Shown: positions 1 to 64,000 of the stretch, one piece after another
How positions within the stretch are numbered: position 1 is the stretch's first letter
Layout of the letters: the number at the start of each line of letters is the position of its first letter
Assembly (NCBI GenBank): GCA_900541795.1
Contig: UQLC01000010.1
Coordinates: forward strand, 4,669-68,668
Source of the DNA: an uncultured Collinsella sp.
Lineage (GTDB): Bacteria > Actinomycetota > Coriobacteriia > Coriobacteriales > Coriobacteriaceae
Length of the DNA: 64,000 bases
Direction of reading: 5' to 3'
Position numbers and translations under genes: made by a program
Notes under the pieces: model-generated
Seen by the model: only the letters and a program-made list of their open reading frames with translations
Databases searched by the model: none
Told to the model about the DNA's origin: nothing

Positions 1-140
1 AGGCTCCGGCTAAGGCGAAGGCTGCCAAGTCTGCCGCCAAGGCTCCGGCCAAGTCCACCGCGGCCAAGAAGGCAGCCACCAAAAAGGCTGCTCCCAAGGC
101 CAAGGCAACTGCTGTTAAGGCTCCCGCCAAGAAAGCGTAA
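1..140 (+). CDS. 3' end of a CDS encoding an Ala/Lys/Pro-rich (histone H1 / HU-tail-like) C-terminus; partial, 5' end outside window
   Basis: Reading frame from nt 3 gives APAKAKAAKSAAKAPAKSTAAKKAATKKAAPKAKATAVKAPAKKA, ending at TAA 138-140. No stop interrupts this frame. The composition resembles the tail of glgA later in the window. Confidence 0.5.
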   Translation, partial: APAKAKAAKSAAKAPAKSTAAKKAATKKAAPKAKATAVKAPAKKA

Positions 141-232
141 CAAAGACGTTACCGCTGCAATCACCCGCCCCGCTGGGGCGTAGGATGTAAGTCATAACCG
201 TTCCGGGAGATATCCCCGGGGGAAAGGAACGT

Positions 233-2659
233 ATGAATAAGATCTTCGACAACAAGCAGGAGTTTACCGAGCTCTATCGCGATGCCGTCATGAGCATCAG
301 CGGCAAGAGCGTCGAGGCCGCCAGTGACCTCGACCGCTTTAACGCCCTGGCCAAGCTCGTGGCCGAGAAGGCGCGCACCGTTGCCACCAAGAGTGACGCC
401 CGCGCCACCGCCGAGGGCAAGAAGCGCGTGTACTACTTCTCGATCGAGTTTTTGATCGGCCGCCTGCTCGACAACTACCTGCTCAACTTTGGCGTGCGCG
501 ACATGGTCGCCGAGGCACTCGACGACATGGGCTTCGACCTGTCCGTCATCGAGAACCAGGAGCCCGATCCGGCTCTGGGCAATGGTGGCCTGGGCCGTCT
601 GGCCGCGTGCTTCCTGGATTCCATGGCAGCCGAGGGCATTGCCGGCTACGGCAACGGTATGCGCTACCGCTACGGTCTGTTTAAGCAGGAGATCGTTAAC
701 GGCAGCCAGGTCGAGGCCACCGATGAGTGGCTCACCCACGGCTATCCCTGGGAGGTCCGTCGTCAGGACAAGGCCGTGACCATCAAGTTCGGTGGCCACG
801 TTGAGGGCTTTGAGGAGGACGGCCGCACGTTCTACCGCACGGTGGACACGCAGGATATCTTGGCCGTTCCCTATGACATCCCCGTGGTGGGCTATGCCGG
901 CGAGACCGTCAACAAGCTGCGCGTCTGGGCTGCCGAGCCGGTCGAGGAGCACTTCGATCTAGAGGCCTTCAACCGCGGCGACTATGCCCTGGCCGACGCT
1001 GAGCGCGCCGAGGCCGAGGCCATCAGCGCCATCCTCTACCCCAACGACGCCGGCGAGCACGGCCGTCTGCTGCGCCTAAAGCAGGAGTACCTGTTTGTGT
1101 CGGCAGGCATCTACAGCCTGCTCGACACCTTTGAGAAGGAGCACGGCGAGAACTGGGAGCTGCTGCCGCAGTTTGTGGCCATCCACACCAACGACACCCA
1201 CCCCGCCATGTGCGGCCCCGAGCTCATGCGTATCCTCATCGACGAGAAGAAGCTCGAGTGGGATGACGCCTGGAACATCGTGACGCAGGTCGTGAGCTAC
1301 ACCAACCACACCATTCTGCCCGAGGCTCTGGAGAAGTGGCCCATCGGCACGTTCTCTAAGCTCCTCCCCCGCGTGTACCAGATCATCGACGAGATCAGCC
1401 GTCGTTGGCATGAGTCGTTCGACACCACGCAGGAGGGCTGGCAGGAGCGTCTGCGCCAGACCGCCATTCTGTGGGACGGCGAGATTCGCATGGCCAACCT
1501 GTCCGTGATCTGCAGCCATAGCGTCAACGGCGTGGCAAAGATCCACTCCGACATCATCAAGAACATCGTGCTCAAGGACTTCTATGCCCTGACGCCCGAG
1601 AAGTTCAACAACAAGACCAATGGCATCTCGCACCGTCGCTTCTTTGCCGAGGCCAACCCCACCTACGCCAAGCTCGTGACCGAGGCTATTGGCGACGGCT
1701 GGCTGAAGGACGCCTTTGAGCTTGAGAAGCTTAAGGAGTTTAAGGACGACAGCGAGTTCCTGAAGGCCGTAGGTGCCTCCAAGCGCGCCAACAAGGAGCG
1801 TTTGGCCGCCTACGTCAAGGCCGAGACCGGTCTGGTCATCGATCCCAACACCGTTTTCGATGTCCAGGTAAAGCGCTTCCACGCCTACAAGCGTCAGCTC
1901 ATGAACATCATGAAGGTGATGAACATCTACAACCGTCGCATCGCCGACCCCAACTTCCACGTGACGCCGACGACCTTCATCTTTAGCGGCAAGGCGGCCT
2001 CGAGCTACACCTTCGCCAAGGAGACCATCCGCCTCATCAACTCCGTGGCCGAGGTCGTCAATAACGACCCGCGCGTCAACGAGGTCATGAAGGTCTGCTT
2101 TATTCCCAACTTCCGCGTGAGCAACGCCCAGCTCATCTACCCCGCCGCCGAGATCTCCGAGCAGATTTCCACCGCCGGTAAGGAGGCCTCGGGCACGTCC
2201 AACATGAAGCTCATGATGAACGGCGCCATTACGCTGGGCACCCTCGACGGCGCCAACATCGAGATCGCCGACCTGGCCGGCCGCGAGAACGAGGCCATCT
2301 TTGGCCTGACCGCTCCCGAGGTCGAGCAGCTCTGGGCGTCTAACAGCTACTTTGCGTGGGATACGCTCAACAACGATCGCGAGCGTCTGGGCCGCGTGAT
2401 GGACGAGCTCAAGGACAACACGTTTGCCGGCCTTTCGGGCAACTTCGAGAGCATCTACAACGAGCTCATGAACAACAATGACCCCGACCTGGTCATGGCA
2501 GACTTCCGCAGCTACGTGGATGCATGGGAAAAGCTCACCGGCAGCTACGGCGACCAGGAGACCTGGAACCGCAAGGCGCTGCTCAATACCGCCTCGAGCG
2601 GCTGGTTCTCGAGCGACCGCACCATTCGCGAGTACCGCGACGAGATCTGGCACGCATAA
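233..2659 (+). CDS. glgP: glycogen/maltodextrin phosphorylase (GT35)
   Basis: 808-aa ORF. It has the PLP-lysine region GKEASGTSNMKLMMNGA and the GNGGLGRLAACFLDS motif. An RBS-like ggaaaggaa lies just upstream of the ATG. Confidence 0.95.
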   Translation: MNKIFDNKQEFTELYRDAVMSISGKSVEAASDLDRFNALAKLVAEKARTVATKSDARATAEGKKRVYYFSIEFLIGRLLDNYLLNFGVRDMVAEALDDMGFDLSVIENQEPDPALGNGGLGRLAACFLDSMAAEGIAGYGNGMRYRYGLFKQEIVNGSQVEATDEWLTHGYPWEVRRQDKAVTIKFGGHVEGFEEDGRTFYRTVDTQDILAVPYDIPVVGYAGETVNKLRVWAAEPVEEHFDLEAFNRGDYALADAERAEAEAISAILYPNDAGEHGRLLRLKQEYLFVSAGIYSLLDTFEKEHGENWELLPQFVAIHTNDTHPAMCGPELMRILIDEKKLEWDDAWNIVTQVVSYTNHTILPEALEKWPIGTFSKLLPRVYQIIDEISRRWHESFDTTQEGWQERLRQTAILWDGEIRMANLSVICSHSVNGVAKIHSDIIKNIVLKDFYALTPEKFNNKTNGISHRRFFAEANPTYAKLVTEAIGDGWLKDAFELEKLKEFKDDSEFLKAVGASKRANKERLAAYVKAETGLVIDPNTVFDVQVKRFHAYKRQLMNIMKVMNIYNRRIADPNFHVTPTTFIFSGKAASSYTFAKETIRLINSVAEVVNNDPRVNEVMKVCFIPNFRVSNAQLIYPAAEISEQISTAGKEASGTSNMKLMMNGAITLGTLDGANIEIADLAGRENEAIFGLTAPEVEQLWASNSYFAWDTLNNDRERLGRVMDELKDNTFAGLSGNFESIYNELMNNNDPDLVMADFRSYVDAWEKLTGSYGDQETWNRKALLNTASSGWFSSDRTIREYRDEIWHA

Positions 2660-2766
2660 AGGCCGCGAGCTCCCCTATGCCAGCACGGCATTACTCGACG
2701 GGCGTGACGTTGCACCACGCCCGTCGCTAATGGGTTTAGGAACATCGATGACAGAAGGAGAAATCG

Positions 2767-3915
2767 ATGAGTAAGAAAGAATGCATCGCGATGCTCCTCG
2801 CAGGAGGACAGGGCAGCCGATTGGGGGCACTCACCCAAAAGATCGCTAAGCCGGCGGTTAGCTTTGGTGGCAAGTTCCGCATTATCGACTTTTCGCTCTC
2901 CAACTGCTCCAACTCGGGCATCGACACGGTGGGCGTTCTAACGCAGTATCGCCCCTACCTGCTGCATGCCTACGTGGGCTCCGGCGAGGCGTGGGATCTG
3001 GACAGCCGCGACGGCGGCGTGTCGATCCTGCCGCCGTACGAGACGCAGACCGGTGGCGCCTGGTATGCGGGCACGGCCGACGCCATTACGCAGAACCTCG
3101 ACTACATCAAGGCCAACGACCCCAAGTACGTCCTGATTCTTTCGGGCGATCACCTGTATCGCATGGACTACCGCAAGATGCTCAAGACGCACATTGAGAA
3201 CAATGCAGACCTCACGGTGAGCGTTATGCCCGTGCCGTGGGAGGAGGCCAGCCGCTTTGGTATCCTGACCACCGACCCCGAGGACGGCCGCATCACCAAG
3301 TTCACCGAGAAGCCCGAGAAGCCCGATTCGAACCTCGCGTCCATGGGCATCTACATCTTCTCGGCCGACGTCCTGATCGAGGCGCTCGAGGAAGACGCTC
3401 TGGACCAGCGCTCGAGCCACGACTTTGGCAAGGACATCATCCCCAAGCTGCTCGGCGAGAACAAGCGCCTGTACAGCTACGAGTTCCACGGCTTTTGGAA
3501 GGATGTCGGCACCATCGCCAGCTTCCACGAGACCTCGATGGACCTGCTGGGCAACAACCCCGAGTTCGATCTGTTTGACAAGCACTTCCCCATCATGTCC
3601 AACATCACCACGCGTCCGCCGCACTACATTGGCCCGGACGGCCGCCTGGACGACTGCCTGGTCTCCAACGGCTGCAAGATCTACGGCACCGCTCGCCACT
3701 CGATCCTTTCGACCGATGTCATCATCGAGGAGCGCGCCGTGGTCGAGGACTCCGTGCTGCTGCCGGGTGCGCACGTTAAGAGCGGCGCACACATCTGCCG
3801 CGCTATTTTGGGCGAGAACTCCACGGTCGAAGAGGGCGTGAAGCTCGGCTCTGTCGATACCACCAAGGATACGGCCGTCGTTGGAAATGACATCGTTATC
3901 GGGAAGGGGGAATGA
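2767..3915 (+). CDS. glgC: glucose-1-phosphate adenylyltransferase, catalytic subunit
   Basis: 382 aa. It has the N-terminal [13 protein letters not shown] loop and [14 protein letters not shown], plus a C-terminal hexapeptide-repeat-like region. RBS agaaggag lies upstream. Confidence 0.95.
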
Positions 3916-3919
3916 TCCG

Positions 3920-5047
3920 ATGATCAATCGCAAGGCCATCGGTTATATCACCGCTAACTACTCTTCGACCTACGGCAGCGTTCTGCTCAAGGACCGCCCC
4001 ATCGCGTCCGTTCCGTTTTTGGGCCGCTACCGCCTGATCGATTTCCCGCTGTCCAACATGATGAATGCCGGCATTAAGACCGTCGGCGTCGTCATGCCGG
4101 GCAACTACCGCTCGCTGATCGACCACGTGGGCTCGGGCAAGGACTGGGGCCTGGACCGCAAAAAGGGCGGCCTGTTCATGGTTCCCGGCAACGCGTATGG
4201 CACCACCAAGGGCGGCATGCGTTTCTTGCTGCGCGACATCATCTCCAACAAGACGCTGTTCCAGCGCTCGGACAAGCCCTACGTTGTGATGATGGGCACC
4301 AACATCATCTTTAACATGGACCTCAACACCATCATCGACGCGCACGAGAACTCCGGTGCCCAGATGACCGTGGTGTACTGCAAGGCCACGCATAACGTCG
4401 ATGACGAGACCAAACTCGAAATTAACGAGAACGGCCGCCTAACGGGCGTGAGCGCCGGCGTCGTGTACGGCGACAACGCCTCTATGGACTGCTGCATCGT
4501 CAACCGCGAGACGCTGCTCGAGATCATCGACCACTACCAGGCCGCCGACTATCTGGACCTGCTCGAGGCACTCCAGGGCGACTTTGGCAACAACGATGTA
4601 TGCAGCTACGAGTACAAGGGCGAGGTCGTGGGCGTGTTTAGCGAGAAGTCGCTGTACCGCCGCAGCATGGACCTGCTCGACCAGACCGTGGCCGACCAGC
4701 TCTTCGATCCCGAGCGCCCGATCCTGACCAAGGCTCACGACGTGCCGCCTTCACGCTATGCGACCGGCAGCCACGCGTGCAACTCAATCATCTCGGCCGG
4801 CTGCATCATCAAGGGCACCGTGCGCAACTCGATCCTGTCGCGCGGCGTCGTGGTCGAGGAAGGCGCCTCGGTGACCAACTCGATCATCAATCAGAGCTGC
4901 ATCATCAAGAGCGGCGCACGCGTCGAGAACGCCATTCTGGACAAGAACAACGTGGTTCCCACCAACACCGAGCTTCGCGGCACGCCCGAGAACATCCTGG
5001 TGCTGGGCAAGGCTCCGTTAACTTCCGATACCACGATCGTGCGTTAA
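3920..5047 (+). CDS. glgD: glucose-1-phosphate adenylyltransferase regulatory subunit GlgD (Firmicute-type)
   Basis: GlgC paralog (RYRLIDFPLSNMMNAG) that lacks the GGxGxRL loop. ATG 3920 lies 4 nt after the glgC stop and is preceded by gggaaggggg. The ORF-track start at 3881 overlaps glgC and looks less likely. Confidence 0.85.
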   Translation: MINRKAIGYITANYSSTYGSVLLKDRPIASVPFLGRYRLIDFPLSNMMNAGIKTVGVVMPGNYRSLIDHVGSGKDWGLDRKKGGLFMVPGNAYGTTKGGMRFLLRDIISNKTLFQRSDKPYVVMMGTNIIFNMDLNTIIDAHENSGAQMTVVYCKATHNVDDETKLEINENGRLTGVSAGVVYGDNASMDCCIVNRETLLEIIDHYQAADYLDLLEALQGDFGNNDVCSYEYKGEVVGVFSEKSLYRRSMDLLDQTVADQLFDPERPILTKAHDVPPSRYATGSHACNSIISAGCIIKGTVRNSILSRGVVVEEGASVTNSIINQSCIIKSGARVENAILDKNNVVPTNTELRGTPENILVLGKAPLTSDTTIVR

Positions 5048-5137
5048 CGTTGGCACCGCAACATCGCTCGTAACATGTAGAATAGCCGCCCGGTTCGCGC
5101 CTGGCGGCTATTCTCGAATAACAACATGGGAGACAAT

Positions 5138-7399
5138 ATGGCTGATTCCAGCAAAAAGATGCAGATCGTGTTTGCCTCGGCCGAGTGCGCGCCGTTTGTA
5201 AAGACCGGTGGCCTGGGCGACGTGGCGGGTTCGCTGCCTGCGGCGCTTGTGCGCGCCGGCGCCGAGGTTATCGTGATGGTGCCCAAGTACGCCACCATCA
5301 AAGACGAGTACAAGGCGCAGATGGAGCACTTTGCCGACTTTTACGTGAGCCTAGGCTGGCGCAACGAGTACTGCGGACTCGAGAAGCTCGAGCACGACGG
5401 CGTCACCTATATGTTTATCGACAACGAGCGCTACTTTGCGCGCGACTATCCGTACGGCTTCTTTGACGACGGCGAGCGTTTTGCGTTCTTCTCCAAGGCC
5501 ATCACCGAGAGCCTGCAGCACCTGCCGGCCGGCTTTGAGTGCGACATCCTGCACTGCAATGACTGGCAGACGGCGCTGGCGCCCGTGTTCTTGCGCGAGT
5601 TCTACCAGGGCCTGCCGCTGTACGACCGCGTCAAGACCGTGTTCTCGATCCACAACGTGGCGTTCCAGGGCCAGTTTAGCGACACCGTGATGGAGGACAT
5701 CCTGGGCGTGGCGCACATTCCGGCGGCCGCTTCGCAGCTGCGTTGCGACGCCTGCAGCATCAACTACATGCTGGGCGCCCTACGTTACGCCGACGCCATC
5801 ACTACGGTGAGCCCCACCTATGCCAACGAGATCCAGACGCCCGAATTTGGCGAGGGCTTGGACGGTGTGCTGCGCGAGCGCTCCTATGCGCTGCAGGGCA
5901 TTTTGAACGGCATTGACGTGGCGGGCTTTGACCCGGCGACCGACAAGCGCATTGCCGCAAACTACACGGTTGATGACCGCTCCGGCAAGGCTGTGTGCAA
6001 GGCCAAGCTGCAGGAAGAGCTGGGGCTCGAGGTTCGCGACGACCGTCCGCTCATGGTGATGGTCACGCGCCTGACGCGCCAGAAGGGCATGGACCTGGTC
6101 ATGTACGCGCTCGACCGCATCCTGGCCGGCGGCGTGCAGGTGGCGGTGCTGGGCACCGGCGACCGCGACTACGAGGACGGCCTGCGCTACTTCCAGGACA
6201 AGTACCCCGGCACCATGGCGGCACGCATCGAATTTGACCCGGCGCTGTCGCAGCGCATGTACGCCGCCGCCGATATGTTCCTGATGCCTTCGAAGTTTGA
6301 GCCCTGCGGTCTGTCGCAGATCATCGCTATGCGTTACGGCACCCTGCCCATCGTGCGCGAGACCGGTGGCCTGAAGGACACCGTGATCCCGTATAACGAG
6401 TTTACCGGCGAGGGCACGGGCTTCTCGTTTACCAACTTTAACGGCGACGAGATGGGCGACGCGGTCTTCCGCGCGGCGCGCCTGTTCTGGGATAACCGTG
6501 ATGCTTGGAACCAACTGGTCACGCAGGCCATGAGCCAGGACTTTAGCTGGACGCGCTCGGCCGACAAGTATCTGGACCTGTACTTCTTTATGCATCCGGA
6601 GATTGAGAGGCCGGCGAAGGTTGTGGAGGCTGCGGCTGAGCCCGAGGTTGTGGCCGAGCCCGAGCCCAAGGCTGAGGTGAAGGTTGTGGCAGCCCCCAAG
6701 GCTGAGGAGAAGCCGGCTGCCGAGGCCGAGGTTAAGCCCGCGGCGAAGCCTGCCGCCAAGAAGACCACGACGCGCAAGACGACGGCCAAGAAGGCTACGA
6801 CCACGAAGGCCGCTGCCACCAAGACCGCCGCAGCAAAGACGACTGCTGCCAAGGCAACGACGACACGCAAGCGTACGACCGCCGCTGCCAAGAAGGCCGC
6901 CGAGGTCGAGGCAGCCTCCGAGGTAAAGACCGAGACCGCCGAGGCCAAGCCGGCCGCAAAGGCTCCGGCCAAAGCTGCAGCCAAGAAGACGACCGCGACC
7001 AAGAGCACGACCGCCAAGAAGACTACAGCTACCAAGTCGACGACCGCCAAGGCCACTGCAACGAAGGCGGCCGCAAAGCCGGCCGCCAATGTCGAGGAGA
7101 CGCCCGCCGAGTCCAAGGCCGAGGTAACCGTCGAGGCCAAGTCGACCGCCAAGACCACCACGCGCAAGCGCTCTACGACGACGGCCAAGAAGACCACGAC
7201 CAAGACTGCCGCTCCCAAGGCGGAGGCTAAGGTCGAGGACAAGCCCGCTGCCGCCAAAGAGCAGCCTAAGGCCGAGGTAAAGGCCAAGCCCGAGCCCGCC
7301 AAGGAGACTCCGGTCTCCCCCGCCGCTCCGGCAGAGGAAAAGGCTCCGACCAAGAAGACGTCCGTCCGCAAGGCAACGGCCACCCGCAAGCGCCGCTAG
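5138..7399 (+). CDS. glgA: glycogen synthase (GT5) with a C-terminal Ala/Lys/Thr/Pro/Glu-rich extension of about 270 aa
   Basis: FASAECAPFVKTGGLGDV motif at the N-terminus, and a GT-B core running to about ...DKYLDLYFFMH. ATG 5138 has gggaga 4 nt upstream; ATG 5126 is an alternative start. The same frame continues for another 268 codons of low-complexity sequence. Confidence 0.9.
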   Translation: MADSSKKMQIVFASAECAPFVKTGGLGDVAGSLPAALVRAGAEVIVMVPKYATIKDEYKAQMEHFADFYVSLGWRNEYCGLEKLEHDGVTYMFIDNERYFARDYPYGFFDDGERFAFFSKAITESLQHLPAGFECDILHCNDWQTALAPVFLREFYQGLPLYDRVKTVFSIHNVAFQGQFSDTVMEDILGVAHIPAAASQLRCDACSINYMLGALRYADAITTVSPTYANEIQTPEFGEGLDGVLRERSYALQGILNGIDVAGFDPATDKRIAANYTVDDRSGKAVCKAKLQEELGLEVRDDRPLMVMVTRLTRQKGMDLVMYALDRILAGGVQVAVLGTGDRDYEDGLRYFQDKYPGTMAARIEFDPALSQRMYAAADMFLMPSKFEPCGLSQIIAMRYGTLPIVRETGGLKDTVIPYNEFTGEGTGFSFTNFNGDEMGDAVFRAARLFWDNRDAWNQLVTQAMSQDFSWTRSADKYLDLYFFMHPEIERPAKVVEAAAEPEVVAEPEPKAEVKVVAAPKAEEKPAAEAEVKPAAKPAAKKTTTRKTTAKKATTTKAAATKTAAAKTTAAKATTTRKRTTAAAKKAAEVEAASEVKTETAEAKPAAKAPAKAAAKKTTATKSTTAKKTTATKSTTAKATATKAAAKPAANVEETPAESKAEVTVEAKSTAKTTTRKRSTTTAKKTTTKTAAPKAEAKVEDKPAAAKEQPKAEVKAKPEPAKETPVSPAAPAEEKAPTKKTSVRKATATRKRR
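6593..7396 (+). other. low-complexity basic tail region of glgA, with internal tandem KKTTATKSTTA units
   Basis: Translation is AKVVEAAAEPE...AAKPAAKKTTTRKTTAKK...KKTSVRKATATRKRR. Two 33-nt units at 6983-7015 and 7016-7048 both encode KKTTATKSTTA. They use different codons, including AGC versus TCG for Ser. Confidence 0.8.
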
Positions 7400-7435
7400 C
7401 CCACAGACGATTCAAAACCTAATCAAACCCTAAGT

Positions 7436-7462
7436 AAGGGGCGCTCCAACCGAGCGCCCCTT
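7436..7462 (+). terminator. GC-rich hairpin downstream of glgA
   Basis: aaggggcgctc / caacc / gagcgcccctt form an 11-bp stem 37 nt after the glgA stop. The T-tract is weak (ctctg). Confidence 0.5.
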
Positions 7463-7617
7463 CTCTGTAGGTAGTTGGTAAAACGATTTTCTAGGACAAC
7501 CGTTCGCCGATGGTAAACGGATGTTGTTTATACAGCCTGTGTACAACAGATATACTTACAATCTGTGCGTAAAGCCCATGGCCCGCAGGCCGTGATTCTA
7601 TTGAACTGGACCGTATT

Positions 7618-10600
7618 ATGAGATTGATTCACAACAGCCGTCTGCCGCAGTTTCGTACTCCGTTTGGCGCTGTGACCACTGGAACTTCCGTTTCGCTATC
7701 GGTGATTTTGGAGGATGCCGACCCCAACCAGGCAACGCTTACCCTGCGTACCTGGGTCGATGAAATCGGTGAGTCTCTGTATCCCATGACGCACGAGGGC
7801 GACGGCATATTTACCGTAGAGCTTGAGTGCACTGAGCCCTGTCTTATCTGGTACAGCTTTATCTGCAACATCGAGGGCCAGCCCGAGGTTCGCCTGGGCG
7901 CGCCGCAGGGCCGCACCGGCGGCGAGGGCGTAACCTACGACTACGCCGAGGTTCCGTCCTTCCAGATCACCGTTTACAAGCACCGCGAAGTGCGTCCCGA
8001 GTGGTACGAGCGCGGCATGGTCTACCAGATCTTCCCCGATCGCTATGCCCGCGACGAAAACTGGCGCGAACGCACGCTTGCCGAAGTTGAAAAACCGCGC
8101 AAAGGAATCCAGCGCCGCATGGTCGAGGACTGGAACGAACCGCCCGAGTACGAGCGTGCCGAAGACGGCTCCATCAAGACCTGGGATTTTTACGGCGGCT
8201 CGCTCAAGGGTATCCAGAATGACCTGCCCCGCATTGCCGAGCTGGGCTTTACGGCCATCTACCTCAACCCGATCTTTGAGGCCGCGAGCAACCACCGCTA
8301 CGACACGGCCGACTACACCAAGATCGACCCGATCCTGGGCACCGAGCAGGACTTTACCGAGCTGTGCCAGGCAGCCGAGAAGCTGGGCATCTCCATCATC
8401 CTGGACGGCGTCTTCAACCACACAGGCGACGATTCGATCTACTTTAACCGCTACGGTAACTATCCCGGTGTCGGTGCGTGGCAGAGCGAGGACTCGCCGT
8501 GGCGCGATGCGTTTTACTTCCATGAGGACGGCTCGTATGACTGCTGGTGGGGCGTGGGCAACATGCCCGCCATCAATGAGAGCTCCGAACTGGTGCGCGA
8601 GCGGCTCCTGGGCAAGGACGGCGTGATCCGCAAATGGCTGCGCGCCGGCGCTCACGGCTGGCGCCTGGATGTGGCCGACGAGCTTTCCGATGACTTCCTG
8701 ACCGAGATCAAAAAGGCCGTACTCGCCGAGAAGCCCGACGCGCTGCTGCTCGGCGAGGTCTGGGAAGATGCCTCCAACAAGATCAGCTACGGCCATCTGC
8801 GTCGCTACCTGCAAGGCTCCGAGCTCGACTCGGCCATGGATTACCCCTTCCGCGACATGGTCATCGGCTTTTTGATGGGCTACAAAAACGCCTACCAAGC
8901 TGCCGAGGATATCGAGACCCTACGCGAGAACTATCCGCGTGAGGCCCTGTCTTGCGCACTTAATCTGCTTTCGAGCCACGACCGTCCGCGCATCATCTCG
9001 GTGCTCGGCGGCGGCCCCGACGAGTCGAAGCTGCCCGAGTGCGAGCGCAGCAAATGGCGTCTGGACGAGAATGCGATGGGCCTTGCCAAGAGCCGCTTTT
9101 GGCTCGCGACGCTCATGCAGATGACCTTCCCCGGCGTGCCCTCGATCTACTATGGCGACGAATACGGCCTGGAGGGCCTTACCGACCCGGGCAACCGCCG
9201 CACCATGCCTAAAAAGGAGGACCTGCACGACTTCGACACGCTCGCGATCGTCAAGAACGCATCTGCCGTACGCCGTGCGCTGCCGTTTATGATCGACGGC
9301 GAGATCAGGGCGTTCGCACTCAATGACGAGGTGCTCGCCTACACCCGCACGGGCAAAGACGGTGAGTCCGCGACCGTCATCATCAACCGCAGCCTGCGCA
9401 ATTCGCACCGCGTGACGATTCCAGCGCTCGGCGAATGCGCAAGCGATGTCATTAGCGGCCACGAGTGCGAGATCCACAACGGCACGGTCACGCTCGACCT
9501 GTATCCGCTGGGTTCGTCGATCATCTATCACCACGCCGAGCAGCGCCTACAGGAGCCGCTCGACCACGGCGCGGGCGTCGTGTGTCACATCACCTCGGTG
9601 CCGACCGACGACGCCAAGCCCGGCACGATTGGCGCGCCCACGCGTCGCTTTATCGACCATCTTGCCGCCATGGGCATGCGCTACTGGCAGGTCCTGCCCG
9701 TCAATCCCACGGACTTCTTCCGCTCCCCTTACGCTGGCCCTTCGGCCTTTGCTGGCAATATTGACCTGCTGCCGGAGTCGCACGAGGAGCTGGCCGCCGA
9801 CTTTAAGGTCTGGAAAGCCCGCGGTGGCGAGGATGCCGACCCGCTCTACACCGCGTTTAAACATCGCAATGCCGACTGGCTCGAGAAGTACTGCGTTTAC
9901 ATGTCCGTCAAAAAGTACTTTGAGGGCGAGTCACGCCACGATTGGCCGGCCGATGTCGCGCGCTACAACGAGCATCTGTTTGACGACAAGCGCTTTCACG
10001 ACGAGGCAGAACTGCAGGCATACATGCAGTATCGCTTCGACCTGGCTTGGTGCGAGCTTATGAACTACGCGCACAAGAAGGACATAGAGGTCATCGGCGA
10101 TATTCCGATGTATGTGTCCGACGATTCGGCCGACGCGTGGAGCGAACCCGAGAACTTCTGGCTGTCCGATACCGGCAAGGCGATTGAAATTTCTGGCGCG
10201 CCGCCCGACAACTTTGCACCCGAGGGCCAGGTGTGGGGCAACCCGACGTTCCGCTGGGATCACATGAAGGAGAACGGCTATCGTTGGTGGATGGACCGTC
10301 TACGTCGTGCGTTCTCGCTCTACGACCGTGTACGCCTGGACCACTTCCTGGGCTTCCACAGCTACTTCAGCATTCCCGCGGGCAAGGCCTGCGCCGACGG
10401 TCGCTGGCTGGCAGGCCCGGGCAAGGATCTGTTCCAGACTGCCTACGACGAACTGGGTCCGCTCAACTTTATCGCCGAGGATCTGGGCTACCTGACGCCC
10501 GGTGTTCGTGCCATGGCTTCGACCTGTGGCTTCCCCGGTATGGACGTGCTGGAGTTTAGCGATTACGACGTCCGCAACGGGATTAATCCCACGCCCGGCA

Positions 10601-10914
10601 AGATCCTGTATACCTCGACGCACGACACCTCGACGCTCGCCGGTTGGTGCACGCGATCCTTTGCGGGCGGCGACGAGCCGAGCGGCAAGGAGTTCGCTGG
10701 AAAGCTAATGGGCGACGCACTCGCAAGCGACGCTCCCCTCGTGATGATGCCGCTGCAAGATGTGCTGGGGCTGGGCGACGATGCCCGCATGAACGTGCCG
10801 GGTGTCGCCACGGGCAACTGGACCTGGCAGGCCGATGAGGCCGACGTTGAGGCCGCCGAAGATAAAACTGCACAGCTCCTGCGCAACACCCATAGATTCT
10901 GGGGCGAAGCGTGA
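7618..10914 (+). CDS. bifunctional GH13 alpha-amylase/neopullulanase-type domain fused to a GH77 4-alpha-glucanotransferase (MalQ) domain
   Basis: 1098 aa. The N-terminal half carries GH13 regions DGVFNHTG, GWRLDVADE, LLGEVWED and NLLSSHDRPR. From about aa 648 the sequence is MalQ-like: GVVCHITSVP, YWQVLPVNP, IGDIPMYV, RLDHFLGF, YTSTHDT. Confidence 0.85.
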   Translation: MRLIHNSRLPQFRTPFGAVTTGTSVSLSVILEDADPNQATLTLRTWVDEIGESLYPMTHEGDGIFTVELECTEPCLIWYSFICNIEGQPEVRLGAPQGRTGGEGVTYDYAEVPSFQITVYKHREVRPEWYERGMVYQIFPDRYARDENWRERTLAEVEKPRKGIQRRMVEDWNEPPEYERAEDGSIKTWDFYGGSLKGIQNDLPRIAELGFTAIYLNPIFEAASNHRYDTADYTKIDPILGTEQDFTELCQAAEKLGISIILDGVFNHTGDDSIYFNRYGNYPGVGAWQSEDSPWRDAFYFHEDGSYDCWWGVGNMPAINESSELVRERLLGKDGVIRKWLRAGAHGWRLDVADELSDDFLTEIKKAVLAEKPDALLLGEVWEDASNKISYGHLRRYLQGSELDSAMDYPFRDMVIGFLMGYKNAYQAAEDIETLRENYPREALSCALNLLSSHDRPRIISVLGGGPDESKLPECERSKWRLDENAMGLAKSRFWLATLMQMTFPGVPSIYYGDEYGLEGLTDPGNRRTMPKKEDLHDFDTLAIVKNASAVRRALPFMIDGEIRAFALNDEVLAYTRTGKDGESATVIINRSLRNSHRVTIPALGECASDVISGHECEIHNGTVTLDLYPLGSSIIYHHAEQRLQEPLDHGAGVVCHITSVPTDDAKPGTIGAPTRRFIDHLAAMGMRYWQVLPVNPTDFFRSPYAGPSAFAGNIDLLPESHEELAADFKVWKARGGEDADPLYTAFKHRNADWLEKYCVYMSVKKYFEGESRHDWPADVARYNEHLFDDKRFHDEAELQAYMQYRFDLAWCELMNYAHKKDIEVIGDIPMYVSDDSADAWSEPENFWLSDTGKAIEISGAPPDNFAPEGQVWGNPTFRWDHMKENGYRWWMDRLRRAFSLYDRVRLDHFLGFHSYFSIPAGKACADGRWLAGPGKDLFQTAYDELGPLNFIAEDLGYLTPGVRAMASTCGFPGMDVLEFSDYDVRNGINPTPGKILYTSTHDTSTLAGWCTRSFAGGDEPSGKEFAGKLMGDALASDAPLVMMPLQDVLGLGDDARMNVPGVATGNWTWQADEADVEAAEDKTAQLLRNTHRFWGEA

Positions 10915-10958
10915 TAAAACCCCCGATATAGGGTACAGTTACAGACGTTTGAATTTAT

Positions 10959-10984
10959 GCGGGCAGAGCGATCTGCCCGCTTTG
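10959..10984 (+). terminator. intrinsic terminator after the GH13/GH77 gene
   Basis: gcgggcag / agcgat / ctgcccgc followed by tttg. Confidence 0.6.
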
Positions 10985-11002
10985 TGCTGAAAAGGAAGTA
11001 TT

Positions 11003-11239
11003 ATGGCGCGCTACGATTACAAGTGCTCGAGCTGCGGCAACGTGTTTGAGGTTGAGCATCCCATGTCCGAGACCCCCGAGGTCGTGTGCCCCAGCTGCGG
11101 TGCCCCGGCGGCCAAGACGTTCTCAGCCAGCGGCATTAAATTTGAGGGCAGCGGTTTCTACAACACCGACCAGCGAAGCGGCGGCTCCAGCACCAGCGCC
11201 ACGAGCGGCTGCTGCGCCAACTGCCCGCACAGCCACTAG
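11003..11239 (+). CDS. FmdB-family zinc-ribbon protein
   Basis: 78 aa, MARYDYKCSSCGNVFEVEHPMSE...VCPSCG. This is the CxxC...CxxC signature with the usual YxYxC start. RBS aaaaggaag lies upstream. Confidence 0.85.
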   Translation: MARYDYKCSSCGNVFEVEHPMSETPEVVCPSCGAPAAKTFSASGIKFEGSGFYNTDQRSGGSSTSATSGCCANCPHSH

Positions 11240-11244
11240 AAACC

Positions 11245-11282
11245 AAACAGCCCCGCGATCAACGCCGATCGCGGGGCTGTTT
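11245..11282. terminator. hairpin between convergent genes, possibly a bidirectional terminator
   Basis: aaacagccccgcgatc / aacgcc / gatcgcggggctgttt form a 16-bp stem flanked by A-run and T-run. Confidence 0.6.
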
Positions 11283-11324
11283 CTTTGCTCTATGGGTAGC
11301 TAATCAAGCTACCCAGGTTTCCTT

Positions 11325-11397
11325 GTGAGTTGCGGTGAAATAAGGACTGTTTGGTGGGTGGAAGCCGCTATTCAATCCTTATTTCACCGCAACTTAG
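11325..11397. repeat. family-A palindromic repeat, copy 1 (REP/MITE-like)
   Basis: Arms agttgcggtgaaataagga (11328-11346) and tccttatttcaccgcaact (11376-11394) are perfect reverse complements. The same arm sequence occurs at 27542-27610 and 58308-58378. Confidence 0.75.
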
Positions 11398-11400
11398 TCG

Positions 11401-12801
11401 TTACTTGTGGACCAGTCTGGCGCAGAAGTGGCCGTCGTAGGAATCGGCGTTTACCGGTACGCTTTGGAAGAGGCCTCGATCGTTCTGGCGTACGGATACG
11501 AGTTTCTTGGCCTGATCGAACTCGGGGAGTTGCAGAATCTGTGCCTCGGAAAGCGGTGCCACGCTAAAGCCGGCACCCTCGGGAGAAGCAAGGAAAGCAT
11601 CCACCACCTGCGTGTTCTCCTCGTCGAAGACCGAGCACGTCGCATAGATGAGCTCGCCGCCGGCAGCTACGCGCGCAGCAGCCTCTTTGAGCATCGTCAG
11701 CTGCAGCTTGGGCAGCTCGCACGTGACGTCACGCTCGGTCAGGCGCCACGGGATCTCGGGATGACGACGCATGGTTCCGGTGCCAGAGCACGGTGCATCG
11801 ATAAAGACCGTGTCGAACTTAACCGGCTTGCCAAGCATGGCATCAAACGATGTGAGCACCTCATCAAGCTCGCAGGCATCACCCGAAACCGTACGAACGC
11901 CCTGAATACCGGCCTTATGAAGGCGAGCGAGATTCAGATCGCACTTGCGATCATGCAGATCGAGCGCCGTATGCTGACGCTCATAGCCGGCGCGCTTGGC
12001 CTGGCACATCATCACATAGGTCTTGGTACCGCGACCGGCACCAATCTCAAGGCAGCTTCCGGGGCGCGTGGCTGCCGTGGCGATGAGCTGGGCGTTGAGA
12101 TCAGATGCCACCGCGGCAGCACGCTCAAACACACCCGAAGCAACGGTAACCTGGGCATCAACCGGGGCATGGCAGCCCGGGAAGACAGGCGCCACAAGCT
12201 GTGAGATATACGGATCGGTCTTGGTCGCAAAGGCGTTCTCATGCAGGGCCAGCGGCGCGGGGGCCAGATTGCCGGCAAAGTTAAGCGCACCCTCAGGCGT
12301 GTCGAACGATGCCATAATGCGAGCGCACAGCCAACGCGGCAGTCCCATCAGGCGCGACAGACGAACCAAGCGTCGTTCAGACTCATCCACATCGGACGCA
12401 GTGGCAAAGTCCTCAACGTTATCCGCGACCTTATGCAGCACGGCATTGGCCAAACCGGCGGCGGACTTAGCACCGCTGCGTACCAGCTCAACACCCTGAC
12501 TTACGGCAACGCGACCAGGCGTATGCAGGTAAAGCATCTCGAAGGCCGAGATACGAAGCGCCATGCGCACACGCGGCGCAACCTTTTTAGGCTTATCGAG
12601 AAACTGATCGAGCAGTTCGTCCAAAATACCCTGTGTGGCGGCCACGCCAAGCGCCAAGCGAGCTGCAAAAGCGGAATCACGCTGGTCAATAGCCTTGGCC
12701 GAAGCACGGGACGAGAGCACGTCACGCGCGTACATGCCGCGGCGATCGGCCTCCATCAGCACATCGAGCGCAAGCTTGCGCGCGGGAGACAGCTTGCTCA
12801 T
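11401..12801 (-). CDS. rsmB: 16S rRNA (cytosine967-C5)-methyltransferase
   Basis: NusB-like N-terminal domain followed by a SAM-methyltransferase domain (DAPCSGTGTMRRHPE, YATCS). ATG 12801 overlaps the fmt stop (ATGA). Confidence 0.9.
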   Translation of the reverse strand: MSKLSPARKLALDVLMEADRRGMYARDVLSSRASAKAIDQRDSAFAARLALGVAATQGILDELLDQFLDKPKKVAPRVRMALRISAFEMLYLHTPGRVAVSQGVELVRSGAKSAAGLANAVLHKVADNVEDFATASDVDESERRLVRLSRLMGLPRWLCARIMASFDTPEGALNFAGNLAPAPLALHENAFATKTDPYISQLVAPVFPGCHAPVDAQVTVASGVFERAAAVASDLNAQLIATAATRPGSCLEIGAGRGTKTYVMMCQAKRAGYERQHTALDLHDRKCDLNLARLHKAGIQGVRTVSGDACELDEVLTSFDAMLGKPVKFDTVFIDAPCSGTGTMRRHPEIPWRLTERDVTCELPKLQLTMLKEAAARVAAGGELIYATCSVFDEENTQVVDAFLASPEGAGFSVAPLSEAQILQLPEFDQAKKLVSVRQNDRGLFQSVPVNADSYDGHFCARLVHK

Positions 12802-13718
12802 GACAGAACACCCCACGAAAGATTGGCGCCTTGCAGCCCAGCAGCCCAAGCAGAAGCGGCCATAGCACGCTTGCCATCGGGCTTAACCTCGAGCAACTCA
12901 ACCGTGCCATCGGAAAGACCAAGGTAAACACGCTTGGCCTTAACGAGAACCTGACCCTCGCCAAGCGACACATCAGCCGGCGCAGCATCGAGCACGCGCA
13001 CGGTCTTGCCGGCAATCACGCAACGAGCAGGCGCGGTATCGGACGAGGCCAGCACATGACGCACGCAATCAAGCGCCGCCATTTGCGGATCCAGGCGCAT
13101 CTCCTGCTTGGAAATCTTGGCAGCATGAGTGACGAGCGACTCATCCTGCTCAGTCCAAACAGCCGAGCCATCGGCAAGCGAGGGAAGCGTATCGGCAAGC
13201 AGTTTGCCGCCAAGCTCACCAAGCTCCATGGTCAGCGCCTCGGCATGCTTACCGGCAACCGACGTAGACGCCTGGGCACAATAAGCGCCGGTATCAACGC
13301 CATGTCCAATGCGCATAATAGAAACGCCAGCAACCTCATCACCAGCAAGAATGGCACGCTGAATAGGAGCAGCCCCACGCCAACGAGGCAGCAAGGACGC
13401 ATGAACATTCACAATACCAAGCGGCGCCATATGCAGCACGTCATCCGGCAAAATGCAACCATAGGCAGCCACGCAGAAAATGTCAGCCTGGGCAGCCTTG
13501 AGCGCCTCAACGACCTCAGGCGTCATACGATTAGCCTCAATAACCGGCAACTCTAGCTCAAGCGCCTTGGCCTTAACAGGAGACGGCTCAAGTTTCTTAC
13601 CACGCCCACGAACAGCATCAGGGCGAGTAATAACAAGCGCAATCTCATTCCCAGCCGCAACAAGCGAAGTCAACGAAGGCACAGCAAAATCAGGCGTACC
13701 CATAAACACAATACGCAT
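12798..13718 (-). CDS. fmt: methionyl-tRNA formyltransferase
   Basis: 306 aa, MRIVFMGTPDFAVPSL..., NVHASLLPRWRGAAPIQRAI. Confidence 0.95.
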   Translation of the reverse strand: MRIVFMGTPDFAVPSLTSLVAAGNEIALVITRPDAVRGRGKKLEPSPVKAKALELELPVIEANRMTPEVVEALKAAQADIFCVAAYGCILPDDVLHMAPLGIVNVHASLLPRWRGAAPIQRAILAGDEVAGVSIMRIGHGVDTGAYCAQASTSVAGKHAEALTMELGELGGKLLADTLPSLADGSAVWTEQDESLVTHAAKISKQEMRLDPQMAALDCVRHVLASSDTAPARCVIAGKTVRVLDAAPADVSLGEGQVLVKAKRVYLGLSDGTVELLEVKPDGKRAMAASAWAAGLQGANLSWGVLS

Positions 13719-13934
13719 AAAGGACGTCTCCCCTCAACAAAAGCCGAAACGGCTACAAATAACAGCGGAAAGCCAAGTACCCAGCCCTTCCGCAAAAACA
13801 GTTCAACATGAACAAATATACCCAAAACCAAAGAAAGAGCCGCAATAAAAGCAGCTCTCTCAACAAACCAAATATCAGCGAAGACGCCCCTCCCTGGCCC
13901 AACGGCACCCGGGCGAGACGAGCACGTAAACGCA

Positions 13935-14036
13935 GTCCCTGGGGTGGGGCCCACACATATCGTCCCGCGCGCAGTTTCGCAGCAAAGCGAGAATGTTTGA
14001 GCACGGGATGATATGTGTGGGCCCCACCCCAGGGAC
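13935..14036. repeat. long palindrome (33-bp arms) with a short family-B-like core, in the def-fmt spacer
   Basis: 13935-13967 and 14004-14036 are reverse complements apart from one G:T position. The 36-nt interior cgcgcagtttcgcagcaaagcgagaatgtttgagca shares ordered blocks CGCG.AGTT.CGCA / GCGAG / TGT..GAGCA with the cores at 20368 and 58094. Confidence 0.7.
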
Positions 14037-14043
14037 GAACAAT

Positions 14044-14586
14044 CTACTCAGTCTCGCCCGGTCGAGCGCCGCGGGCCAGGGCGTCCTGGTACTCCTTGAC
14101 TGCCTTGAGCCTCTGCATCGGCTTCAGTCGCTCGAACATGGTGTTACCGTGCAGGTGATCGATCTCGTGCTGCAAGCACACGCAGAACAGATCGCCCGTA
14201 GCCTCATAGCGAATCAGGTTGGCGTCAAGGTCGTACGCCTCGACGACGACATGGTCGGGACGCTCGATCTCGCAGCTAATGCCGGGGATGGACAGGCAGC
14301 CCTCGCTAAACGGCACCAGATGGTCGCTCTGCTCAACAATGACGGGGTTAATGAGCACGTAGGGGTCATAGTCGTTCTTGTCGCTGTAGTCGCAGTCGAT
14401 GGTGACGAGCTGAATGAGCTCGCCGATCTGCGGGGCAGCTAGGCCGCAACCGCCGTTCTCGAACATCATCTTCTTCATCTTCTCGGCAAGCGCCTCGATC
14501 GCCGGGGTGATCTCCTCAATGACGGCGCACTCCTGGCGCAGACGAGGGTCGGGCGACAGTACGATTCCGTTGGCTTCCATGGCCAT
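14044..14586 (-). CDS. def: peptide deformylase
   Basis: 180 aa with the three PDF motifs GCGLAAPQIG, EGCLSIPG and QHEIDHLHG. Confidence 0.95.
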   Translation of the reverse strand: MAMEANGIVLSPDPRLRQECAVIEEITPAIEALAEKMKKMMFENGGCGLAAPQIGELIQLVTIDCDYSDKNDYDPYVLINPVIVEQSDHLVPFSEGCLSIPGISCEIERPDHVVVEAYDLDANLIRYEATGDLFCVCLQHEIDHLHGNTMFERLKPMQRLKAVKEYQDALARGARPGETE

Positions 14587-14598
14587 CCTTTCGGGTTG

Positions 14599-17052
14599 TT
14601 ACATCAAATCATAGGCGTCGACGTCAACGTTCACGCTCACGCCGCGCACGGAGCCCACCTCTTTGAGGCATGCGTCGATATCATCAGAGACATGGTACCC
14701 TACCGGCGACTTTACAAGCAGATGGAAGCGGTAACGGTCCTTGGCTCTCTCGATTACACACGAAGCCGGGCCCAGCACCTGCGGCACGGCGCTCCCTGCC
14801 CGTAAAAAGTCGGGCCCGGCGGCATGCCAGCGGCGCTTGAGGAGCTTCGCGATGCGACCGATGTAGTCCCGCGCGTCACCCGCGTTCGTCGACCATACCA
14901 AGATGTTGACCAGGCGCACGAACGGCGGATACAGCGCGTCGCGGCGCTGGTCCAGGTCGTGGTCGGTAAAGATCGAGCGGTCGTGCTCGGCGACGGCGCG
15001 AATGACCGGGTCCTCGGGCAGGTAGGTCTGGATGATGACCTCGCCGGGACGATCGCCGCGGCCGGCGCGGCCAGCAACTTGCTCCAGCAGATCGTAGGCG
15101 CGCTCCCCTGCTCTAAAATCGGGCAGCTTGAGCGCAAAGTCGGCATTGACCACGCCCACGAGCGTGACCTCGGGAAAATCGAGGCCCTTGGCGATCATCT
15201 GGGTACCCAGCAGCACCGCGCAATCGGCGGCATCGAACTGCTCGAGCAGCTTTTTGTGTGCATCCTTGCCGCGCGTGGAGTCGGCGTCCATGCGAATAAT
15301 GGCGACGTCGTCGGGCAGCATCTGGTGTAGGGCGTCCTCGATCTGCTGCGTGCCCAGCCCCATTTTTGCCAGGTAGCGGCTACCGCACTTGGGACAGCGA
15401 CTCGAGGGCGCCGGATAAGGCTGCACGCGCCAGGACGATCCGCAGGTGTGGCACTGCAGCGTGTGCGTGCGCTCGTGGTACGTGAGCGCGGTAGAGCAGT
15501 GGTTGCAGGTGGGCACGCAGCCGCATTCGCGGCACATAAGAAACGGCGCAAAGCCGCGACGGTTGTGCAGCAACACGGCCTTTTCGCGGCGCTCGACTAC
15601 ACGCTCCAGGCCTTCCATCAGCGGTTTAGAGAACATGGAGCGACTGCCGTGTGCGAACTCGCGGCGCAGGTCGGCAATGCGAACCGTAGGCAGCACGGCG
15701 TGTCCCGGGCGCTCGAGCATCTCGACGCGCGTCCAGGTGGCACCGTTATACGTGCCGCGACGGCAGCGGTCGAGGGCCTCGGCCGAGGGCGTGGCGGAGC
15801 CCAACACGAGCGGACACCGATAACGCCGCGCCATCTCGGCAGCCACCTCGCGCGCATGGTAGCGCGGGCTGGAACCCTGCTTGTAGCTGGTCTCGTGCTC
15901 CTCGTCGATGATGATGAGGCCCAAGTCGGTGAGCGGGCAAAAGAGCGCCGAGCGGGCGCCCACGACCACGCGCGCGGCACCGCTGGCGACCATATCCCAC
16001 TGATCCAGACGCTCGCCGGCGGAAAGACGCGAGTGGAACACAGCGACCGTCTCGCCAAAGCGCGAGCGGAAGCGGCCGACGGTCTGGGCCGTCAGCGAGA
16101 TCTCGGGCACGAGCACGCAGGCCGAACGGCCGGCCGCCAGCACGCGCTCAATCGCCGAGAGGTAGACCTCGGTTTTGCCGGAACCGGTAACGCCATCGAC
16201 CAGCACCACATCGCCGTGAGCGTCCAGGCGTGCGTGCTCAATCTGCGCGAGGGCCTGCTGCTGGCCGTTGGTAAGTGCCACCGGGGCCTTGCCACTCGCC
16301 GAGGACAGCGTGGTCTGCTCGCTGCACCCACGCCAGGCGCGGCGCTCCTCCACCACCACGACACCACGTTTTTCGAGCGCCTTGATGGTCGCCGACATGC
16401 TGTTGTAGAGCAGGTTGAGGTCGCGTGTCGTGACCGGGCCGCACTGGAGTGCCTCGATGAGCTGACGTTGGCGAACCGCTGTCTTGGGCGGCGTGTAGTC
16501 GAAACCCTCGGGCGTGAGCATGACCCAGCGGTTTTGGATAGGCTTGACGGCGGGGCGCTCAACCGTCCACACGCCGTCATCGCCCTTGACCACGCGCGGA
16601 CTTCCACCCGGGGGCAAGAACAAACGCAGGCACTCGGAAAGCGTCGCGACATACTCGCGGCTCATCCAGCGTGCGATACGGGCAGCCTCGACAGTAAAGA
16701 GCGGTTTGCTGAGGATAGCCTCGATGGGCTTGATGCGTGCGGGGTCGAGGGCGATGTTGCCTTGTAGGTCGCCCAGCTCAGGCGCAATGTCGACAATATA
16801 GCCCGCGGCGGCACGGTTACCAAAGTGGACCAGGACCGTTGATCCGATCTGCGCTTCGCTAGCAAGAGGTTGAGGAATGCCATAGGCAAACGGCTCGGAC
16901 AGCGCACGCGTTGGGATGTCGAGAACCACGCTCGCATAGGCGGCGATGGGCTCAGGTGCGGGCTCGGGCTGCGCCGGGGCGGCGGCAGGAGCCGCGGACT
17001 TCGGAGCTTCCTCCGGTTCCGGCGAACCAAACAGCGAAAGTTGCTCGACCAT
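14599..17052 (-). CDS. priA: primosomal protein N' (replication restart helicase)
   Basis: 817 aa. It has Walker A DGVTGSGKTEVY, DEEH, and a Cys-rich zinc-binding insert (CRECGCVPTCNHCSTALTYH...CHTCG). Confidence 0.9.
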   Translation of the reverse strand: MVEQLSLFGSPEPEEAPKSAAPAAAPAQPEPAPEPIAAYASVVLDIPTRALSEPFAYGIPQPLASEAQIGSTVLVHFGNRAAAGYIVDIAPELGDLQGNIALDPARIKPIEAILSKPLFTVEAARIARWMSREYVATLSECLRLFLPPGGSPRVVKGDDGVWTVERPAVKPIQNRWVMLTPEGFDYTPPKTAVRQRQLIEALQCGPVTTRDLNLLYNSMSATIKALEKRGVVVVEERRAWRGCSEQTTLSSASGKAPVALTNGQQQALAQIEHARLDAHGDVVLVDGVTGSGKTEVYLSAIERVLAAGRSACVLVPEISLTAQTVGRFRSRFGETVAVFHSRLSAGERLDQWDMVASGAARVVVGARSALFCPLTDLGLIIIDEEHETSYKQGSSPRYHAREVAAEMARRYRCPLVLGSATPSAEALDRCRRGTYNGATWTRVEMLERPGHAVLPTVRIADLRREFAHGSRSMFSKPLMEGLERVVERREKAVLLHNRRGFAPFLMCRECGCVPTCNHCSTALTYHERTHTLQCHTCGSSWRVQPYPAPSSRCPKCGSRYLAKMGLGTQQIEDALHQMLPDDVAIIRMDADSTRGKDAHKKLLEQFDAADCAVLLGTQMIAKGLDFPEVTLVGVVNADFALKLPDFRAGERAYDLLEQVAGRAGRGDRPGEVIIQTYLPEDPVIRAVAEHDRSIFTDHDLDQRRDALYPPFVRLVNILVWSTNAGDARDYIGRIAKLLKRRWHAAGPDFLRAGSAVPQVLGPASCVIERAKDRYRFHLLVKSPVGYHVSDDIDACLKEVGSVRGVSVNVDVDAYDLM

Positions 17053-17081
17053 GGCCCCAGCACCTCCTATCCCATACGTCT

Positions 17082-17117
17082 ACAGAAACAAGAGCCCCGC
17101 TCGGGTGAACGGGGCTC
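17082..17117 (-). terminator. hairpin downstream of gltX
   Basis: On the minus strand, gagccccg / 10-nt loop / cggggctc is followed by cttgtttctg. Confidence 0.5.
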
Positions 17118-17140
17118 GGATACATACGTTTGCGCAGCGA

Positions 17141-18616
17141 TTACAGCGCCATCGTGCGGGCGCGGTCGATGCGCGCCAAGCAATCGTCGCGGCCGACGAG
17201 TGCCATGGTCTCGCCCAACGGAGGGCTCACCATGTTGCCGCAAACGGCGACGCGCACGGCCTGGAACACCACGCGCTTCTTAAGGTCCATCTGCTCGGGC
17301 AGCGGCTCAAGCGCAGCGTCGATGTTGGCAGCCGTCCACTCGTCCACGCCCTCGAGCGCGCCCTTGGCGGCATCCAGAATGGCACCCATGCCCTCCTTGG
17401 CCAGGCCCTTGTTGACGGACTTCTCGTCATACTCGAGCGTCTCGGCCGTAGCGAAGATGGGAGCGGCGACGGTCACGGCGTCGGCCGGCATCTTGGTGCG
17501 CGGCTTGACGATGGCGGCAAGCGCGTCGATCCAATCCTCGCCGTACTCGACATTACCCTCGATGAGACCCGCCTCGTGCAGCTCGGGAACCATGATCTCG
17601 TCGGCAAACTGAGCATCGGACATGCCATTGATGTACTCGGCGTTGACCCAGTCGAGCTTCTTGGGGTCGAAGGTCGCCGGGTTCTTGGAGATGCGGTCGA
17701 GCGAGAACTTGCTGGCCAGGACATCGCGCGGGATGATCGTGGTTTCGCCGTCGAGCGACCAGCCGAGCAGCGCCAGGTAGTTGACAAAGGCGTCGGACAG
17801 GTAGCCGGCGTCGCGGTACTCCTCCACCGAGGTGGCGCCGTGGCGCTTGGAGAGCTTTTTGCCGTCGGCGCCCAGGATCATGGAGATGTGAGCGAACGTG
17901 GGCACGGGAGCGCCGAGGGCCTCGTAGACCATGACCTGACGCGGGGTGTTGGACAGGTGGTCGTCGCCGCGGATGACGTGGGTGATCTTCATCATGGCGT
18001 CGTCGACGACGGTCGCGAAGTTATACGTGGGCGTACCGTCGGAGCGGAAGATGACAAAGTCGTCGAGCTCCTTGGCGTCGAAGGTCACCTCGCCGTGGAC
18101 GGCGTCGTGGATGACGACGTCGCCGCGGTCCTCGGGCACCTTAATACGCAGGACGTAGGACTCGCCGGCCTCGATGCGGCGGCGGGCCTCCTCGGGATCA
18201 AGATCGCGGCAACGGCGCTGATAGCCCTGGAAGGGGTCCTTGCGCTCCTGCGCGGCCTTGCGGTCGGCGTCGAGCTGCTCCTTGGTGCAGAAGCAGGGAT
18301 AGGCCTTGCCCTCGTCCCAAAGCTTCTGGGCGGCCTGCTTGTACAGGTCCAGGCGCTCGGTCTGGGCGTAGGGGCCAAAGTCGCCGCCCACCTCGGGACC
18401 CTCGTCCCAGTCCAGGCCCAGCCAACGCATGGCGCGCAGGATAATCTGCGTGTTCTCGTCGGTGGAGCGGGTGGGGTCGGTGTCGTCGATGCGCAGGATG
18501 AACGTGCCGCCGTTTGCGCGGGCGAAAGCCCAGTTATAGATAGCGGTGCGGGCGCCGCCGATGTGCAGCTTGCCCGTCGGTGAGGGTGCAAAGCGGACGC
18601 GAACGTCTGATGCCAT
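17141..18616 (-). CDS. gltX: glutamate--tRNA ligase
   Basis: MASDVRVRFAPSPTGKLHIGGARTA (HIGH motif) and KLSKRHG (KMSKS motif). ATG 18616 is preceded by gaggag. Confidence 0.95.
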   Translation of the reverse strand: MASDVRVRFAPSPTGKLHIGGARTAIYNWAFARANGGTFILRIDDTDPTRSTDENTQIILRAMRWLGLDWDEGPEVGGDFGPYAQTERLDLYKQAAQKLWDEGKAYPCFCTKEQLDADRKAAQERKDPFQGYQRRCRDLDPEEARRRIEAGESYVLRIKVPEDRGDVVIHDAVHGEVTFDAKELDDFVIFRSDGTPTYNFATVVDDAMMKITHVIRGDDHLSNTPRQVMVYEALGAPVPTFAHISMILGADGKKLSKRHGATSVEEYRDAGYLSDAFVNYLALLGWSLDGETTIIPRDVLASKFSLDRISKNPATFDPKKLDWVNAEYINGMSDAQFADEIMVPELHEAGLIEGNVEYGEDWIDALAAIVKPRTKMPADAVTVAAPIFATAETLEYDEKSVNKGLAKEGMGAILDAAKGALEGVDEWTAANIDAALEPLPEQMDLKKRVVFQAVRVAVCGNMVSPPLGETMALVGRDDCLARIDRARTMAL

Positions 18617-18697
18617 GGAAATCTCCTCGATTGCAGGATGGATGTCTAACCGCACCAGTATAAAGCATCAAAGCAACCTCCGCACAAAGGGCACCGA

Positions 18698-18787
18698 CCT
18701 ACTCATTGGGGACAGACTTAAATGACCAGTCGTTGGAGACGTTCTTAGTTTAAGGCTGGTCATTTATGTCTGTCCCCAATGAGTAGG
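18698..18787. repeat. 32-bp-arm palindrome in the divergent gltX/metK intergenic region
   Basis: cctactcattggggacagacttaaatgaccag (18698-18729) pairs with 18756-18787 with one mismatch. The 26-nt interior is unrelated to the other families. Confidence 0.7.
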
Positions 18788-18844
18788 TGCGGAAAGGGTG
18801 TGAATGTTTGATTTACGCGCTATGATGTGCCCTTGCATAGAGAG

Positions 18845-18881
18845 CCCGGCGGAATGGTAACGGTCGCCGGGACACGTTTTT
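18845..18881 (+). promoter_or_regulatory. terminator-like hairpin plus U-tract in the metK leader (candidate attenuator or riboswitch expression platform)
   Basis: cccggcg / 13-nt loop / cgccggg followed by acacgttttt. It ends 13 nt before the metK ATG, directly abutting the RBS gaaagga. Confidence 0.35.
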
Positions 18882-18893
18882 GAAAGGACAATC

Positions 18894-20174
<1,281 letters not shown>

Positions 20175-20211
20175 GCTAACGAGAAAAGCCGCAGCCAAAT
20201 AGCAACGCACC

Positions 20212-20250
20212 AAAAGAAGTACCGGCCCCAACCGGTACTTCTTTTTTATT
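20212..20250 (+). terminator. intrinsic terminator of metK
   Basis: aaaagaagtaccgg / ccccaa / ccggtacttctttt form a 14-bp stem followed by a T-run. Confidence 0.8.
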
Positions 20251-20341
20251 TAAAGGTGGTGAAGATGAGCCTACCTGGGACATGGAATAAATCACAGGCC
20301 GATAAATTTTGCAGCAGAGCGACTCCAACCATGTATCCTAA

Positions 20342-20462
20342 GTTCCGAGGGCTTTAGTATTTGGTCGATCGCGAGTTCCGCACGAGCCGGAGGCCACTTA
20401 ATGTGGCCTCCGTGCGAGCAGGACTGTCCGAGCAGGCGACCAAATACTAAAGCCCTCGGAAC
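20342..20462. repeat. family-B nested palindrome, copy 1 (26-bp unique arms plus conserved 69-nt core)
   Basis: The arms 20342-20367 and 20437-20462 are perfect reverse complements. The core 20368-20436 is nearly identical to 58094-58161. Confidence 0.8.
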
Positions 20463-20485
20463 GACGGGACAAAGAAGGAGCACCC

Positions 20486-22093
20486 ATGGCAGGCAAGCCG
20501 CAAACACTAGCTACGACCTCGGCATTCGAGATCTTGGGCCCCGTCATGGTCGGCCCCAGTTCATCGCACACCGCCGGCGCCCTGCGGTGTGCACAGGTGG
20601 CTGCCAGCCTGCTGGAAGGCCGCATCACCAAAGTCACCTTTGGCCTGTGGAACTCCTTCGCCCACACCTACCGCGGCCACGGCACCGACCGCGCGCTCGT
20701 CGCGGGCATCCTAGGCCTCGACACCGATGACGAGAACATCAAGCAGGCCTTCGACCTCGCACGCGAGCAGGGCCTCGAATATCACTTTGACATCAAGGGC
20801 GACGACGCGTCCATCCACCCCAACACCGTCGACATCGACATGGTCGACAACACGGGCGCTACGGCACAGGTCCGCGGCGAGAGCCTGGGCGGCGGCAAGA
20901 TGCGCATCAGCCGCATTAACGGCGTCGGCGTCGACATCTCGGGCATGTACTCCACACTCTTCGTGGCGCACTACGACGTCCCCGGCGTACTCGCCGCGCT
21001 CACCAACCTGCTCGCCTACGCCCACGTGAACATCGCCTTCTGCCGCACCTACCGCACCGAAGTGGGCGGCCAGGCCTACTCCGTCTTTGAGACCGACGGC
21101 ACACCCGACGACACCGTCATCCCCATGGTGCGCAAACTCGACAACGTCGGCTACGCCACCTTTATCGAGCTCCCTGGTTCTGCCTCGTCGCTCTCCCCCG
21201 GCGTCTCGGCCAAGGAAATCTTCGACGACGGCGAGCAGCTGCTCGATGCGTGTGAGGAACTGGGGCTCAGCATCGGCGCCGTCATGGCCGTTCGCGAGGC
21301 GCGTCTGACCGGTGAGGCCCACGCCGTCGCCGCCATGCGCCGCGTGCTCGACGTCATGCGCGAGGAGACCACGGCCCCCATCGCCAATCCGCAACGCTCG
21401 CTCGGCGGGCTTATCGGCGGCGAGGCCAAGCTCGTCGAAGCAACCGGCTGCAACGATTTGAGTGCAAGCCTGATGGGCGCCGTCCAGACCGACGCCGTTG
21501 CCCGCGCCATGGCCGTGCTCGAGCGCTCCGCTACCATGGGCGTGATTGTCGCCGCCCCCACGGCAGGCTCCGCGGGTGTTGTGCCCGGCTGCGTGCTGGC
21601 GCTCGCCGATCGCCTGCAGCTCGACGATGAGCAGGTCATGGACGCGCTCTACTGCGCAGCCGCAATCGGCCTCAACCTCACCACAAGCGCCTGTGTTGCC
21701 GGCGCCGAGGGCGGCTGCCAAGCCGAGGTGGGAAGCGCCGCTGCCATGGCAGCCGCCGCGTTGGTGCAGATGCTCGGCGGCACGCCCGAGCAGGCGCTCG
21801 ACGCCAGTTCCATCGCGCTGAGTAACCTGCTGGGCCTCGTTTGCGACCCCGTCGGTGGCCTCGTGGAGGTGCCCTGCCAAAACCGCAACGCCATTGGCGT
21901 GGCAGCGGCCTTTAGCTCGGCACAACTCGCCCTCGCAGGCATTAAGAGCTTGGTGCCGTTTGACCAGATGGCACATGTCATGCTTTCGGTGGGCCACGCG
22001 TTGCCGGCCACGCTGCGCGAGACGGCAAAGGGCGGCATCGCGCAGGCTCCGGCCGCACTTTCGGCCTGTGCAAAATGCGGTGTGTGCGGATAG
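20486..22093 (+). CDS. sdaA: L-serine ammonia-lyase, iron-sulfur type, fused beta-alpha single chain
   Basis: 535 aa. The N-terminus FEILGPVMVGPSSSHTAGA and an ACT-like segment are SdaAB-like. They are followed by the SdaAA-like alpha domain. RBS aaagaaggag lies upstream. Confidence 0.9.
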   Translation: MAGKPQTLATTSAFEILGPVMVGPSSSHTAGALRCAQVAASLLEGRITKVTFGLWNSFAHTYRGHGTDRALVAGILGLDTDDENIKQAFDLAREQGLEYHFDIKGDDASIHPNTVDIDMVDNTGATAQVRGESLGGGKMRISRINGVGVDISGMYSTLFVAHYDVPGVLAALTNLLAYAHVNIAFCRTYRTEVGGQAYSVFETDGTPDDTVIPMVRKLDNVGYATFIELPGSASSLSPGVSAKEIFDDGEQLLDACEELGLSIGAVMAVREARLTGEAHAVAAMRRVLDVMREETTAPIANPQRSLGGLIGGEAKLVEATGCNDLSASLMGAVQTDAVARAMAVLERSATMGVIVAAPTAGSAGVVPGCVLALADRLQLDDEQVMDALYCAAAIGLNLTTSACVAGAEGGCQAEVGSAAAMAAAALVQMLGGTPEQALDASSIALSNLLGLVCDPVGGLVEVPCQNRNAIGVAAAFSSAQLALAGIKSLVPFDQMAHVMLSVGHALPATLRETAKGGIAQAPAALSACAKCGVCG

Positions 22094-22111
22094 CGGCAAA
22101 GAACGACTCAA

Positions 22112-22139
22112 AGGTGGGACAAATGTCCCACCTCTTTTG
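22112..22139 (+). terminator. intrinsic terminator of sdaA
   Basis: aggtgggac / aaat / gtcccacct followed by cttttg. Confidence 0.7.
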
Positions 22140-22233
22140 AATGCCACCGTTTCCGTACCACAAACAGCAGGGCAATCGCTATAATGCAAGCCCAGTAAAA
22201 ACACGATGAACCGCAAGGCGAAAATCGAAGGAT

Positions 22234-23976
22234 ATGCATACGATGTCGCAAAACGATCGAACTCAACTGATTCCCGATCCGCAGCAGCCGAGCAGGCACA
22301 CCGGCGGCGTTCAGTCGCCGCGTCCTATCGCGCCGAGCCACGGTCAGCAGCGTGGTGCGGCAAACGCTTCCCAACGCCCGAACCAACAGCGACAGCAGCG
22401 TCAACAACGTCAGCAGCGCCAGGCAAACGGCAATGCGCCCAAGCAGCCCCCCACGCACGCTCGAGGCGATCGCGGCCCCGCGCGCAAACCCGCCGAGAAC
22501 AATAAGTCGGGCAAAAAGACGACGCTCTTTGTCATCCTGGGTCTAATCGTCATTATCTATATCGTAGGCGTCGTAGCGTTTTCGCAGGTAGCCTACCCCA
22601 ACACCACCATTGCCGGCGTCGACGTCTCCTTCTCCAACGCTTCGTCTGCCGCCACCAAGGTCAACTCGGCATGGAAGCACTATAAGCTCACCGTGACAGG
22701 CGATGACTTTAGCTGGACCTATCAGCCCGAGTCCGATGAGCCCATCGTCGACGGCGAAGCTGCCGCAAAAGAAATCATCAGCCACAACGAAGCCTTTATT
22801 TGGCCGGTCCGCCTTGTGGAATCCTTAAGCGGCAAGACCAAAACAACCGCTACCTCCAACGAAGTCGATCTTGATCAAGACGTCGACCTGTCCATGCTCT
22901 CCGACGCCTTTGACCAAAAGAAGTTTGAGGAGGACCTGGGCGCCGCTATCGACGAGTTTAACGAGGGCCGTTCGGGCACGTTCGAGGCCAATAGCTCCTA
23001 TGACGAGCAGGCCGGCAAGTTTACCGTCGAGAAGGCGCGCTCCAACGAGAAAATCAACCGCGAGCATGTCATTAAGTATGCCGAGCTCGAGCTTGCCTCG
23101 CTGGCCGAGTCCGTAGATCTTTCCAAGCTCGGCAACGATGCCTATGAGCCGCTCAATGGAACGCTGACCGATGATCAGATTCAGGCCGCATGCGATGCCG
23201 CCAACAACTTCCTGGGCGTCAACGTGACCCTCAAGCTCAACGGCGAGGATGCCGGCAAGGTTGATGGCAGCTCCGTATTGCAGTGGATCAGCTTTGCCGA
23301 TCCCGCCAACCCAACGCTCGATACGTCGCAGATCAGCAACTGGGCAGCCGAACTCGCCAACGGCTTTAATACCGTGGGCTCCACTCGCTGGTGGACGCGC
23401 GCCGATGGCAAGCAGTGCGCCGTCGAAGGCGGCGACTTTGGTTGGTCCATCGACAGCAGCTCGCTCGCCAAGCAGGTCGAGGACGCCATTAACAACAAGC
23501 AGACCGGCGAAATCGAGATCAAGTACTCCCAGAAGGCCGACACCTTTACCGCAAAGGGAGAGCCCGACTGGAAGGCGTATATCGACGTCGACTTGTCCGA
23601 ACAGCACGCGCGCTACTATGACGAGAGCGGAAATATCGTTTGGGAGGCCAACTTTATCTCGGGCAAGCCGGGCGAGGACGCAACCCCCGAGGGCGTGTGG
23701 CAGATCAACAGCAACGACGGCGGCAGCACCCTGATCGGAGCCAAGGACCCCGAGACCGGCAAGCCCAAATACGAGAGTCCGGTGAGCTACTGGATGCCGT
23801 TTGAGGGCAACATGATCGGCTTCCATGATGCCACCTGGCAAAACGACAAGAGCTTCGATAACGCCGAGTCGTACAAATGGTGCGGCAGCCACGGCTGCAT
23901 CAACCTGCGCCTGGCAGACGCCAAGGCACTTCACGACTGCATCAAAGTCGGCCTATGCGTGGTTGTCCACTCGTAG
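22234..23976 (+). CDS. L,D-transpeptidase (YkuD domain) with a Gln/Arg-rich cytoplasmic N-terminus and a single TM segment
   Basis: 580 aa. The C-terminal YkuD signature is GFHDATWQ...CGSHGCINLRLADA. The TM segment is TLFVILGLIVIIYIVGVVAF. The N-terminal 90 aa are Q/R/P-rich. Confidence 0.8.
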   Translation: MHTMSQNDRTQLIPDPQQPSRHTGGVQSPRPIAPSHGQQRGAANASQRPNQQRQQRQQRQQRQANGNAPKQPPTHARGDRGPARKPAENNKSGKKTTLFVILGLIVIIYIVGVVAFSQVAYPNTTIAGVDVSFSNASSAATKVNSAWKHYKLTVTGDDFSWTYQPESDEPIVDGEAAAKEIISHNEAFIWPVRLVESLSGKTKTTATSNEVDLDQDVDLSMLSDAFDQKKFEEDLGAAIDEFNEGRSGTFEANSSYDEQAGKFTVEKARSNEKINREHVIKYAELELASLAESVDLSKLGNDAYEPLNGTLTDDQIQAACDAANNFLGVNVTLKLNGEDAGKVDGSSVLQWISFADPANPTLDTSQISNWAAELANGFNTVGSTRWWTRADGKQCAVEGGDFGWSIDSSSLAKQVEDAINNKQTGEIEIKYSQKADTFTAKGEPDWKAYIDVDLSEQHARYYDESGNIVWEANFISGKPGEDATPEGVWQINSNDGGSTLIGAKDPETGKPKYESPVSYWMPFEGNMIGFHDATWQNDKSFDNAESYKWCGSHGCINLRLADAKALHDCIKVGLCVVVHS

Positions 23977-24044
23977 TGCAACGCGCGCATTCCTACAACG
24001 TGGAACCGCTGCGACCAATCTAACAGTTCCGAAAGAAACCGTTC

Positions 24045-24074
24045 TATGCGCCCACCCCAACCGGTGGGCGCATA
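24045..24074 (+). terminator. 12-bp-stem hairpin after the L,D-transpeptidase gene
   Basis: tatgcgcccacc / ccaacc / ggtgggcgcata. There is no clear T-run. Confidence 0.4.
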
Positions 24075-24108
24075 TACTTATCGAGGTACTTTCTATAAAA
24101 GAGACGCT

Positions 24109-25545
24109 ATGCCGAATGTCCCCACGACCACCCCGGGCCCGGATGATACCGAGCACACGCTCGAAGATGTCACCGAAACGATTCCTCTGATTACAAACGT
24201 ACATGCCGATAAGCAGAGCGGACGCGCGAACGATGCGACCGAGATTTCCGATGAAGAGGCATATGCCAAGCTCAAGGCAAAACGTGCCGAACGTCGACGC
24301 AAAAAGCTCATCCGACGCGGCATTGCGGCCGGCGTCGTGGCCGCCATTGTGCTCATCGCCGTTGTCGTGACCTTAGCCATCAACGCACGGCCCGCAGGCA
24401 ACAACGGGCCGGTGACCGACATGGTGACCGAGGGCACGTTTACCACAACGGTCGAGGCGAAAGGCCAGCTCAAACCCATTTCGTCCTCAGTGGTCTCCCC
24501 TTCTGTCGACGGTACGGTCGATTCGATCAACGTGCAGGCGGGCCAATCCGTCAACGAGGGCGACGTGCTTATGACCATTAAAAACGACGAGCTCGATCGC
24601 AACGTTGCCGAGGCGCAGCGTGCAGTTGCTGCCGCTCAAGAAGACCTCGCTAATGCGAAGAAAGCCGCAGCTGCCGCTCAGGCCACCCCAACGACGGACG
24701 TCGATGGAGCTTCCGCAGCGGCGTTCGTCTCCGCCGCATCGGCGGACACGAACGCCGTATCGGCCGCGCAGCGCAGCCTCGCATCGGCCCAGGCAAACCT
24801 CGATCAGGCGAACGCCAAGGCGGCCAGTCGTACGGTCACGGCCCCGAGCTCGGGCAGTATCGTAGAGCTCAACGCCAAGGTGGGCGCCACGGTAACAGGC
24901 GGCATGATCATGGGCGAAAGCGATACGAGCGGCGGCAAGCAGTGCATGCAGATCGCCGACCTATCCAAGATGAAGGTGACCGTACAGGTGGGAGAAAAGG
25001 ACATCGCCAAGATCGCCGTTGGGCAGAGTGCCAACGTCACGTATCCCGCGTTTCCCGATATCGTGAGCCAGGGCACCGTCACGGCTATCGCGTCGGTGGC
25101 AAACTCCGACGCCGCCAACGGTGGCGGCGGCAGCGTAACCTTTAACGTCGACATTCTCATAGAGGCGCCCGACGCGCGCCTGAAGCCGGGCATGACGGCC
25201 GAGGTATCGGTGGTGACCGAGCAGCTCGACGACGTGGTGATGGTGCCGACGATGGCGCTCATGACCGAAGACGGCGAACACTATTACGTCAACGTGGCAA
25301 CCGATGACGAGGGCAAGCATACCCGTCGCGTGAAGGTGACCGTCGTGACGCAAAACGACAACGAAGCCGTAGTCGGCAAGACACAGGTAAAGCGCGACGA
25401 CCAGGGCAACGAGATCAACCCCAACGTGCCGGTTACCAAGCTGCGCGATGGCGACACCCTCGTCATGGACACCGGAGCGGACGCAACGGCTGAAGGCGGC
25501 TACAGCACGGATTCGGGCAGCATGTCTGACGACGAGGGCATGTAA
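24109..25545 (+). CDS. efflux periplasmic adaptor (HlyD/MacA family)
   Basis: An N-terminal TM segment (GVVAAIVLIAVVVTLAI), a coiled-coil Ala-rich segment, and biotinyl-lipoyl-like and beta-barrel segments. The stop overlaps the next gene's ATG. The ORF-track start 24046 lies inside the upstream hairpin, so ATG 24109 is preferred. Confidence 0.8.
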   Translation: MPNVPTTTPGPDDTEHTLEDVTETIPLITNVHADKQSGRANDATEISDEEAYAKLKAKRAERRRKKLIRRGIAAGVVAAIVLIAVVVTLAINARPAGNNGPVTDMVTEGTFTTTVEAKGQLKPISSSVVSPSVDGTVDSINVQAGQSVNEGDVLMTIKNDELDRNVAEAQRAVAAAQEDLANAKKAAAAAQATPTTDVDGASAAAFVSAASADTNAVSAAQRSLASAQANLDQANAKAASRTVTAPSSGSIVELNAKVGATVTGGMIMGESDTSGGKQCMQIADLSKMKVTVQVGEKDIAKIAVGQSANVTYPAFPDIVSQGTVTAIASVANSDAANGGGGSVTFNVDILIEAPDARLKPGMTAEVSVVTEQLDDVVMVPTMALMTEDGEHYYVNVATDDEGKHTRRVKVTVVTQNDNEAVVGKTQVKRDDQGNEINPNVPVTKLRDGDTLVMDTGADATAEGGYSTDSGSMSDDEGM

Positions 25546-26318
25546 TGCGTCCCGTTATCGACATCCGCAACGTGCACCGCATTTTTGAGAGCGAGGCGGG
25601 TTGCGCCCACATCCTGCACAACGTGAGCCTGGCGGTAGAACCCGGCGAGTTCGTCGCCATTACCGGCCCTTCGGGCTCGGGCAAGTCAACGCTCATGAAC
25701 ATCCTGGGCTGCCTGGACAAACCGACGGCGGGCGACTATTACCTGCAAGGGCTCAACGTGGCCGAGCTCGATGATGACGAGCTCACCGAAGTCCGCGCCC
25801 TGAGCATTGGCTTTGTCTTTCAGAGCTTCAACCTGCTGCCGCGCCTGTCGGTTATCGAAAACGTCATGCTGCCGCTGGCCTACACCAATGTGCCCCGTAG
25901 CCAGCGCGAAATGCGCGCCGTTCACGCGCTGCAGGCTGTCACGCTGCCCGTCGACCACTGGGACCACCGCATATCCGAGCTCTCGGGCGGCCAGATGCAG
26001 CGCGTCGCAATCGCGCGCGCCCTCGTCAATGACCCGCCCATCATCCTGGCCGATGAGCCGACGGGAAACCTGGACTCCGCTACCGGAGCGCTTGTGATGG
26101 AGACCTTCCATAAGCTCCAGAAGCGCGGCAAAACCATCGTGCTTATCACACACGACCCCGGCATCGCCGCCGAGGCCGACCGTGCCGTGACCATCCGCGA
26201 CGGTCGCATTCACGATGGCGCGTATATTCCACATGCACCGCGGACCCTGCGCAGCGCCGTGGATAGCCTGCCCATGATTTCCGCCTCCGCCAACCCGCCG
26301 AAAGGAGAGATGGCATGA
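25545..26318 (+). CDS. ABC transporter ATP-binding protein (MacB/LolD type)
   Basis: Walker [10 protein letters not shown], signature [15 protein letters not shown], Walker [12 protein letters not shown]. Confidence 0.9.
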
Positions 26319-27529
26319 GCGCCCGCGATCTCATCCAGGAAGCCCTTCACTCGCTCGAGGCCAACAAGGGGCGCAGCCTGCTCACCATCCTGGGCATTGT
26401 CATCGGCATCGCCTCGGTTATCGCCATGACTTCGCTCATCGGCGGCATCCAAAACAGCCTGGTCAACAGCCTGGGCCTCAATGCGGCACGCATGGTGCAA
26501 ATCTATTCGTCGCAAGAACTCACAGAGTCGGACATCGAGAAGCTTCAAAAACTGGTGCCGCAGATAGAGCAGATCGGCATTGTCGACAGCGCGTATACCG
26601 AGTACAAGACCGGCGATAAAAGCTATACCGTCATGGCACAGGGTGTCGATAGCGACATGCTCGACGCCGTGGGGGCCGGAAAGCTCGTTGCGGGGCGTAC
26701 CTATTCCCAGGCCGAGTCTCAATCAGGCTCGCGCGTGGCGCTCATCAGCCGCGGCGGCGCCGATCAGCTTTACGGCAACGAACAGGATGCGCTGGGGAAA
26801 ACCATCAAGGTGTCCAACGGCGAGGTGCAGATTGTCGGCGTGATTGACGGCGGCAGCGACTCCATGGGCTCGCTCACGCTGTATATGCCACGCGAAACCA
26901 TCTCCGGCCTGTTTGGCGACGAGAATCCTTCATTCCCCAGCGTGACGGCGCTCGCCGCCGAGGACACGGACATGGATGAGCTCTGCAAGACCATCGAGTC
27001 CAAGGTGCGCGCGATGAAGGGCATCGAGGAGGAGGATGAGTACAACAGTGTATCGGCGACCTCCATGAAAAGCGCCATCGATGCACTCAACTCCTTTATG
27101 GACGCGTTCTCACTCATCATGGGTGCTGTCGCCAGCATCTCGCTGCTTGTCGGCGGTATCGGCATTATGAATATGATGCTTACCAACGTAACGGAGCGCA
27201 TCCGCGAGATCGGCATCCGCCGCGCTCTGGGCGCAAGTCGTCGCGATATCACTGCGCAGTTTTTGGCCGAATCCTCGGCGCTGTGCGTCACCGGCGGACT
27301 GCTAGGTGTCCTGATTGGCTATCTGCTGGCCTGGGCTCTTGCGATGTTTGCCGCAGGATCAGGGGTTCTCGGCGAGCTCGGTGCCAGCGGGCAAATCACA
27401 CCGAGCTTTTCAATTGCCACGGTACTGCTGGCCTTCGCCGTCTCCGTCGGCATCGGCGTAATCTTTGGCTTCTATCCCGCTCGCCGCGCGGCAAAGCTCG
27501 ACCCGGTGGAGTGCCTACGCTACCAGTAA
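26315..27529 (+). CDS. ABC transporter permease (MacB periplasmic domain plus FtsX domain)
   Basis: 404 aa. It has an N-terminal TM segment, a large extracytoplasmic domain, and a C-terminal FtsX-type triple-TM region with the ERIREIGIRRALGA motif. Confidence 0.9.
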   Translation: MSARDLIQEALHSLEANKGRSLLTILGIVIGIASVIAMTSLIGGIQNSLVNSLGLNAARMVQIYSSQELTESDIEKLQKLVPQIEQIGIVDSAYTEYKTGDKSYTVMAQGVDSDMLDAVGAGKLVAGRTYSQAESQSGSRVALISRGGADQLYGNEQDALGKTIKVSNGEVQIVGVIDGGSDSMGSLTLYMPRETISGLFGDENPSFPSVTALAAEDTDMDELCKTIESKVRAMKGIEEEDEYNSVSATSMKSAIDALNSFMDAFSLIMGAVASISLLVGGIGIMNMMLTNVTERIREIGIRRALGASRRDITAQFLAESSALCVTGGLLGVLIGYLLAWALAMFAAGSGVLGELGASGQITPSFSIATVLLAFAVSVGIGVIFGFYPARRAAKLDPVECLRYQ

Positions 27530-27541
27530 GCCACCACCAAC

Positions 27542-27610
27542 AAGTTGCGGTGAATTAGGGACTGAATATGCTATCTAGCAGCAAAAACAGACACTATTTC
27601 ACCGCAACTT
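27542..27610. repeat. family-A palindromic repeat, copy 2, at the left edge of the GC-rich B12 block
   Basis: aagttgcggtgaattagggactg (27542-27564) and cagacactatttcaccgcaactt (27588-27610). The arms are imperfect, with 3 mismatches. Confidence 0.7.
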
Positions 27611-27740
27611 ATTGAAGGGCTGCTTGCGCCAGTTCCGGGCGTCCTCCTCGAGCTATTGGCGGATGACGGTCTTGTACGGCTCGAGCTTGCTCGGGGCGCT
27701 CCTCCTCGCGGGCGAGAGGACGCGCAGGCGCGGCGAGCGC

Positions 27741-28514
27741 CTAGCGCGCGAACTCCCGTAAGAGTGCGTCTTCCACTTCCCGAAGCGAAAGGCCCCCGTC
27801 TCCCTCGGCGGGACGGGTGACCACGATGCAGCGCGCTCCCACGTCGCGCGCGGCGGCAAGCTTCTCGGCCGTGCCGCCTACGGTTCCCGAGTCCTTGGTC
27901 ACAAGCCACTGGGCTCCCACCTGCCGAAGCATCGCCTCGTTGAGCTCGCGGGTGAAGGGCCCCTGCATGCCGATGACGTGCGACGGCGAAAACCCCGCGT
28001 CGATGCACTTCGTTATAGCACCGGGCAGCGGGAGCACACGCACGAAGAAGCGCTCCGAGAAATCGGCGACGCGCGTATAGGGAGCAAGCTCCTTGCTCCC
28101 CGTCGTGAGAAGCGCGCGACCCGGGTTCTCGGAGAGAAAGCGCGCCGCGCAGGCGATCGACGCGACCGACACGACGCCTTTGGGCAGCGCCTCGGCCGGG
28201 CGCGCAAGGCGCAGACATCGTACACCCACGGCAAGCGAAGCGGCCCGGATGTTGCCGCTGGCGAGCGTAGCGAAGGGGTGCGTGGCGTCGACGACGATGC
28301 GCGCGCCGGAAAGCTCGCGCTCCATGTCGGCCTCGTCGAGCCTGCTCGCATGCACCTCGATGCCCGGAAGCTCGCCCAAAAGCTCGCCTCCGTACTCGGT
28401 TGCCGCGTAGGCACGGGCGGGGATGCCCGCCCCGCTCGCCCATTCGCACAGAAGGCGGCCCTCGGTGGTGCCGGCGAAGATGCGCAGCGCCGGCGCAGAT
28501 GCGGGCGCCGTCAC
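27741..28514 (-). CDS. cbiJ: cobalt-precorrin-6A reductase
   Basis: CbiJ/CobK-like sequence (IFAGTTEG..., VVDATHPFA, LTTGSKEL, GMQGPFT, LVTKDSG). GTG 28514 overlaps the cbiC stop (GTGA). The upstream part of the 347-aa ORF is Arg-rich junk that overlaps cbiC. Confidence 0.85.
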   Translation of the reverse strand: MTAPASAPALRIFAGTTEGRLLCEWASGAGIPARAYAATEYGGELLGELPGIEVHASRLDEADMERELSGARIVVDATHPFATLASGNIRAASLAVGVRCLRLARPAEALPKGVVSVASIACAARFLSENPGRALLTTGSKELAPYTRVADFSERFFVRVLPLPGAITKCIDAGFSPSHVIGMQGPFTRELNEAMLRQVGAQWLVTKDSGTVGGTAEKLAAARDVGARCIVVTRPAEGDGGLSLREVEDALLREFAR

Positions 28515-29152
28515 TTCGGGCCGCCTGGGCGCGTGATCTGGTAGAGCAGCGCGTTCATAATGGCGGCCGCCACGGTCGAACCACCCTTGCGACCCCTCGC
28601 GACGATGGCCGGCGCGCGTCGCGCGAGTAGCTCCTCTTTCGCCTCGACCACGTTCACAAACCCGACCGGCACCCCAACGACGAGCGCGGGCGCGATCTTC
28701 CCCTCGTCCATGAGCTCGGCGAGGCGCAGAAGTGCTGTGGGAGCGTTGCCGACGGCCACGATGAGCGGACCCTCGATGCCGCAAGCTTTGTCCATGCTCG
28801 CAACGGCGCGAGTCGTGCCCGCGGCGCGCGCAGCCACGGCGACATCAGGGTCGGCCATGTAGCACACGGCCTTGCAGCCGAGCTTCGCGAGCGCAGGCTT
28901 GCTTATGCCTGCGAGCGCCATGTTCGTATCGGTGAGCACCGTGGCCCCTGCGCGCAGTGCGTCGAGCGCACAGTGCGCGGCGTCATGAGTGAAAACGAGG
29001 GAATCGGCGTACGAGAAGTCGGCAGTGGTGTGGATGACGCGCTTCACGACGGGTTCTTCGAGCGGCGGGAACGTGCGGCCGCCGAGCTCTTCGGTGATGA
29101 TCTCGAAGCTGCGCCGCTCGATGTCGCCGGGCGCCATCTCCTTGGAATCCAT
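28511..29152 (-). CDS. cbiC: cobalt-precorrin-8 methylmutase
   Basis: 213 aa, RSFEII..., RVIHTTADF, VGNAPTAL, GVPVGFV. Confidence 0.9.
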   Translation of the reverse strand: MDSKEMAPGDIERRSFEIITEELGGRTFPPLEEPVVKRVIHTTADFSYADSLVFTHDAAHCALDALRAGATVLTDTNMALAGISKPALAKLGCKAVCYMADPDVAVAARAAGTTRAVASMDKACGIEGPLIVAVGNAPTALLRLAELMDEGKIAPALVVGVPVGFVNVVEAKEELLARRAPAIVARGRKGGSTVAAAIMNALLYQITRPGGPK

Positions 29153-29668
29153 CTAGTACTCCACTCCTTCCCTTGCACATATCCCCTGCTCGTAGGGGTG
29201 TTTCTCGCACCGCATCTCGGTTATGTAGTCGGCCTTCTCCACGATCTTGCGGGAAGGCGCGCGCCCGGTGAGTGCTACTTCGACGCCGCGCGCGGACATA
29301 TCGAGCGCGCGGTCCACGAGCGCCTCGTCGACAAGCCCCTTCGAAAGCGCATCGAGCGCCTCGTCGAGCACGAGCAGCCCCTCCTGCGCGCCCTCGAGCT
29401 CGGCAAGCGCGGAAGCGAGGTTCCCATCGTGCAGCTCGCACGTAGCGGCAAGTTCTTCCGACGACATCGACCAGGTAAACTTGTCCGACACCTTCCCCGC
29501 GAACACGGGCACGCCGAAATGCTCGGCGAGCAGGCGCGCCTCCCCGCTTTCGCCGTCTTTCAGGAACTGCACGACGACGACGCGGCGGCCTGCGGCGAGC
29601 ATGCGAAGGGCGAGGCCCATCGCCGCCGTGGTCTTGCCTTTGCCGTCGCCATGATACACGTGAATCAT
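29153..29668 (-). CDS. cobO: corrinoid adenosyltransferase (CobA/CobO/BtuR type)
   Basis: 171 aa from ATG 29668 (ATGA overlap with the cbiP stop, RBS gaggagggc). It has the P-loop-like GDGKGKTTAAMG motif. Confidence 0.9.
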   Translation of the reverse strand: MIHVYHGDGKGKTTAAMGLALRMLAAGRRVVVVQFLKDGESGEARLLAEHFGVPVFAGKVSDKFTWSMSSEELAATCELHDGNLASALAELEGAQEGLLVLDEALDALSKGLVDEALVDRALDMSARGVEVALTGRAPSRKIVEKADYITEMRCEKHPYEQGICAREGVEY

Positions 29669-31164
29669 ACGCCCTCCTCGATAATGCGGTAGACATACTC
29701 CATGTCGAGCGCTCCGCGCACGACGTCGGCCAGGCGGTCGAACTCGCGCGCACGGTGATCGGCCGCGGACGCCGCGCCCGCAGCACCCACGACGCTCTCG
29801 GGCAGGCCGCGCATGCGCGCGAGCGAGCGCGCGAGGGCGAGCGCCACCCCCGGTTCGTCGAACAGGCCGTGGAGATAGGTTCCGAACACGTTTCCGCAGG
29901 CCGCGCCTTCTGGTTTGCCGCCAATCGTGCCCGCAGGGGCGCAGGAGACGGTCGTTTCGCCGTCGTGAATCTCGTACCCACGCGCCGTCATGCCGTTCCA
30001 CACCGAGAACGCGCCTTGGGCGCCCGTGATGCGCAGCTCCGACTGGGCGAGGCGCTTTTCCTCCTTGAACACCGTACTTGCAGGGATGAGCCCGAGCCCG
30101 CGCGCGGTGCCAGCGCCTTCCCTGCCGTGCGGGTCCGAAAGCTCGTCTCCCAAAAGCTGGTAGCCTCCGCATATGCCGAGCACCGGCGTGCCCGCGCCCG
30201 AAAGCGCGCGTACACAGGCTCCGATGCCGCTAGCCGCAAGCCAGCGCGCGTCGTCGACCGTGGACTTCGAGCCGGGAAGCACCACCAGGTCGGGTCGGCC
30301 CAGATCGGTCGTCGAGGAAACGTAGCGCACGCCCATGCCGGGCACGCGCGAAAGCGGGTCGAAGTCGGTGAAGTTCGACAGATGCGGAAGGCGCACGACG
30401 GCGACGTCGATGACGCCGCGCGCCTCGCGGGCAGTTAGGCGCGGCGCGAGCGAGTCCTCGTCGTCCAGGTCGAGCGTAAGATACGGCACGACCCCCACGA
30501 CGGGAACCCCGCACATCTTCTCGAGCGGAGCCAAACCCGGACGCAGGATTTCCACATCGCCGCGGAACTTGTTCACCACAAGCCCCCGCAAAAGCGCGCG
30601 GTCCTCGGGCGCAAGGAGCGCGACCGTGCCGTAGAGCTGGGCAAACACCCCGCCTGGGTCGATGTCGCCCGCGAGCAGCACGGGGGAGGACACGGCGCGC
30701 GCGAGCCCCATGTTGACGATGTCGTTTTCGGCAAGGTTGATTTCGACGGGACTGCCGGCGCCCTCGATGACGATGACGTCGTTTTCCTCCGCGAGCGAAT
30801 CGAACGCCTCCAAAATCTGCGGCATGAGCGCCTTCTTTCGCGCGAAGTAGTCCCTCGCAGCGAAGGCTCCCTGCGCCTTGCCGGCCACGATGAGCTGGCT
30901 TCGGTGATCGCTTTCGGGCTTGAGCAGGATGGGGTTCATGCGCACGTCGGGCGCGATGCCGCACGCCTCGGCCTGCATGATCTGAGCGCGCCCCATCTCG
31001 AGCCCGTCGGCCGTGACACCGCTGTTGAGCGCCATGTTCTGGCTCTTGAAGGGAGCCACGCGCAGGCCGTCCTGCGAAAGCACACGGCACAGCCCCGCCG
31101 CAAGCAGGCTCTTCCCCGCGTTCGACATGGTGCCCTGGATCATGATGGGCTTCGCCCTACCCAC
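29665..31164 (-). CDS. cbiP: cobyric acid synthase
   Basis: IMIQGTMSNAGKS P-loop followed by a C-terminal GATase domain (GICGGYQLLG, GYEIH). GTG 31164 is preceded by gaaggagg at a 9-nt spacing. Confidence 0.9.
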   Translation of the reverse strand: MGRAKPIMIQGTMSNAGKSLLAAGLCRVLSQDGLRVAPFKSQNMALNSGVTADGLEMGRAQIMQAEACGIAPDVRMNPILLKPESDHRSQLIVAGKAQGAFAARDYFARKKALMPQILEAFDSLAEENDVIVIEGAGSPVEINLAENDIVNMGLARAVSSPVLLAGDIDPGGVFAQLYGTVALLAPEDRALLRGLVVNKFRGDVEILRPGLAPLEKMCGVPVVGVVPYLTLDLDDEDSLAPRLTAREARGVIDVAVVRLPHLSNFTDFDPLSRVPGMGVRYVSSTTDLGRPDLVVLPGSKSTVDDARWLAASGIGACVRALSGAGTPVLGICGGYQLLGDELSDPHGREGAGTARGLGLIPASTVFKEEKRLAQSELRITGAQGAFSVWNGMTARGYEIHDGETTVSCAPAGTIGGKPEGAACGNVFGTYLHGLFDEPGVALALARSLARMRGLPESVVGAAGAASAADHRAREFDRLADVVRGALDMEYVYRIIEEGV

Positions 31165-32380
31165 GGGTATCGACCTCCTTCGCCGAGCCTCGGCCATCCG
31201 CGCCCGCCATAGCGCCGCTGCAAGAAGCGCCGCCCCGTTCGTCGGGTTCGCCTTCGCCCGATGCGCCTTCCGCCCGAAGCGCGCGGCTGAACGCCATCGC
31301 AAGCCGGGCATTCTCCTTGTGCGTGCGCACGGCGACGCGGCACCAGAAACGGGACAGTATCGAAAACGAGTCGCACGTGCGGACCAAAACCCCCTGTTTA
31401 TACAGGCGCTCGGGGATGTCTTTCGCCGGCGTGCGGACTAAAAGGAAGTTCGCATCCGACGGCACGACGGAAAGCCCGAGCGAGGAGAGCTCGTGGGAAA
31501 GCCACGCTCGCTCGCCCGCCAATACATCGCGCGTGCGCGAGACGTATTCGACGTCTTCCAGGGCGGCGATGCCCGCGGCCTCGGCGACCGAGGAGACGGG
31601 CCACGCCTGCCCCGCCCGACGAATCCCCTCGATGAGTTGGGCGTTTCCGCTGATCAGATACCCCAACCGCAACCCTGCCATTCCGTAGAGCTTGGTGAAC
31701 GCGGAGAGCACGGCCACATGGTGCGAACACGCGGCGCGTGCGGCCACGCTCCTTTCGCGGGCGTCGGGCGCAAATCCGAGGAAGCACTCGTCCACGACGA
31801 GCAGCGCGCCCACCTGCTCGCAGCGGCAAGCCGCGGCATCGATCACGCGGGGGTCGACGAGGCGCCCCGTCGGGTTGTTCGGATTGCAGAGGTACGCCAC
31901 GTCTCCCGGCCCCTCGATCGCGCGGGCGAAGGAGGCGGGCACGTCGAAGTCATCCGCCTCGGAGAGCGGGAACTCCTGCACGCATGCACCGTAGTACGAT
32001 GCCGCCTCCGCATATTCAGAGAACGTCGGCGCGCACACGACGATGCGTTTCGGGCGTACCGCCGCGGCGAGCCGCCAGATGATGTCAGACGCGCCCGCGC
32101 CGCAGACGATAGTATCTTCGGGAATGCCCTGGGCGCGCCCTAGGGCGCGAACGAGTGCGAGGCTTTCCCTATCGGGGTAGGCGTCGATTCGAGAAAGCGC
32201 CTTGCAAGCTGCGGCGACGGCGCGCGGCGAGGGGCCTGCCGGATTCACGTTCACCGAGAAGTCAATGAGGTCGGAGACGCCCCCTTCGCAAGCGATGCCG
32301 AGCGATTGCGAGCTGCCCCCATGCGTACGGGCGCGCAGGATTCCCCCGGCAGCCCGGGACGCGGCGTGGTCTTCCCTCAT
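31157..32380 (-). CDS. cobD: threonine-phosphate decarboxylase (class I/II aminotransferase fold)
   Basis: LIDFSVNVNPAGP, YLCNPNNPTG, SAFTKLYGMAGLRLGY (PLP-lysine context). ATG 32380 overlaps the cbiB stop. Confidence 0.8.
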   Translation of the reverse strand: MREDHAASRAAGGILRARTHGGSSQSLGIACEGGVSDLIDFSVNVNPAGPSPRAVAAACKALSRIDAYPDRESLALVRALGRAQGIPEDTIVCGAGASDIIWRLAAAVRPKRIVVCAPTFSEYAEAASYYGACVQEFPLSEADDFDVPASFARAIEGPGDVAYLCNPNNPTGRLVDPRVIDAAACRCEQVGALLVVDECFLGFAPDARERSVAARAACSHHVAVLSAFTKLYGMAGLRLGYLISGNAQLIEGIRRAGQAWPVSSVAEAAGIAALEDVEYVSRTRDVLAGERAWLSHELSSLGLSVVPSDANFLLVRTPAKDIPERLYKQGVLVRTCDSFSILSRFWCRVAVRTHKENARLAMAFSRALRAEGASGEGEPDERGGASCSGAMAGADGRGSAKEVDTRG

Positions 32381-33351
32381 GCCATCGCCCCCACGGCGAG
32401 CACGACCGCCGCGCGCGCGGCGCCGAAGACGACGAGCGCGCATACGGACGCGGCGAGCATGAGCCTTGTCGCCCGTGCGATGTCGCCCCACTCGATTTCG
32501 CGGGACGCGTCGCCTATCGTCGGTTTCTCAACGAGCTTGCCGAAATACACCGCGGGTCCCGCCAGGCGCAGCCCGAGCGCGCCCGCGCACGCTGACTCGG
32601 TCTGCGCCGAGTTGGGGCTCGCATGGCGACGCCTGTCGCGGCGCCAGATGCGCGCCGCCCCGCGCGCGTCGAGCCCGACGATCGGGCACACGGCGATCAT
32701 GAGCAGGGCCGATAAGCGCGAGGGAATCCAGTTCACCGCATCGTCGAGGCGCGCCGAGGCGCAGCCGAAGTCGATGTAGCGCTCATTTTTGTAGCCCACC
32801 ATGCTGTCGAGCGTGTTCACCGCCTTGTACGCCATGCCCAAGGGCGCACCCCCGATCATAAGGTAGAAAAGCGGCGCGATGACGCCGTCGCTCGCGTTCT
32901 CCGCCACCGTTTCCACAGCGGCGCGCGCGACGCCCTGCTCGTCGAGAACAGACGTGTCGCGTCCCACGATGAGCCCGACGGCTTCGCGCGCCGCGACAAG
33001 GCCGCCCTTCGAGAACGCGCGGGCCACGGCCAGGCTCTGGCGGCGCAGCTCGCATGCCGCGAGAATCTGATAGCTCGCCCATGCCTCGGCCACGAAGCGC
33101 AAGCCGGAGTGAACCATGCCGCAAAGATGCAGGATTCCCCAGGTCAAAAGTCCACACGCAAGCGGAAGCGCCACGGCGAGCACAAGCCCTGCGGCGCGCG
33201 TGCCCGCGGGCGTTTGCGGGAATGCGCCCCGCAGGCGGCCTTCGGCCCACGTGATCGCGCGCCCCATGGCGACGACGGGATGGGGAAGCCAGCGCGGGTC
33301 GCCGAAGGCAAGGTCGGCCGCGAACCCGGCGGCGACGGCAAGAATGGTCAT
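32377..33351 (-). CDS. cbiB: adenosylcobinamide-phosphate synthase
   Basis: 324-aa membrane protein, DLAFGDPRWLPHPVVAMG, GRDT, APLFY. The ATG overlaps the upstream stop by 1 nt. Confidence 0.9.
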   Translation of the reverse strand: MTILAVAAGFAADLAFGDPRWLPHPVVAMGRAITWAEGRLRGAFPQTPAGTRAAGLVLAVALPLACGLLTWGILHLCGMVHSGLRFVAEAWASYQILAACELRRQSLAVARAFSKGGLVAAREAVGLIVGRDTSVLDEQGVARAAVETVAENASDGVIAPLFYLMIGGAPLGMAYKAVNTLDSMVGYKNERYIDFGCASARLDDAVNWIPSRLSALLMIAVCPIVGLDARGAARIWRRDRRRHASPNSAQTESACAGALGLRLAGPAVYFGKLVEKPTIGDASREIEWGDIARATRLMLAASVCALVVFGAARAAVVLAVGAMA

Positions 33352-34352
33352 CACCGGACATCGCCCCCCGAAGCGGGGCGAACGTCGAGAAGGCAGCGCC
33401 CATCCCAGGTGGCGGCCCATGCGCCGCCCGGCTCGGTATGCACGTCGAAGTATCCCATTTTCGGGACAGCTAGCTCGGAGAGCAGCGCTTTCACGGTACC
33501 CGCGTGAACGACGAAGACGGCGCGCCCACTCCCCTGGGCACACCCCGATTCGCACGCCTCCCGAAACGCCGCGACGACGCGGCGGGTGAAATCGCTCTTG
33601 CCCTCGCCATGCGGGCAGCGCGTCTCGCACCAGGAGTCTACCCAGGCGCGGTAGCGCGCATCCTCTTTAAGCTCGGCGGCGCTTCGCCCCTCGAAGTCGC
33701 CGAAATCCATCTCGCGCAGACCGGGGCACGCCATAAGCTCCGCGTTCGGGAAGAGAATGCGCGCCGTCTGGTCGGCGCGAGCCATGCCGCTCGTGATAAC
33801 ACGGTACACGTCACGATCGCACGCGAGGTCGCGCAAAGCGCGCTCGCCCGCGCTCGACAGGGGCTCGTCAGTGCCCGCCCCGCTGTAGCGATGGTCTTCC
33901 GTGCCCGCTGTGGCACCATGGCGCACGAAGACGACTTCCAAAGGCGCGACCGCGCCCTGCGTCCCTCGAGGCGCATCGGCAAGGTTTCCTTTGATGACCT
34001 GGGGAATCCCGCACGTCATGCGCACGACGACGTCGGCGCGCGCAGCGAGCGCGCATCCCAGGCGCCCCGCGCGCTCGCGCCATTGGGCGTCTTCCGCACG
34101 CATGGGGACGACCCCCGAGCCCACCAAGGACAGAATCACTGCGTCGAAGCCGATCAGCCGCTCGAGCGCCCGGTCAGCGTCGAGCGCGCGTACGAGTTCC
34201 TCAGCACGGTACGCGACGCGGCCGGCAAAAGCCGCGGGCACGCCGCCCTCCGCAAGCTGCGCCGCGTCGACGAAATCGTCCGCCGCGAACCCGAGCCTTT
34301 CGCACACGAAGGTCCTCTTCCCCGAACGCGCGCCACCTACCACGAGCATCAT
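33351..34352 (-). CDS. cobC: fusion of a shortened CobU-like P-loop domain with alpha-ribazole phosphatase (histidine phosphatase, CobC)
   Basis: 333 aa. The N-terminal 125 aa read MMLVVGGARSGKRTF...VGSGVVPM...GIPQVIKG, which is CobU-like. The C-terminal part has VVFVRHGATAGT (RHG motif) and the rest of a histidine-phosphatase fold. The ATG overlaps the cobS stop. Confidence 0.75.
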   Translation of the reverse strand: MMLVVGGARSGKRTFVCERLGFAADDFVDAAQLAEGGVPAAFAGRVAYRAEELVRALDADRALERLIGFDAVILSLVGSGVVPMRAEDAQWRERAGRLGCALAARADVVVRMTCGIPQVIKGNLADAPRGTQGAVAPLEVVFVRHGATAGTEDHRYSGAGTDEPLSSAGERALRDLACDRDVYRVITSGMARADQTARILFPNAELMACPGLREMDFGDFEGRSAAELKEDARYRAWVDSWCETRCPHGEGKSDFTRRVVAAFREACESGCAQGSGRAVFVVHAGTVKALLSELAVPKMGYFDVHTEPGGAWAATWDGRCLLDVRPASGGDVR

Positions 34353-35116
34353 AGGAGCATGCCCCCCGCCACCAGCATGGCAAGCATCGCGAGCTCGGCC
34401 CATTGCAGAAACCATCCAGCCAAATCCCCCGTCACCCCGCCGAAGCGGGACAGGGCAACATGGCGGTACCACGCGAGCGCCAAAAGCCCCGCCACCGCCA
34501 TAAGGGCGCCGACGGCCTGAGCGCACGCGACCATCCCTGCAGCCGAAGCCGCAGCAAAAGCGCAAAGCGGCACGACGATCGCCGCGCGCTTCTTCGCAGG
34601 CGAAAGCCCCGCGGCCATGCCGTCCGCCCGCGCGGCAGGCCAGCATTCTACGGCGAGCCCCGAAAGCGCGCGGGAGAACACGAGCGAGCACAGAAGCGCG
34701 AGGAACGCCCCCGCCGTAAGCGGCAGCGCGGTGAACAGGGAAAACTGCAGAATAAGGTACATGACAACACCAATGACCCCGAAGGCGCCCGCCCGCGGGT
34801 CGTGCATGATCTCGAGCTTTCGCTCGCGCGGGGCCCAACTTGCAAGCGCATCGGAGGTGTCGCAGAGCCCGTCTAGGTGGATGCCTCCCGTCACCGCCAC
34901 AGGCAGCGCCACGAGCACGGCCGCGACGATGGTCGCAGGCACACCGAGCAGGTTCGCCACGTGCCCCCACACCGTCATGAGGAAGCCTTCCGCAAGGCCC
35001 ACCAGGGGAAACGCGGCAAGCGCATGGGTTGACCCGAAATCGGTCCAGGCCGATTTCGGGACGGGGATGCGCGAGAACGTTCCGAACGCCGCGCCGATTG
35101 CCTCTGCTATCTTCAC
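34349..35116 (-). CDS. cobS: adenosylcobinamide-GDP ribazoletransferase (cobalamin synthase)
   Basis: 255-aa polytopic membrane protein, FGTFSRIPVP, GGIHLDGLCDTSDA. GTG 35116 overlaps the cobU stop (GTGA). Confidence 0.85.
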   Translation of the reverse strand: MKIAEAIGAAFGTFSRIPVPKSAWTDFGSTHALAAFPLVGLAEGFLMTVWGHVANLLGVPATIVAAVLVALPVAVTGGIHLDGLCDTSDALASWAPRERKLEIMHDPRAGAFGVIGVVMYLILQFSLFTALPLTAGAFLALLCSLVFSRALSGLAVECWPAARADGMAAGLSPAKKRAAIVVPLCAFAAASAAGMVACAQAVGALMAVAGLLALAWYRHVALSRFGGVTGDLAGWFLQWAELAMLAMLVAGGMLL

Positions 35117-35661
35117 CTTGTAGGTCCTTCGCCTTTCATCCACACGGGAATCCCGCATACCACTTCGACAGCGCAGTCGGCCAGCGCCGACACGCCCGCG
35201 TTCACGCGCGCGAGCGCGCGCCTCCATACCTCGGTCCCCTCATCGTAGCGCATCCCATCGGCGAACACGTCGACGGTGACAACCACCGTATACGCAGCGG
35301 CCTGAGCGAGCCGTTCGATGCCTCCGAGCACCTCGCGCGCCACAGCGTCGGGGTCGCGTGGGGACAAGCCGGCTTCCGCGAAAAGCTCGTTTGCAACCAG
35401 GTTGCCCACGTCCTCCAAAAGAAGCGTGCAGCCGCGCGGAAGCCCGGGCACTGCGGCGCCCACGTCACGCGTGCGCTCGAGGGTGGAAAACCCCTTGCCC
35501 TCGCGCAGCGCCCGATGGCGCGCGATGCGGCGGGCGCCCTCTTCCCCGAAGGGCTCCATCGTTGCCAGGTACACGCGAGGGCCGTCGTGCCCGAGGCACA
35601 AGGACTCGGCGTAGGCGCTCTTACCGCTCGCGGCGGCGCCGATAACGAACGTCACCGCCAT
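35113..35661 (-). CDS. cobU: adenosylcobinamide kinase / adenosylcobinamide-phosphate guanylyltransferase
   Basis: 182 aa, MAVTFVIGAAASGKS (intact P-loop), ...CGIPVWMKG. It overlaps the cobT 3' end by 10 nt. Confidence 0.9.
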   Translation of the reverse strand: MAVTFVIGAAASGKSAYAESLCLGHDGPRVYLATMEPFGEEGARRIARHRALREGKGFSTLERTRDVGAAVPGLPRGCTLLLEDVGNLVANELFAEAGLSPRDPDAVAREVLGGIERLAQAAAYTVVVTVDVFADGMRYDEGTEVWRRALARVNAGVSALADCAVEVVCGIPVWMKGEGPTR

Positions 35662-36800
35662 TTCCCGGCCTCGAAATGCTCGTAAGCAGCCATGCCAGTC
35701 GCCGTGAACGTCTTCCCATCCCGGTACACGCACAGCGCCGAATCCAGAAGGGGCAGATACGCCATGGCGCCCGCGCCCTCGCCCAAGTGCATGCCTGCGT
35801 CGAGGGGTGCCTTTATGCCGAGCTCGCGAAGGAGCTCCTGGCTTGCGGGTTCGCTTGATGCGTGGGTGCCCACGAGGTAGCCCAAGGCGTTGGGGCACAG
35901 GCGCGCCGCGCACAGAGCCGCCGTGCAGGATATGACCCCGTCGAGGAGTGCCGGCGCCTTCGAGGCCGCGGCCCCCAGGTAGAAGCCGCACATCGCCGCA
36001 ATGTCGAAGCCGCCCACCTTCGAGAGCACGTCGATCGGGTCGGCGGGATCGGGCGAGTTCGCGTCGATAGCGCGCTCGACCACGTCGCGCTTGCGCGCGA
36101 GCGAGGCGTCCGAGAGCCCCGCGCCGCGCCCGACGAGGCTCCGCGCGTCCGCCCGGATGAGCACTGCGGCCACCGCCGCCGAGGTGGTCGTGTTGCCGAT
36201 GCCCATCTCGCCCGCGGCGAGAAGGCGCACGCCGGCGCGGGCAAGCCCGCACGCGACGGCGATTCCGACCTCGATCGCGCGCACGGCCCCATCGCGAGAC
36301 ATAGCGGAGCCGTGCGCGATGTTGCCGCTCCCCCGCCGCACGTTCGCGCGCACCATGCGCGCGTCTTCTATGCCCCGGGCCATACCCACGTCGACGGGCA
36401 CGACCTCGGCACCCGCGAACGCCGCCATGCGGCAAGCGCTTGTGGCCCCCTCGCACATGTTGCGCGCGACGGCTCGCGTCACGTCTTGCCCGCTTTGCGA
36501 CACGCCTTCGGCAACGACCCCGTTGTCGGAGAAGAATACCGCGAGCGCACGGGGGAACTCGGCCACCTCGGCGCTCCCCTGAGCTGCGGCGATACACGCG
36601 ACGGCGTCTTCAAAGTCGCCCAATCCCCCCAAGGGGTGCGCGATGGAGTCCCACGCGGCGTACGCGGCGGCGCGGGCGCACTCGTCTGCGGGCGCGATCC
36701 GGGAGAGCGCGGCTTCGAGCACGGCGCCCGGCGCCGACGAGAACGCGCGCTCGACTTCCTCGCGGATGCAGGCAAGCGCGGTTTCGGTTGCCTCAGCCAT
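35652..36800 (-). CDS. cobT: nicotinate-nucleotide--dimethylbenzimidazole phosphoribosyltransferase
   Basis: 382 aa, AAGEMGIGNTTTSAAV, GGFDIAAMCG, HLGEGAGA. RBS gaggag lies upstream. Confidence 0.9.
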   Translation of the reverse strand: MAEATETALACIREEVERAFSSAPGAVLEAALSRIAPADECARAAAYAAWDSIAHPLGGLGDFEDAVACIAAAQGSAEVAEFPRALAVFFSDNGVVAEGVSQSGQDVTRAVARNMCEGATSACRMAAFAGAEVVPVDVGMARGIEDARMVRANVRRGSGNIAHGSAMSRDGAVRAIEVGIAVACGLARAGVRLLAAGEMGIGNTTTSAAVAAVLIRADARSLVGRGAGLSDASLARKRDVVERAIDANSPDPADPIDVLSKVGGFDIAAMCGFYLGAAASKAPALLDGVISCTAALCAARLCPNALGYLVGTHASSEPASQELLRELGIKAPLDAGMHLGEGAGAMAYLPLLDSALCVYRDGKTFTATGMAAYEHFEAGKWR

Positions 36801-38175
36801 GCCGTCTCCTCTCTGCGAACGACGCTGCGGCAGACGCGAACGCGCGCGCAACGTCGGGGTTCGCAGGATAGTACACATGCGGGAAGCCCGCAACCAGGGA
36901 CGGGGTAGTCGTCATGCACGGCCAGCCCTTGTCGCGCCGGGGCTTTTGCGCCCAAAAGTCGCCGCCCGGGCAGGTGGACTGCCAGTAGTGGAACTCGTGC
37001 GCGCGGATGCGTGTGCCGCGCGGCCCGTAGAGCCCGTCGCGTTGGGAAGTGAGCTCCACGTACCCGAAATGGGACAGCCTTCCCCCGTTCTCGCTTGCGC
37101 CCTCAAGGGCGCCCACAACAGGCCAGCGCCGCCCCTCGCTATCGGAGATTTCGCGCTGCAGGTACAGAAACCCACCGCATTCGGCAACCGTCGGCATGCC
37201 GGATTCCACCGCACGCCGCACCGCCTCGCGCATCGGCGCGTTCTCGGAGAGCTGCCGCACATGGAGCTCCGGGTAGCCGCCTCCCAGATAGAGGGCGCTT
37301 GCCCCCCGCGGCAACTCGCTATCACACAGGGGGCTGAAAAAGGCCAGCTCGCAACCCAGGTCCTCGAGCGCGCGCAGGTTCTCCTCGTAGTAGAACGAGA
37401 ACGCCTCGTCACGCGCGACGGCGACGATGGGCCGCGCTCCCGCGATCGGCTCCAACCGGTAAGGATCCTCGCGGATATCGGGTGCCGTCGCCGCTATTTC
37501 GAGCAAGCGGTCGACGTCGAAGCTCTTTTCCACCAGCTCGGCCATCTTGTCGATGCGCGCGGAGAGCTGCTCGACCTCGTCGGCGGTCACAAGCCCCAAA
37601 TGCCGGCTTTCGAGCGAGAACGCATCGTCGGCGGGGATATTCCCCAAAACCGCGACACCCGTGTGCTTCTCGATCGCAGGCTTCGCGTAGGCGCAGGCAG
37701 CGGCGCTCGTCTTGTTCAGCACGACGCCGCGCACGTTCGCACAAGGCAGGAACTCGGCGATGCCGCGGATTACGGCGGCGAGCGATAAAGACGCCCCGCG
37801 CCCGTTCACCACTAAAACGACCGGCGTTTCCGTGTCGCACGCAACCTGGTAGCTGCTCGCGTCGGCCACGCCGGGCGCCATGCCGTCGTAGAAGCCCATG
37901 GCCCCCTCGAGCACCGCGACATCCGCGCCCGCGGCGCCGCGTGCGAGCAGGGCGCGCAGCGTCGGGGCGTCGGTGAAGAAGCCGTCTAAGTTGCCCGAGC
38001 GCGCACCCACGACGCGGCGATGAAAGAGCGGGTCAATGTAGTCGGGGCCGCATTTGAAGGCCGCGCATGCGAGGCCGCGGCGCGCAAGCGCGCGCAGGAG
38101 CGCGCACGTAACGACCGTCTTGCCGCTCCCGCTCGAGGGCGCAGCGACCATGAAGCGAGGGATGGTCGTGCTCAC
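36793..38175 (-). CDS. cbiA: cobyrinate a,c-diamide synthase
   Basis: MVAAPSSGSGKTVVTCAL P-loop, and a C-terminal GATase domain (AECGGFLYL). GTG 38175 overlaps the cbiET stop (GTGA). Confidence 0.9.
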   Translation of the reverse strand: MSTTIPRFMVAAPSSGSGKTVVTCALLRALARRGLACAAFKCGPDYIDPLFHRRVVGARSGNLDGFFTDAPTLRALLARGAAGADVAVLEGAMGFYDGMAPGVADASSYQVACDTETPVVLVVNGRGASLSLAAVIRGIAEFLPCANVRGVVLNKTSAAACAYAKPAIEKHTGVAVLGNIPADDAFSLESRHLGLVTADEVEQLSARIDKMAELVEKSFDVDRLLEIAATAPDIREDPYRLEPIAGARPIVAVARDEAFSFYYEENLRALEDLGCELAFFSPLCDSELPRGASALYLGGGYPELHVRQLSENAPMREAVRRAVESGMPTVAECGGFLYLQREISDSEGRRWPVVGALEGASENGGRLSHFGYVELTSQRDGLYGPRGTRIRAHEFHYWQSTCPGGDFWAQKPRRDKGWPCMTTTPSLVAGFPHVYYPANPDVARAFASAAASFAERRRHG

Positions 38176-39521
38176 CGGGCGCCGCCTTCCCCACCTGCAC
38201 CACGCGCGCTGACGAGGAACACGGGGTTTTGCGCCTTCATAAGATGGTGCGAGCCTACAGCCTCGGCGCGGGCGGCCGACACCTGGCACGCCTCGAACCC
38301 CTTAAAGCGCGAACCCGAGAGGAGCGCGCACGCCTCGGAGAGCGTCTCAACGGTGACGCATGGCACGCACAGGCGAACCTGCGAGTTCTTCTCGAGCGCC
38401 GCCTCCACGATGGAGGGAAGCTCGCCCGCGCTCCCGCCGACGAACACGGCGTCGGGGACGGGCAGTTTCGTGAGCGCTTCGGGGGCGACACCGGGGACCG
38501 CATGCACGTTGCCGCACCCGAATGCATCCGCGTTCTCTCGGATGAGCCGCACGCCGGCCGCGTTGCGCTCGACCGCCCATACCGACCCCGTTCGCGCGAC
38601 GAGCGCCGCCTCGATCGACACGCTCCCCGTGCCGGCTCCGACGTCCCACACGGTGTCGGTCGCGGTAAGGCGCAGCTTCGCGAGCGCGACGGCGCGCACC
38701 TCCTGCTTGGTCATGGGAACGTCGCCGCGGATGAAGAGCTCGTCGGGAATGCCCGAGGAAGCGTACGGCCAGCGGGAGCTCGCGGCGCGTGATGCGCCCG
38801 CAGAGTCTGCCGCGAAAGAAGCCGCCGCGGGCGATGACGCGCCAGCCGGCGCCTCGGAGGCTGCGCTAGAGCCCGCAGGCGACCCGGCGCCGCCTGCGAA
38901 CTCGATAAGCATCACGTTCAAGTCGTCGAACGTCTGACCTGCGATTTCACTTGCGGTCGCGCAGGTGATGCGCTCGTCGGGGTACGACAGGCGCTCGGCC
39001 ACCGTCACGCGCGCGTCCCCGAAGCCCGCCTGCACAAGCTCGCCCGAAAGCCGCGAGGGGTCTTCCCCGCCCGACGTGGCGAGGAAGAGCTCGCCTGAGC
39101 GCTCGGCCTCGGCCACGATGTCGCACGCCACGCCGTGAGCGCTCGCAAAGCGCCAATCCTGCCATGGACGCGCGAGGCACGCGGCGAGATACGACGCTGA
39201 GCTTATGCCGGGAATGATACGCACGTCCACCTGCGCGTCGCCGGAGAGCGCCTCCACCAGGCGGCGCGCGCCGCTGAACAGCCCCACATCGCCCGTCATC
39301 AAGACCACGGCGCGCAGCCACGACGCCGCATCGGTGAGCGCGGCGACGATGTCCGCCGTCTTAACGAGCTCGCATCTCACCACGTCGGGCGGCACGTCGA
39401 TGCCGACGAGCGCGCGATGAGCGCCGATGACCACGTCGGCGATGTCGATCGCGTCAAGCGCCGCGCGCGAGAGCAAGTCGGGGTTTCCGGGCCCCGCCCC
39501 GATGATCGTTACCTTTCGCAT
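38172..39521 (-). CDS. cbiET: cobalt-precorrin-6B/7 methyltransferase-decarboxylase, CbiE-CbiT fusion
   Basis: The N-terminal tetrapyrrole methylase domain begins MRKVTIIGAGPGNPDLL. A Ser/Ala-rich linker follows. The C-terminal CbiT domain has VWDVGAGTGSVSIEAA. Confidence 0.9.
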   Translation of the reverse strand: MRKVTIIGAGPGNPDLLSRAALDAIDIADVVIGAHRALVGIDVPPDVVRCELVKTADIVAALTDAASWLRAVVLMTGDVGLFSGARRLVEALSGDAQVDVRIIPGISSASYLAACLARPWQDWRFASAHGVACDIVAEAERSGELFLATSGGEDPSRLSGELVQAGFGDARVTVAERLSYPDERITCATASEIAGQTFDDLNVMLIEFAGGAGSPAGSSAASEAPAGASSPAAASFAADSAGASRAASSRWPYASSGIPDELFIRGDVPMTKQEVRAVALAKLRLTATDTVWDVGAGTGSVSIEAALVARTGSVWAVERNAAGVRLIRENADAFGCGNVHAVPGVAPEALTKLPVPDAVFVGGSAGELPSIVEAALEKNSQVRLCVPCVTVETLSEACALLSGSRFKGFEACQVSAARAEAVGSHHLMKAQNPVFLVSARGAGGEGGAR

Positions 39522-40255
39522 GGAATCTCCCGATACCCGCGCGGCGTGACCATACGGCCGCCTACGCGCTTCGTGTCCGCGTTGCCGACGAACACGGTGG
39601 TGAACATGTCGGCGTCGATCTCCCCCAGCTCGGAGAGCCTGCACATGCCCGACTGCTGCCCCTCGCGCCCGATGTTGCGTACCCAACCGCAGAGCGTGTC
39701 GGGGGCCTTCCATTCGAGCATAATCTTCGCCGCGCGCGAGAGCCTGTCGGCGCGCTTTCTGCTGCGCGGGTTGTACAAACAGATGCAGAAGTCGGCGCTC
39801 GCCACGGCGGCGAGCCTGCGCTCGATGACCTTCCACGGCGTGAGAAGGTCGGAGAGCGACACGACCGCGAAGTCGTGGGCAAGTGGGGCGCCGAGCACCG
39901 CCGACCCGCTCTGGGCCGCGGTGGCCCCGGCGATAACTTCCACGTCTACATCGGGGTAGTCCTCCGCAAGCTCCAGCACGGGGCTCGCCATGCCGTACAC
40001 GCCCGCGTCACCGCTGCACACGAGCGCCACGGCTTCTCCGCTCTGCGCGCGTGAAAGCGCCAGGCGGCACCGTTCGACCTCGTGCATCATCGGCGTCGCG
40101 AGATGCGCCGCGTCGGGCACGGCGGCGAGCGCGAGCTCCACGTATTTCGTGTACCCCACAACGATGTCGGCGGCCTCGAGCGCGCGCCGGGCCGCAATCG
40201 TCATGCCGTCGGGGCCGCCCGGGCCGATCCCCACCACGAAGAGCTTTCCCATCAC
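39509..40255 (-). CDS. cbiH: cobalt-factor III / precorrin-3B C17-methyltransferase
   Basis: 248 aa, KLFVVGIGPGGPDGMT, SGDAGVYGMA, LYNPRS. Confidence 0.9.
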   Translation of the reverse strand: MMGKLFVVGIGPGGPDGMTIAARRALEAADIVVGYTKYVELALAAVPDAAHLATPMMHEVERCRLALSRAQSGEAVALVCSGDAGVYGMASPVLELAEDYPDVDVEVIAGATAAQSGSAVLGAPLAHDFAVVSLSDLLTPWKVIERRLAAVASADFCICLYNPRSRKRADRLSRAAKIMLEWKAPDTLCGWVRNIGREGQQSGMCRLSELGEIDADMFTTVFVGNADTKRVGGRMVTPRGYREIPCER

Positions 40256-41385
40256 CGCTCCTTAAACGAAAGTTCGATAGTTACCTTGGAAAACGCGACG
40301 GTCACGCCGCCGTGAGCGAGCTTCGGTAAGATAAGTTTGCCCCCGTCCGCGAGCGCCGCGCGCTCGCACACGTTGTCGACCCCCACAGTCGCGCGCACGA
40401 AATCAGATGGCGAAACGCTGCCTTCGACCTGCGACAACTCCTCTGCGGAATACGTCGCGAGCGGGATATTGCGCGCGCGGCAGAAGGCGAGCAAACCCTC
40501 CTCGTGCGCCTTCACGTCGATCGTCGCCGCCTCGCGCACGGCCGAAGGCGAGATGCCCGCCTGCCCGCACGCGAGAAGAAACGCTTCCCCGATCGCTTCG
40601 GCGCACGCACCGCGACGGCACCCTATGCCCGCAACGATGCAGGGCACAACAAGGCGAAGCGGCTCGGGCGCAGGCGCCTGCGCCCGCACGCCCGCCGGCT
40701 TCCCCGTCTCAGTGGTGGGAACGACCTCGCCCTTTGTCTCCGCCGCGCGAACGGTCGCACCTGCATTCGCGCCGGCGAACGGCGACACGACGATATCGGC
40801 CCGAGCGCGGTCGGACGCAATGTCAACCCCCTCAGGCGGCTGTCCCGAAATCGGCATGTCGGAATAGAGCGCCACGCGCCCGCCAGAAAGCAGCCGCGCC
40901 GACACTCGCTTGATGGCCTCGGGATTCGAAACGGCGAGCCCCGCACAGCGTGCCCACGTATCCACCGCCCACACGCCGCGGACGTCGGTCGCCGTGGTAA
41001 TGACGGGGATGGCCCCTGCCGCGCGTGCCACAGTTTGCGCAAGCTCGTTCGCACCGCCCAAATGCCCCGACAAAAGCGGGACGGCAAAGCGCCCCACCTC
41101 GTCGATCGCCACAACCGCGGGATCGTTTGCCTTCGAGGCGACATGCGGCGCGATCGCCCGCACGGCGATGCCCGCCGCGCCCACGAACAGAAGCGCGTCC
41201 GACGCTTCCCACGCGAGCGCCGTCCATGCGCGCAGGTCGGCCTTCCCCTCGCCGAACCCGCGCGAAACGGAAACGTCCCAGCCAGGGTCACCTTCACCTG
41301 ACTGCGCACAATCGGAAAGCGCGCGTGCGGTGCGCTCCGCCAACGCATACCCCCTCTCAGTGAACGCTATGCAGGAAACCCTCAT
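40252..41385 (-). CDS. cbiG: cobalt-precorrin-5A hydrolase
   Basis: 377 aa with CbiG N-terminal, middle and C-terminal segments: FVGAAGIAVRAIAPH, PLLSGHLGGANE, GIGCRRG, VDNVCERAAL. Confidence 0.85.
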   Translation of the reverse strand: MRVSCIAFTERGYALAERTARALSDCAQSGEGDPGWDVSVSRGFGEGKADLRAWTALAWEASDALLFVGAAGIAVRAIAPHVASKANDPAVVAIDEVGRFAVPLLSGHLGGANELAQTVARAAGAIPVITTATDVRGVWAVDTWARCAGLAVSNPEAIKRVSARLLSGGRVALYSDMPISGQPPEGVDIASDRARADIVVSPFAGANAGATVRAAETKGEVVPTTETGKPAGVRAQAPAPEPLRLVVPCIVAGIGCRRGACAEAIGEAFLLACGQAGISPSAVREAATIDVKAHEEGLLAFCRARNIPLATYSAEELSQVEGSVSPSDFVRATVGVDNVCERAALADGGKLILPKLAHGGVTVAFSKVTIELSFKER

Positions 41386-41619
41386 CTAGCGCACCACCAT
41401 CGTCGAGAAGTAGCTGCCCCGATCGGGCACATCGTCAAGCGAGCGGTACACGCGCTCGCCCGGAAGCCCACAGTCCTCTACAAGCTCGGCACCGTCGAAG
41501 GCGCCCTCCTCGCAAAGAAAGCGCTTCGTGTCCGCAAGCGAGCGGCGCGCCTTCATGACCACCTTCGTCCCCGGCCAGCCGATTGCGCGGCCCACCCCAT
41601 ACAGAACGCCTTTACTCAT
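41386..41619 (-). pseudogene. cbiL: remnant of the cobalt-factor II C20-methyltransferase gene (cbiL) with a large in-frame internal deletion
   Basis: 77 codons. MSKGVLYGVG... resembles a tetrapyrrole-methylase N-terminus. ...GLPGERVYRSLDDVPDRGSYFSTMVVR resembles the family's C-terminus. Only 227 nt separate cbiD from cbiG, so a full-length gene of about 230 aa cannot fit. Confidence 0.6.
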
Positions 41620-42796
41620 ACGTCGCCCCCAATTCCCCGATAACTGCATCGGCGCCCGACGTGCGGAAAATCTCGCGGCGCTCGGCGTCGAACACGACCG
41701 CGGCGATGTCGCATGCGCCCGCCGCGCGGCGGCGCAACCTGTCCTCGATTGCCGCAGCGAGCGAGGCGCGCGCAGCGTCCCCCACGCCGGCGGCCTCGAT
41801 TACCTCGAGCGCCGCCGTGGTCGTGACCGACGACATGATCTCGCGCACGGTCTTCGCGCCCGCGCCAGCCAAGGCCGCGTGAGCGGCCAGAATCTCCGCG
41901 CGGCAGTCGGCGGTACGCGAATGGGTGTCCATGATGCCGCCAGCGACCTTCACCAGCTTGCCGATGTGTCCCACAAGAAGGACATTGGTGAATCCCTCGC
42001 GAACGCAGCAATCAATCGCATCGCCCACAAAGTTGGAGATGAAGACCACCGGCGCACCGTTTAGGTGGAAATGCCCCGAGATGAACTGCCCGCCGTAGTT
42101 GCCGGGCGTGAGCACGACTCCGCGCCGCCCCATAGCCGCATGCTGCCGGATCTCGAGCTCGATGCTGTCGCGCAAGGCAGCGAGGCTGCGCGGCTCGACG
42201 ATGCCCGTCGTGCCCAGGATGGAGATGCCGCCCTCTATCCCCAGGTGCGGGTTGAAGGTCTTTTCGGCAAGGGCCACACCCTCGGGTACCGAAATCGTCA
42301 CAGCAATATTTCCAGAAAAGCCGTGCGCGGCGCACACCTCACGCACCGCCGAAGTAATCATCGCGCGCGGCGTCGCGTTGATGGCGGCCGCCCCCACCGG
42401 CTGCTCGAGCCCGGGCAACGTCACGCGCCCCACGCCCACGCCGCCATCGACAGAAACTTCCGATTCGTGCGCGGGCACGTCCTTGCTGCCCGCAGTACCC
42501 GTGCCCGACCCCGCATGTTCCACGCGCGCGTACACGAGCACGCCGTCGGTCACATCGGCATCGTCGCCTGCGTCCTTTCGCACGGCGCACTGGGCGCACC
42601 CCTCGCCGATGCATGCGTCGACCACGTTCGCCTCGACGGGCAGCCCGCCGGGGGTGACGATCGACACGCGGCCGACGGGCTTTCGTGACAAGAGCATCTC
42701 GCAGGCCGCCTTCGCCGCGAGCGCGGCACAGCTCCCCGTGGTGTAGCCACAGCGCAGGCGGGTCGTCCCGGTATATATGTAGTGCTCGAAGGCCAC
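41612..42796 (-). CDS. cbiD: cobalt-precorrin-5B (C1)-methyltransferase
   Basis: 394 aa from GTG 42796, LRCGYTTGSCAAL, GGVGVGRVT, GIEGGISILGTTGIVEP. Confidence 0.9.
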   Translation of the reverse strand: MAFEHYIYTGTTRLRCGYTTGSCAALAAKAACEMLLSRKPVGRVSIVTPGGLPVEANVVDACIGEGCAQCAVRKDAGDDADVTDGVLVYARVEHAGSGTGTAGSKDVPAHESEVSVDGGVGVGRVTLPGLEQPVGAAAINATPRAMITSAVREVCAAHGFSGNIAVTISVPEGVALAEKTFNPHLGIEGGISILGTTGIVEPRSLAALRDSIELEIRQHAAMGRRGVVLTPGNYGGQFISGHFHLNGAPVVFISNFVGDAIDCCVREGFTNVLLVGHIGKLVKVAGGIMDTHSRTADCRAEILAAHAALAGAGAKTVREIMSSVTTTAALEVIEAAGVGDAARASLAAAIEDRLRRRAAGACDIAAVVFDAERREIFRTSGADAVIGELGATYE

Positions 42797-42797
42797 G

Positions 42798-43589
42798 CTA
42801 GCTGCTCGCCTTCCGATACCCCGTGGCAAACGAAGGGTCGTAAAGCTTGCTACGCTCGTACGACTCCGCTTGCGCGCCGTCGTACGCAAGTCCGCCGCGA
42901 GCTCCGAGCACGCGGCCCACCACCACGAGCGCCGTGCGGTCGATGCCCTCTCGCGCGCCCGCATCGGCGAGCGTGCCCACTGTGCAGCGCACCACGCGCT
43001 CCTCAGGCCAGGTCGCCTTGTACACGAGCGCCGCCGGCTCATCGGAGCTGCGGCCCGCGGCCAAAAGCTCGGCGGAAAGCTCGGCGAGCATACCCGAGCT
43101 CAGGAAGATGACCATAGTCGAGCCGCTTTCCGCCATGGCGCGCATGCCCTCGCCCGCGGGCATGGGGGTGCGTCCGGAAAGCCGCGTGATTACGACCGAC
43201 TGGCTGATTCCCGGCAGCGTGTATTCCTGGCGAAGCGCCGCCGCGGCACCGCAAAAGCTCGACACGCCGGGCACCACCTCGTAGTCCACGCCGCGCGCGT
43301 CGAGCGCGTCCATCTGCTCCTGGATGGCGCCGTACAGGCACGGGTCGCCCGTGTGCAGGCGCACCACTTCCTCGCCCCGCGCATCTGCCGCGCACATCAC
43401 GTCGAGCACTTCCTCCAAGGTCATGTGCGCGCTGTCGTAGACGACGCAGGATTCCTTGCACTCGGCGAGCAGCTCGGGGTTCACAAGGCTCCCCGCCCAA
43501 ACGACCACGTCGGCCGCGCGCAGAAGGCGCGCCCCGCGCAGCGTGATAAGGTCGGCGGCGCCCGAGCCAGCGCCAACGATATGAATCAT
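42798..43589 (-). CDS. cbiF: cobalt-precorrin-4 C11-methyltransferase
   Basis: 263 aa from ATG 43589, MIHIVGAGSGAADLITLRG, LHTGDPCLYGA, VPGVSSF. This is the first gene of the minus-strand operon. Confidence 0.9.
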   Translation of the reverse strand: MIHIVGAGSGAADLITLRGARLLRAADVVVWAGSLVNPELLAECKESCVVYDSAHMTLEEVLDVMCAADARGEEVVRLHTGDPCLYGAIQEQMDALDARGVDYEVVPGVSSFCGAAAALRQEYTLPGISQSVVITRLSGRTPMPAGEGMRAMAESGSTMVIFLSSGMLAELSAELLAAGRSSDEPAALVYKATWPEERVVRCTVGTLADAGAREGIDRTALVVVGRVLGARGGLAYDGAQAESYERSKLYDPSFATGYRKASS

Positions 43590-43819
43590 CCGAGCCTTCC
43601 CTTCCCGTTTCTCATCGCAACCGTTGACGCCGCCATTCGCGCAGCGGACAAAACACGGCGCCTGCGGCGGCAATCGGCGCAAATACGCAGGCAGGAGGCG
43701 CAATGCCGCCCGCCCTGGCTTTGACACGTTCACAAGTGCCCACTATCATAGTAAAAGTTTCGGCAACGAGCATATGACAATCGGATAAAAGGAAATGACC
43801 GGCGCGGCGCCCGCACAGC

Positions 43820-43930
43820 CCGCGCTGGCTTGCGGAGGGAACCAGGTGGGAATCCTGGGCAAGGGACATTACTGTGTAGGACGCGCAGGCGAACCGCCTC
43901 GCGCCCCAAGCCAGACTGCTTCGCCTTTTC
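43820..43930 (+). promoter_or_regulatory. candidate cobalamin riboswitch upstream of the cbiK / corrinoid-uptake operon
   Basis: gAGGGAAccaGGTGggAATCCtggGCaagggacattACTGTgtagg ... ccAAGCCAGActGC. This matches the conserved AGGGAA / GGTG.(A)AATCC..GC / ACTGT / B12-box-like AGCCAG blocks in the right order. ctggcttg (43825-43832) can pair with caagccag (43907-43914). The B12 box is shorter than the consensus. Confidence 0.55.
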
Positions 43931-44047
43931 CTCACGGCATCGCCGTGGCGTTAGCTCCTTGTGAACCCCGAGGGGCGCGCTTTTCTTTCGCTTGTGCCGA
44001 CAAGCAACTGTCGCCGGGGGACCGGCAAACCGAGGAAAGGAAAAACC

Positions 44048-44974
44048 ATGTCCGACCAGATGTCACGCCGCGGCTTCATGGGCGCCGCAGCAACCGGAGC
44101 ATTCGCGCTCGCCGGAGTCGCGCTCGCGGGCTGCTCCAGCACCTCCGCGAGTTCCGAGAAATCGAGTGAAAAGGAGAAGGCCGTGAAGCCGGTCATCCTC
44201 GTCACGAGCTTCGGCACGAGCTACAACGACTCGCGCCACATCACCATCGGCGCCATCGAAGACGCTATCCGCGAGAAGTACTGGCAGGACTACGACATCC
44301 GCCGCGCCTTCACCGCGCAGATCATCATCGACAAGCTGAAGAAGCGCGACGGCATCACGATCGACAATATGACCGAGGCGCTCGACCGCTGCGTGGAAGA
44401 CGGCGTGAAGGAAATTGTCGTGCAGCCGACGCATCTCATGGCTGGCCTGGAATACGCCGACGTGAAAGACGAGCTCGACAAGTACGCCGACAAGTTCGAC
44501 AAGATCTCGCTCGGCGACCCGCTGCTCACCTCCGACGACGACTACAAGAAGGTGGCCGCAGCCATTAATGAGAACATGGCGTCCTTCGACGACGGCAAGA
44601 CGGCGCTGTGCCTCATGGGCCACGGCACCGAAGCCGATTCCAACGCCGACTATGCCAAGATGCAGGAAGTGTTCCAGAACGAGGGCTTGACGCAGTTCTT
44701 CGTCGGCACCGTCGAGGCTGAGCCGACCTGCGAGGATGTTATCGCCGCCGCGAGCGCCGCAGGGTACAAGAAGGCCGTGCTCGCGCCGTTCATGGTGGTC
44801 GCGGGCGACCACGCGAACAACGACATGGCAGACGAGACCGACCCCGACAGCTGGGCTGCGAAGTTCGTGGCCGCTGGCTTCGAAGTGACGTGCCTGCTCC
44901 AGGGTCTGGGACAGAACGCCGCGGTCGACGACATCTACGTCTCGCACGTGGACGACGCCATCGCCAAGCTGTAA
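44048..44974 (+). CDS. cbiK: sirohydrochlorin cobaltochelatase CbiK homolog carrying a Tat signal and lipobox (predicted exported lipoprotein)
   Basis: MSDQMSRRGFMGAAATGAFALAGVALAGCSS contains a twin-arginine motif and the lipobox LAGC. The full CbiK fold follows: VTSFGTSY, RRAFT, LMGHGTE, PFMVVAGDHANNDMA, DSWAAKF, GLGQN. RBS aggaaagga lies upstream. Confidence 0.85.
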   Translation: MSDQMSRRGFMGAAATGAFALAGVALAGCSSTSASSEKSSEKEKAVKPVILVTSFGTSYNDSRHITIGAIEDAIREKYWQDYDIRRAFTAQIIIDKLKKRDGITIDNMTEALDRCVEDGVKEIVVQPTHLMAGLEYADVKDELDKYADKFDKISLGDPLLTSDDDYKKVAAAINENMASFDDGKTALCLMGHGTEADSNADYAKMQEVFQNEGLTQFFVGTVEAEPTCEDVIAAASAAGYKKAVLAPFMVVAGDHANNDMADETDPDSWAAKFVAAGFEVTCLLQGLGQNAAVDDIYVSHVDDAIAKL

Positions 44975-44983
44975 ACTCGCCGC

Positions 44984-45054
44984 GCACGGGGGCGCCGGTC
45001 GCGTCCCCGTGCAACGGGCATGCGCCTTCCCCGACCGACGGCGCATGCCCGTTG
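44984..45054 (+). other. two adjacent GC-rich hairpins between cbiK and the next gene
   Basis: gcacgggg...ccccgtgc (44984-45012) and caacgggcatgcgcc / 13-nt loop / ggcgcatgcccgttg (45012-45054, 15-bp stem). There is no T-run. Confidence 0.3.
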
Positions 45055-45119
45055 CATTCGCATCCCGCCCGCCCACCGCACGGCGCGGGCGGTCGAAGCG
45101 ATTGAAAGGAACCCCCTCC

Positions 45120-45653
45120 ATGTTGAAGAAAACCCTCGCCTTCGCCCTGTCAGCGGCGCTTTTTGCGTTCTCGCTCGCCGGCTGCGGCGGAAATTCAATC
45201 GACAGCGCAAAGGCAAGCGATGCCGATTCCCAGGAAAAGACCGAACAGGCGGCCGATGCGCCCGAGGGCGCAAGCGCTGCCCCCATCACCGCCGACAAGG
45301 TGGCCGACGGCACCTATCCGATCACCGTAGATTCCAGCTCGAACATGTTCAGGATTGTGGACGCCCAGCTCATCGTGGAAAACGGCTCCATGCACTGCGT
45401 GATGACACTTTCCGGCACGGGCTACGGCAAGCTCTTCATGGGCACGGGTGACGAGGCTGCCACCGCGAGCGAGGCCGACTTCATCCCCTATGTGGAAAAC
45501 GCGGAAGGCAAGTACACCTACGACGTGCCCGTTGAAGCGCTCGACGAGGACACCGCCTGCGCCGCGTGGAGTATTAGAAAAGAGCAGTGGTACGACCGCA
45601 CGCTCGTGTTCGAATCCGCCGGCGTCGATCTGCGCGCCGACGCACTGAAGTAA
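45120..45653 (+). CDS. lipoprotein of unknown function (candidate extracellular ligand-capture protein)
   Basis: MLKKTLAFALSAALFAFSLAGCGG is a signal peptide with a lipobox. The mature part of about 150 aa looks beta-rich and contains YPITVDSSSNMFRIVDAQLIVENGSMHCVMTLSG. Confidence 0.7.
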   Translation: MLKKTLAFALSAALFAFSLAGCGGNSIDSAKASDADSQEKTEQAADAPEGASAAPITADKVADGTYPITVDSSSNMFRIVDAQLIVENGSMHCVMTLSGTGYGKLFMGTGDEAATASEADFIPYVENAEGKYTYDVPVEALDEDTACAAWSIRKEQWYDRTLVFESAGVDLRADALK

Positions 45654-45657
45654 CGCC

Positions 45658-47229
45658 ATGCGGTCGATTCTTCCCAAGGGGGAAAACAGGAAGCGCCACA
45701 GCATCGCGGCGCGCGCGATTGTCTGCGTTCTCGTCGCCCTGCTCGCGCTTCCTTTCGCGGGGTGCAGTGCGAGCCCGAACGCGACCGGTGGCACGGCGGG
45801 CTCTCAGGAATACACTGTGAGCGTCTCGCTTTCCGGTGGGTCAGGGCGTGCAAGCATCGCCTCGCCCACCACAATTGTGAAGGATGGCGACACCTACACC
45901 GCGACCATCACCTGGTCGAGTTCGAACTACGACAAGATGACCGTCGACGGCGTGGACTACGCGCCCGTAAACGACGGCGGCAACTCCACGTTCGAGATAC
46001 CCGTCACGCTCGACGAGGACATCGCCGTGTCGGCCGAGACCGTCGCCATGTCGACGCCGCACACCATAGACTACACGCTCTACTTCGACTCATCCACCAT
46101 GAAGGAGAAATCGGGCGACGAAGCAAGCGGCGGCTCCCCTGCGAGAACGGCTTCAAGCGCCGCGGCCGACTTCCACAACGCCGATTTGGGCTGCGGCTGG
46201 AAGCCGACGGGGACGCTTCAGCTTGAATACGCCGAGCACTTCACTGTCGACGAGTTCGAAGGCGGCTTGCGGCTTATCTGCGTTTCGAACGGTGAGCGCT
46301 TCCTCGTGGTACCGCAAGATGCGAAGGTACCTGATGGGTTGAGCTCTGACATCGCGGTCATAAGGCGCCCCGCCGACAAGGTGTACCTCGTGTCGTCGGC
46401 AACGATGTGCCTGGTCGACGCGCTCGATGCGAACGACAATATCTTCATGTCGGGCACGAAGGCCGACGATTGCTCGGTCGCGGGCTTCAAAAGCGCACTC
46501 GAAAGTGGGGCGATCGCCTACGGCGGCAAGTACAGCGCGCCCGACTACGAGCGAATATCGGCCTCGGGCTGCACGCTCGCCATCGAGAACACCATGATCA
46601 ACCACACACCCGATGTGAAGGAAAAGCTGCAGAAACTCGGGCTCGTCGTGCTCACCGAACAGTCGTCGAGCGAGCCCGAAGCACTCGGGCGCCTCGAGTG
46701 GATTAAGCTTTTCGGCGTCCTGTTCGACAAGGAAGACGAGGCCGCGCACCTGTTCAACGAGCAAAAGGCCCGCGTCGAGCAAACGTCGAGGCTCGCGTCG
46801 TCAGGTAAAACCGTGGCGTATTTCTACATTAACTCGAACGGGGCCGCCGTCACGCGGCGGGCGGGCGACTACGTGGCGCAGATGATCGAGCTTGCAGGCG
46901 GCAACTACGCGCTCGATGACGCGCAGACGGCGTCGACGTCAGGTTCGTCAGTAACGCTCGAAATGGAGCGCTTCTACGCGACGGCGAAGGATGCCGACAT
47001 CATCGTCTACAACGGCACCATCGACGAATCGGTTGCCACCTTAAACGACTTCGTAGGCAAAAACGCGCTATTGTCGCAGTTCAAAGCCGTGAAGAACGGC
47101 AACGTCTGGGTCACAAGCGCCGACATGTACCAGCAGATGACTTCTACCGCCGACATTATCGACGAGCTGCACGGGGCGTTCACCGGCGATGACGCGAGCG
47201 ACTTCCATTATCTGAGGAAGCTTGGCTAG
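45658..47229 (+). CDS. lipoprotein: N-terminal extra domain of about 130 aa fused to a cluster-A (FecB/BtuF-type) ABC substrate-binding domain
   Basis: Signal and lipobox LALPFAGCS. The N-domain reads EYTVSVSLSGGSGRASIASPTTIVKDGDTYTATITWSS.... The rest resembles an iron-siderophore/B12 periplasmic binding protein (ADKVYLVSSATMCL..., DADIIVYNG..., VWVTS). Confidence 0.85.
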   Translation: MRSILPKGENRKRHSIAARAIVCVLVALLALPFAGCSASPNATGGTAGSQEYTVSVSLSGGSGRASIASPTTIVKDGDTYTATITWSSSNYDKMTVDGVDYAPVNDGGNSTFEIPVTLDEDIAVSAETVAMSTPHTIDYTLYFDSSTMKEKSGDEASGGSPARTASSAAADFHNADLGCGWKPTGTLQLEYAEHFTVDEFEGGLRLICVSNGERFLVVPQDAKVPDGLSSDIAVIRRPADKVYLVSSATMCLVDALDANDNIFMSGTKADDCSVAGFKSALESGAIAYGGKYSAPDYERISASGCTLAIENTMINHTPDVKEKLQKLGLVVLTEQSSSEPEALGRLEWIKLFGVLFDKEDEAAHLFNEQKARVEQTSRLASSGKTVAYFYINSNGAAVTRRAGDYVAQMIELAGGNYALDDAQTASTSGSSVTLEMERFYATAKDADIIVYNGTIDESVATLNDFVGKNALLSQFKAVKNGNVWVTSADMYQQMTSTADIIDELHGAFTGDDASDFHYLRKLG

Positions 47230-48274
47230 CGTCATGAGAAGCCGGCTTTCCATGACATACGACGAATCGGGGCGCGCCGCGCGGTGTCGCGTCGTGACGG
47301 CGCTGCTCGCTGTTGTCCTCATCGTGCTCGTCGGGGCCAACCTGTGCATCGGGAGCGTGCTCGTGCCCGCAGACCACATCCCCGGAATCCTTTCGGGCGG
47401 CGCGGCCAATTCCATGGAAAGCCAAGTCATCTGGGAGATTCGCCTGCCGCGCGTGCTTTCAGCCGTGCTTCTCGGCGGGGCACTTTCGCTCTCCGGGTTC
47501 CTGCTGCAGACGTTTTTCAACAACCCCATCGCCGACCCGTTCATCTTGGGCGTCTCCTCGGGCGCAAAGTTCGTCGTCGCGCTTACGATGATCGTGCTTC
47601 TGGGCGCGAACCAGGCCATGTCCTCGCCGGCCATGGTGGCCGCAGCGTTTCTGGGATCGCTTATCACCATCGGCTTCGTGCTCCTCATCGCACGGCGCAT
47701 AAGTTCCATGGCCATGCTCATCGTGGCGGGCGTCATGGTGGGATACATCTGCTCGGCGGCGACGAACTTTCTCATCGCTTTCGCCGACGACCAGTCCATC
47801 GTGAACCTGCACAACTGGTCTTTGGGTAGCTTCTCGGGTTCGAGCTGGGACGACATCGCGGTCATCGTGGTCGTGGTGATCACCGTGAGCGCATGCGTAT
47901 TCGCGATATCGAAGCCCCTTTCCGCCTTCCAGCTGGGAGAAGCCTACGCGAAAAGCGTCGGCGTGAACGTCGCACGCTTCCGCGTGGTGCTCGTCCTTCT
48001 AGCGAGCATGCTCTCCGCTTGCGTGACCGCGTTCTCTGGTCCGGTGTCGTTCGTAGGCATCGCGGTTCCGCATCTCGTGAAGTCGGCGCTGAAGTCGTCG
48101 AAGCCCATCCGCGTGATTCCTGCGTGCTTCTTGGGAGGCGCCATCTTCTGCGCGGGTTGCGATTTGATCGCGCGCACGCTGTTCTCTCCCGTCGAGCTTT
48201 CCATCAGCGCCGTCACCGCCATCTTCGGCGCGCCGGTGGTTATCGCGCTCATGCTGAAGAAGCGGGTGAGGTAG
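47222..48274 (+). CDS. ABC permease, FecCD/BtuC family
   Basis: 350 aa with about 9-10 TM segments, IWEIRLPRVL, FVGIAVPHL. Confidence 0.9.
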   Translation: MASVMRSRLSMTYDESGRAARCRVVTALLAVVLIVLVGANLCIGSVLVPADHIPGILSGGAANSMESQVIWEIRLPRVLSAVLLGGALSLSGFLLQTFFNNPIADPFILGVSSGAKFVVALTMIVLLGANQAMSSPAMVAAAFLGSLITIGFVLLIARRISSMAMLIVAGVMVGYICSAATNFLIAFADDQSIVNLHNWSLGSFSGSSWDDIAVIVVVVITVSACVFAISKPLSAFQLGEAYAKSVGVNVARFRVVLVLLASMLSACVTAFSGPVSFVGIAVPHLVKSALKSSKPIRVIPACFLGGAIFCAGCDLIARTLFSPVELSISAVTAIFGAPVVIALMLKKRVR

Positions 48275-49591
48275 ATGGGGGAATTCGTGCCGCGGCCCAA
48301 AACGCTCGGAGGGGACATTCCATGCTTAGACAGTCCTGAGCTCGCACGAAAGCGTCAGAAGACACTTTCGGCTCGTGCGGAACTGCGCGCGGAACGCCTC
48401 CTTCGAGCGGAGTCGAACCTCGAAACCCCGGTCGAAACGCAGGCTGACGGAGCGCCGCTTTTCCGCATAAGCGACCTGTCGGCGGGCTACGACAAGAAGG
48501 TCGTAGTCGAAGGCGTCGATCTGGAGGTTCGCGCGGGCGACGTCGTGGCGCTCATCGGGCCGAACGGCTCGGGCAAGTCGACCATCTTGAAAACCATCAC
48601 ACGCCATCTGGCACCGCTTGCCGGCGCGGTCGAGCTCGACGGGCGGGAGATTTCCCGATGGAAGACGGCGGAGTTCGCAAGGAACCTTGCCGTTATGCTG
48701 ACAGATCGCCCCCGGACCGAGCTCCTCACCTGCCGCGATATCGTAGAGGCGGGAAGGCATCCCTACACCGGGCGAATGGGCACACTCTCGCCCGACGACC
48801 ATAGTCGGGTCGACGAGGCCATGAAAACCGCACATGTGGAAGAGCTCGCCGAGCGCGACTTCATGCAGATAAGCGACGGGCAACGCCAGCGCGTCATGCT
48901 CGCACGCGCCATCGCGCAGGATCCGCGCGTGCTCGTGCTCGACGAGCCCACGTCGTATCTCGATATCCGCTACCAGATCGACCTGCTGCGAATACTTCGC
49001 CACCTTGCGAAATCGCGAAATGTGGCTATCATCATGTCCATCCACGAACTCGAGCTCGCGCAGAAAAGCGCCGACAAGGTGATTTGCGTGAAGGACGGCC
49101 GGGTCTTCCGCGCCGGCGCACCCGAGGACATATTCACGCGCGAGACGATTGGCGAGCTCTACGGCCTTAAACATGGCACCTTCAACGAGCGCTTCGGCAG
49201 CGTGGAAATTGGGCGCCCACACGGCGATGCGCACACGTTCGTCATCGCCGGCGCAGGTACGGGGTCAGCTGTGTTTCGCCAGCTCATCCGGCAGGGCAAA
49301 GCGTTCTACGCGGGCGTTCTGCACGAAGGAGACATCGACTGCGAGCTCGCGCGCGACCTGGCGGCGGAATGCGTGGCCGAGCGCGCCTTCGAGACGATCG
49401 GAGATAAAACCATAGCCCGCGCCATAGAGCTCCTCATCCACTGCGCGCGCCTTATCGTGTGCCCCGCTGCCTTCGGCACCTTAAACGCCCGCAACGCAGA
49501 GCTCGTCGAGTTCGCACACTCGCATGGTATCGAGGTCATGCAAGCGTGCGAAGGCGCATCGGAGGATTCCCATTTGGAGTGGGAAGAATAA
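48275..49591 (+). CDS. ABC ATP-binding protein (FepC/BtuD type) with a 65-aa N-terminal extension and an extra C-terminal domain of about 140 aa
   Basis: Walker A GPNGSGKST, signature ISDGQRQRVMLARA, Walker B VLVLDEPTSYLD. The sequence then continues ...TFVIAGAGTGSAVFRQLIRQGKAFYAGVLHEGDIDCELA..., which is not part of a canonical NBD. The ATG directly follows the permease stop. Confidence 0.85.
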   Translation: MGEFVPRPKTLGGDIPCLDSPELARKRQKTLSARAELRAERLLRAESNLETPVETQADGAPLFRISDLSAGYDKKVVVEGVDLEVRAGDVVALIGPNGSGKSTILKTITRHLAPLAGAVELDGREISRWKTAEFARNLAVMLTDRPRTELLTCRDIVEAGRHPYTGRMGTLSPDDHSRVDEAMKTAHVEELAERDFMQISDGQRQRVMLARAIAQDPRVLVLDEPTSYLDIRYQIDLLRILRHLAKSRNVAIIMSIHELELAQKSADKVICVKDGRVFRAGAPEDIFTRETIGELYGLKHGTFNERFGSVEIGRPHGDAHTFVIAGAGTGSAVFRQLIRQGKAFYAGVLHEGDIDCELARDLAAECVAERAFETIGDKTIARAIELLIHCARLIVCPAAFGTLNARNAELVEFAHSHGIEVMQACEGASEDSHLEWEE

Positions 49592-49703
49592 ACTGGACTT
49601 TCTTTTAAGGATCCTCAGGCTACAGCTCCTACGCCGGCGAGGTCTCCAAGGCGCCGGAGAACCTCGTGAACAGGGATTTCCACGCCGACGAGCCCAACTA
49701 GGC

Positions 49704-50342
49704 CTAATCCAAGCGAGATTCCAGACTCGACAGGCCGTTGAGCGTGAGGTCGTTGGCGACCTCCGAGACGCGCTCGATAGGAACCGAACCGTCAGACAGT
49801 GCCCACGTGCGATAGATACCGATAATACCCGACAGCAAAAACGCCAGATAGTAATCGAACATCTCGTCCTTGAGACCTTGGGGCAGCAGATCGCGCTCGG
49901 CAATCTCGTGTTCGAGCGGCGCACGAAGACGAGCCATAAAATCATCGAGCGGAATATTCTCGATCAGCTGACGATTGAGCACGAGGTTGTTGCACAGCGC
50001 CTCGTTAACGGTTTTAAAGAAGGTCGCCGCCGCGCCCAGGGCGCGCTCGTTGGTGTCGCCGTCCATGGAGGAAAGCGTCTTCTCGACCGAATCGACAATC
50101 ATCTCCACTACATCGACGGCAATGGCATCGAGCAGGCCGTCAACCGTGCCAAAGTGCACATAGAAGGTTTTGCGGTCGACATTGGCCTCGCGCGCGATGG
50201 CACTCACCGTAATGTCTGCCAGCGGCTTTTCCATAAGCAGACGCTCGAACGCGGAAAGGATGGCATTGCGGCTGCGAACGATGCGGCGATCAATACGCGG
50301 TTTGCTGGTGGCCATGGGCGTGTCCCTTCGATATGCGGGCAT
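49704..50342 (-). CDS. TetR/AcrR family transcriptional regulator
   Basis: N-terminal HTH, IVRSRNAILSAFERLLMEKPLADITVSAIAREANVDRKTFYVHF. ATG 50315 is an alternative start. Confidence 0.85.
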   Translation of the reverse strand: MPAYRRDTPMATSKPRIDRRIVRSRNAILSAFERLLMEKPLADITVSAIAREANVDRKTFYVHFGTVDGLLDAIAVDVVEMIVDSVEKTLSSMDGDTNERALGAAATFFKTVNEALCNNLVLNRQLIENIPLDDFMARLRAPLEHEIAERDLLPQGLKDEMFDYYLAFLLSGIIGIYRTWALSDGSVPIERVSEVANDLTLNGLSSLESRLD

Positions 50343-50431
50343 TCATCAACAGATGAGAGATAATCTACGTAAGAGGATTATCCCCCATACAGCACAAATA
50401 TGCCCCGCATCATGAAGAACGCACGACTGTC

Positions 50432-51739
50432 CTACTGCGACTTAGGATGCTTCTTCTTATTGAGCGCCGACGGAGATACGCGAATACCGTCGCCCGTCTG
50501 GCGCACATAGGCTTTATGAGCCGGCTTAGCGGTCCCAGAAGCCTTCTGAGCGTGCTTCTTGGGATCAACGGTAACAGCATTCGTGGGGTGCGGCTTAGTG
50601 GGCGCAGAGGGCGTCTGAGGCGTGCGGCCGAGCTTGCGCATCACGCGATCCCAGCGCGCATGGATGCTCTCGTTGTGGGCGCTCTTAAGTCCCAGCAGGG
50701 GCGCAGCCAAAATGGTAGGCGCAATAAACGTGATGAGGCGCCACAGCAGATAACCGGCGGTCGAAGCCGACCCAAAGAAATGACCCAAGAACAATGCAAA
50801 GCCGCCCTCAGCGCCACCAGTTCCACCGGGCAAGGGGACCGCAGAGCTCAGCAGCTGGACAAAGGCGCTCGCGGCCATGACCGAGAAAAAGTCGACCTCG
50901 TGGTGGCCAAAAGCAAGCATCAGGAAATACGGAACCAGATAGAAAAACGCAAGTTGCAGCATGGTGATGACCACCGTGAGCAGCATGGAAGAAAAATGTC
51001 CGGCTGAAAGCTTGAACTTCTCGGAGAAGGAGTAGATCTCGCCATCGACAAACGTGCGCCATCCCTCGATCTTAGTGGCCGAGACACCAATGCGCTCAAG
51101 CCAATTGATGATGCAATGGGCGACGCGCGTGACGGTCTTAGGCATGAGCGCGACGGCGAAGATGCCCAGCAAGATGCAGCAGTGCCCACCAAAGCTAAAG
51201 ACGCACAGCAACGTCATGTCGCCATAGCGCTCGGCAAAAAACGGCATGCGAGCAAGCAGTAGGATAGCGCCCCAGGCAACGAGGCCAAACTGGTACACGA
51301 TAAAACGCGTGAATTGCGTGGCGCCGGCCTCGCCCACGTTTTGGCCGGCCTTGGTCAGGCGATAGATTTGAGCCGGGGTGGAGCCCATCATCATGGGCGT
51401 CAGGTTACCAAAGAAGATGCCACTCGCCTCGACCGAGATCAGGTCGCGGATGCCGACGGGCGAATTGGGATCGAGCCAGACGGCGATCGCATAGGCCACA
51501 ATGCCAAAGAACAGGTACATGAACATGCAAAGACACGCGACAACGAGCCATGACGCCTGGACGCTCGACATAGCGGCCCAGAACTGCCCCATCTGCCCGG
51601 TTACCACCAGATAGACGATATAACCTACCAGCACGACGCCGATAAAGATGGCGCCGCGGCGTGCGCTCTTATTGTCATCTCCGCCCGAGGCCTCAACCTC
51701 GACCTGGGGCTTAGACGTATGCTGAGAGGACTCCGTCAT
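50432..51739 (-). CDS. flippase-like / lysylphosphatidylglycerol-synthase TM-region family membrane protein (UPF0104-like) with a basic C-terminal tail
   Basis: About 8 TM segments and a GG-rich motif (PLPGGTGGAEGGF). ATG 51739 is preceded by gaaggag. Confidence 0.7.
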   Translation of the reverse strand: MTESSQHTSKPQVEVEASGGDDNKSARRGAIFIGVVLVGYIVYLVVTGQMGQFWAAMSSVQASWLVVACLCMFMYLFFGIVAYAIAVWLDPNSPVGIRDLISVEASGIFFGNLTPMMMGSTPAQIYRLTKAGQNVGEAGATQFTRFIVYQFGLVAWGAILLLARMPFFAERYGDMTLLCVFSFGGHCCILLGIFAVALMPKTVTRVAHCIINWLERIGVSATKIEGWRTFVDGEIYSFSEKFKLSAGHFSSMLLTVVITMLQLAFFYLVPYFLMLAFGHHEVDFFSVMAASAFVQLLSSAVPLPGGTGGAEGGFALFLGHFFGSASTAGYLLWRLITFIAPTILAAPLLGLKSAHNESIHARWDRVMRKLGRTPQTPSAPTKPHPTNAVTVDPKKHAQKASGTAKPAHKAYVRQTGDGIRVSPSALNKKKHPKSQ

Positions 51740-51847
51740 GAGACTCCTTCTAACAGTCAAAATATCTTGGATATTGTACCCGTAAGGGCCATAGGCAGAA
51801 CGCAAAGCTGTGGTTCAAACGGGAATTGCAGACGGTTGTTTGAAAAT

Positions 51848-51879
51848 AAAAAAACCCGGCCTTCCATAGGAAGTCCGGG
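51848..51879 (-). terminator. intrinsic terminator downstream of tRNA-Glu
   Basis: On the minus strand, cccggacttcc / tat / ggaaggccggg is followed by ttttttt. Confidence 0.7.
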
Positions 51880-51890
51880 TATCAGATGCG

Positions 51891-51967
51891 TGGTAGCCCG
51901 TACCAGATTCGAACTGGTGATCTCCGCCTTGAGAGGGCGGCGTCCTAAACCGCTAGACGAACGGGCC
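51891..51967 (-). tRNA. tRNA-Glu (anticodon CUC), CCA end encoded
   Basis: The minus-strand sequence GGCCCGTTCGTCTAGCGGTTTAGGACGCCGCCCTCTCAAGGCGGAGATCACCAGTTCGAATCTGGTACGGGCTACCA folds as a cloverleaf. The anticodon loop is CTCTCAA and the T-loop is GTTCGAATC. Confidence 0.9.
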
Positions 51968-52001
51968 ACATGACATCTGCACTGCCGTGCTGCGAGGAAA
52001 T

Positions 52002-52030
52002 ATATTACGGGACAAAAAACATCAGCGCAA
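52002..52030 (-). promoter_or_regulatory. candidate sigma-70-type promoter for tRNA-Glu
   Basis: On the minus strand, TTGCGC, a 17-nt spacer, then TAATAT, about 35 nt upstream of the tRNA 5' end. Confidence 0.4.
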
Positions 52031-52094
52031 GAAGAAATTCCAAATTGCCGAAAAATTGTCGGCAGGTTATGGAACACGCAGGTAAACTAGGTAG

Positions 52095-53507
52095 CTAATT
52101 CAAGTTAAGATGGACCAAAAGAGCTTCGCGATCGTTGGGAATGTTGTCTTCGATCACGGCGTCGAGGGCGGAGTTGAGAAGCTGCCCCAGTTCCGGCCCG
52201 GGCTTGACTCCAGCACGGATCAGGTCGCCGCCGTTGATGGCAAGCATCTTAAGCGTATAGGGCTCCCCCGCCGCAAGCAGCTCGTGAGCCAGCGCGCGCA
52301 TCTCCTCGATCGTCTCGACGTAATAGAAACACGAAGGTGCCTTGCCGAGTGTGTCGGCACGCTTAAGGTCCATAAGCTCGTCCATCAGACGCGGCGTATC
52401 GACACCCTCGCCCGAAAGCGCGCGCATCATATTGAGCAGGCAGGATCGCTCGGAACGCAGCGGCTTATCATGGTATTTGATCAGCAGGCACACATCGCGA
52501 ACCAAATCGTGCGAAAGCGCCAGACGATCCATGATGACACGCGCCTTCTTGGCGCCGAGCTCGGGATGACCGTAGAAGTGTCCGCTTCCGGCATGATCGA
52601 CCGTAAAGCAATCGGGCTTGGAAACATCGTGCAAAAACGCCGCCCACATAAGGCTCGACGAGGGCGCGACACCATCGCACAGCGCCAGCTCCCCTGCCAC
52701 CGTCAGCACGCGGGCGATATGCTCGTAGACGTTAAACGCATGGTAGACGCTGCGCTGGTCAAACCCGCGAGCGGGCGCGAGCTCGGGCACGGCGGCGCAG
52801 ATGAGCTCGGGGTAGCGCAGCATAGCGTCTCCCCCATGACCGGTCGAAAGAATGCCCTCAAGCTCAATTCCCACGCGCTCGCGCGCCACGGCATCGAGCA
52901 ACGGCGCGCACTCGGCAAGCGCACGCTTGGTCTCGGGCTCAATCATAAAGTCCAGACGGCAGGCAAAGCGCACCGCACGCAGCATGCGCAGGGCGTCCTC
53001 GTTAAAGCGACGCTTGGGATCGCCGACAGCGCGAATCAGCTTGCGCTCCAAGTCACCCTGGCCGTCGTAGCGGTCGACAAGCCCGCGCTCGGGATGCCAG
53101 GCCATGGCGTTGACGGTAAAGTCGCGGCGCGCCAGATCGTCCTCGAGCGAGGCGGCACGCTCGACGCTCTGAGGATGGCGCCCATCGGTGTAAAAGCCAT
53201 CCAGGCGGTACGTGGTGACCTCGATACGCTCGCCATCGGAAATAGCCGTGATTCCACCAAATTTAATGCCCGACTCCACAACCGCGATGCCGGCGGCCTC
53301 GAGCGACGATTTAGACTCCTGCCACAGGCCGCTACAGCACATATCAACATCGTGGCTGGGGTACCCCATCAGGGCGTCGCGCACCCAACCGCCCACATAC
53401 CAAGCTTCAAGACCGGCCGCCTCGAGCGCACGAAGGACGCGCAAGGAGGCATCGGACGGTTGCGTACCGTTGAGCGAAACATTGCACATGCCTGTGGCCT
53501 CCTGCAC
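52095..53507 (-). CDS. cca: CCA-adding tRNA nucleotidyltransferase with a C-terminal HD domain
   Basis: WYVGGWVRDALMGYPSHDVDM (class II nucleotidyltransferase head) and an HD region (AAFLHDVSKP). ATG 53489 is an alternative start. Confidence 0.85.
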   Translation of the reverse strand: MQEATGMCNVSLNGTQPSDASLRVLRALEAAGLEAWYVGGWVRDALMGYPSHDVDMCCSGLWQESKSSLEAAGIAVVESGIKFGGITAISDGERIEVTTYRLDGFYTDGRHPQSVERAASLEDDLARRDFTVNAMAWHPERGLVDRYDGQGDLERKLIRAVGDPKRRFNEDALRMLRAVRFACRLDFMIEPETKRALAECAPLLDAVARERVGIELEGILSTGHGGDAMLRYPELICAAVPELAPARGFDQRSVYHAFNVYEHIARVLTVAGELALCDGVAPSSSLMWAAFLHDVSKPDCFTVDHAGSGHFYGHPELGAKKARVIMDRLALSHDLVRDVCLLIKYHDKPLRSERSCLLNMMRALSGEGVDTPRLMDELMDLKRADTLGKAPSCFYYVETIEEMRALAHELLAAGEPYTLKMLAINGGDLIRAGVKPGPELGQLLNSALDAVIEDNIPNDREALLVHLNLN

Positions 53508-53626
53508 TTGCGAGCGTTAATCGATGGTTCTCAAGAAGTCTAACAAGAAACGAGAAAGCGCGCACACGCAATCGCGTCGTCGATTCGATAAAACGAGAAA
53601 GCAGACGCCATATGCGTTCAGTGCAC

Positions 53627-53662
53627 AAAAAACACCCGCCTCGGAGATCCAAAGCGGGTGTT
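53627..53662 (-). terminator. intrinsic terminator of the first pfkB paralog
   Basis: On the minus strand, aacacccgc / 14-nt loop / gcgggtgtt is followed by ttttgtgc. Confidence 0.75.
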
Positions 53663-53684
53663 CGGCAGCGATTTTTCGATACGG

Positions 53685-54617
53685 CTAGCAGACCTGACGA
53701 ACTTCGATGTTCTTCTTGTATTCGTCCACCTTGGCAAAGTCGCCCAGGCCCGGGCACTCGACCACGTTGGCGCCGGTAGCCATCGAAAGGCGCAGGGCGT
53801 CCTCGACGCGCTCGGGGGCGTCGTGCCACACGGACAGGAAGGCAGCGAGCGAGGAATCGCCGGCGCACACCGTCGACAGCAGCTTGACGTCGAAGGTGCG
53901 GTTGGCAAACCAGATGTGCTCGCCGTTAGAGAAGTACGCACCAGCGCCGCCAAGAGTCAGCAGCACATTCTTGGCGCCCTTGGCGTGCAGCTCGGCCATC
54001 GCGCCCTTGACGGACTCGTCGTCGCCACCGCTCACCTTAATGCCAAAGATATCGAGCAGCTCGTCGTCGTTGGGCTTAATCAGCAGCGGCTCCATGGCAA
54101 TGAGGTCTGCCAGCTGATGGCTCGAGATATCGAGGACGAACTCGGCCCCCTTGGCCTTGACGCGGCGCAGGACCTCGGCCAAGAAGCCCTCGGAAGTGTT
54201 GGGAGGCAGCGAGCCGCTGATGACCAGGCAGGTCATGTCATCAAGCGAATCGATGAGCTCAAACATCTCCTGCTCGTTGGCCTCGTTGATGGCGGCACCG
54301 GCGTTGACCATGTTGTACTCGGTGTCGGGTCCGGCATTGAGGAACACATTGACGCGCGTGATGCCGTCGGTCCAAACGGGCTTGACGGGCACGCCTAGGG
54401 CCTCGGCGCCCTTAACGATAAACTCGCCCGAGAAGCCGGCGAAAAAGCCCAGGATCGTGGTGTCGACACCGTAGTGATCGAGGGTGAACGAGACGTTGAG
54501 ACCCTTGCCGTTGGGCGTGTAGACGGCGTTACGGGTACGCGTGACGGTGTTGGCAGCAAGGCCGTCGCAGGAGATGTTGTAGTCAATGGCGGGATTTGCA
54601 GTGAGCGTGTAAATCAT
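53685..54617 (-). CDS. PfkB-family sugar-phosphate kinase (1-phosphofructokinase / tagatose-6-phosphate kinase-like), paralog 1
   Basis: MIYTLTANPAIDY..., NGKGLNVS, LIKPNDDEL, VCAGDSSLAAF. ATG 54617 is preceded by gaaaggaac. It has its own terminator and is separated from paralog 2 by a terminator. Confidence 0.85.
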   Translation of the reverse strand: MIYTLTANPAIDYNISCDGLAANTVTRTRNAVYTPNGKGLNVSFTLDHYGVDTTILGFFAGFSGEFIVKGAEALGVPVKPVWTDGITRVNVFLNAGPDTEYNMVNAGAAINEANEQEMFELIDSLDDMTCLVISGSLPPNTSEGFLAEVLRRVKAKGAEFVLDISSHQLADLIAMEPLLIKPNDDELLDIFGIKVSGGDDESVKGAMAELHAKGAKNVLLTLGGAGAYFSNGEHIWFANRTFDVKLLSTVCAGDSSLAAFLSVWHDAPERVEDALRLSMATGANVVECPGLGDFAKVDEYKKNIEVRQVC

Positions 54618-54745
54618 GAATGTTCCTTTCACGAAGTAACGTGTTGGTGAAAGTATATTCCACCCATCGGTAAAAGGCTAGGACAACTCGGTGAACGGTG
54701 TGGAAGCGATGAAGTACGGCAGAACATCTCTCTCCAATGACGGAA

Positions 54746-54778
54746 CAAAAAAGGCGCCCCAGCCGAAACCGGGGCGCC
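54746..54778 (-). terminator. intrinsic terminator ending the ptsH-ptsI-pfkB transcription unit
   Basis: On the minus strand, ggcgcccc / 10-nt loop / ggggcgcc is followed by ttttttg. Confidence 0.8.
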
Positions 54779-54806
54779 GCATGCGCACGAATATATCGCG
54801 TTTCGA

Positions 54807-55739
54807 TTACTGACGATCGAGCTTGCGGACAGCAACGCGCTTGCTGTACTCGTCGACGTGACCGAAGTCGCCGATGCCGACGGACTCGGCAACGTTGGCG
54901 CCGGTGGCCATAGCGAGCTTCATGGCCTCCTCGACGTTGTCGCGATCCCTGTACCACTTGTGCAGGAACGCAGCGAGGGTGCAGTCGCCAGCGCAGACGG
55001 AAGAAACCAGCTTGATGTTGAACTCACGCTTGGCGTACCAGATGTCCTCGCCGTTGGAGAAGTAAGCGTCGCCGCGGCTACCACGGGTGAGCAGCACGTT
55101 CTGAACGCCAGCGTCGTGAGCCATCTTCATAGCAACGCGAACCTCGTCGTCGGTGTCGACCGGCACGCCGAAGATGGCCTTCATCTCGTGATGGTTCGGC
55201 TTGATGAGCAGCGGCTTCTTGTGAGCGAGCTCCTTGAGCTTGTCGGAGGACAGGTCCAGGACGACGTCGGCGCCACGAGCCTGAGCGTGCTCCATGACCT
55301 GAGCCAGGAAGTCGGGCGTAGCTTTGGGAGGCACGGAGCCGGAAACGATCAGGCACTCGAGATCGCCCGCGGTGTCCAGGATGTTATAGAGCTCCTCCTG
55401 GTGCTGCGGCGTGATCGGAGCACCCGGGTTCAGGATGCCGTACTCGTGCTGGCCATCGTTGACGTAGGTGTTAATGCGCGTGATACCGTCGGTCCAGACC
55501 GGGCGGCAGAGGCAACCCAGGTTCATGACCTCCTCGACGATGAACTTGCCCGTGAAGCCGGCGAAGAAGCCGAGCGCGACGGTGTCGACGCCCATCTTCT
55601 TAAAGGCGAAGGACACGTCGAGGCCCTTGCCGTTAGCCGTGTAGCTGGCCGAGCCGGTGCGGACGTTCTCGTCGGGCTCGAGCGGAGAGCTCGAAACCGT
55701 CATGTCGACAGCCGGGTTAGCGGTTAGCGTGTAGAACAT
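54807..55739 (-). CDS. fruK: PfkB-family kinase, probable 1-phosphofructokinase, paralog 2
   Basis: MFYTLTANPAVDM..., NGKGLDVS, LIKPNHHEM, VCAGDCTLAAF. It lies directly downstream of ptsI. Confidence 0.8.
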   Translation of the reverse strand: MFYTLTANPAVDMTVSSSPLEPDENVRTGSASYTANGKGLDVSFAFKKMGVDTVALGFFAGFTGKFIVEEVMNLGCLCRPVWTDGITRINTYVNDGQHEYGILNPGAPITPQHQEELYNILDTAGDLECLIVSGSVPPKATPDFLAQVMEHAQARGADVVLDLSSDKLKELAHKKPLLIKPNHHEMKAIFGVPVDTDDEVRVAMKMAHDAGVQNVLLTRGSRGDAYFSNGEDIWYAKREFNIKLVSSVCAGDCTLAAFLHKWYRDRDNVEEAMKLAMATGANVAESVGIGDFGHVDEYSKRVAVRKLDRQ

Positions 55740-55813
55740 TTACAGTACCCCCTGTATATGTGAGGGCCGCGTGGCCGGCCCATTCCAACCACGCGGTTAC
55801 CTCTGATACCAAA

Positions 55814-57517
55814 TTAGCGAGCTGCGGACTCGAGCAGTGCCTTGACCTCGGCTGCGGTGTTGCAGGCGAGCGCCTTCTCGGCGAGCTCGTCGCACTCGGC
55901 CTTGGTCCACTGGCTGATGGTCTTGCGGGCGCGCAGGATAGAAGGAGCGCTCATCGAGAACTCCTCCAGGCCCCAGCTGATCAGCAGCGGCTCGAGCAGC
56001 GGATCGGCAGCGGCTTCGCCGCACATACCGACCATGATGCCGGCCTTCACGCCGCTCTCGATGATGTTCTTGAGCGAGCGGAGCACGGCGGGATAGTAAA
56101 CCTGGTACAGGTTGGAGATGGTGTCGTTACCACGGTCGGCGCACATGGTGTAGCCGATCAGGTCGTTGGTGCCGATGGAGAAGAAGTCGGCGACCTCGGC
56201 AAGACGGTCTGCGAGCAGCGAAGCGGCGGGCGTCTCGACCATGATGCCGACCTCGATGTTCTCGTTGAACTTGCGACCCTCTTCGGTCAGCTCGGCCTTG
56301 CACTGCTCGACGAGCTCCTTGACAGCCAAGACCTCCTCGACGCAGGTGACGAGCGGGATCATGATCTTGACGTCACCGAAGGCGCTAGCGCGCAGCAGAG
56401 CGCGGAGCTGGACCTTGTACTGGTCGGGATTGGCCAGGCAGTAACGCACGGCGCGGAAGCCCATGAAGGGGTTATCTTCCTTGACCATGTGCAGATACGG
56501 AATCTCCTTGTCGCCGCCAACATCGAGCGTGCGGATGATGACCGGAGCACCCTTGAGCGCGCTGGCGACCTTACGGTAGGCGTTGAACTGCTCCTCCTCG
56601 GAAGGAAGCTCAGCAGAGTCCATGAACAGGAACTCGGAGCGGAACAGACCGATGGCCTCGGCGTCGTGATCGAGCGCGTTGGGCACGTCATCGGGGTTAC
56701 CGATGTTGCAGGCGATGATCTTCTTGATGCCATCGGCAGTCACGGACGGCTTGCCGCGGAAGGCCTCGAGGGCTGCCTTCTCGGCAGCGAAGGCCTCGGC
56801 CTTGGCGGTGTATGCGGCGAGCGTCTCCTCGTCGGGATCGGCCTCGACGATACCCTTGCCACCGTCGACGACAACGGTCATACCGTTGCGCAGCGCGGTG
56901 CAGCTATTGGAAACCGAAAGGACAGCCGGGATCTCGAGGGCGCGCGCAATAATCGCGGAGTGCGACGTGCGGCCACCGGTCTCGGTGACGATACCGGCAA
57001 CGTGGGCCTTATCGATCGTGGCGGTCATGGACGGCGTAAGGTCGTGAACGACAACGACAGTATTCTCGGGCAGGACGGAGAGGTCGACGACCTCCTTGCC
57101 CAGCAGCTCGGCCAGAATACCGGTGCGGATGTCGGCGATGTCGGCCGCGCGCAGACGAAACATCTCGTCGTCCATGGACAGGAACATGTTCTCGAACATG
57201 GTCGAAGTGTCCATGAGCGCCTGCTCGGCGCAGGTACCGCCGTCAATGGCGGCGTTGATGGCGTCGGTCATGCCCGGGTCCTGAGCCAGGACAATGTGTC
57301 CGCTCATGATCTCGGCCTCGGCCTCACCCACCGTCTCCTTCATGTGGTCGGCCTGAGCCTGGGTCTTCTCGCAGAAGACCGAAAGAGCGGACTGATAGCG
57401 CTCCTTCTCTGCTGCCGAATCAGCAACCTCGTGCGGCTCAAACGTCAAGTCGGGATCGACGGCGACCATGACGGTGCCGATACCGATGCCCTCGGAAGCG
57501 TTGACTCCCTGATACAT
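55814..57517 (-). CDS. ptsI: phosphoenolpyruvate-protein phosphotransferase (PTS enzyme I)
   Basis: GGRTSHSAIIARALEIPAV (active-site His region), FRSEFLFM, IGTNDLIGYT. ATG 57517 lies about 7 nt from ggagagagga; ATG 57523 is an alternative start. Confidence 0.95.
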   Translation of the reverse strand: MYQGVNASEGIGIGTVMVAVDPDLTFEPHEVADSAAEKERYQSALSVFCEKTQAQADHMKETVGEAEAEIMSGHIVLAQDPGMTDAINAAIDGGTCAEQALMDTSTMFENMFLSMDDEMFRLRAADIADIRTGILAELLGKEVVDLSVLPENTVVVVHDLTPSMTATIDKAHVAGIVTETGGRTSHSAIIARALEIPAVLSVSNSCTALRNGMTVVVDGGKGIVEADPDEETLAAYTAKAEAFAAEKAALEAFRGKPSVTADGIKKIIACNIGNPDDVPNALDHDAEAIGLFRSEFLFMDSAELPSEEEQFNAYRKVASALKGAPVIIRTLDVGGDKEIPYLHMVKEDNPFMGFRAVRYCLANPDQYKVQLRALLRASAFGDVKIMIPLVTCVEEVLAVKELVEQCKAELTEEGRKFNENIEVGIMVETPAASLLADRLAEVADFFSIGTNDLIGYTMCADRGNDTISNLYQVYYPAVLRSLKNIIESGVKAGIMVGMCGEAAADPLLEPLLISWGLEEFSMSAPSILRARKTISQWTKAECDELAEKALACNTAAEVKALLESAAR

Positions 57518-57650
57518 TCCCATTCCTCTCTCCGTGTCATGTGATAAAGCGTTTTGCCATATCCATGACAAAAGAGCGCAGCTACCTTACAACAGGTCAC
57601 TGCGCCCCCAAATATGAACTTAGTTGTTCAACATGCGACCCGTTTGAGTT

Positions 57651-57914
57651 CTACTCGCCAAGACCGCTCTTGATGAGCTCGATGGCAGCAGCCAGAGCCT
57701 CGGCCTCGTCAGCGCCGTCGCACTTGACCTCGACCTCGGTACCGCAGGGGATACCAGCAGCCATGAGGGCCATCGGGGACTTGCCGTTGACCTCCTTCTC
57801 GGGGGTGACGACAGTCACGTCACAGGCGTACTTGCCCATGGTGGAGGCGAACAGACCAGCCGGACGCATGTGCAGACCCTGAGGATTAACGAGGGTAGCC
57901 TTCTCAGAAACCAT
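57651..57914 (-). CDS. ptsH: phosphocarrier protein HPr
   Basis: 87 aa, ATLVNPQGLHMRPAG (His15 context) and VNGKSPMALM (Ser46 context). RBS aaaggag lies upstream. Confidence 0.9.
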   Translation of the reverse strand: MVSEKATLVNPQGLHMRPAGLFASTMGKYACDVTVVTPEKEVNGKSPMALMAAGIPCGTEVEVKCDGADEAEALAAAIELIKSGLGE

Positions 57915-58054
57915 AATTGACTCCTTTTTGTGTTTAACCCCTGTCATGCATGTGGCAGGAGTCAGATTCACGACGTTGTTTATATTAACTCACATCAAAC
58001 GGTTTTTCATTATGTTTCGGACGAATTGTTGGACAGATGTGTTTGTCGTCCGCC

Positions 58055-58200
58055 TGCTCGCCCACAGGGGCCCGTGCGCGGCCTGTGAGATTTATCGCGA
58101 GTTCCGCACGAGCCGAAGAGCACTTAATGTGCTCTTCGTGCGAGCAGGACTGTAGAGCAGGAAATCTCACAGGCCGCGCACGGGCCCCTGTGGGCGAGCA
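58055..58200. repeat. family-B nested palindrome, copy 2 (39-bp unique arms plus conserved 68-nt core)
   Basis: tgctcgcccacaggggcccgtgcgcggcctgtgagattt (58055-58093) is the perfect reverse complement of 58162-58200. The core at 58094-58161 matches 20368-20436 except for compensatory hairpin changes and a small difference near the 3' end (tgtagagcagg vs tgtccgagcagg). Confidence 0.8.
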
Positions 58201-58307
58201 AGCTGCGGAAACTCGGTCGGTCCAGAGCAATATCGTGCAAACGGAAATCTGGCTGATGATCTGTTCGCGACAAAGACTCGATAGGTAGCCCCCTCTATGC
58301 CCTTTTG

Positions 58308-58378
58308 TAAGTTGCGGTGAAATAGGGACTGCATTTGGGGTTGAATCGTTTAAACAGTCCCTATTTCACCGCAACTTA
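58308..58378. repeat. family-A palindromic repeat, copy 3 (perfect 24-bp arms)
   Basis: taagttgcggtgaaatagggactg (58308-58331) and cagtccctatttcaccgcaactta (58355-58378). Confidence 0.8.
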
Positions 58379-58390
58379 TGGGAGGGATAG

Positions 58391-58424
58391 AAAAAAGGCG
58401 GAGGCCCTGGGGAGGGACTCCGCC
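58391..58424 (-). terminator. intrinsic terminator of fruA
   Basis: On the minus strand, ggcggag / 14-nt loop / ctccgcc is followed by ttttttc, 40 nt after the fruA stop. Confidence 0.75.
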
Positions 58425-58462
58425 TTATATACAGGGGGCGATGTTATTCGCGGGCTGGGGGA

Positions 58463-60466
58463 TTAGACCAGGCGGGCGTTGATCGTCTTGGCGATCTCGG
58501 CGGCGTTGGTGGAACCCTTGACGGTGGCACGGAAGTCCTCGTCCATGAGCGCCTCGGCGACCTTGGACAGAATCTTGAGATGCGTGGTGCCAGCCTGGGC
58601 ACCGGGGATGAGCAGGGCGATAGCCACGTTGACGGGAGCGCCGTCCATGGTGTCCCAACCGGTGACGCCGGAGTCGTCCTTGACGACGATAACGGCGGCC
58701 TCGGTAATGGCATCGGACTTGGCATGCGGAATGGCGAAGCCCTCCATCATGCCCGTGGTACCCTCGGCCTCGCGGGCCAGGAAGGCGTTCATCACGGCGT
58801 CGGCGTCGCTGGCGATACCGGCCTTGACAGCCTGGTTGGAAACGAAGCTCAGAGCCTCGTCACGAGAAGCGAAGTCCTCGGCGACAAAGACGTTCTCGAC
58901 CTTCACGAAGTCAGCAGCCTCGGCCTTGGGGGCCTCGACGGCAGCGGCCTTGGGGGCCTCAACCGGCTTGGTTGCAGGAGCGGGCTTCTGGTTCTTCTCG
59001 AAGTCGTACTTCTTGAAAGCCACGAACAGGATGCCACCGACCACGGCGCCGATGAGGATCGCGAGGACCCACAGCGGACCGTTCTCGACAACGGGCAGGA
59101 CCAGGAAGCCGCCGTGAGGCGCCGGATCGTGAACGTTGAAGAAGATGGTCAAGATGGAAGCGATGGAAGAACCGAGCATCATGATGGGCATAACGGGCCA
59201 GATGTTCTTGGTCATGAACGGAATGGCGCCCTCGGTGATGTGGGTGCAACCAAGGATGAGGTTGACGATACCGGCGTCATGATCCTCCTGGCTGAAGTAC
59301 TTCTTGCCGACAACGACGGCGAAGGTGGTGATCAGCGGCGGAACGATGCAAGCGGCGGAGACGGCAGCCATGAAGTTGGTGCCGAAGTTGTAGGTCTCGG
59401 TGCCGACGCCAGCTTCGAGAGCGGTACCGAGCAGGAAGGTGCCAGTAGCGTAAGCAGCCTTGTTGACCGGGCCGCCCATATCAAAGGCGCACATGCAGCC
59501 GATGGCCAGGCCAAGGATCACCGGACCGGAGTTACCGAGGCTCTGCAGGAAATCCATCATGCCCTGGTTAATGGCAGCCATGGGGCCGGAAATACCAAGC
59601 ATGACCAGACCGACGATGGCGGTAGAGCACAGCGGATACAGGAAGATTGCCTTCAGGCCATTAAGGCTCGCAGGAATTTTAGAGAAAACCTTCTCGAGCA
59701 GCAGGATGACATAGCCAGCGAGGAAGCCGCCGACGATGCCGCCTAGGAAGCCAAAGCCCACACCTGCGCCACCGGCGTCGATCATGCCGGTATCGGCGTT
59801 AACAGGCAAGCCCTGGATGGCAATCATACCGGCGACGAAACCGGGGACGAGCGCCGGGCGCTTGCCGATGGACTCGGCGATGTAAGCGGAGAGCACCGGA
59901 ACCATGAGGTTCATGGCGATACCGCCGATAATCTTGAGCATCGCGGCAAAGCTGTTGTAGTCGGCAGCCGTCGAATCAAAGGACGTGATGCCCCACAGGA
60001 ACGAAATGGCGGTCAGAACACCACCGGCAACGACGAAGACCAGCATGTGGCTGACGCCGTTCATGAGGTGCTTGTAGATGACGTGACCGATGGACTCCTT
60101 CTCCTCGACCTCGTCCTCGACATCGGCGGCAGCGGCAACCGTGTCGTCGCCCTTGGCGGCGAGCGCGCGGTCAATCAGCTTACCAGCAGCCTCGACGGAC
60201 AGGGCCTTGGAAACACCAACGGAAACCATGGGCTTGCCGGCGAAACGCTCAGCCTGGACATCCTTGTCGGCTGCGACGACGACGGCCTTGGCACCAGCGA
60301 TCTCACTCTTGGTGAGCTCGTTCTCGACACCGACCTGGCCATGAGTCTCGACCTTAATGGTCAGACCGCGCTCGGCAGCTGCCTTCTCCAGCGCCTCCTT
60401 AGCCATGAAGGTGTGCGCAATGCCGGTCGGGCAACCGGTCGCGGCGATGATGTCAAACTTAGCCAT
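58463..60466 (-). CDS. fruA: PTS fructose-family transporter, IIB-IIC-IIA fusion
   Basis: 667 aa. The N-terminal IIB domain is AATGCPTGIAHTFMA (Cys site). A polytopic IIC domain follows. The C-terminal IIA domain has GFAIPHAKS (His site). Confidence 0.9.
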   Translation of the reverse strand: MAKFDIIAATGCPTGIAHTFMAKEALEKAAAERGLTIKVETHGQVGVENELTKSEIAGAKAVVVAADKDVQAERFAGKPMVSVGVSKALSVEAAGKLIDRALAAKGDDTVAAAADVEDEVEEKESIGHVIYKHLMNGVSHMLVFVVAGGVLTAISFLWGITSFDSTAADYNSFAAMLKIIGGIAMNLMVPVLSAYIAESIGKRPALVPGFVAGMIAIQGLPVNADTGMIDAGGAGVGFGFLGGIVGGFLAGYVILLLEKVFSKIPASLNGLKAIFLYPLCSTAIVGLVMLGISGPMAAINQGMMDFLQSLGNSGPVILGLAIGCMCAFDMGGPVNKAAYATGTFLLGTALEAGVGTETYNFGTNFMAAVSAACIVPPLITTFAVVVGKKYFSQEDHDAGIVNLILGCTHITEGAIPFMTKNIWPVMPIMMLGSSIASILTIFFNVHDPAPHGGFLVLPVVENGPLWVLAILIGAVVGGILFVAFKKYDFEKNQKPAPATKPVEAPKAAAVEAPKAEAADFVKVENVFVAEDFASRDEALSFVSNQAVKAGIASDADAVMNAFLAREAEGTTGMMEGFAIPHAKSDAITEAAVIVVKDDSGVTGWDTMDGAPVNVAIALLIPGAQAGTTHLKILSKVAEALMDEDFRATVKGSTNAAEIAKTINARLV

Positions 60467-60738
60467 GTGTCCCTCCTTCTTGAGTACAGCGCCCGCGGGC
60501 GCTCCCCTACACGCGCTTCAATGCGCGTTTTTCCACAACTGAAAGATACCAACCTACCGTACGCGTGAGAAAAGACAAGGTGCAATTCTCCGGTGAAAGG
60601 TTCTTTCATAACCGTAAACGGTAGGTGAAAGTTTACCATCAACACTTGAAACAGCAAGGTGTATCTTGTAATTGAAAATGCCCGTATACTATGGCATTGC
60701 AAATCGAGTTAGATTTTCATGCCAACCAGGAGCCATCC

Positions 60739-61596
60739 ATGACCGATAGTAGCAAGAGCGCACTTTCCCTCATTAGTACCCATCAGGGATACAGCGAGTC
60801 CGAGCAGCGCATTGTCGACTATATATTGGAGCACCAGTCCGAGGCGCCACGCCTCACGGCGGCTCAGCTCTCGCGCGCCGCTGCCACGTCCGAAGCGACC
60901 GTTTCGCGCTTCTGCCGCAAGCTGGGCTTTGGTAGCTTCCGCAGCTTTCAGTTTTCGTTGGCGAGGGATTTGGAAAGCCAGCGCAACGAGGGCCTGACCG
61001 ACGAGGTCTCGCTCGACAATATGGAGCAGAGCCTCAAGAACATCCTGGCTGCCAAGGTAAGCGAGCTTAATGCGACCATCGACGGAATCGACCACGATAC
61101 GCTGGCGGCTGTTGTGCATGCCTTTAAGCATGCAGGGGTTATTGAGTTTGCAGCTGTGGGCAATACGAACGCGGTCGCGCTCGATGCGACGTTTAAGTTT
61201 TCGCAGCTGGGCCTGCGCTGCATGGCGAGCACCATTAGCGAGACATCAATCGGCTTTGCGCTCACGTTACGCCCGGGTGACGTCATCGTGCTCATCTCAA
61301 ACTCTGGCAAATCGCGCCGACTGAATCGCATGGCAAAAGCGGCTCGCAACTGCGGCGCAACCGTAGTCGTCATCAGCAGTGACAGCAAATCCCCACTTGC
61401 GCGCCTCGCCGACTACACCTTTAATACCGTCAATCACGAAGCGTTGCTGACAACGGGTGACTTCGCGTTCTCCAAGATCAGCGCCACGATGATCATCGAA
61501 GTCATCTACAACTTCCTGCTGCCCGAGATTAAAGACGCGCGTGAGCATATCAGCTACTACGAGGAGCTCATCCAGCCGGATAAGGTTGTGGAGTAA
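60739..61596 (+). CDS. RpiR/MurR-family transcriptional regulator (HTH plus SIS domain)
   Basis: SEQRIVDYILEH...LTAAQLSRAAATSEATVSRFCRKLGF (HTH_6), then a SIS domain (VGNTNAVALD..., LISNSGKS). ATG 60739 is preceded by caggag. It is divergent from fruA. Confidence 0.85.
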   Translation: MTDSSKSALSLISTHQGYSESEQRIVDYILEHQSEAPRLTAAQLSRAAATSEATVSRFCRKLGFGSFRSFQFSLARDLESQRNEGLTDEVSLDNMEQSLKNILAAKVSELNATIDGIDHDTLAAVVHAFKHAGVIEFAAVGNTNAVALDATFKFSQLGLRCMASTISETSIGFALTLRPGDVIVLISNSGKSRRLNRMAKAARNCGATVVVISSDSKSPLARLADYTFNTVNHEALLTTGDFAFSKISATMIIEVIYNFLLPEIKDAREHISYYEELIQPDKVVE

Positions 61597-61604
61597 AACG
61601 CGTA

Positions 61605-61637
61605 GTGGGACAAAAATTTCAGTCTATTTTGTCCCAC
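61605..61637. terminator. hairpin between convergent rpiR and recN, possibly a bidirectional terminator
   Basis: gtgggacaaaa / 11-nt loop / ttttgtcccac. Confidence 0.6.
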
Positions 61638-61655
61638 CAACACCGCTGATACGAC

Positions 61656-63284
61656 CTAACCTCGAGCTTCTTCGAGCATCTGCTTTGCGTGGGCCAAGCT
61701 TGCCTCGGACTGATCGCCGCTCAACATGCGGGCGATCTCGGCAGTACGCGCTTCGCCGGTTACCTCGCCCAAATGCGTCTGGGGAACATCGCCCGGTTCC
61801 TTGCTGACGACATAATGCTTGTCAGCCATGACGGCGACCTGCGCCAAGTGGGTTACGACAATCACCTGATGCGTAGCGGCGAGATCTGCCAGCACGCCCG
61901 CGAGCGCACGCGCCGTGGAGCCACCGACACCAGCATCGACCTCGTCAAACACCAGCGTATCGACACCGTCCGCGTTACCGAGGACAACCTTACTTGCCAG
62001 CATGACGCGGCTGAGCTCGCCGCCCGACGCAATTCGACGCAGGGGGCGCGGCGTCAAACCGGCACCGCTGCGGTATAGCAGCTCGTAGCTCGAAGGACCA
62101 ACGGGCGTCCACTCAGCACGGGGAAGATCGCGCGACTCCCAGACGAGCTCGGCACTACCCATCTCCAAGCGCGCCATCTGGCGGCCAACCTCGTGGCAGA
62201 AGCGCGGGGCCGCCGTATTGCGAGCGCGCTTAAGTGCCTTGGCAGCGGCGAACAACTCGCGCTCGGCGCTCCCGAGTGCCTCACGCGCCTTTTTGATCTG
62301 TTCATCGCCATCATCGACCAGGGACAGCAGCTCTTGCGAGCGATCGCGCATGGCAAAAACATCGTCCATGGTGGGGCCCCACTGACGCAACAGCCCCTTG
62401 AGGTCGGAATACCGCTCACGCATGCGGGCGAGCTCGCGCGGGTCGAAGGCGACCCCATCGCGATAGGCACGAAGCTCGTTCGCGCAATCCTCAAGGGAGA
62501 TACAGGCATCCGAAAGCGCATCGGCAATGTCGCCCAGTTTGCGATCGACGGTAGCCATACGGGAAAGCTCTGCCACGGCGTTGTTCACGGCATCGAGCGC
62601 TCCCCCTTCGGCGACAAGCGATGCATGGGCATCGCTAGCAGTGGCAACCAGTACCTCGGCATGTTCGGAGCGCGGCAGCAGTTCCTCGAGTTCCTCATAC
62701 TCGCCCGGCCTGGGGTCGACCTCGGCAATGCGCTCCAGGGCGAAGCGCGCCTCCTCGACACGACTCCCCTGCGCACGCGAGGCCTCCTCGACGCGACGAA
62801 CCTCCTTGGCAGCCGCGCGCGAGGCTTTAAAGCAAGCACGGTAGTGCTCGAGCGCCTCGAGCGCAGAACGTCCCGCCCACGCATCGACCATCGCAACGTG
62901 ATGCGCCGGATCGAGCAAGCGCTGGTGCTCGTGCTGGCCGCACAGATCCATCATCACGCCAACGCGCTCCGAAAGCTCGCGCACGCTGGCGATGCGGCCG
63001 TCAATCTTCACGCGGCTGCGGCCCTCGGCAGAAAGGCTACGCTGGACCGTGAAACCCTCCGTGTCGTGTGGACCGTCGAACAGCCGCGCCTCAACGCTAG
63101 CAAGCGCCTCGCCCTCGCGCACCGTCGAAGAATCCGCACGCTCGCCCAAAATAAGCTTGAGGGCCGAGAGCAGCGCGGTCTTACCGGCGCCGGTTTCTCC
63201 AGTCAGAACCGTTAGGCCCGCGCTCGGAACCAACGTCGCCTCGCGAATGAGTGCAATGTTGGAAACCTGCAGCTCATCGATCAT
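61656..63284 (-). CDS. recN: DNA repair protein RecN
   Basis: 542 aa. It has the N-terminal Walker A LTGETGAGKTALL, a long coiled-coil middle region, and a C-terminal signature/Walker B region (ASGGELSRVMLA, LVFDEVDAGVGG). Confidence 0.95.
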   Translation of the reverse strand: MIDELQVSNIALIREATLVPSAGLTVLTGETGAGKTALLSALKLILGERADSSTVREGEALASVEARLFDGPHDTEGFTVQRSLSAEGRSRVKIDGRIASVRELSERVGVMMDLCGQHEHQRLLDPAHHVAMVDAWAGRSALEALEHYRACFKASRAAAKEVRRVEEASRAQGSRVEEARFALERIAEVDPRPGEYEELEELLPRSEHAEVLVATASDAHASLVAEGGALDAVNNAVAELSRMATVDRKLGDIADALSDACISLEDCANELRAYRDGVAFDPRELARMRERYSDLKGLLRQWGPTMDDVFAMRDRSQELLSLVDDGDEQIKKAREALGSAERELFAAAKALKRARNTAAPRFCHEVGRQMARLEMGSAELVWESRDLPRAEWTPVGPSSYELLYRSGAGLTPRPLRRIASGGELSRVMLASKVVLGNADGVDTLVFDEVDAGVGGSTARALAGVLADLAATHQVIVVTHLAQVAVMADKHYVVSKEPGDVPQTHLGEVTGEARTAEIARMLSGDQSEASLAHAKQMLEEARG

Positions 63285-64000
63285 GACGCACTCCGTAGAA
63301 TACGCGGCTCACCGAGTTGTAAAAACTCTCGGGGCCGTAGTCGAGCAGCAGCACATCGCCGGGGCCTCGGCGCACGGCCACGCTCTCGACCGTGCCGTCG
63401 CAGGTAATAAACTGTCCATCGATAGCGATCGCCGGAACGCTCGGGCGATCATCGGACATAAAGATTTCGACGACATCACTCGGCGAAGTCAAGAAGGCAC
63501 GGGCCTGAATGGTGTGCGGCGCAATGGGTACGCAGACCATACCCGTATAGTCGGGGCTCACAATGGGGCCACCTGCACTGAGCGCGTACCCCGTAGAACC
63601 AGTCGCCGTGGACACGACCACGCCGTCGCCACGCAGTCGATCGATATGGTGGCCCGACACCGTGATGTCGAACTCAACCATATCGGACAGGGGGCCGCGC
63701 GTGAGCGCCATGTCGTTGAGGGCGAACGTGCGCACGACATCCTTCGTGCCATCGTCGCGCACGGACACGATATCCGCGGCGATGGTGGCGCGACGGCTCA
63801 CGTGCAGCTCGCCGGAAAGGGCGTCGCTCACGACCTGCAGAATGTCGCGCTCCTCGGGGCTCGCAGCAGTTAAAAAGCCCAGGTGACCATAGGAAAGACC
63901 GAGGATAGGAATCTCGCGATGGTTGAGGATGCGGGCAGCGCGCAGCAACGTACCGTCGCCGCCGAGCGTAATGACCAGATCGGAGCCGTCAATATCAGGC
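63274..64000 (-). CDS. nadK: NAD kinase; 5' end outside window
   Basis: The reading frame stays open to the window edge. Nt 63949-64000 add PDIDGSDLVITLGGDGT upstream of LLRAARIL (the GGDGT motif). Downstream motifs are NDMAL and TGSTGYALSAGGPI. Confidence 0.9.
   Translation of the reverse strand, partial: PDIDGSDLVITLGGDGTLLRAARILNHREIPILGLSYGHLGFLTAASPEERDILQVVSDALSGELHVSRRATIAADIVSVRDDGTKDVVRTFALNDMALTRGPLSDMVEFDITVSGHHIDRLRGDGVVVSTATGSTGYALSAGGPIVSPDYTGMVCVPIAPHTIQARAFLTSPSDVVEIFMSDDRPSVPAIAIDGQFITCDGTVESVAVRRGPGDVLLLDYGPESFYNSVSRVFYGVRHDR

Follow-up and report, generated by a model that had tools for sequence, protein, structure and literature searches.

The long hairpin upstream of ptsH in a 64,000-nt stretch of an uncultured Collinsella genome (contig UQLC01000010.1; the window in the following) is a member of a dispersed family of nested-palindrome DNA repeats. 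We read it, with a probability of roughly 0.6, as an interspersed, non-autonomous repeat comparable to REP sequences, MITEs and Rickettsia palindromic elements (RPEs), which is maintained and reshaped by processes acting at the DNA level. The family has apparently not been described previously, and the searchable literature on repeats, MITEs and invertons in Collinsella and the Coriobacteriia held nothing relevant. A preliminary description of the window had already preferred a DNA-level or mobile origin over a dedicated cis-regulatory RNA, and this preference is borne out by a multi-copy family that is dispersed over unrelated contexts in both orientations and exhibits no wobble bias.

A repeat search of the window delimits the ptsH hairpin (copy 2; Table 1) by two arms of 42 nt that are 98% complementary and enclose 68 nt. 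The perfect inverted repeat of 39 bp reported previously (58055-58093 and 58162-58200) was confirmed as a part of these arms, and a 37-nt piece of the arm occurs at only two places in the window, with none expected in shuffled sequences. The core consists of a 5' junction (ATCGCGAGTTCCGCACGAGC), an inner stem of 10 bp (58114-58123 and 58129-58138) closed by the loop TTAAT (58124-58128), and a 3' junction (TGCGAGCAGGACTGTAGAGCAGG). Both strands of the 146-nt block fold with nearly equal energies, as RNA (-120.4 kcal/mol for the plus strand and -120.7 kcal/mol for the minus strand; z = -15 and -17) as well as DNA (-74.4 and -75.0 kcal/mol).

Copy 2 is one of four family members in the window. 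As described earlier, it shares its core with copy 1 in the same plus-strand orientation, with 90% identity over 60 nt (58094-58161 against 20368-20427); their inner 10-bp stems differ at three positions on each side, all of them compensated. Copy 1, whose perfect 26-bp inverted repeat comprises 20342-20367 and 20437-20462, is located between the metK terminator (20212-20245) and the ribosome binding site of an L-serine dehydratase gene (ATG at 20486), and points in the direction of this gene. Copy D, with a 2-nt insertion in its core and a different apical loop (TTCT), begins 28 nt past the stop codon of a FecCD permease gene and lies antisense within a 5' extension of the ABC ATPase ORF 48275-49591; it is kept in eight other Collinsella loci and in an Eggerthellaceae MAG with the same context. 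The fourth member is found between def (14044-14586, minus strand) and fmt, 7 nt beyond the def stop codon. It retains the junctions CGCGCGCAGTTTCGCA ... AGAATGTTTGAGCA and has its apical hairpin deleted to leave a centre of 24 nt, while the core is intact in its orthologs L042 and L080.

Table 1. Family members in the window and features of the ptsH locus. Bit scores refer to the covariance model R1.
Feature	Position	Strand	Remarks
Fourth member	13935..14036	+	39-nt arms, 92% complementary; 25.5 bits
Copy 1	20342..20462	+	26-bp perfect arms, 69-nt core; 112.1 bits
Copy D	48303..48409	-	imperfect 19-bp outer stem; 61.9 bits
ptsH (HPr)	57651..57914	-	gene downstream of copy 2; ATG at 57914; translation is HPr
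Putative ptsH promoter	58009..58036	-	-35 TGTCCA (58036..58031), 16-nt spacer, -10 CATAAT (58014..58009); by eye
Left arm, copy 2	58052..58093	+	42 nt; 39 nt from 58055 perfectly paired
Core, copy 2	58094..58161	+	68 nt; 107.5 bits
Right arm, copy 2	58162..58203	+	repeat search
Intrinsic terminator of the upstream PTS EIIBCA gene	58395..58426	-	stem and T-run; separate from copy 2

An exact-pattern scan of one genome per species yielded at least 120 loci. Among the matches listed, nearly all belong to Collinsella, with the addition of an Eggerthellaceae MAG and Rubneribacter, and the Eggerthellaceae cores are diverged relative to those of Collinsella. From these listed matches we extracted 91 distinct elements of 105-152 bp, which fall into at least 16 orthologous groups defined by their flanks and into at least 17 genomic regions; a 0.9-Mb replicon of C. 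aerofaciens has 13 matching places. A match in Casimicrobiaceae (L068) was dismissed as a chance occurrence of the pattern.

The elements are built in three layers. At their heart is an asymmetric junction of conserved sequence, 5'-TCGCGAGTTCCG... / ...CAGGACTGT(A|CC)GAGCAG-3', which is invariant from Collinsella through the Eggerthellaceae. Above it stands a covarying apical hairpin, and below it extend fast-evolving, almost perfectly complementary arms of 20-42 bp, of which those of the ptsH copy are the longest (39-42 bp). The core occurs in the variants alpha, beta and gamma, each with a 5-bp helix of its own (GCACG/CGTGC, CGCAA/TTGCG and CACGA/TCGTG). Conservation of the arms is greatest near the core and falls off with distance: their proximal parts are alike across loci (...TAAGGTTG, ...AAGGTTTTCG, ...TAAGTTTG), the distal parts are locus-specific and the distal ends differ at every locus. 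The statement that the arms are unrelated is correct for copies 1 and 2, but family-wide the arms are homologous, fast-diverging and compensated. This diverged common theme also speaks against the idea that the arms are target-derived inverted duplications or foreign ‘spacers’ of the CRISPR type.

The copies are found in many unrelated gene contexts and in both orientations relative to transcription, namely sense in 5' regions, antisense just past stop codons and antisense within ORFs; the operon gaps that harbor them include those of def-fmt and permease-ATPase. On the 3' side of the core, the nearest gene is a median of 30 nt away, compared to 230 nt on the 5' side, and in 18 of 34 representatives the 3' side lies 7-37 nt from a start or stop codon. 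Thirteen representatives are no more than 45 nt away from the stop codon of a convergent gene. Head-to-head pairs exist at three or more loci; at L001, for instance, two such elements separate a divergent gene pair, each of them in sense orientation to its own gene and some 37 nt ahead of the start codon. In three contexts (the ABC ATPase of the window, L015 and the ABC-F protein of L070), an ORF remains open through the core, with a predicted peptide of the form ...SAR(T/K)...SARAEL.... In copy D it is the nucleotide sequence that is conserved; the reading frame overlapping it is not the same in Collinsella as in Eggerthellaceae.

Although the arms differ between loci, and even between species at one locus, they are 96-97% Watson-Crick paired; the elements among the matches listed have 2388 Watson-Crick arm pairs and 90 others. 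In a set of 40 diverse copies, 97.2% of the cells are paired, compared to 76.8% upon shuffling and 35-44% when the partners are slid, and 20 of 29 pairs exhibit compensated double changes. Among the arm mispairs of the listed elements, G·T (25) and A·C (26) are equally common, which fits maintenance at the DNA level better than selection on one RNA strand. A wobble bias was also sought after splitting the elements by their likely transcribed strand, and none was found. As G·U is not preferred over A·C overall or by transcription context, selection on one RNA strand is unsupported.

Individual loci preserve a range of rearranged alleles. L009 and L099 have identical arms and swapped, fully compensated inner stems, while at the otherwise orthologous sites L076, L092 and L073 a single arm has been replaced, either entirely or as a patch. 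The two arm classes of the L009 locus have only their distal 7 nt in common. Likewise, two very different element alleles exist within one species at ptsH, where form 1 and form 2 coexist in strains with flanks that are 96.6-98.5% identical and where the two forms agree in no more than the distal 11 nt of their arms. In 15 of the 17 sequences of this locus, the core points in the direction of ptsH. The flipped state is found in the window, as compared with L007, L019, L044, L053, L113, L118, L123 and L128-L130, and within form 2 in the complete genome CP024160.1 (L124); no flip was seen in about 100 sequences from other loci. Judged by this comparison, the ptsH copy of the window is a rare within-species inversion of the centre. 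An assembly artefact is an unlikely cause of the flips, although one may conceivably underlie that of the window: final k-mers usually exceed the 39-42 bp of the arms, and one of the flips is in a complete genome. The core is thus antisense to ptsH in the window, as the preliminary description had it, but not as a property of the locus. Because the window carries a rare inversion, the argument drawn from a sense core in one leader and an antisense core in another rests on a strain-specific state.

In five metagenome contigs (L131-L135), the core at ptsH has been deleted, with three to four independent and partly asymmetric breakpoints. L131 and L134 are clearly asymmetric deletions, whereas L132, L133 and L135 are 19-bp mini-palindromes formed of exactly the distal arm ends; for L132 and L133, a deletion between 6-nt direct repeats present in both arms accounts exactly for the allele. 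The search for empty sites at ptsH thus gave short alleles that we prefer to read as deletions, although L132, L133 and L135 could be either deletions or empty sites.

The element ends 140 nt upstream of the ptsH start codon (arm end at 58055, ATG at 57914), in agreement with the earlier estimate. A putative promoter begins 16 nt downstream, in the direction of ptsH, of the 42-nt arm. The 140-nt region that contains it is nearly invariant in 11 strains and intact in the core-deleted alleles. A stricter promoter scan of 57600-58700 returned no promoter-like site; neither IHF-site nor promoter motifs were recognized in the core by eye, and the promoter scan likewise gave none there. Given the position of the putative promoter, the ptsH promoter likely lies downstream of copy 2, which would place the element just upstream of the promoter and not in the leader. 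The preliminary description had named two findings that would count against it. One of them, that transcription starts downstream of 58055, probably describes the actual situation; the other, a strain-specific duplication of the whole block including its arms, is not, as the block is orthologous across Collinsella. We also do not uphold the expectation that the hairpin is likely to matter for ptsH-ptsI, since the element is located upstream of the conserved 140 nt, the core-deleted alleles keep this region and one species harbors two very different element alleles. As far as the natural alleles tell, copy 2 is dispensable at ptsH, and a role as a dedicated regulator of the sugar-uptake genes is very improbable. 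If it affects ptsH-ptsI at all, it would do so incidentally, either as a stable hairpin in transcripts reading through it or as DNA prone to cruciform formation next to the -35 region. For the PTS genes the result is therefore a negative one, with no evidence for the hairpin as a dedicated regulator.

Several known classes of elements could be rejected. In gathering mode, the sole Rfam match in the window is a tRNA (51894-51967), and in E-value mode copies 1 and 2 gave only weak chance matches to miRNA-type hairpins, which rules out a known RNA family. An intrinsic terminator is incompatible with the lack of a T-run on either side and with the copies inside operons and ORFs, and an integron attC site with a centre that is conserved instead of variable, the lack of an R-box and the dispersal of copies among housekeeping genes. 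A phage- or plasmid-borne element was dismissed as the pattern has no match in IMG/VR or in GenBank phages, and the only ‘plasmid’ match is the 0.9-Mb Collinsella replicon. A classical cut-and-paste MITE would be expected to have target-site duplications and conserved termini, neither of which is present: in 38 representatives, the longest direct match between the 12-nt flanks is 0-5 nt, and none is consistent. Target-site duplications are known to fade with age (PMC10969869). No transposase, recombinase or invertase, nor a RAYT gene, recurs near the elements among the loci listed (at least 120), and the only protein families that recur across the 17 regions are ABC transporter and EF-G paralogs. 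The analysis turned up neither a clean empty site nor an autonomous parent, nor recent identical copies at different loci, so that the mobility of the family is putative.

The closest comparisons are with other interspersed palindromes. Like the REP, BIME and REPIN sequences of proteobacteria, the Collinsella elements are short, extragenic, multi-copy palindromes. Both occur after stop codons and between operon genes, often as inverted pairs, and both are non-autonomous, lack target-site duplications and should fold into stable stem-loops in mRNA; BIMEs are also similarly modular, with a central motif between palindromic units. In REPs, however, the palindromic units are conserved and the centre varies, whereas the Collinsella elements combine a conserved centre with hypervariable arms. 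Moreover, REPs measure 20-40 nt, have a conserved, GTAG-like 5' tetranucleotide and are linked to RAYT, a Y1 HUH transposase, while the elements described here are 105-152 bp long, have no conserved terminal tetranucleotide and have no such gene near the loci listed. Prokaryotic MITEs such as ERIC, Correia, QMITE and Chunjie (PMC10969869) share with them a size below 500 bp, a non-coding, multi-copy and mostly intergenic nature, very stable predicted stem-loop transcripts, copies that are truncated or have internal deletions, and now and then a copy within a gene. In contrast to the Collinsella elements, whose termini differ at every locus and whose arms are GC-rich, MITEs have conserved terminal inverted repeats, target-site duplications and an IS parent, and are usually AT-rich (PMC10969869). 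RPEs, by their description, are alike in size (~100-150 bp) and can reside in-frame within protein-coding genes without disrupting the ORF, as the Collinsella elements may do in the three contexts above. They encode a conserved peptide, though, while in Collinsella the nucleotides are conserved, the frame differs between lineages and most copies are intergenic; the hosts, too, are Alphaproteobacteria in one case and Actinomycetota in the other.

For the changes observed within elements, the best parallels are quasi-palindrome template switching and the flip-flop inversions of chloroplast DNA, where small hairpin-loop inversions bounded by inverted repeats of 11-24 bp are established (PMC12928735). 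There, too, close relatives differ in the orientation of a short asymmetric centre, perfect arms are maintained and deletions end inside the arms. These phenomena are, however, a generic mutational behaviour of hairpins and not an element family, and they explain change but not the conservation of the junction. We infer that such a mechanism operates in Collinsella. Within-element correction, either by intrastrand hairpin templating or by gene conversion from arm to arm, would keep the arms perfect. Gene conversion between paralogs, in our view, keeps the cores alike and gives rise to mosaic alleles, as the sequence patterns show. Recombination or template switching between the arms occasionally inverts the centre, as seen in the window, and replication slippage deletes it, as seen in the short alleles. 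Elsewhere, copies at transcript ends or inside operons could act as mRNA-end hairpins in the manner of REPs.

Some observations do not sit easily with a DNA-level repeat. The invariance of the junction as far as the Eggerthellaceae, maintained in copy D despite the differing frame, looks like purifying selection for recognition by a factor and not like drift with conversion alone; the core orientation is conserved at all loci but ptsH; and a purely neutral repeat predicts neither the asymmetric placement nor the head-to-head pairs. Furthermore, strong selection for pairing would reach the same end state as correction within the hairpin. It is conceivable, if unlikely, that the family is a structured, cis-acting RNA module. 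A protein or a nuclease such as RNase III would then be offered the conserved junction, an internal loop that may include tandem G·A pairs (CACGAGC / UGCGAGC), on a long stem, and the module would thereby control mRNA stability or processing at transcript ends, in 5' UTRs before ribosome binding sites and in 3' UTRs after stop codons. This would account for the strong covariation in arms and inner stem around invariant junction nucleotides, the retention of a different 5-bp helix in each core variant, the conserved orientation at orthologous loci, the proximity of the core's 3' side to start and stop codons in 18 of 34 representatives, the sense-oriented pair of L001, and a core that is conserved as far as the Eggerthellaceae. 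Yet the transcribed strand varies, as the copies are antisense after stop codons and inside operons but sense before start codons, with loop sequences that differ by strand, and G·U is not favored over A·C in any context class. RNA structures under selection seldom have perfect stems as long as 39-42 bp, the element is upstream of the promoter at ptsH and at the L009 locus, natural strains have deleted it, and no Rfam family matches.

The outward decay of arm conservation, in turn, could reflect a mobile unit composed of the core and the proximal 10-22 bp of the arms, which inserted into the loops of pre-existing, locus-specific GC-rich hairpins, such as terminator-like stems just past stop codons, so that the distal arms are target-derived. 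The distal 11 nt and 7 nt that alone unite the ptsH alleles and the L009 arm classes, the mini-palindromes made of exactly the distal ends and the many copies located 7-20 nt past stop codons, where hairpins are expected, are in line with such insertions. We nevertheless hold them to be distinctly improbable: two alleles at the same locus (L131 and L134) are clearly asymmetric deletions, direct repeats in the arms account exactly for two of the mini-palindromes (L132 and L133), no locus with a pristine hairpin in relatives was found, distal arms of 15-30 bp exceed typical terminator stems, and no T-runs follow the arms. More improbable still is that the ptsH copy is a programmed inverton, in which a recombinase flips the 68-bp centre to alter the expression of ptsH-ptsI or a neighbour. 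It resembles the invertons of gut bacteria, which are segments flanked by inverted repeats beside a promoter region and occur in both orientations among gut isolates, in that strains of a single species, among them one with a complete genome, carry either orientation, both flips are at ptsH (2/17, compared to 0/~100 elsewhere) and the element abuts the putative -35 region. Its invertible part, however, comprises only 68 bp without a promoter-like site, and no invertase or recombinase recurs near the elements among the loci listed. With inverted repeats that vary from locus to locus, no recombinase site common to them can be recognized; outside ptsH the orientation is fixed at every locus, flips are rare in consensus assemblies and the element is dispensable, as the core-deleted alleles indicate. 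That the longest arms are those at ptsH by itself favors a homology-driven inversion.

A bolder and rather unlikely idea is that the family represents a functional class of its own, in which the invariant asymmetric junction (TCGCGAGTTCCG / CAGGACTGTNGAGCAG), displayed on a long, self-correcting hairpin, is recognized by a conserved factor of the Coriobacteriia. This factor could be a structure-specific DNA enzyme of the HUH or recombinase type with extruded hairpins as its substrate; a nuclease or a protein that binds RNA would be further candidates. If so, the junction would be read in a single orientation to determine the behaviour of gene boundaries, which would explain the fixed orientation, the adjacency of the 3' side to starts, stops and -35 boxes, the head-to-head pairs and the conservation across families, including within ORFs; the flip at ptsH would then be a genuine on/off change of function.

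Collinsella is a common and heavily studied genus of the human gut, and the family occupies dozens of its housekeeping gene boundaries (ptsH, sdaA, def-fmt and ABC transporters). It inverts the usual logic of bacterial repeats, in that a conserved centre is flanked by hypervariable, yet perfectly paired arms. As the intermediates expected for palindrome evolution, that is, the replacement of one arm, the swapping of parts between paralogs, the inversion of the centre and independent deletions, are caught in natural populations, the family offers a natural system for how long bacterial palindromes stay perfect. On the practical side, flips of the centre may be mistaken for regulated invertons, and the 68-nt core can produce chimeric joins in MAGs, with L057 being a probable chimeric MAG contig. 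The extension of the ATPase ORF through copy D, finally, bears on gene annotation.

The arms of copy 2, the element beside ptsH, span 58052-58093 and 58162-58203 in a repeat search (42 nt, 98% complementary, 68 nt between them) and pair perfectly over 58055-58093 and 58162-58200, which bears out the inverted repeat of the preliminary description. Their sequence is unique in the window, where chance would predict no match. The enclosed core (58094-58161) matches 20368-20427 in copy 1 at 90%, both on the plus strand, as had been described; copy 1 has its own perfect 26-bp arms, unlike those of copy 2 in sequence, and the two cores show three differences per side of the 10-bp inner stem, all compensated. 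When both strands of the 146-nt block are folded, a check proposed earlier, they prove equally stable, with -120.4 and -120.7 kcal/mol as single-stranded RNA (z about -15 to -17) and -74.4 and -75.0 kcal/mol as single-stranded DNA. The ptsH start codon (57914, minus strand) lies 140 nt from the arm, in agreement with the original estimate.

No Rfam family matches copy 1 or copy 2. A gapped exact pattern built from two conserved core blocks and scanned against one genome per species returned at least 120 loci, nearly all of them Collinsella among the matches listed; diverged cores outside this genus, again among the matches listed, occur in an Eggerthellaceae MAG (locus L015) and in Rubneribacter (L070). 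Viral contigs gave no match to this pattern, and phage records none to the core. The matches listed yielded 91 distinct full elements, and by flank similarity their loci form 16 orthologous groups in 17 genomic regions. Trained on 40 diverse copies, a covariance model detects four members in the window as well as additional diverged copies in the fetched loci; in L042 and L080, the orthologs of the fourth member, the core is intact. Since all window copies have orthologs in other Collinsella species, the expansion is old. The core has 13 blastn places on NZ_OY725717.1, a 0.9-Mb Collinsella aerofaciens replicon catalogued among plasmids in PLSDB, which amounts to roughly one copy or more per 70 kb. 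Two database entries deserve mention: a ptsH-locus ortholog with a perfect 42-bp-arm element (L044, CAVHBE010000073.1) sits in a Methanobrevibacter smithii MAG bin, almost certainly through a binning error, and in MAG contig CALFGH010000263.1 (L057) the left half of the copy-1 locus continues, within the 68-nt core, into the right half of the L010 locus, which is more likely a chimeric assembly at the repeat than real recombination between paralogs.

Elements of the family in the window and signals around the ptsH element
Feature	Position	Strand	Genomic context	Remarks
Fourth member	13935-14036	+	def→fmt	25.5 bits; apical hairpin deleted
Copy 1	20342-20462	+	metK→sdaA	112.1 bits
Copy D	48303-48409	-	FecCD permease→ABC ATPase	61.9 bits
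Copy 2	58052-58203	+	PTS EIIBCA→ptsH	107.5 bits
Putative ptsH -10	58014..58009	-		CATAAT; by eye
Putative ptsH -35	58036..58031	-		TGTCCA; 16 nt upstream of -10; by eye
EIIBCA terminator	58395-58426			own terminator of the gene upstream of the ptsH element

All elements are long hairpins built in three layers. Arm length is 20-42 bp, and the arms vary in sequence by locus and even, within a single orthologous locus, by species (the L009 locus, for example, has three arm classes); in the 91 elements among the matches listed, their pairing is nevertheless almost perfect, with 2388 Watson-Crick pairs versus 90 others. Their core-proximal segments are semi-conserved (…TAAGGTTG, …AAGGTTTTCG, …TAAGTTTG, …GAGATTT), so that the arms of different loci are homologous but heavily diverged; that the arms are unrelated, as previously stated, is true of copies 1 and 2 set side by side, but not of the family as a whole. 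The asymmetric junction 5'-(A)TCGCGAGTTCCG… / …CAGGACTGT(A/CC)GAGCAG(G)-3' is essentially invariant, and the apical hairpin above it covaries. Three core variants each have their own 5-bp helix adjoining the apical stem: GCACG/CGTGC (alpha), CGCAA/TTGCG (beta) and CACGA/TCGTG (gamma). Pairing covers 97.2% of cells in the alignment of 40 sequences, compared with 76.8% in column shuffles and 35-44% with partners slid by 1-3 columns, and compensated double changes occur in 20 of 29 pairs. At L009, L012, L017 and related loci (e.g. L009:2800-3300), the whole element is enclosed by a second outer stem that also covaries (CAACGG... / ...CCGTTG), followed by a perfectly conserved TTGACC-17-CATAAT promoter, an invariant leader of ~80 nt and a 173-aa gene; no Rfam family matched this region.

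At the ptsH locus, HPr-identical contigs and pattern hits provided 17 other sequences, all with an element at the same place. The core, reported as antisense to ptsH, is so in the window, but is co-directional with the gene in 15 of these 17. The window's centre is flipped relative to every other sequence with the same allele (form 1), including its closest relatives, L007 and L130, with flanks 97.2-97.5% identical; likewise, the complete genome CP024160.1 (L124) is flipped within the second allele, form 2. Among the matches listed, the window copy is the only flip in 16 flank-defined groups (~110 elements), and L124, present only in the HPr set, adds a second; both are at ptsH. In the antisense state, the centre has thus been inverted between the arms that flank it, a rare change within the species; the same behavior is documented for chloroplast hairpin loops flanked by inverted repeats of 11-24 bp (PMC12928735). 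Form 2 has 31-bp arms and a beta-type core; its flanks are 96.6-98.5% identical to the window's up to the element edge, its arms share only the distal 11 nt with form 1, and its inner part resembles the L010-locus paralog, which points to conversion between paralogs. Furthermore, a metagenome scan for short alleles, with the two ptsH-locus flanks at most 61 nt apart, revealed five contigs without the core (L131-L135). The preliminary description had suggested looking for a palindrome without its core in relatives: in L132/L135 and L133 the distal arm ends survive as a 19-bp mini-palindrome, which in each case exactly fits a deletion between 6-nt direct repeats within the arms, whereas the remnants are asymmetric in L131 (left arm reduced to 8 nt, right arm to 27 nt) and L134 (only ~18 nt of the right arm). 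The core thus appears to have been lost at least three times independently.

At some otherwise orthologous sites, a single arm has been replaced (in L076 the left arm as a whole, in L092 the right arm and in L073 a patch of 8 nt). These replacements, a swapped and fully compensated inner stem between identical arms (L009 vs L099), the mosaic ptsH alleles, the centre flips and the centre deletions, whose breakpoints lie within the arms, look like evolutionary intermediates. We read them as a sequence of two steps. A patch in one arm is converted from a paralog, as the sequence patterns show; the element would then correct itself to perfect complementarity, through synthesis templated by the hairpin or conversion from one arm to the other, and the same outcome would be reached under strong selection for pairing. 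The elements lack the hallmarks of an active transposon: they have no target-site duplications, the metagenome scan of the ptsH locus gave no clean empty site and, among the matches listed, there are no conserved termini across the 91 elements, no recurrent transposase or recombinase near elements in the 17 genomic regions and no identical copies at different loci.

G·T and A·C mispairs are equally common in the arms (25 and 26 in the 91 elements among the matches listed), a split by likely transcribed strand revealed no mispair bias, both strands fold equally well and the contexts are heterogeneous, all of which argues against selection on one RNA strand and supports the repeat origin at the DNA level toward which the preliminary description leaned. 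Thirteen representatives lie 7-45 nt past the stop codon of a convergent gene, whose mRNA would carry the antisense core, six precede a co-directional start codon by 20-63 nt, and others are found upstream of promoters or inside ORFs. We also rejected an intrinsic terminator, since no U-tract follows the arms and two of the four window copies lie within operons, which argues against strong termination.

Copy D and its Eggerthellaceae counterpart (L015) both lie between a permease stop codon and an ATPase domain, in an ORF that crosses the element without a stop; downstream of the element, neither ORF has a canonical start codon. In the window, the ABC domain of this ORF (48275-49591, plus strand) begins at residue 79, and because no canonical start lies between element and domain, the ORF appears to be translated through the antisense copy D. 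In Rubneribacter (L070), the core is in frame within an ABC-F protein, and the predicted peptide of all three ORF copies reads …SAR(T/K)…SARAEL…. Because of a 2-nt indel, Collinsella and Eggerthellaceae differ in reading frame over half of the element, yet the nucleotides are still conserved; the constraint is therefore on the nucleotide sequence and not on the peptide. In sitting within ORFs that are left open, these copies resemble Rickettsia palindromic elements.

A role for copy 2 in ptsH-ptsI expression, earlier thought likely, is not supported. Putative -10 and -35 boxes were recognized between element and ATG, although a stricter promoter scan returned no site at 58009-58036; signals of the σ70 type in Collinsella are supported by the perfect TTGACC-17-CATAAT directly downstream of the L009-locus element. 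Transcription of ptsH thus most probably begins near 58002, on the downstream side of the element. Moreover, the 140 nt between element and ATG are nearly invariant in 11 strains and unchanged in all five core-lacking contigs.

The family is best filed with the bacterial interspersed palindromic repeats (REP, MITE, RPE), as one with a conserved centre. It lacks both the conserved termini and the target-site duplications that define MITEs, and the conserved palindromic unit that defines REPs; its unusual trait is that hypervariable yet perfectly paired arms enclose a conserved centre. We consider it improbable that a factor recognizes the junction in one orientation, but retain the idea because the junction is invariant across bacterial families (Collinsella, Eggerthellaceae), the core orientation varies at no locus other than ptsH among the matches listed, and the core's 3' side adjoins genes (median 30 nt to the gene boundary, compared with never less than 73 nt and a median of 230 nt on the 5' side). 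Head-to-head pairs with facing core 5' sides and 60-140 nt between arms (L003, L008, L049, L056, L100, L086; L001; L030/L095) point the same way; in the L001 pair, which separates two divergent genes, a start codon follows each element after ~37 nt.

Another, unrelated family of palindromic repeats (TAAGTTGCGGTGAAATAGGGACTG ... CAGTCCCTATTTCACCGCAACTTA) occurs at 11323-11396, 27534-27620 and 58305-58378, the last with perfect 24-nt arms (58308-58331 / 58355-58378) and ~100 nt from copy 2; it is absent from the ptsH locus in L122 and L124, and, unlike in the family of copy 2, its arms are the conserved part. A palindrome at 18697-18788, with a 26-nt centre between 33-nt arms that are 97% complementary, precedes metK (18894-20174) by ~100 nt; it belongs to neither family and has no Rfam match. 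The G+C content is 0.67-0.69 over 28000-44000 and ~0.60-0.62 in the remaining window, and coding repeats of period 15 nt, in which Lys/Ala/Thr codons (AAGAAG/GCC/ACC) abound, are found at 6738-7228 and 24-82.
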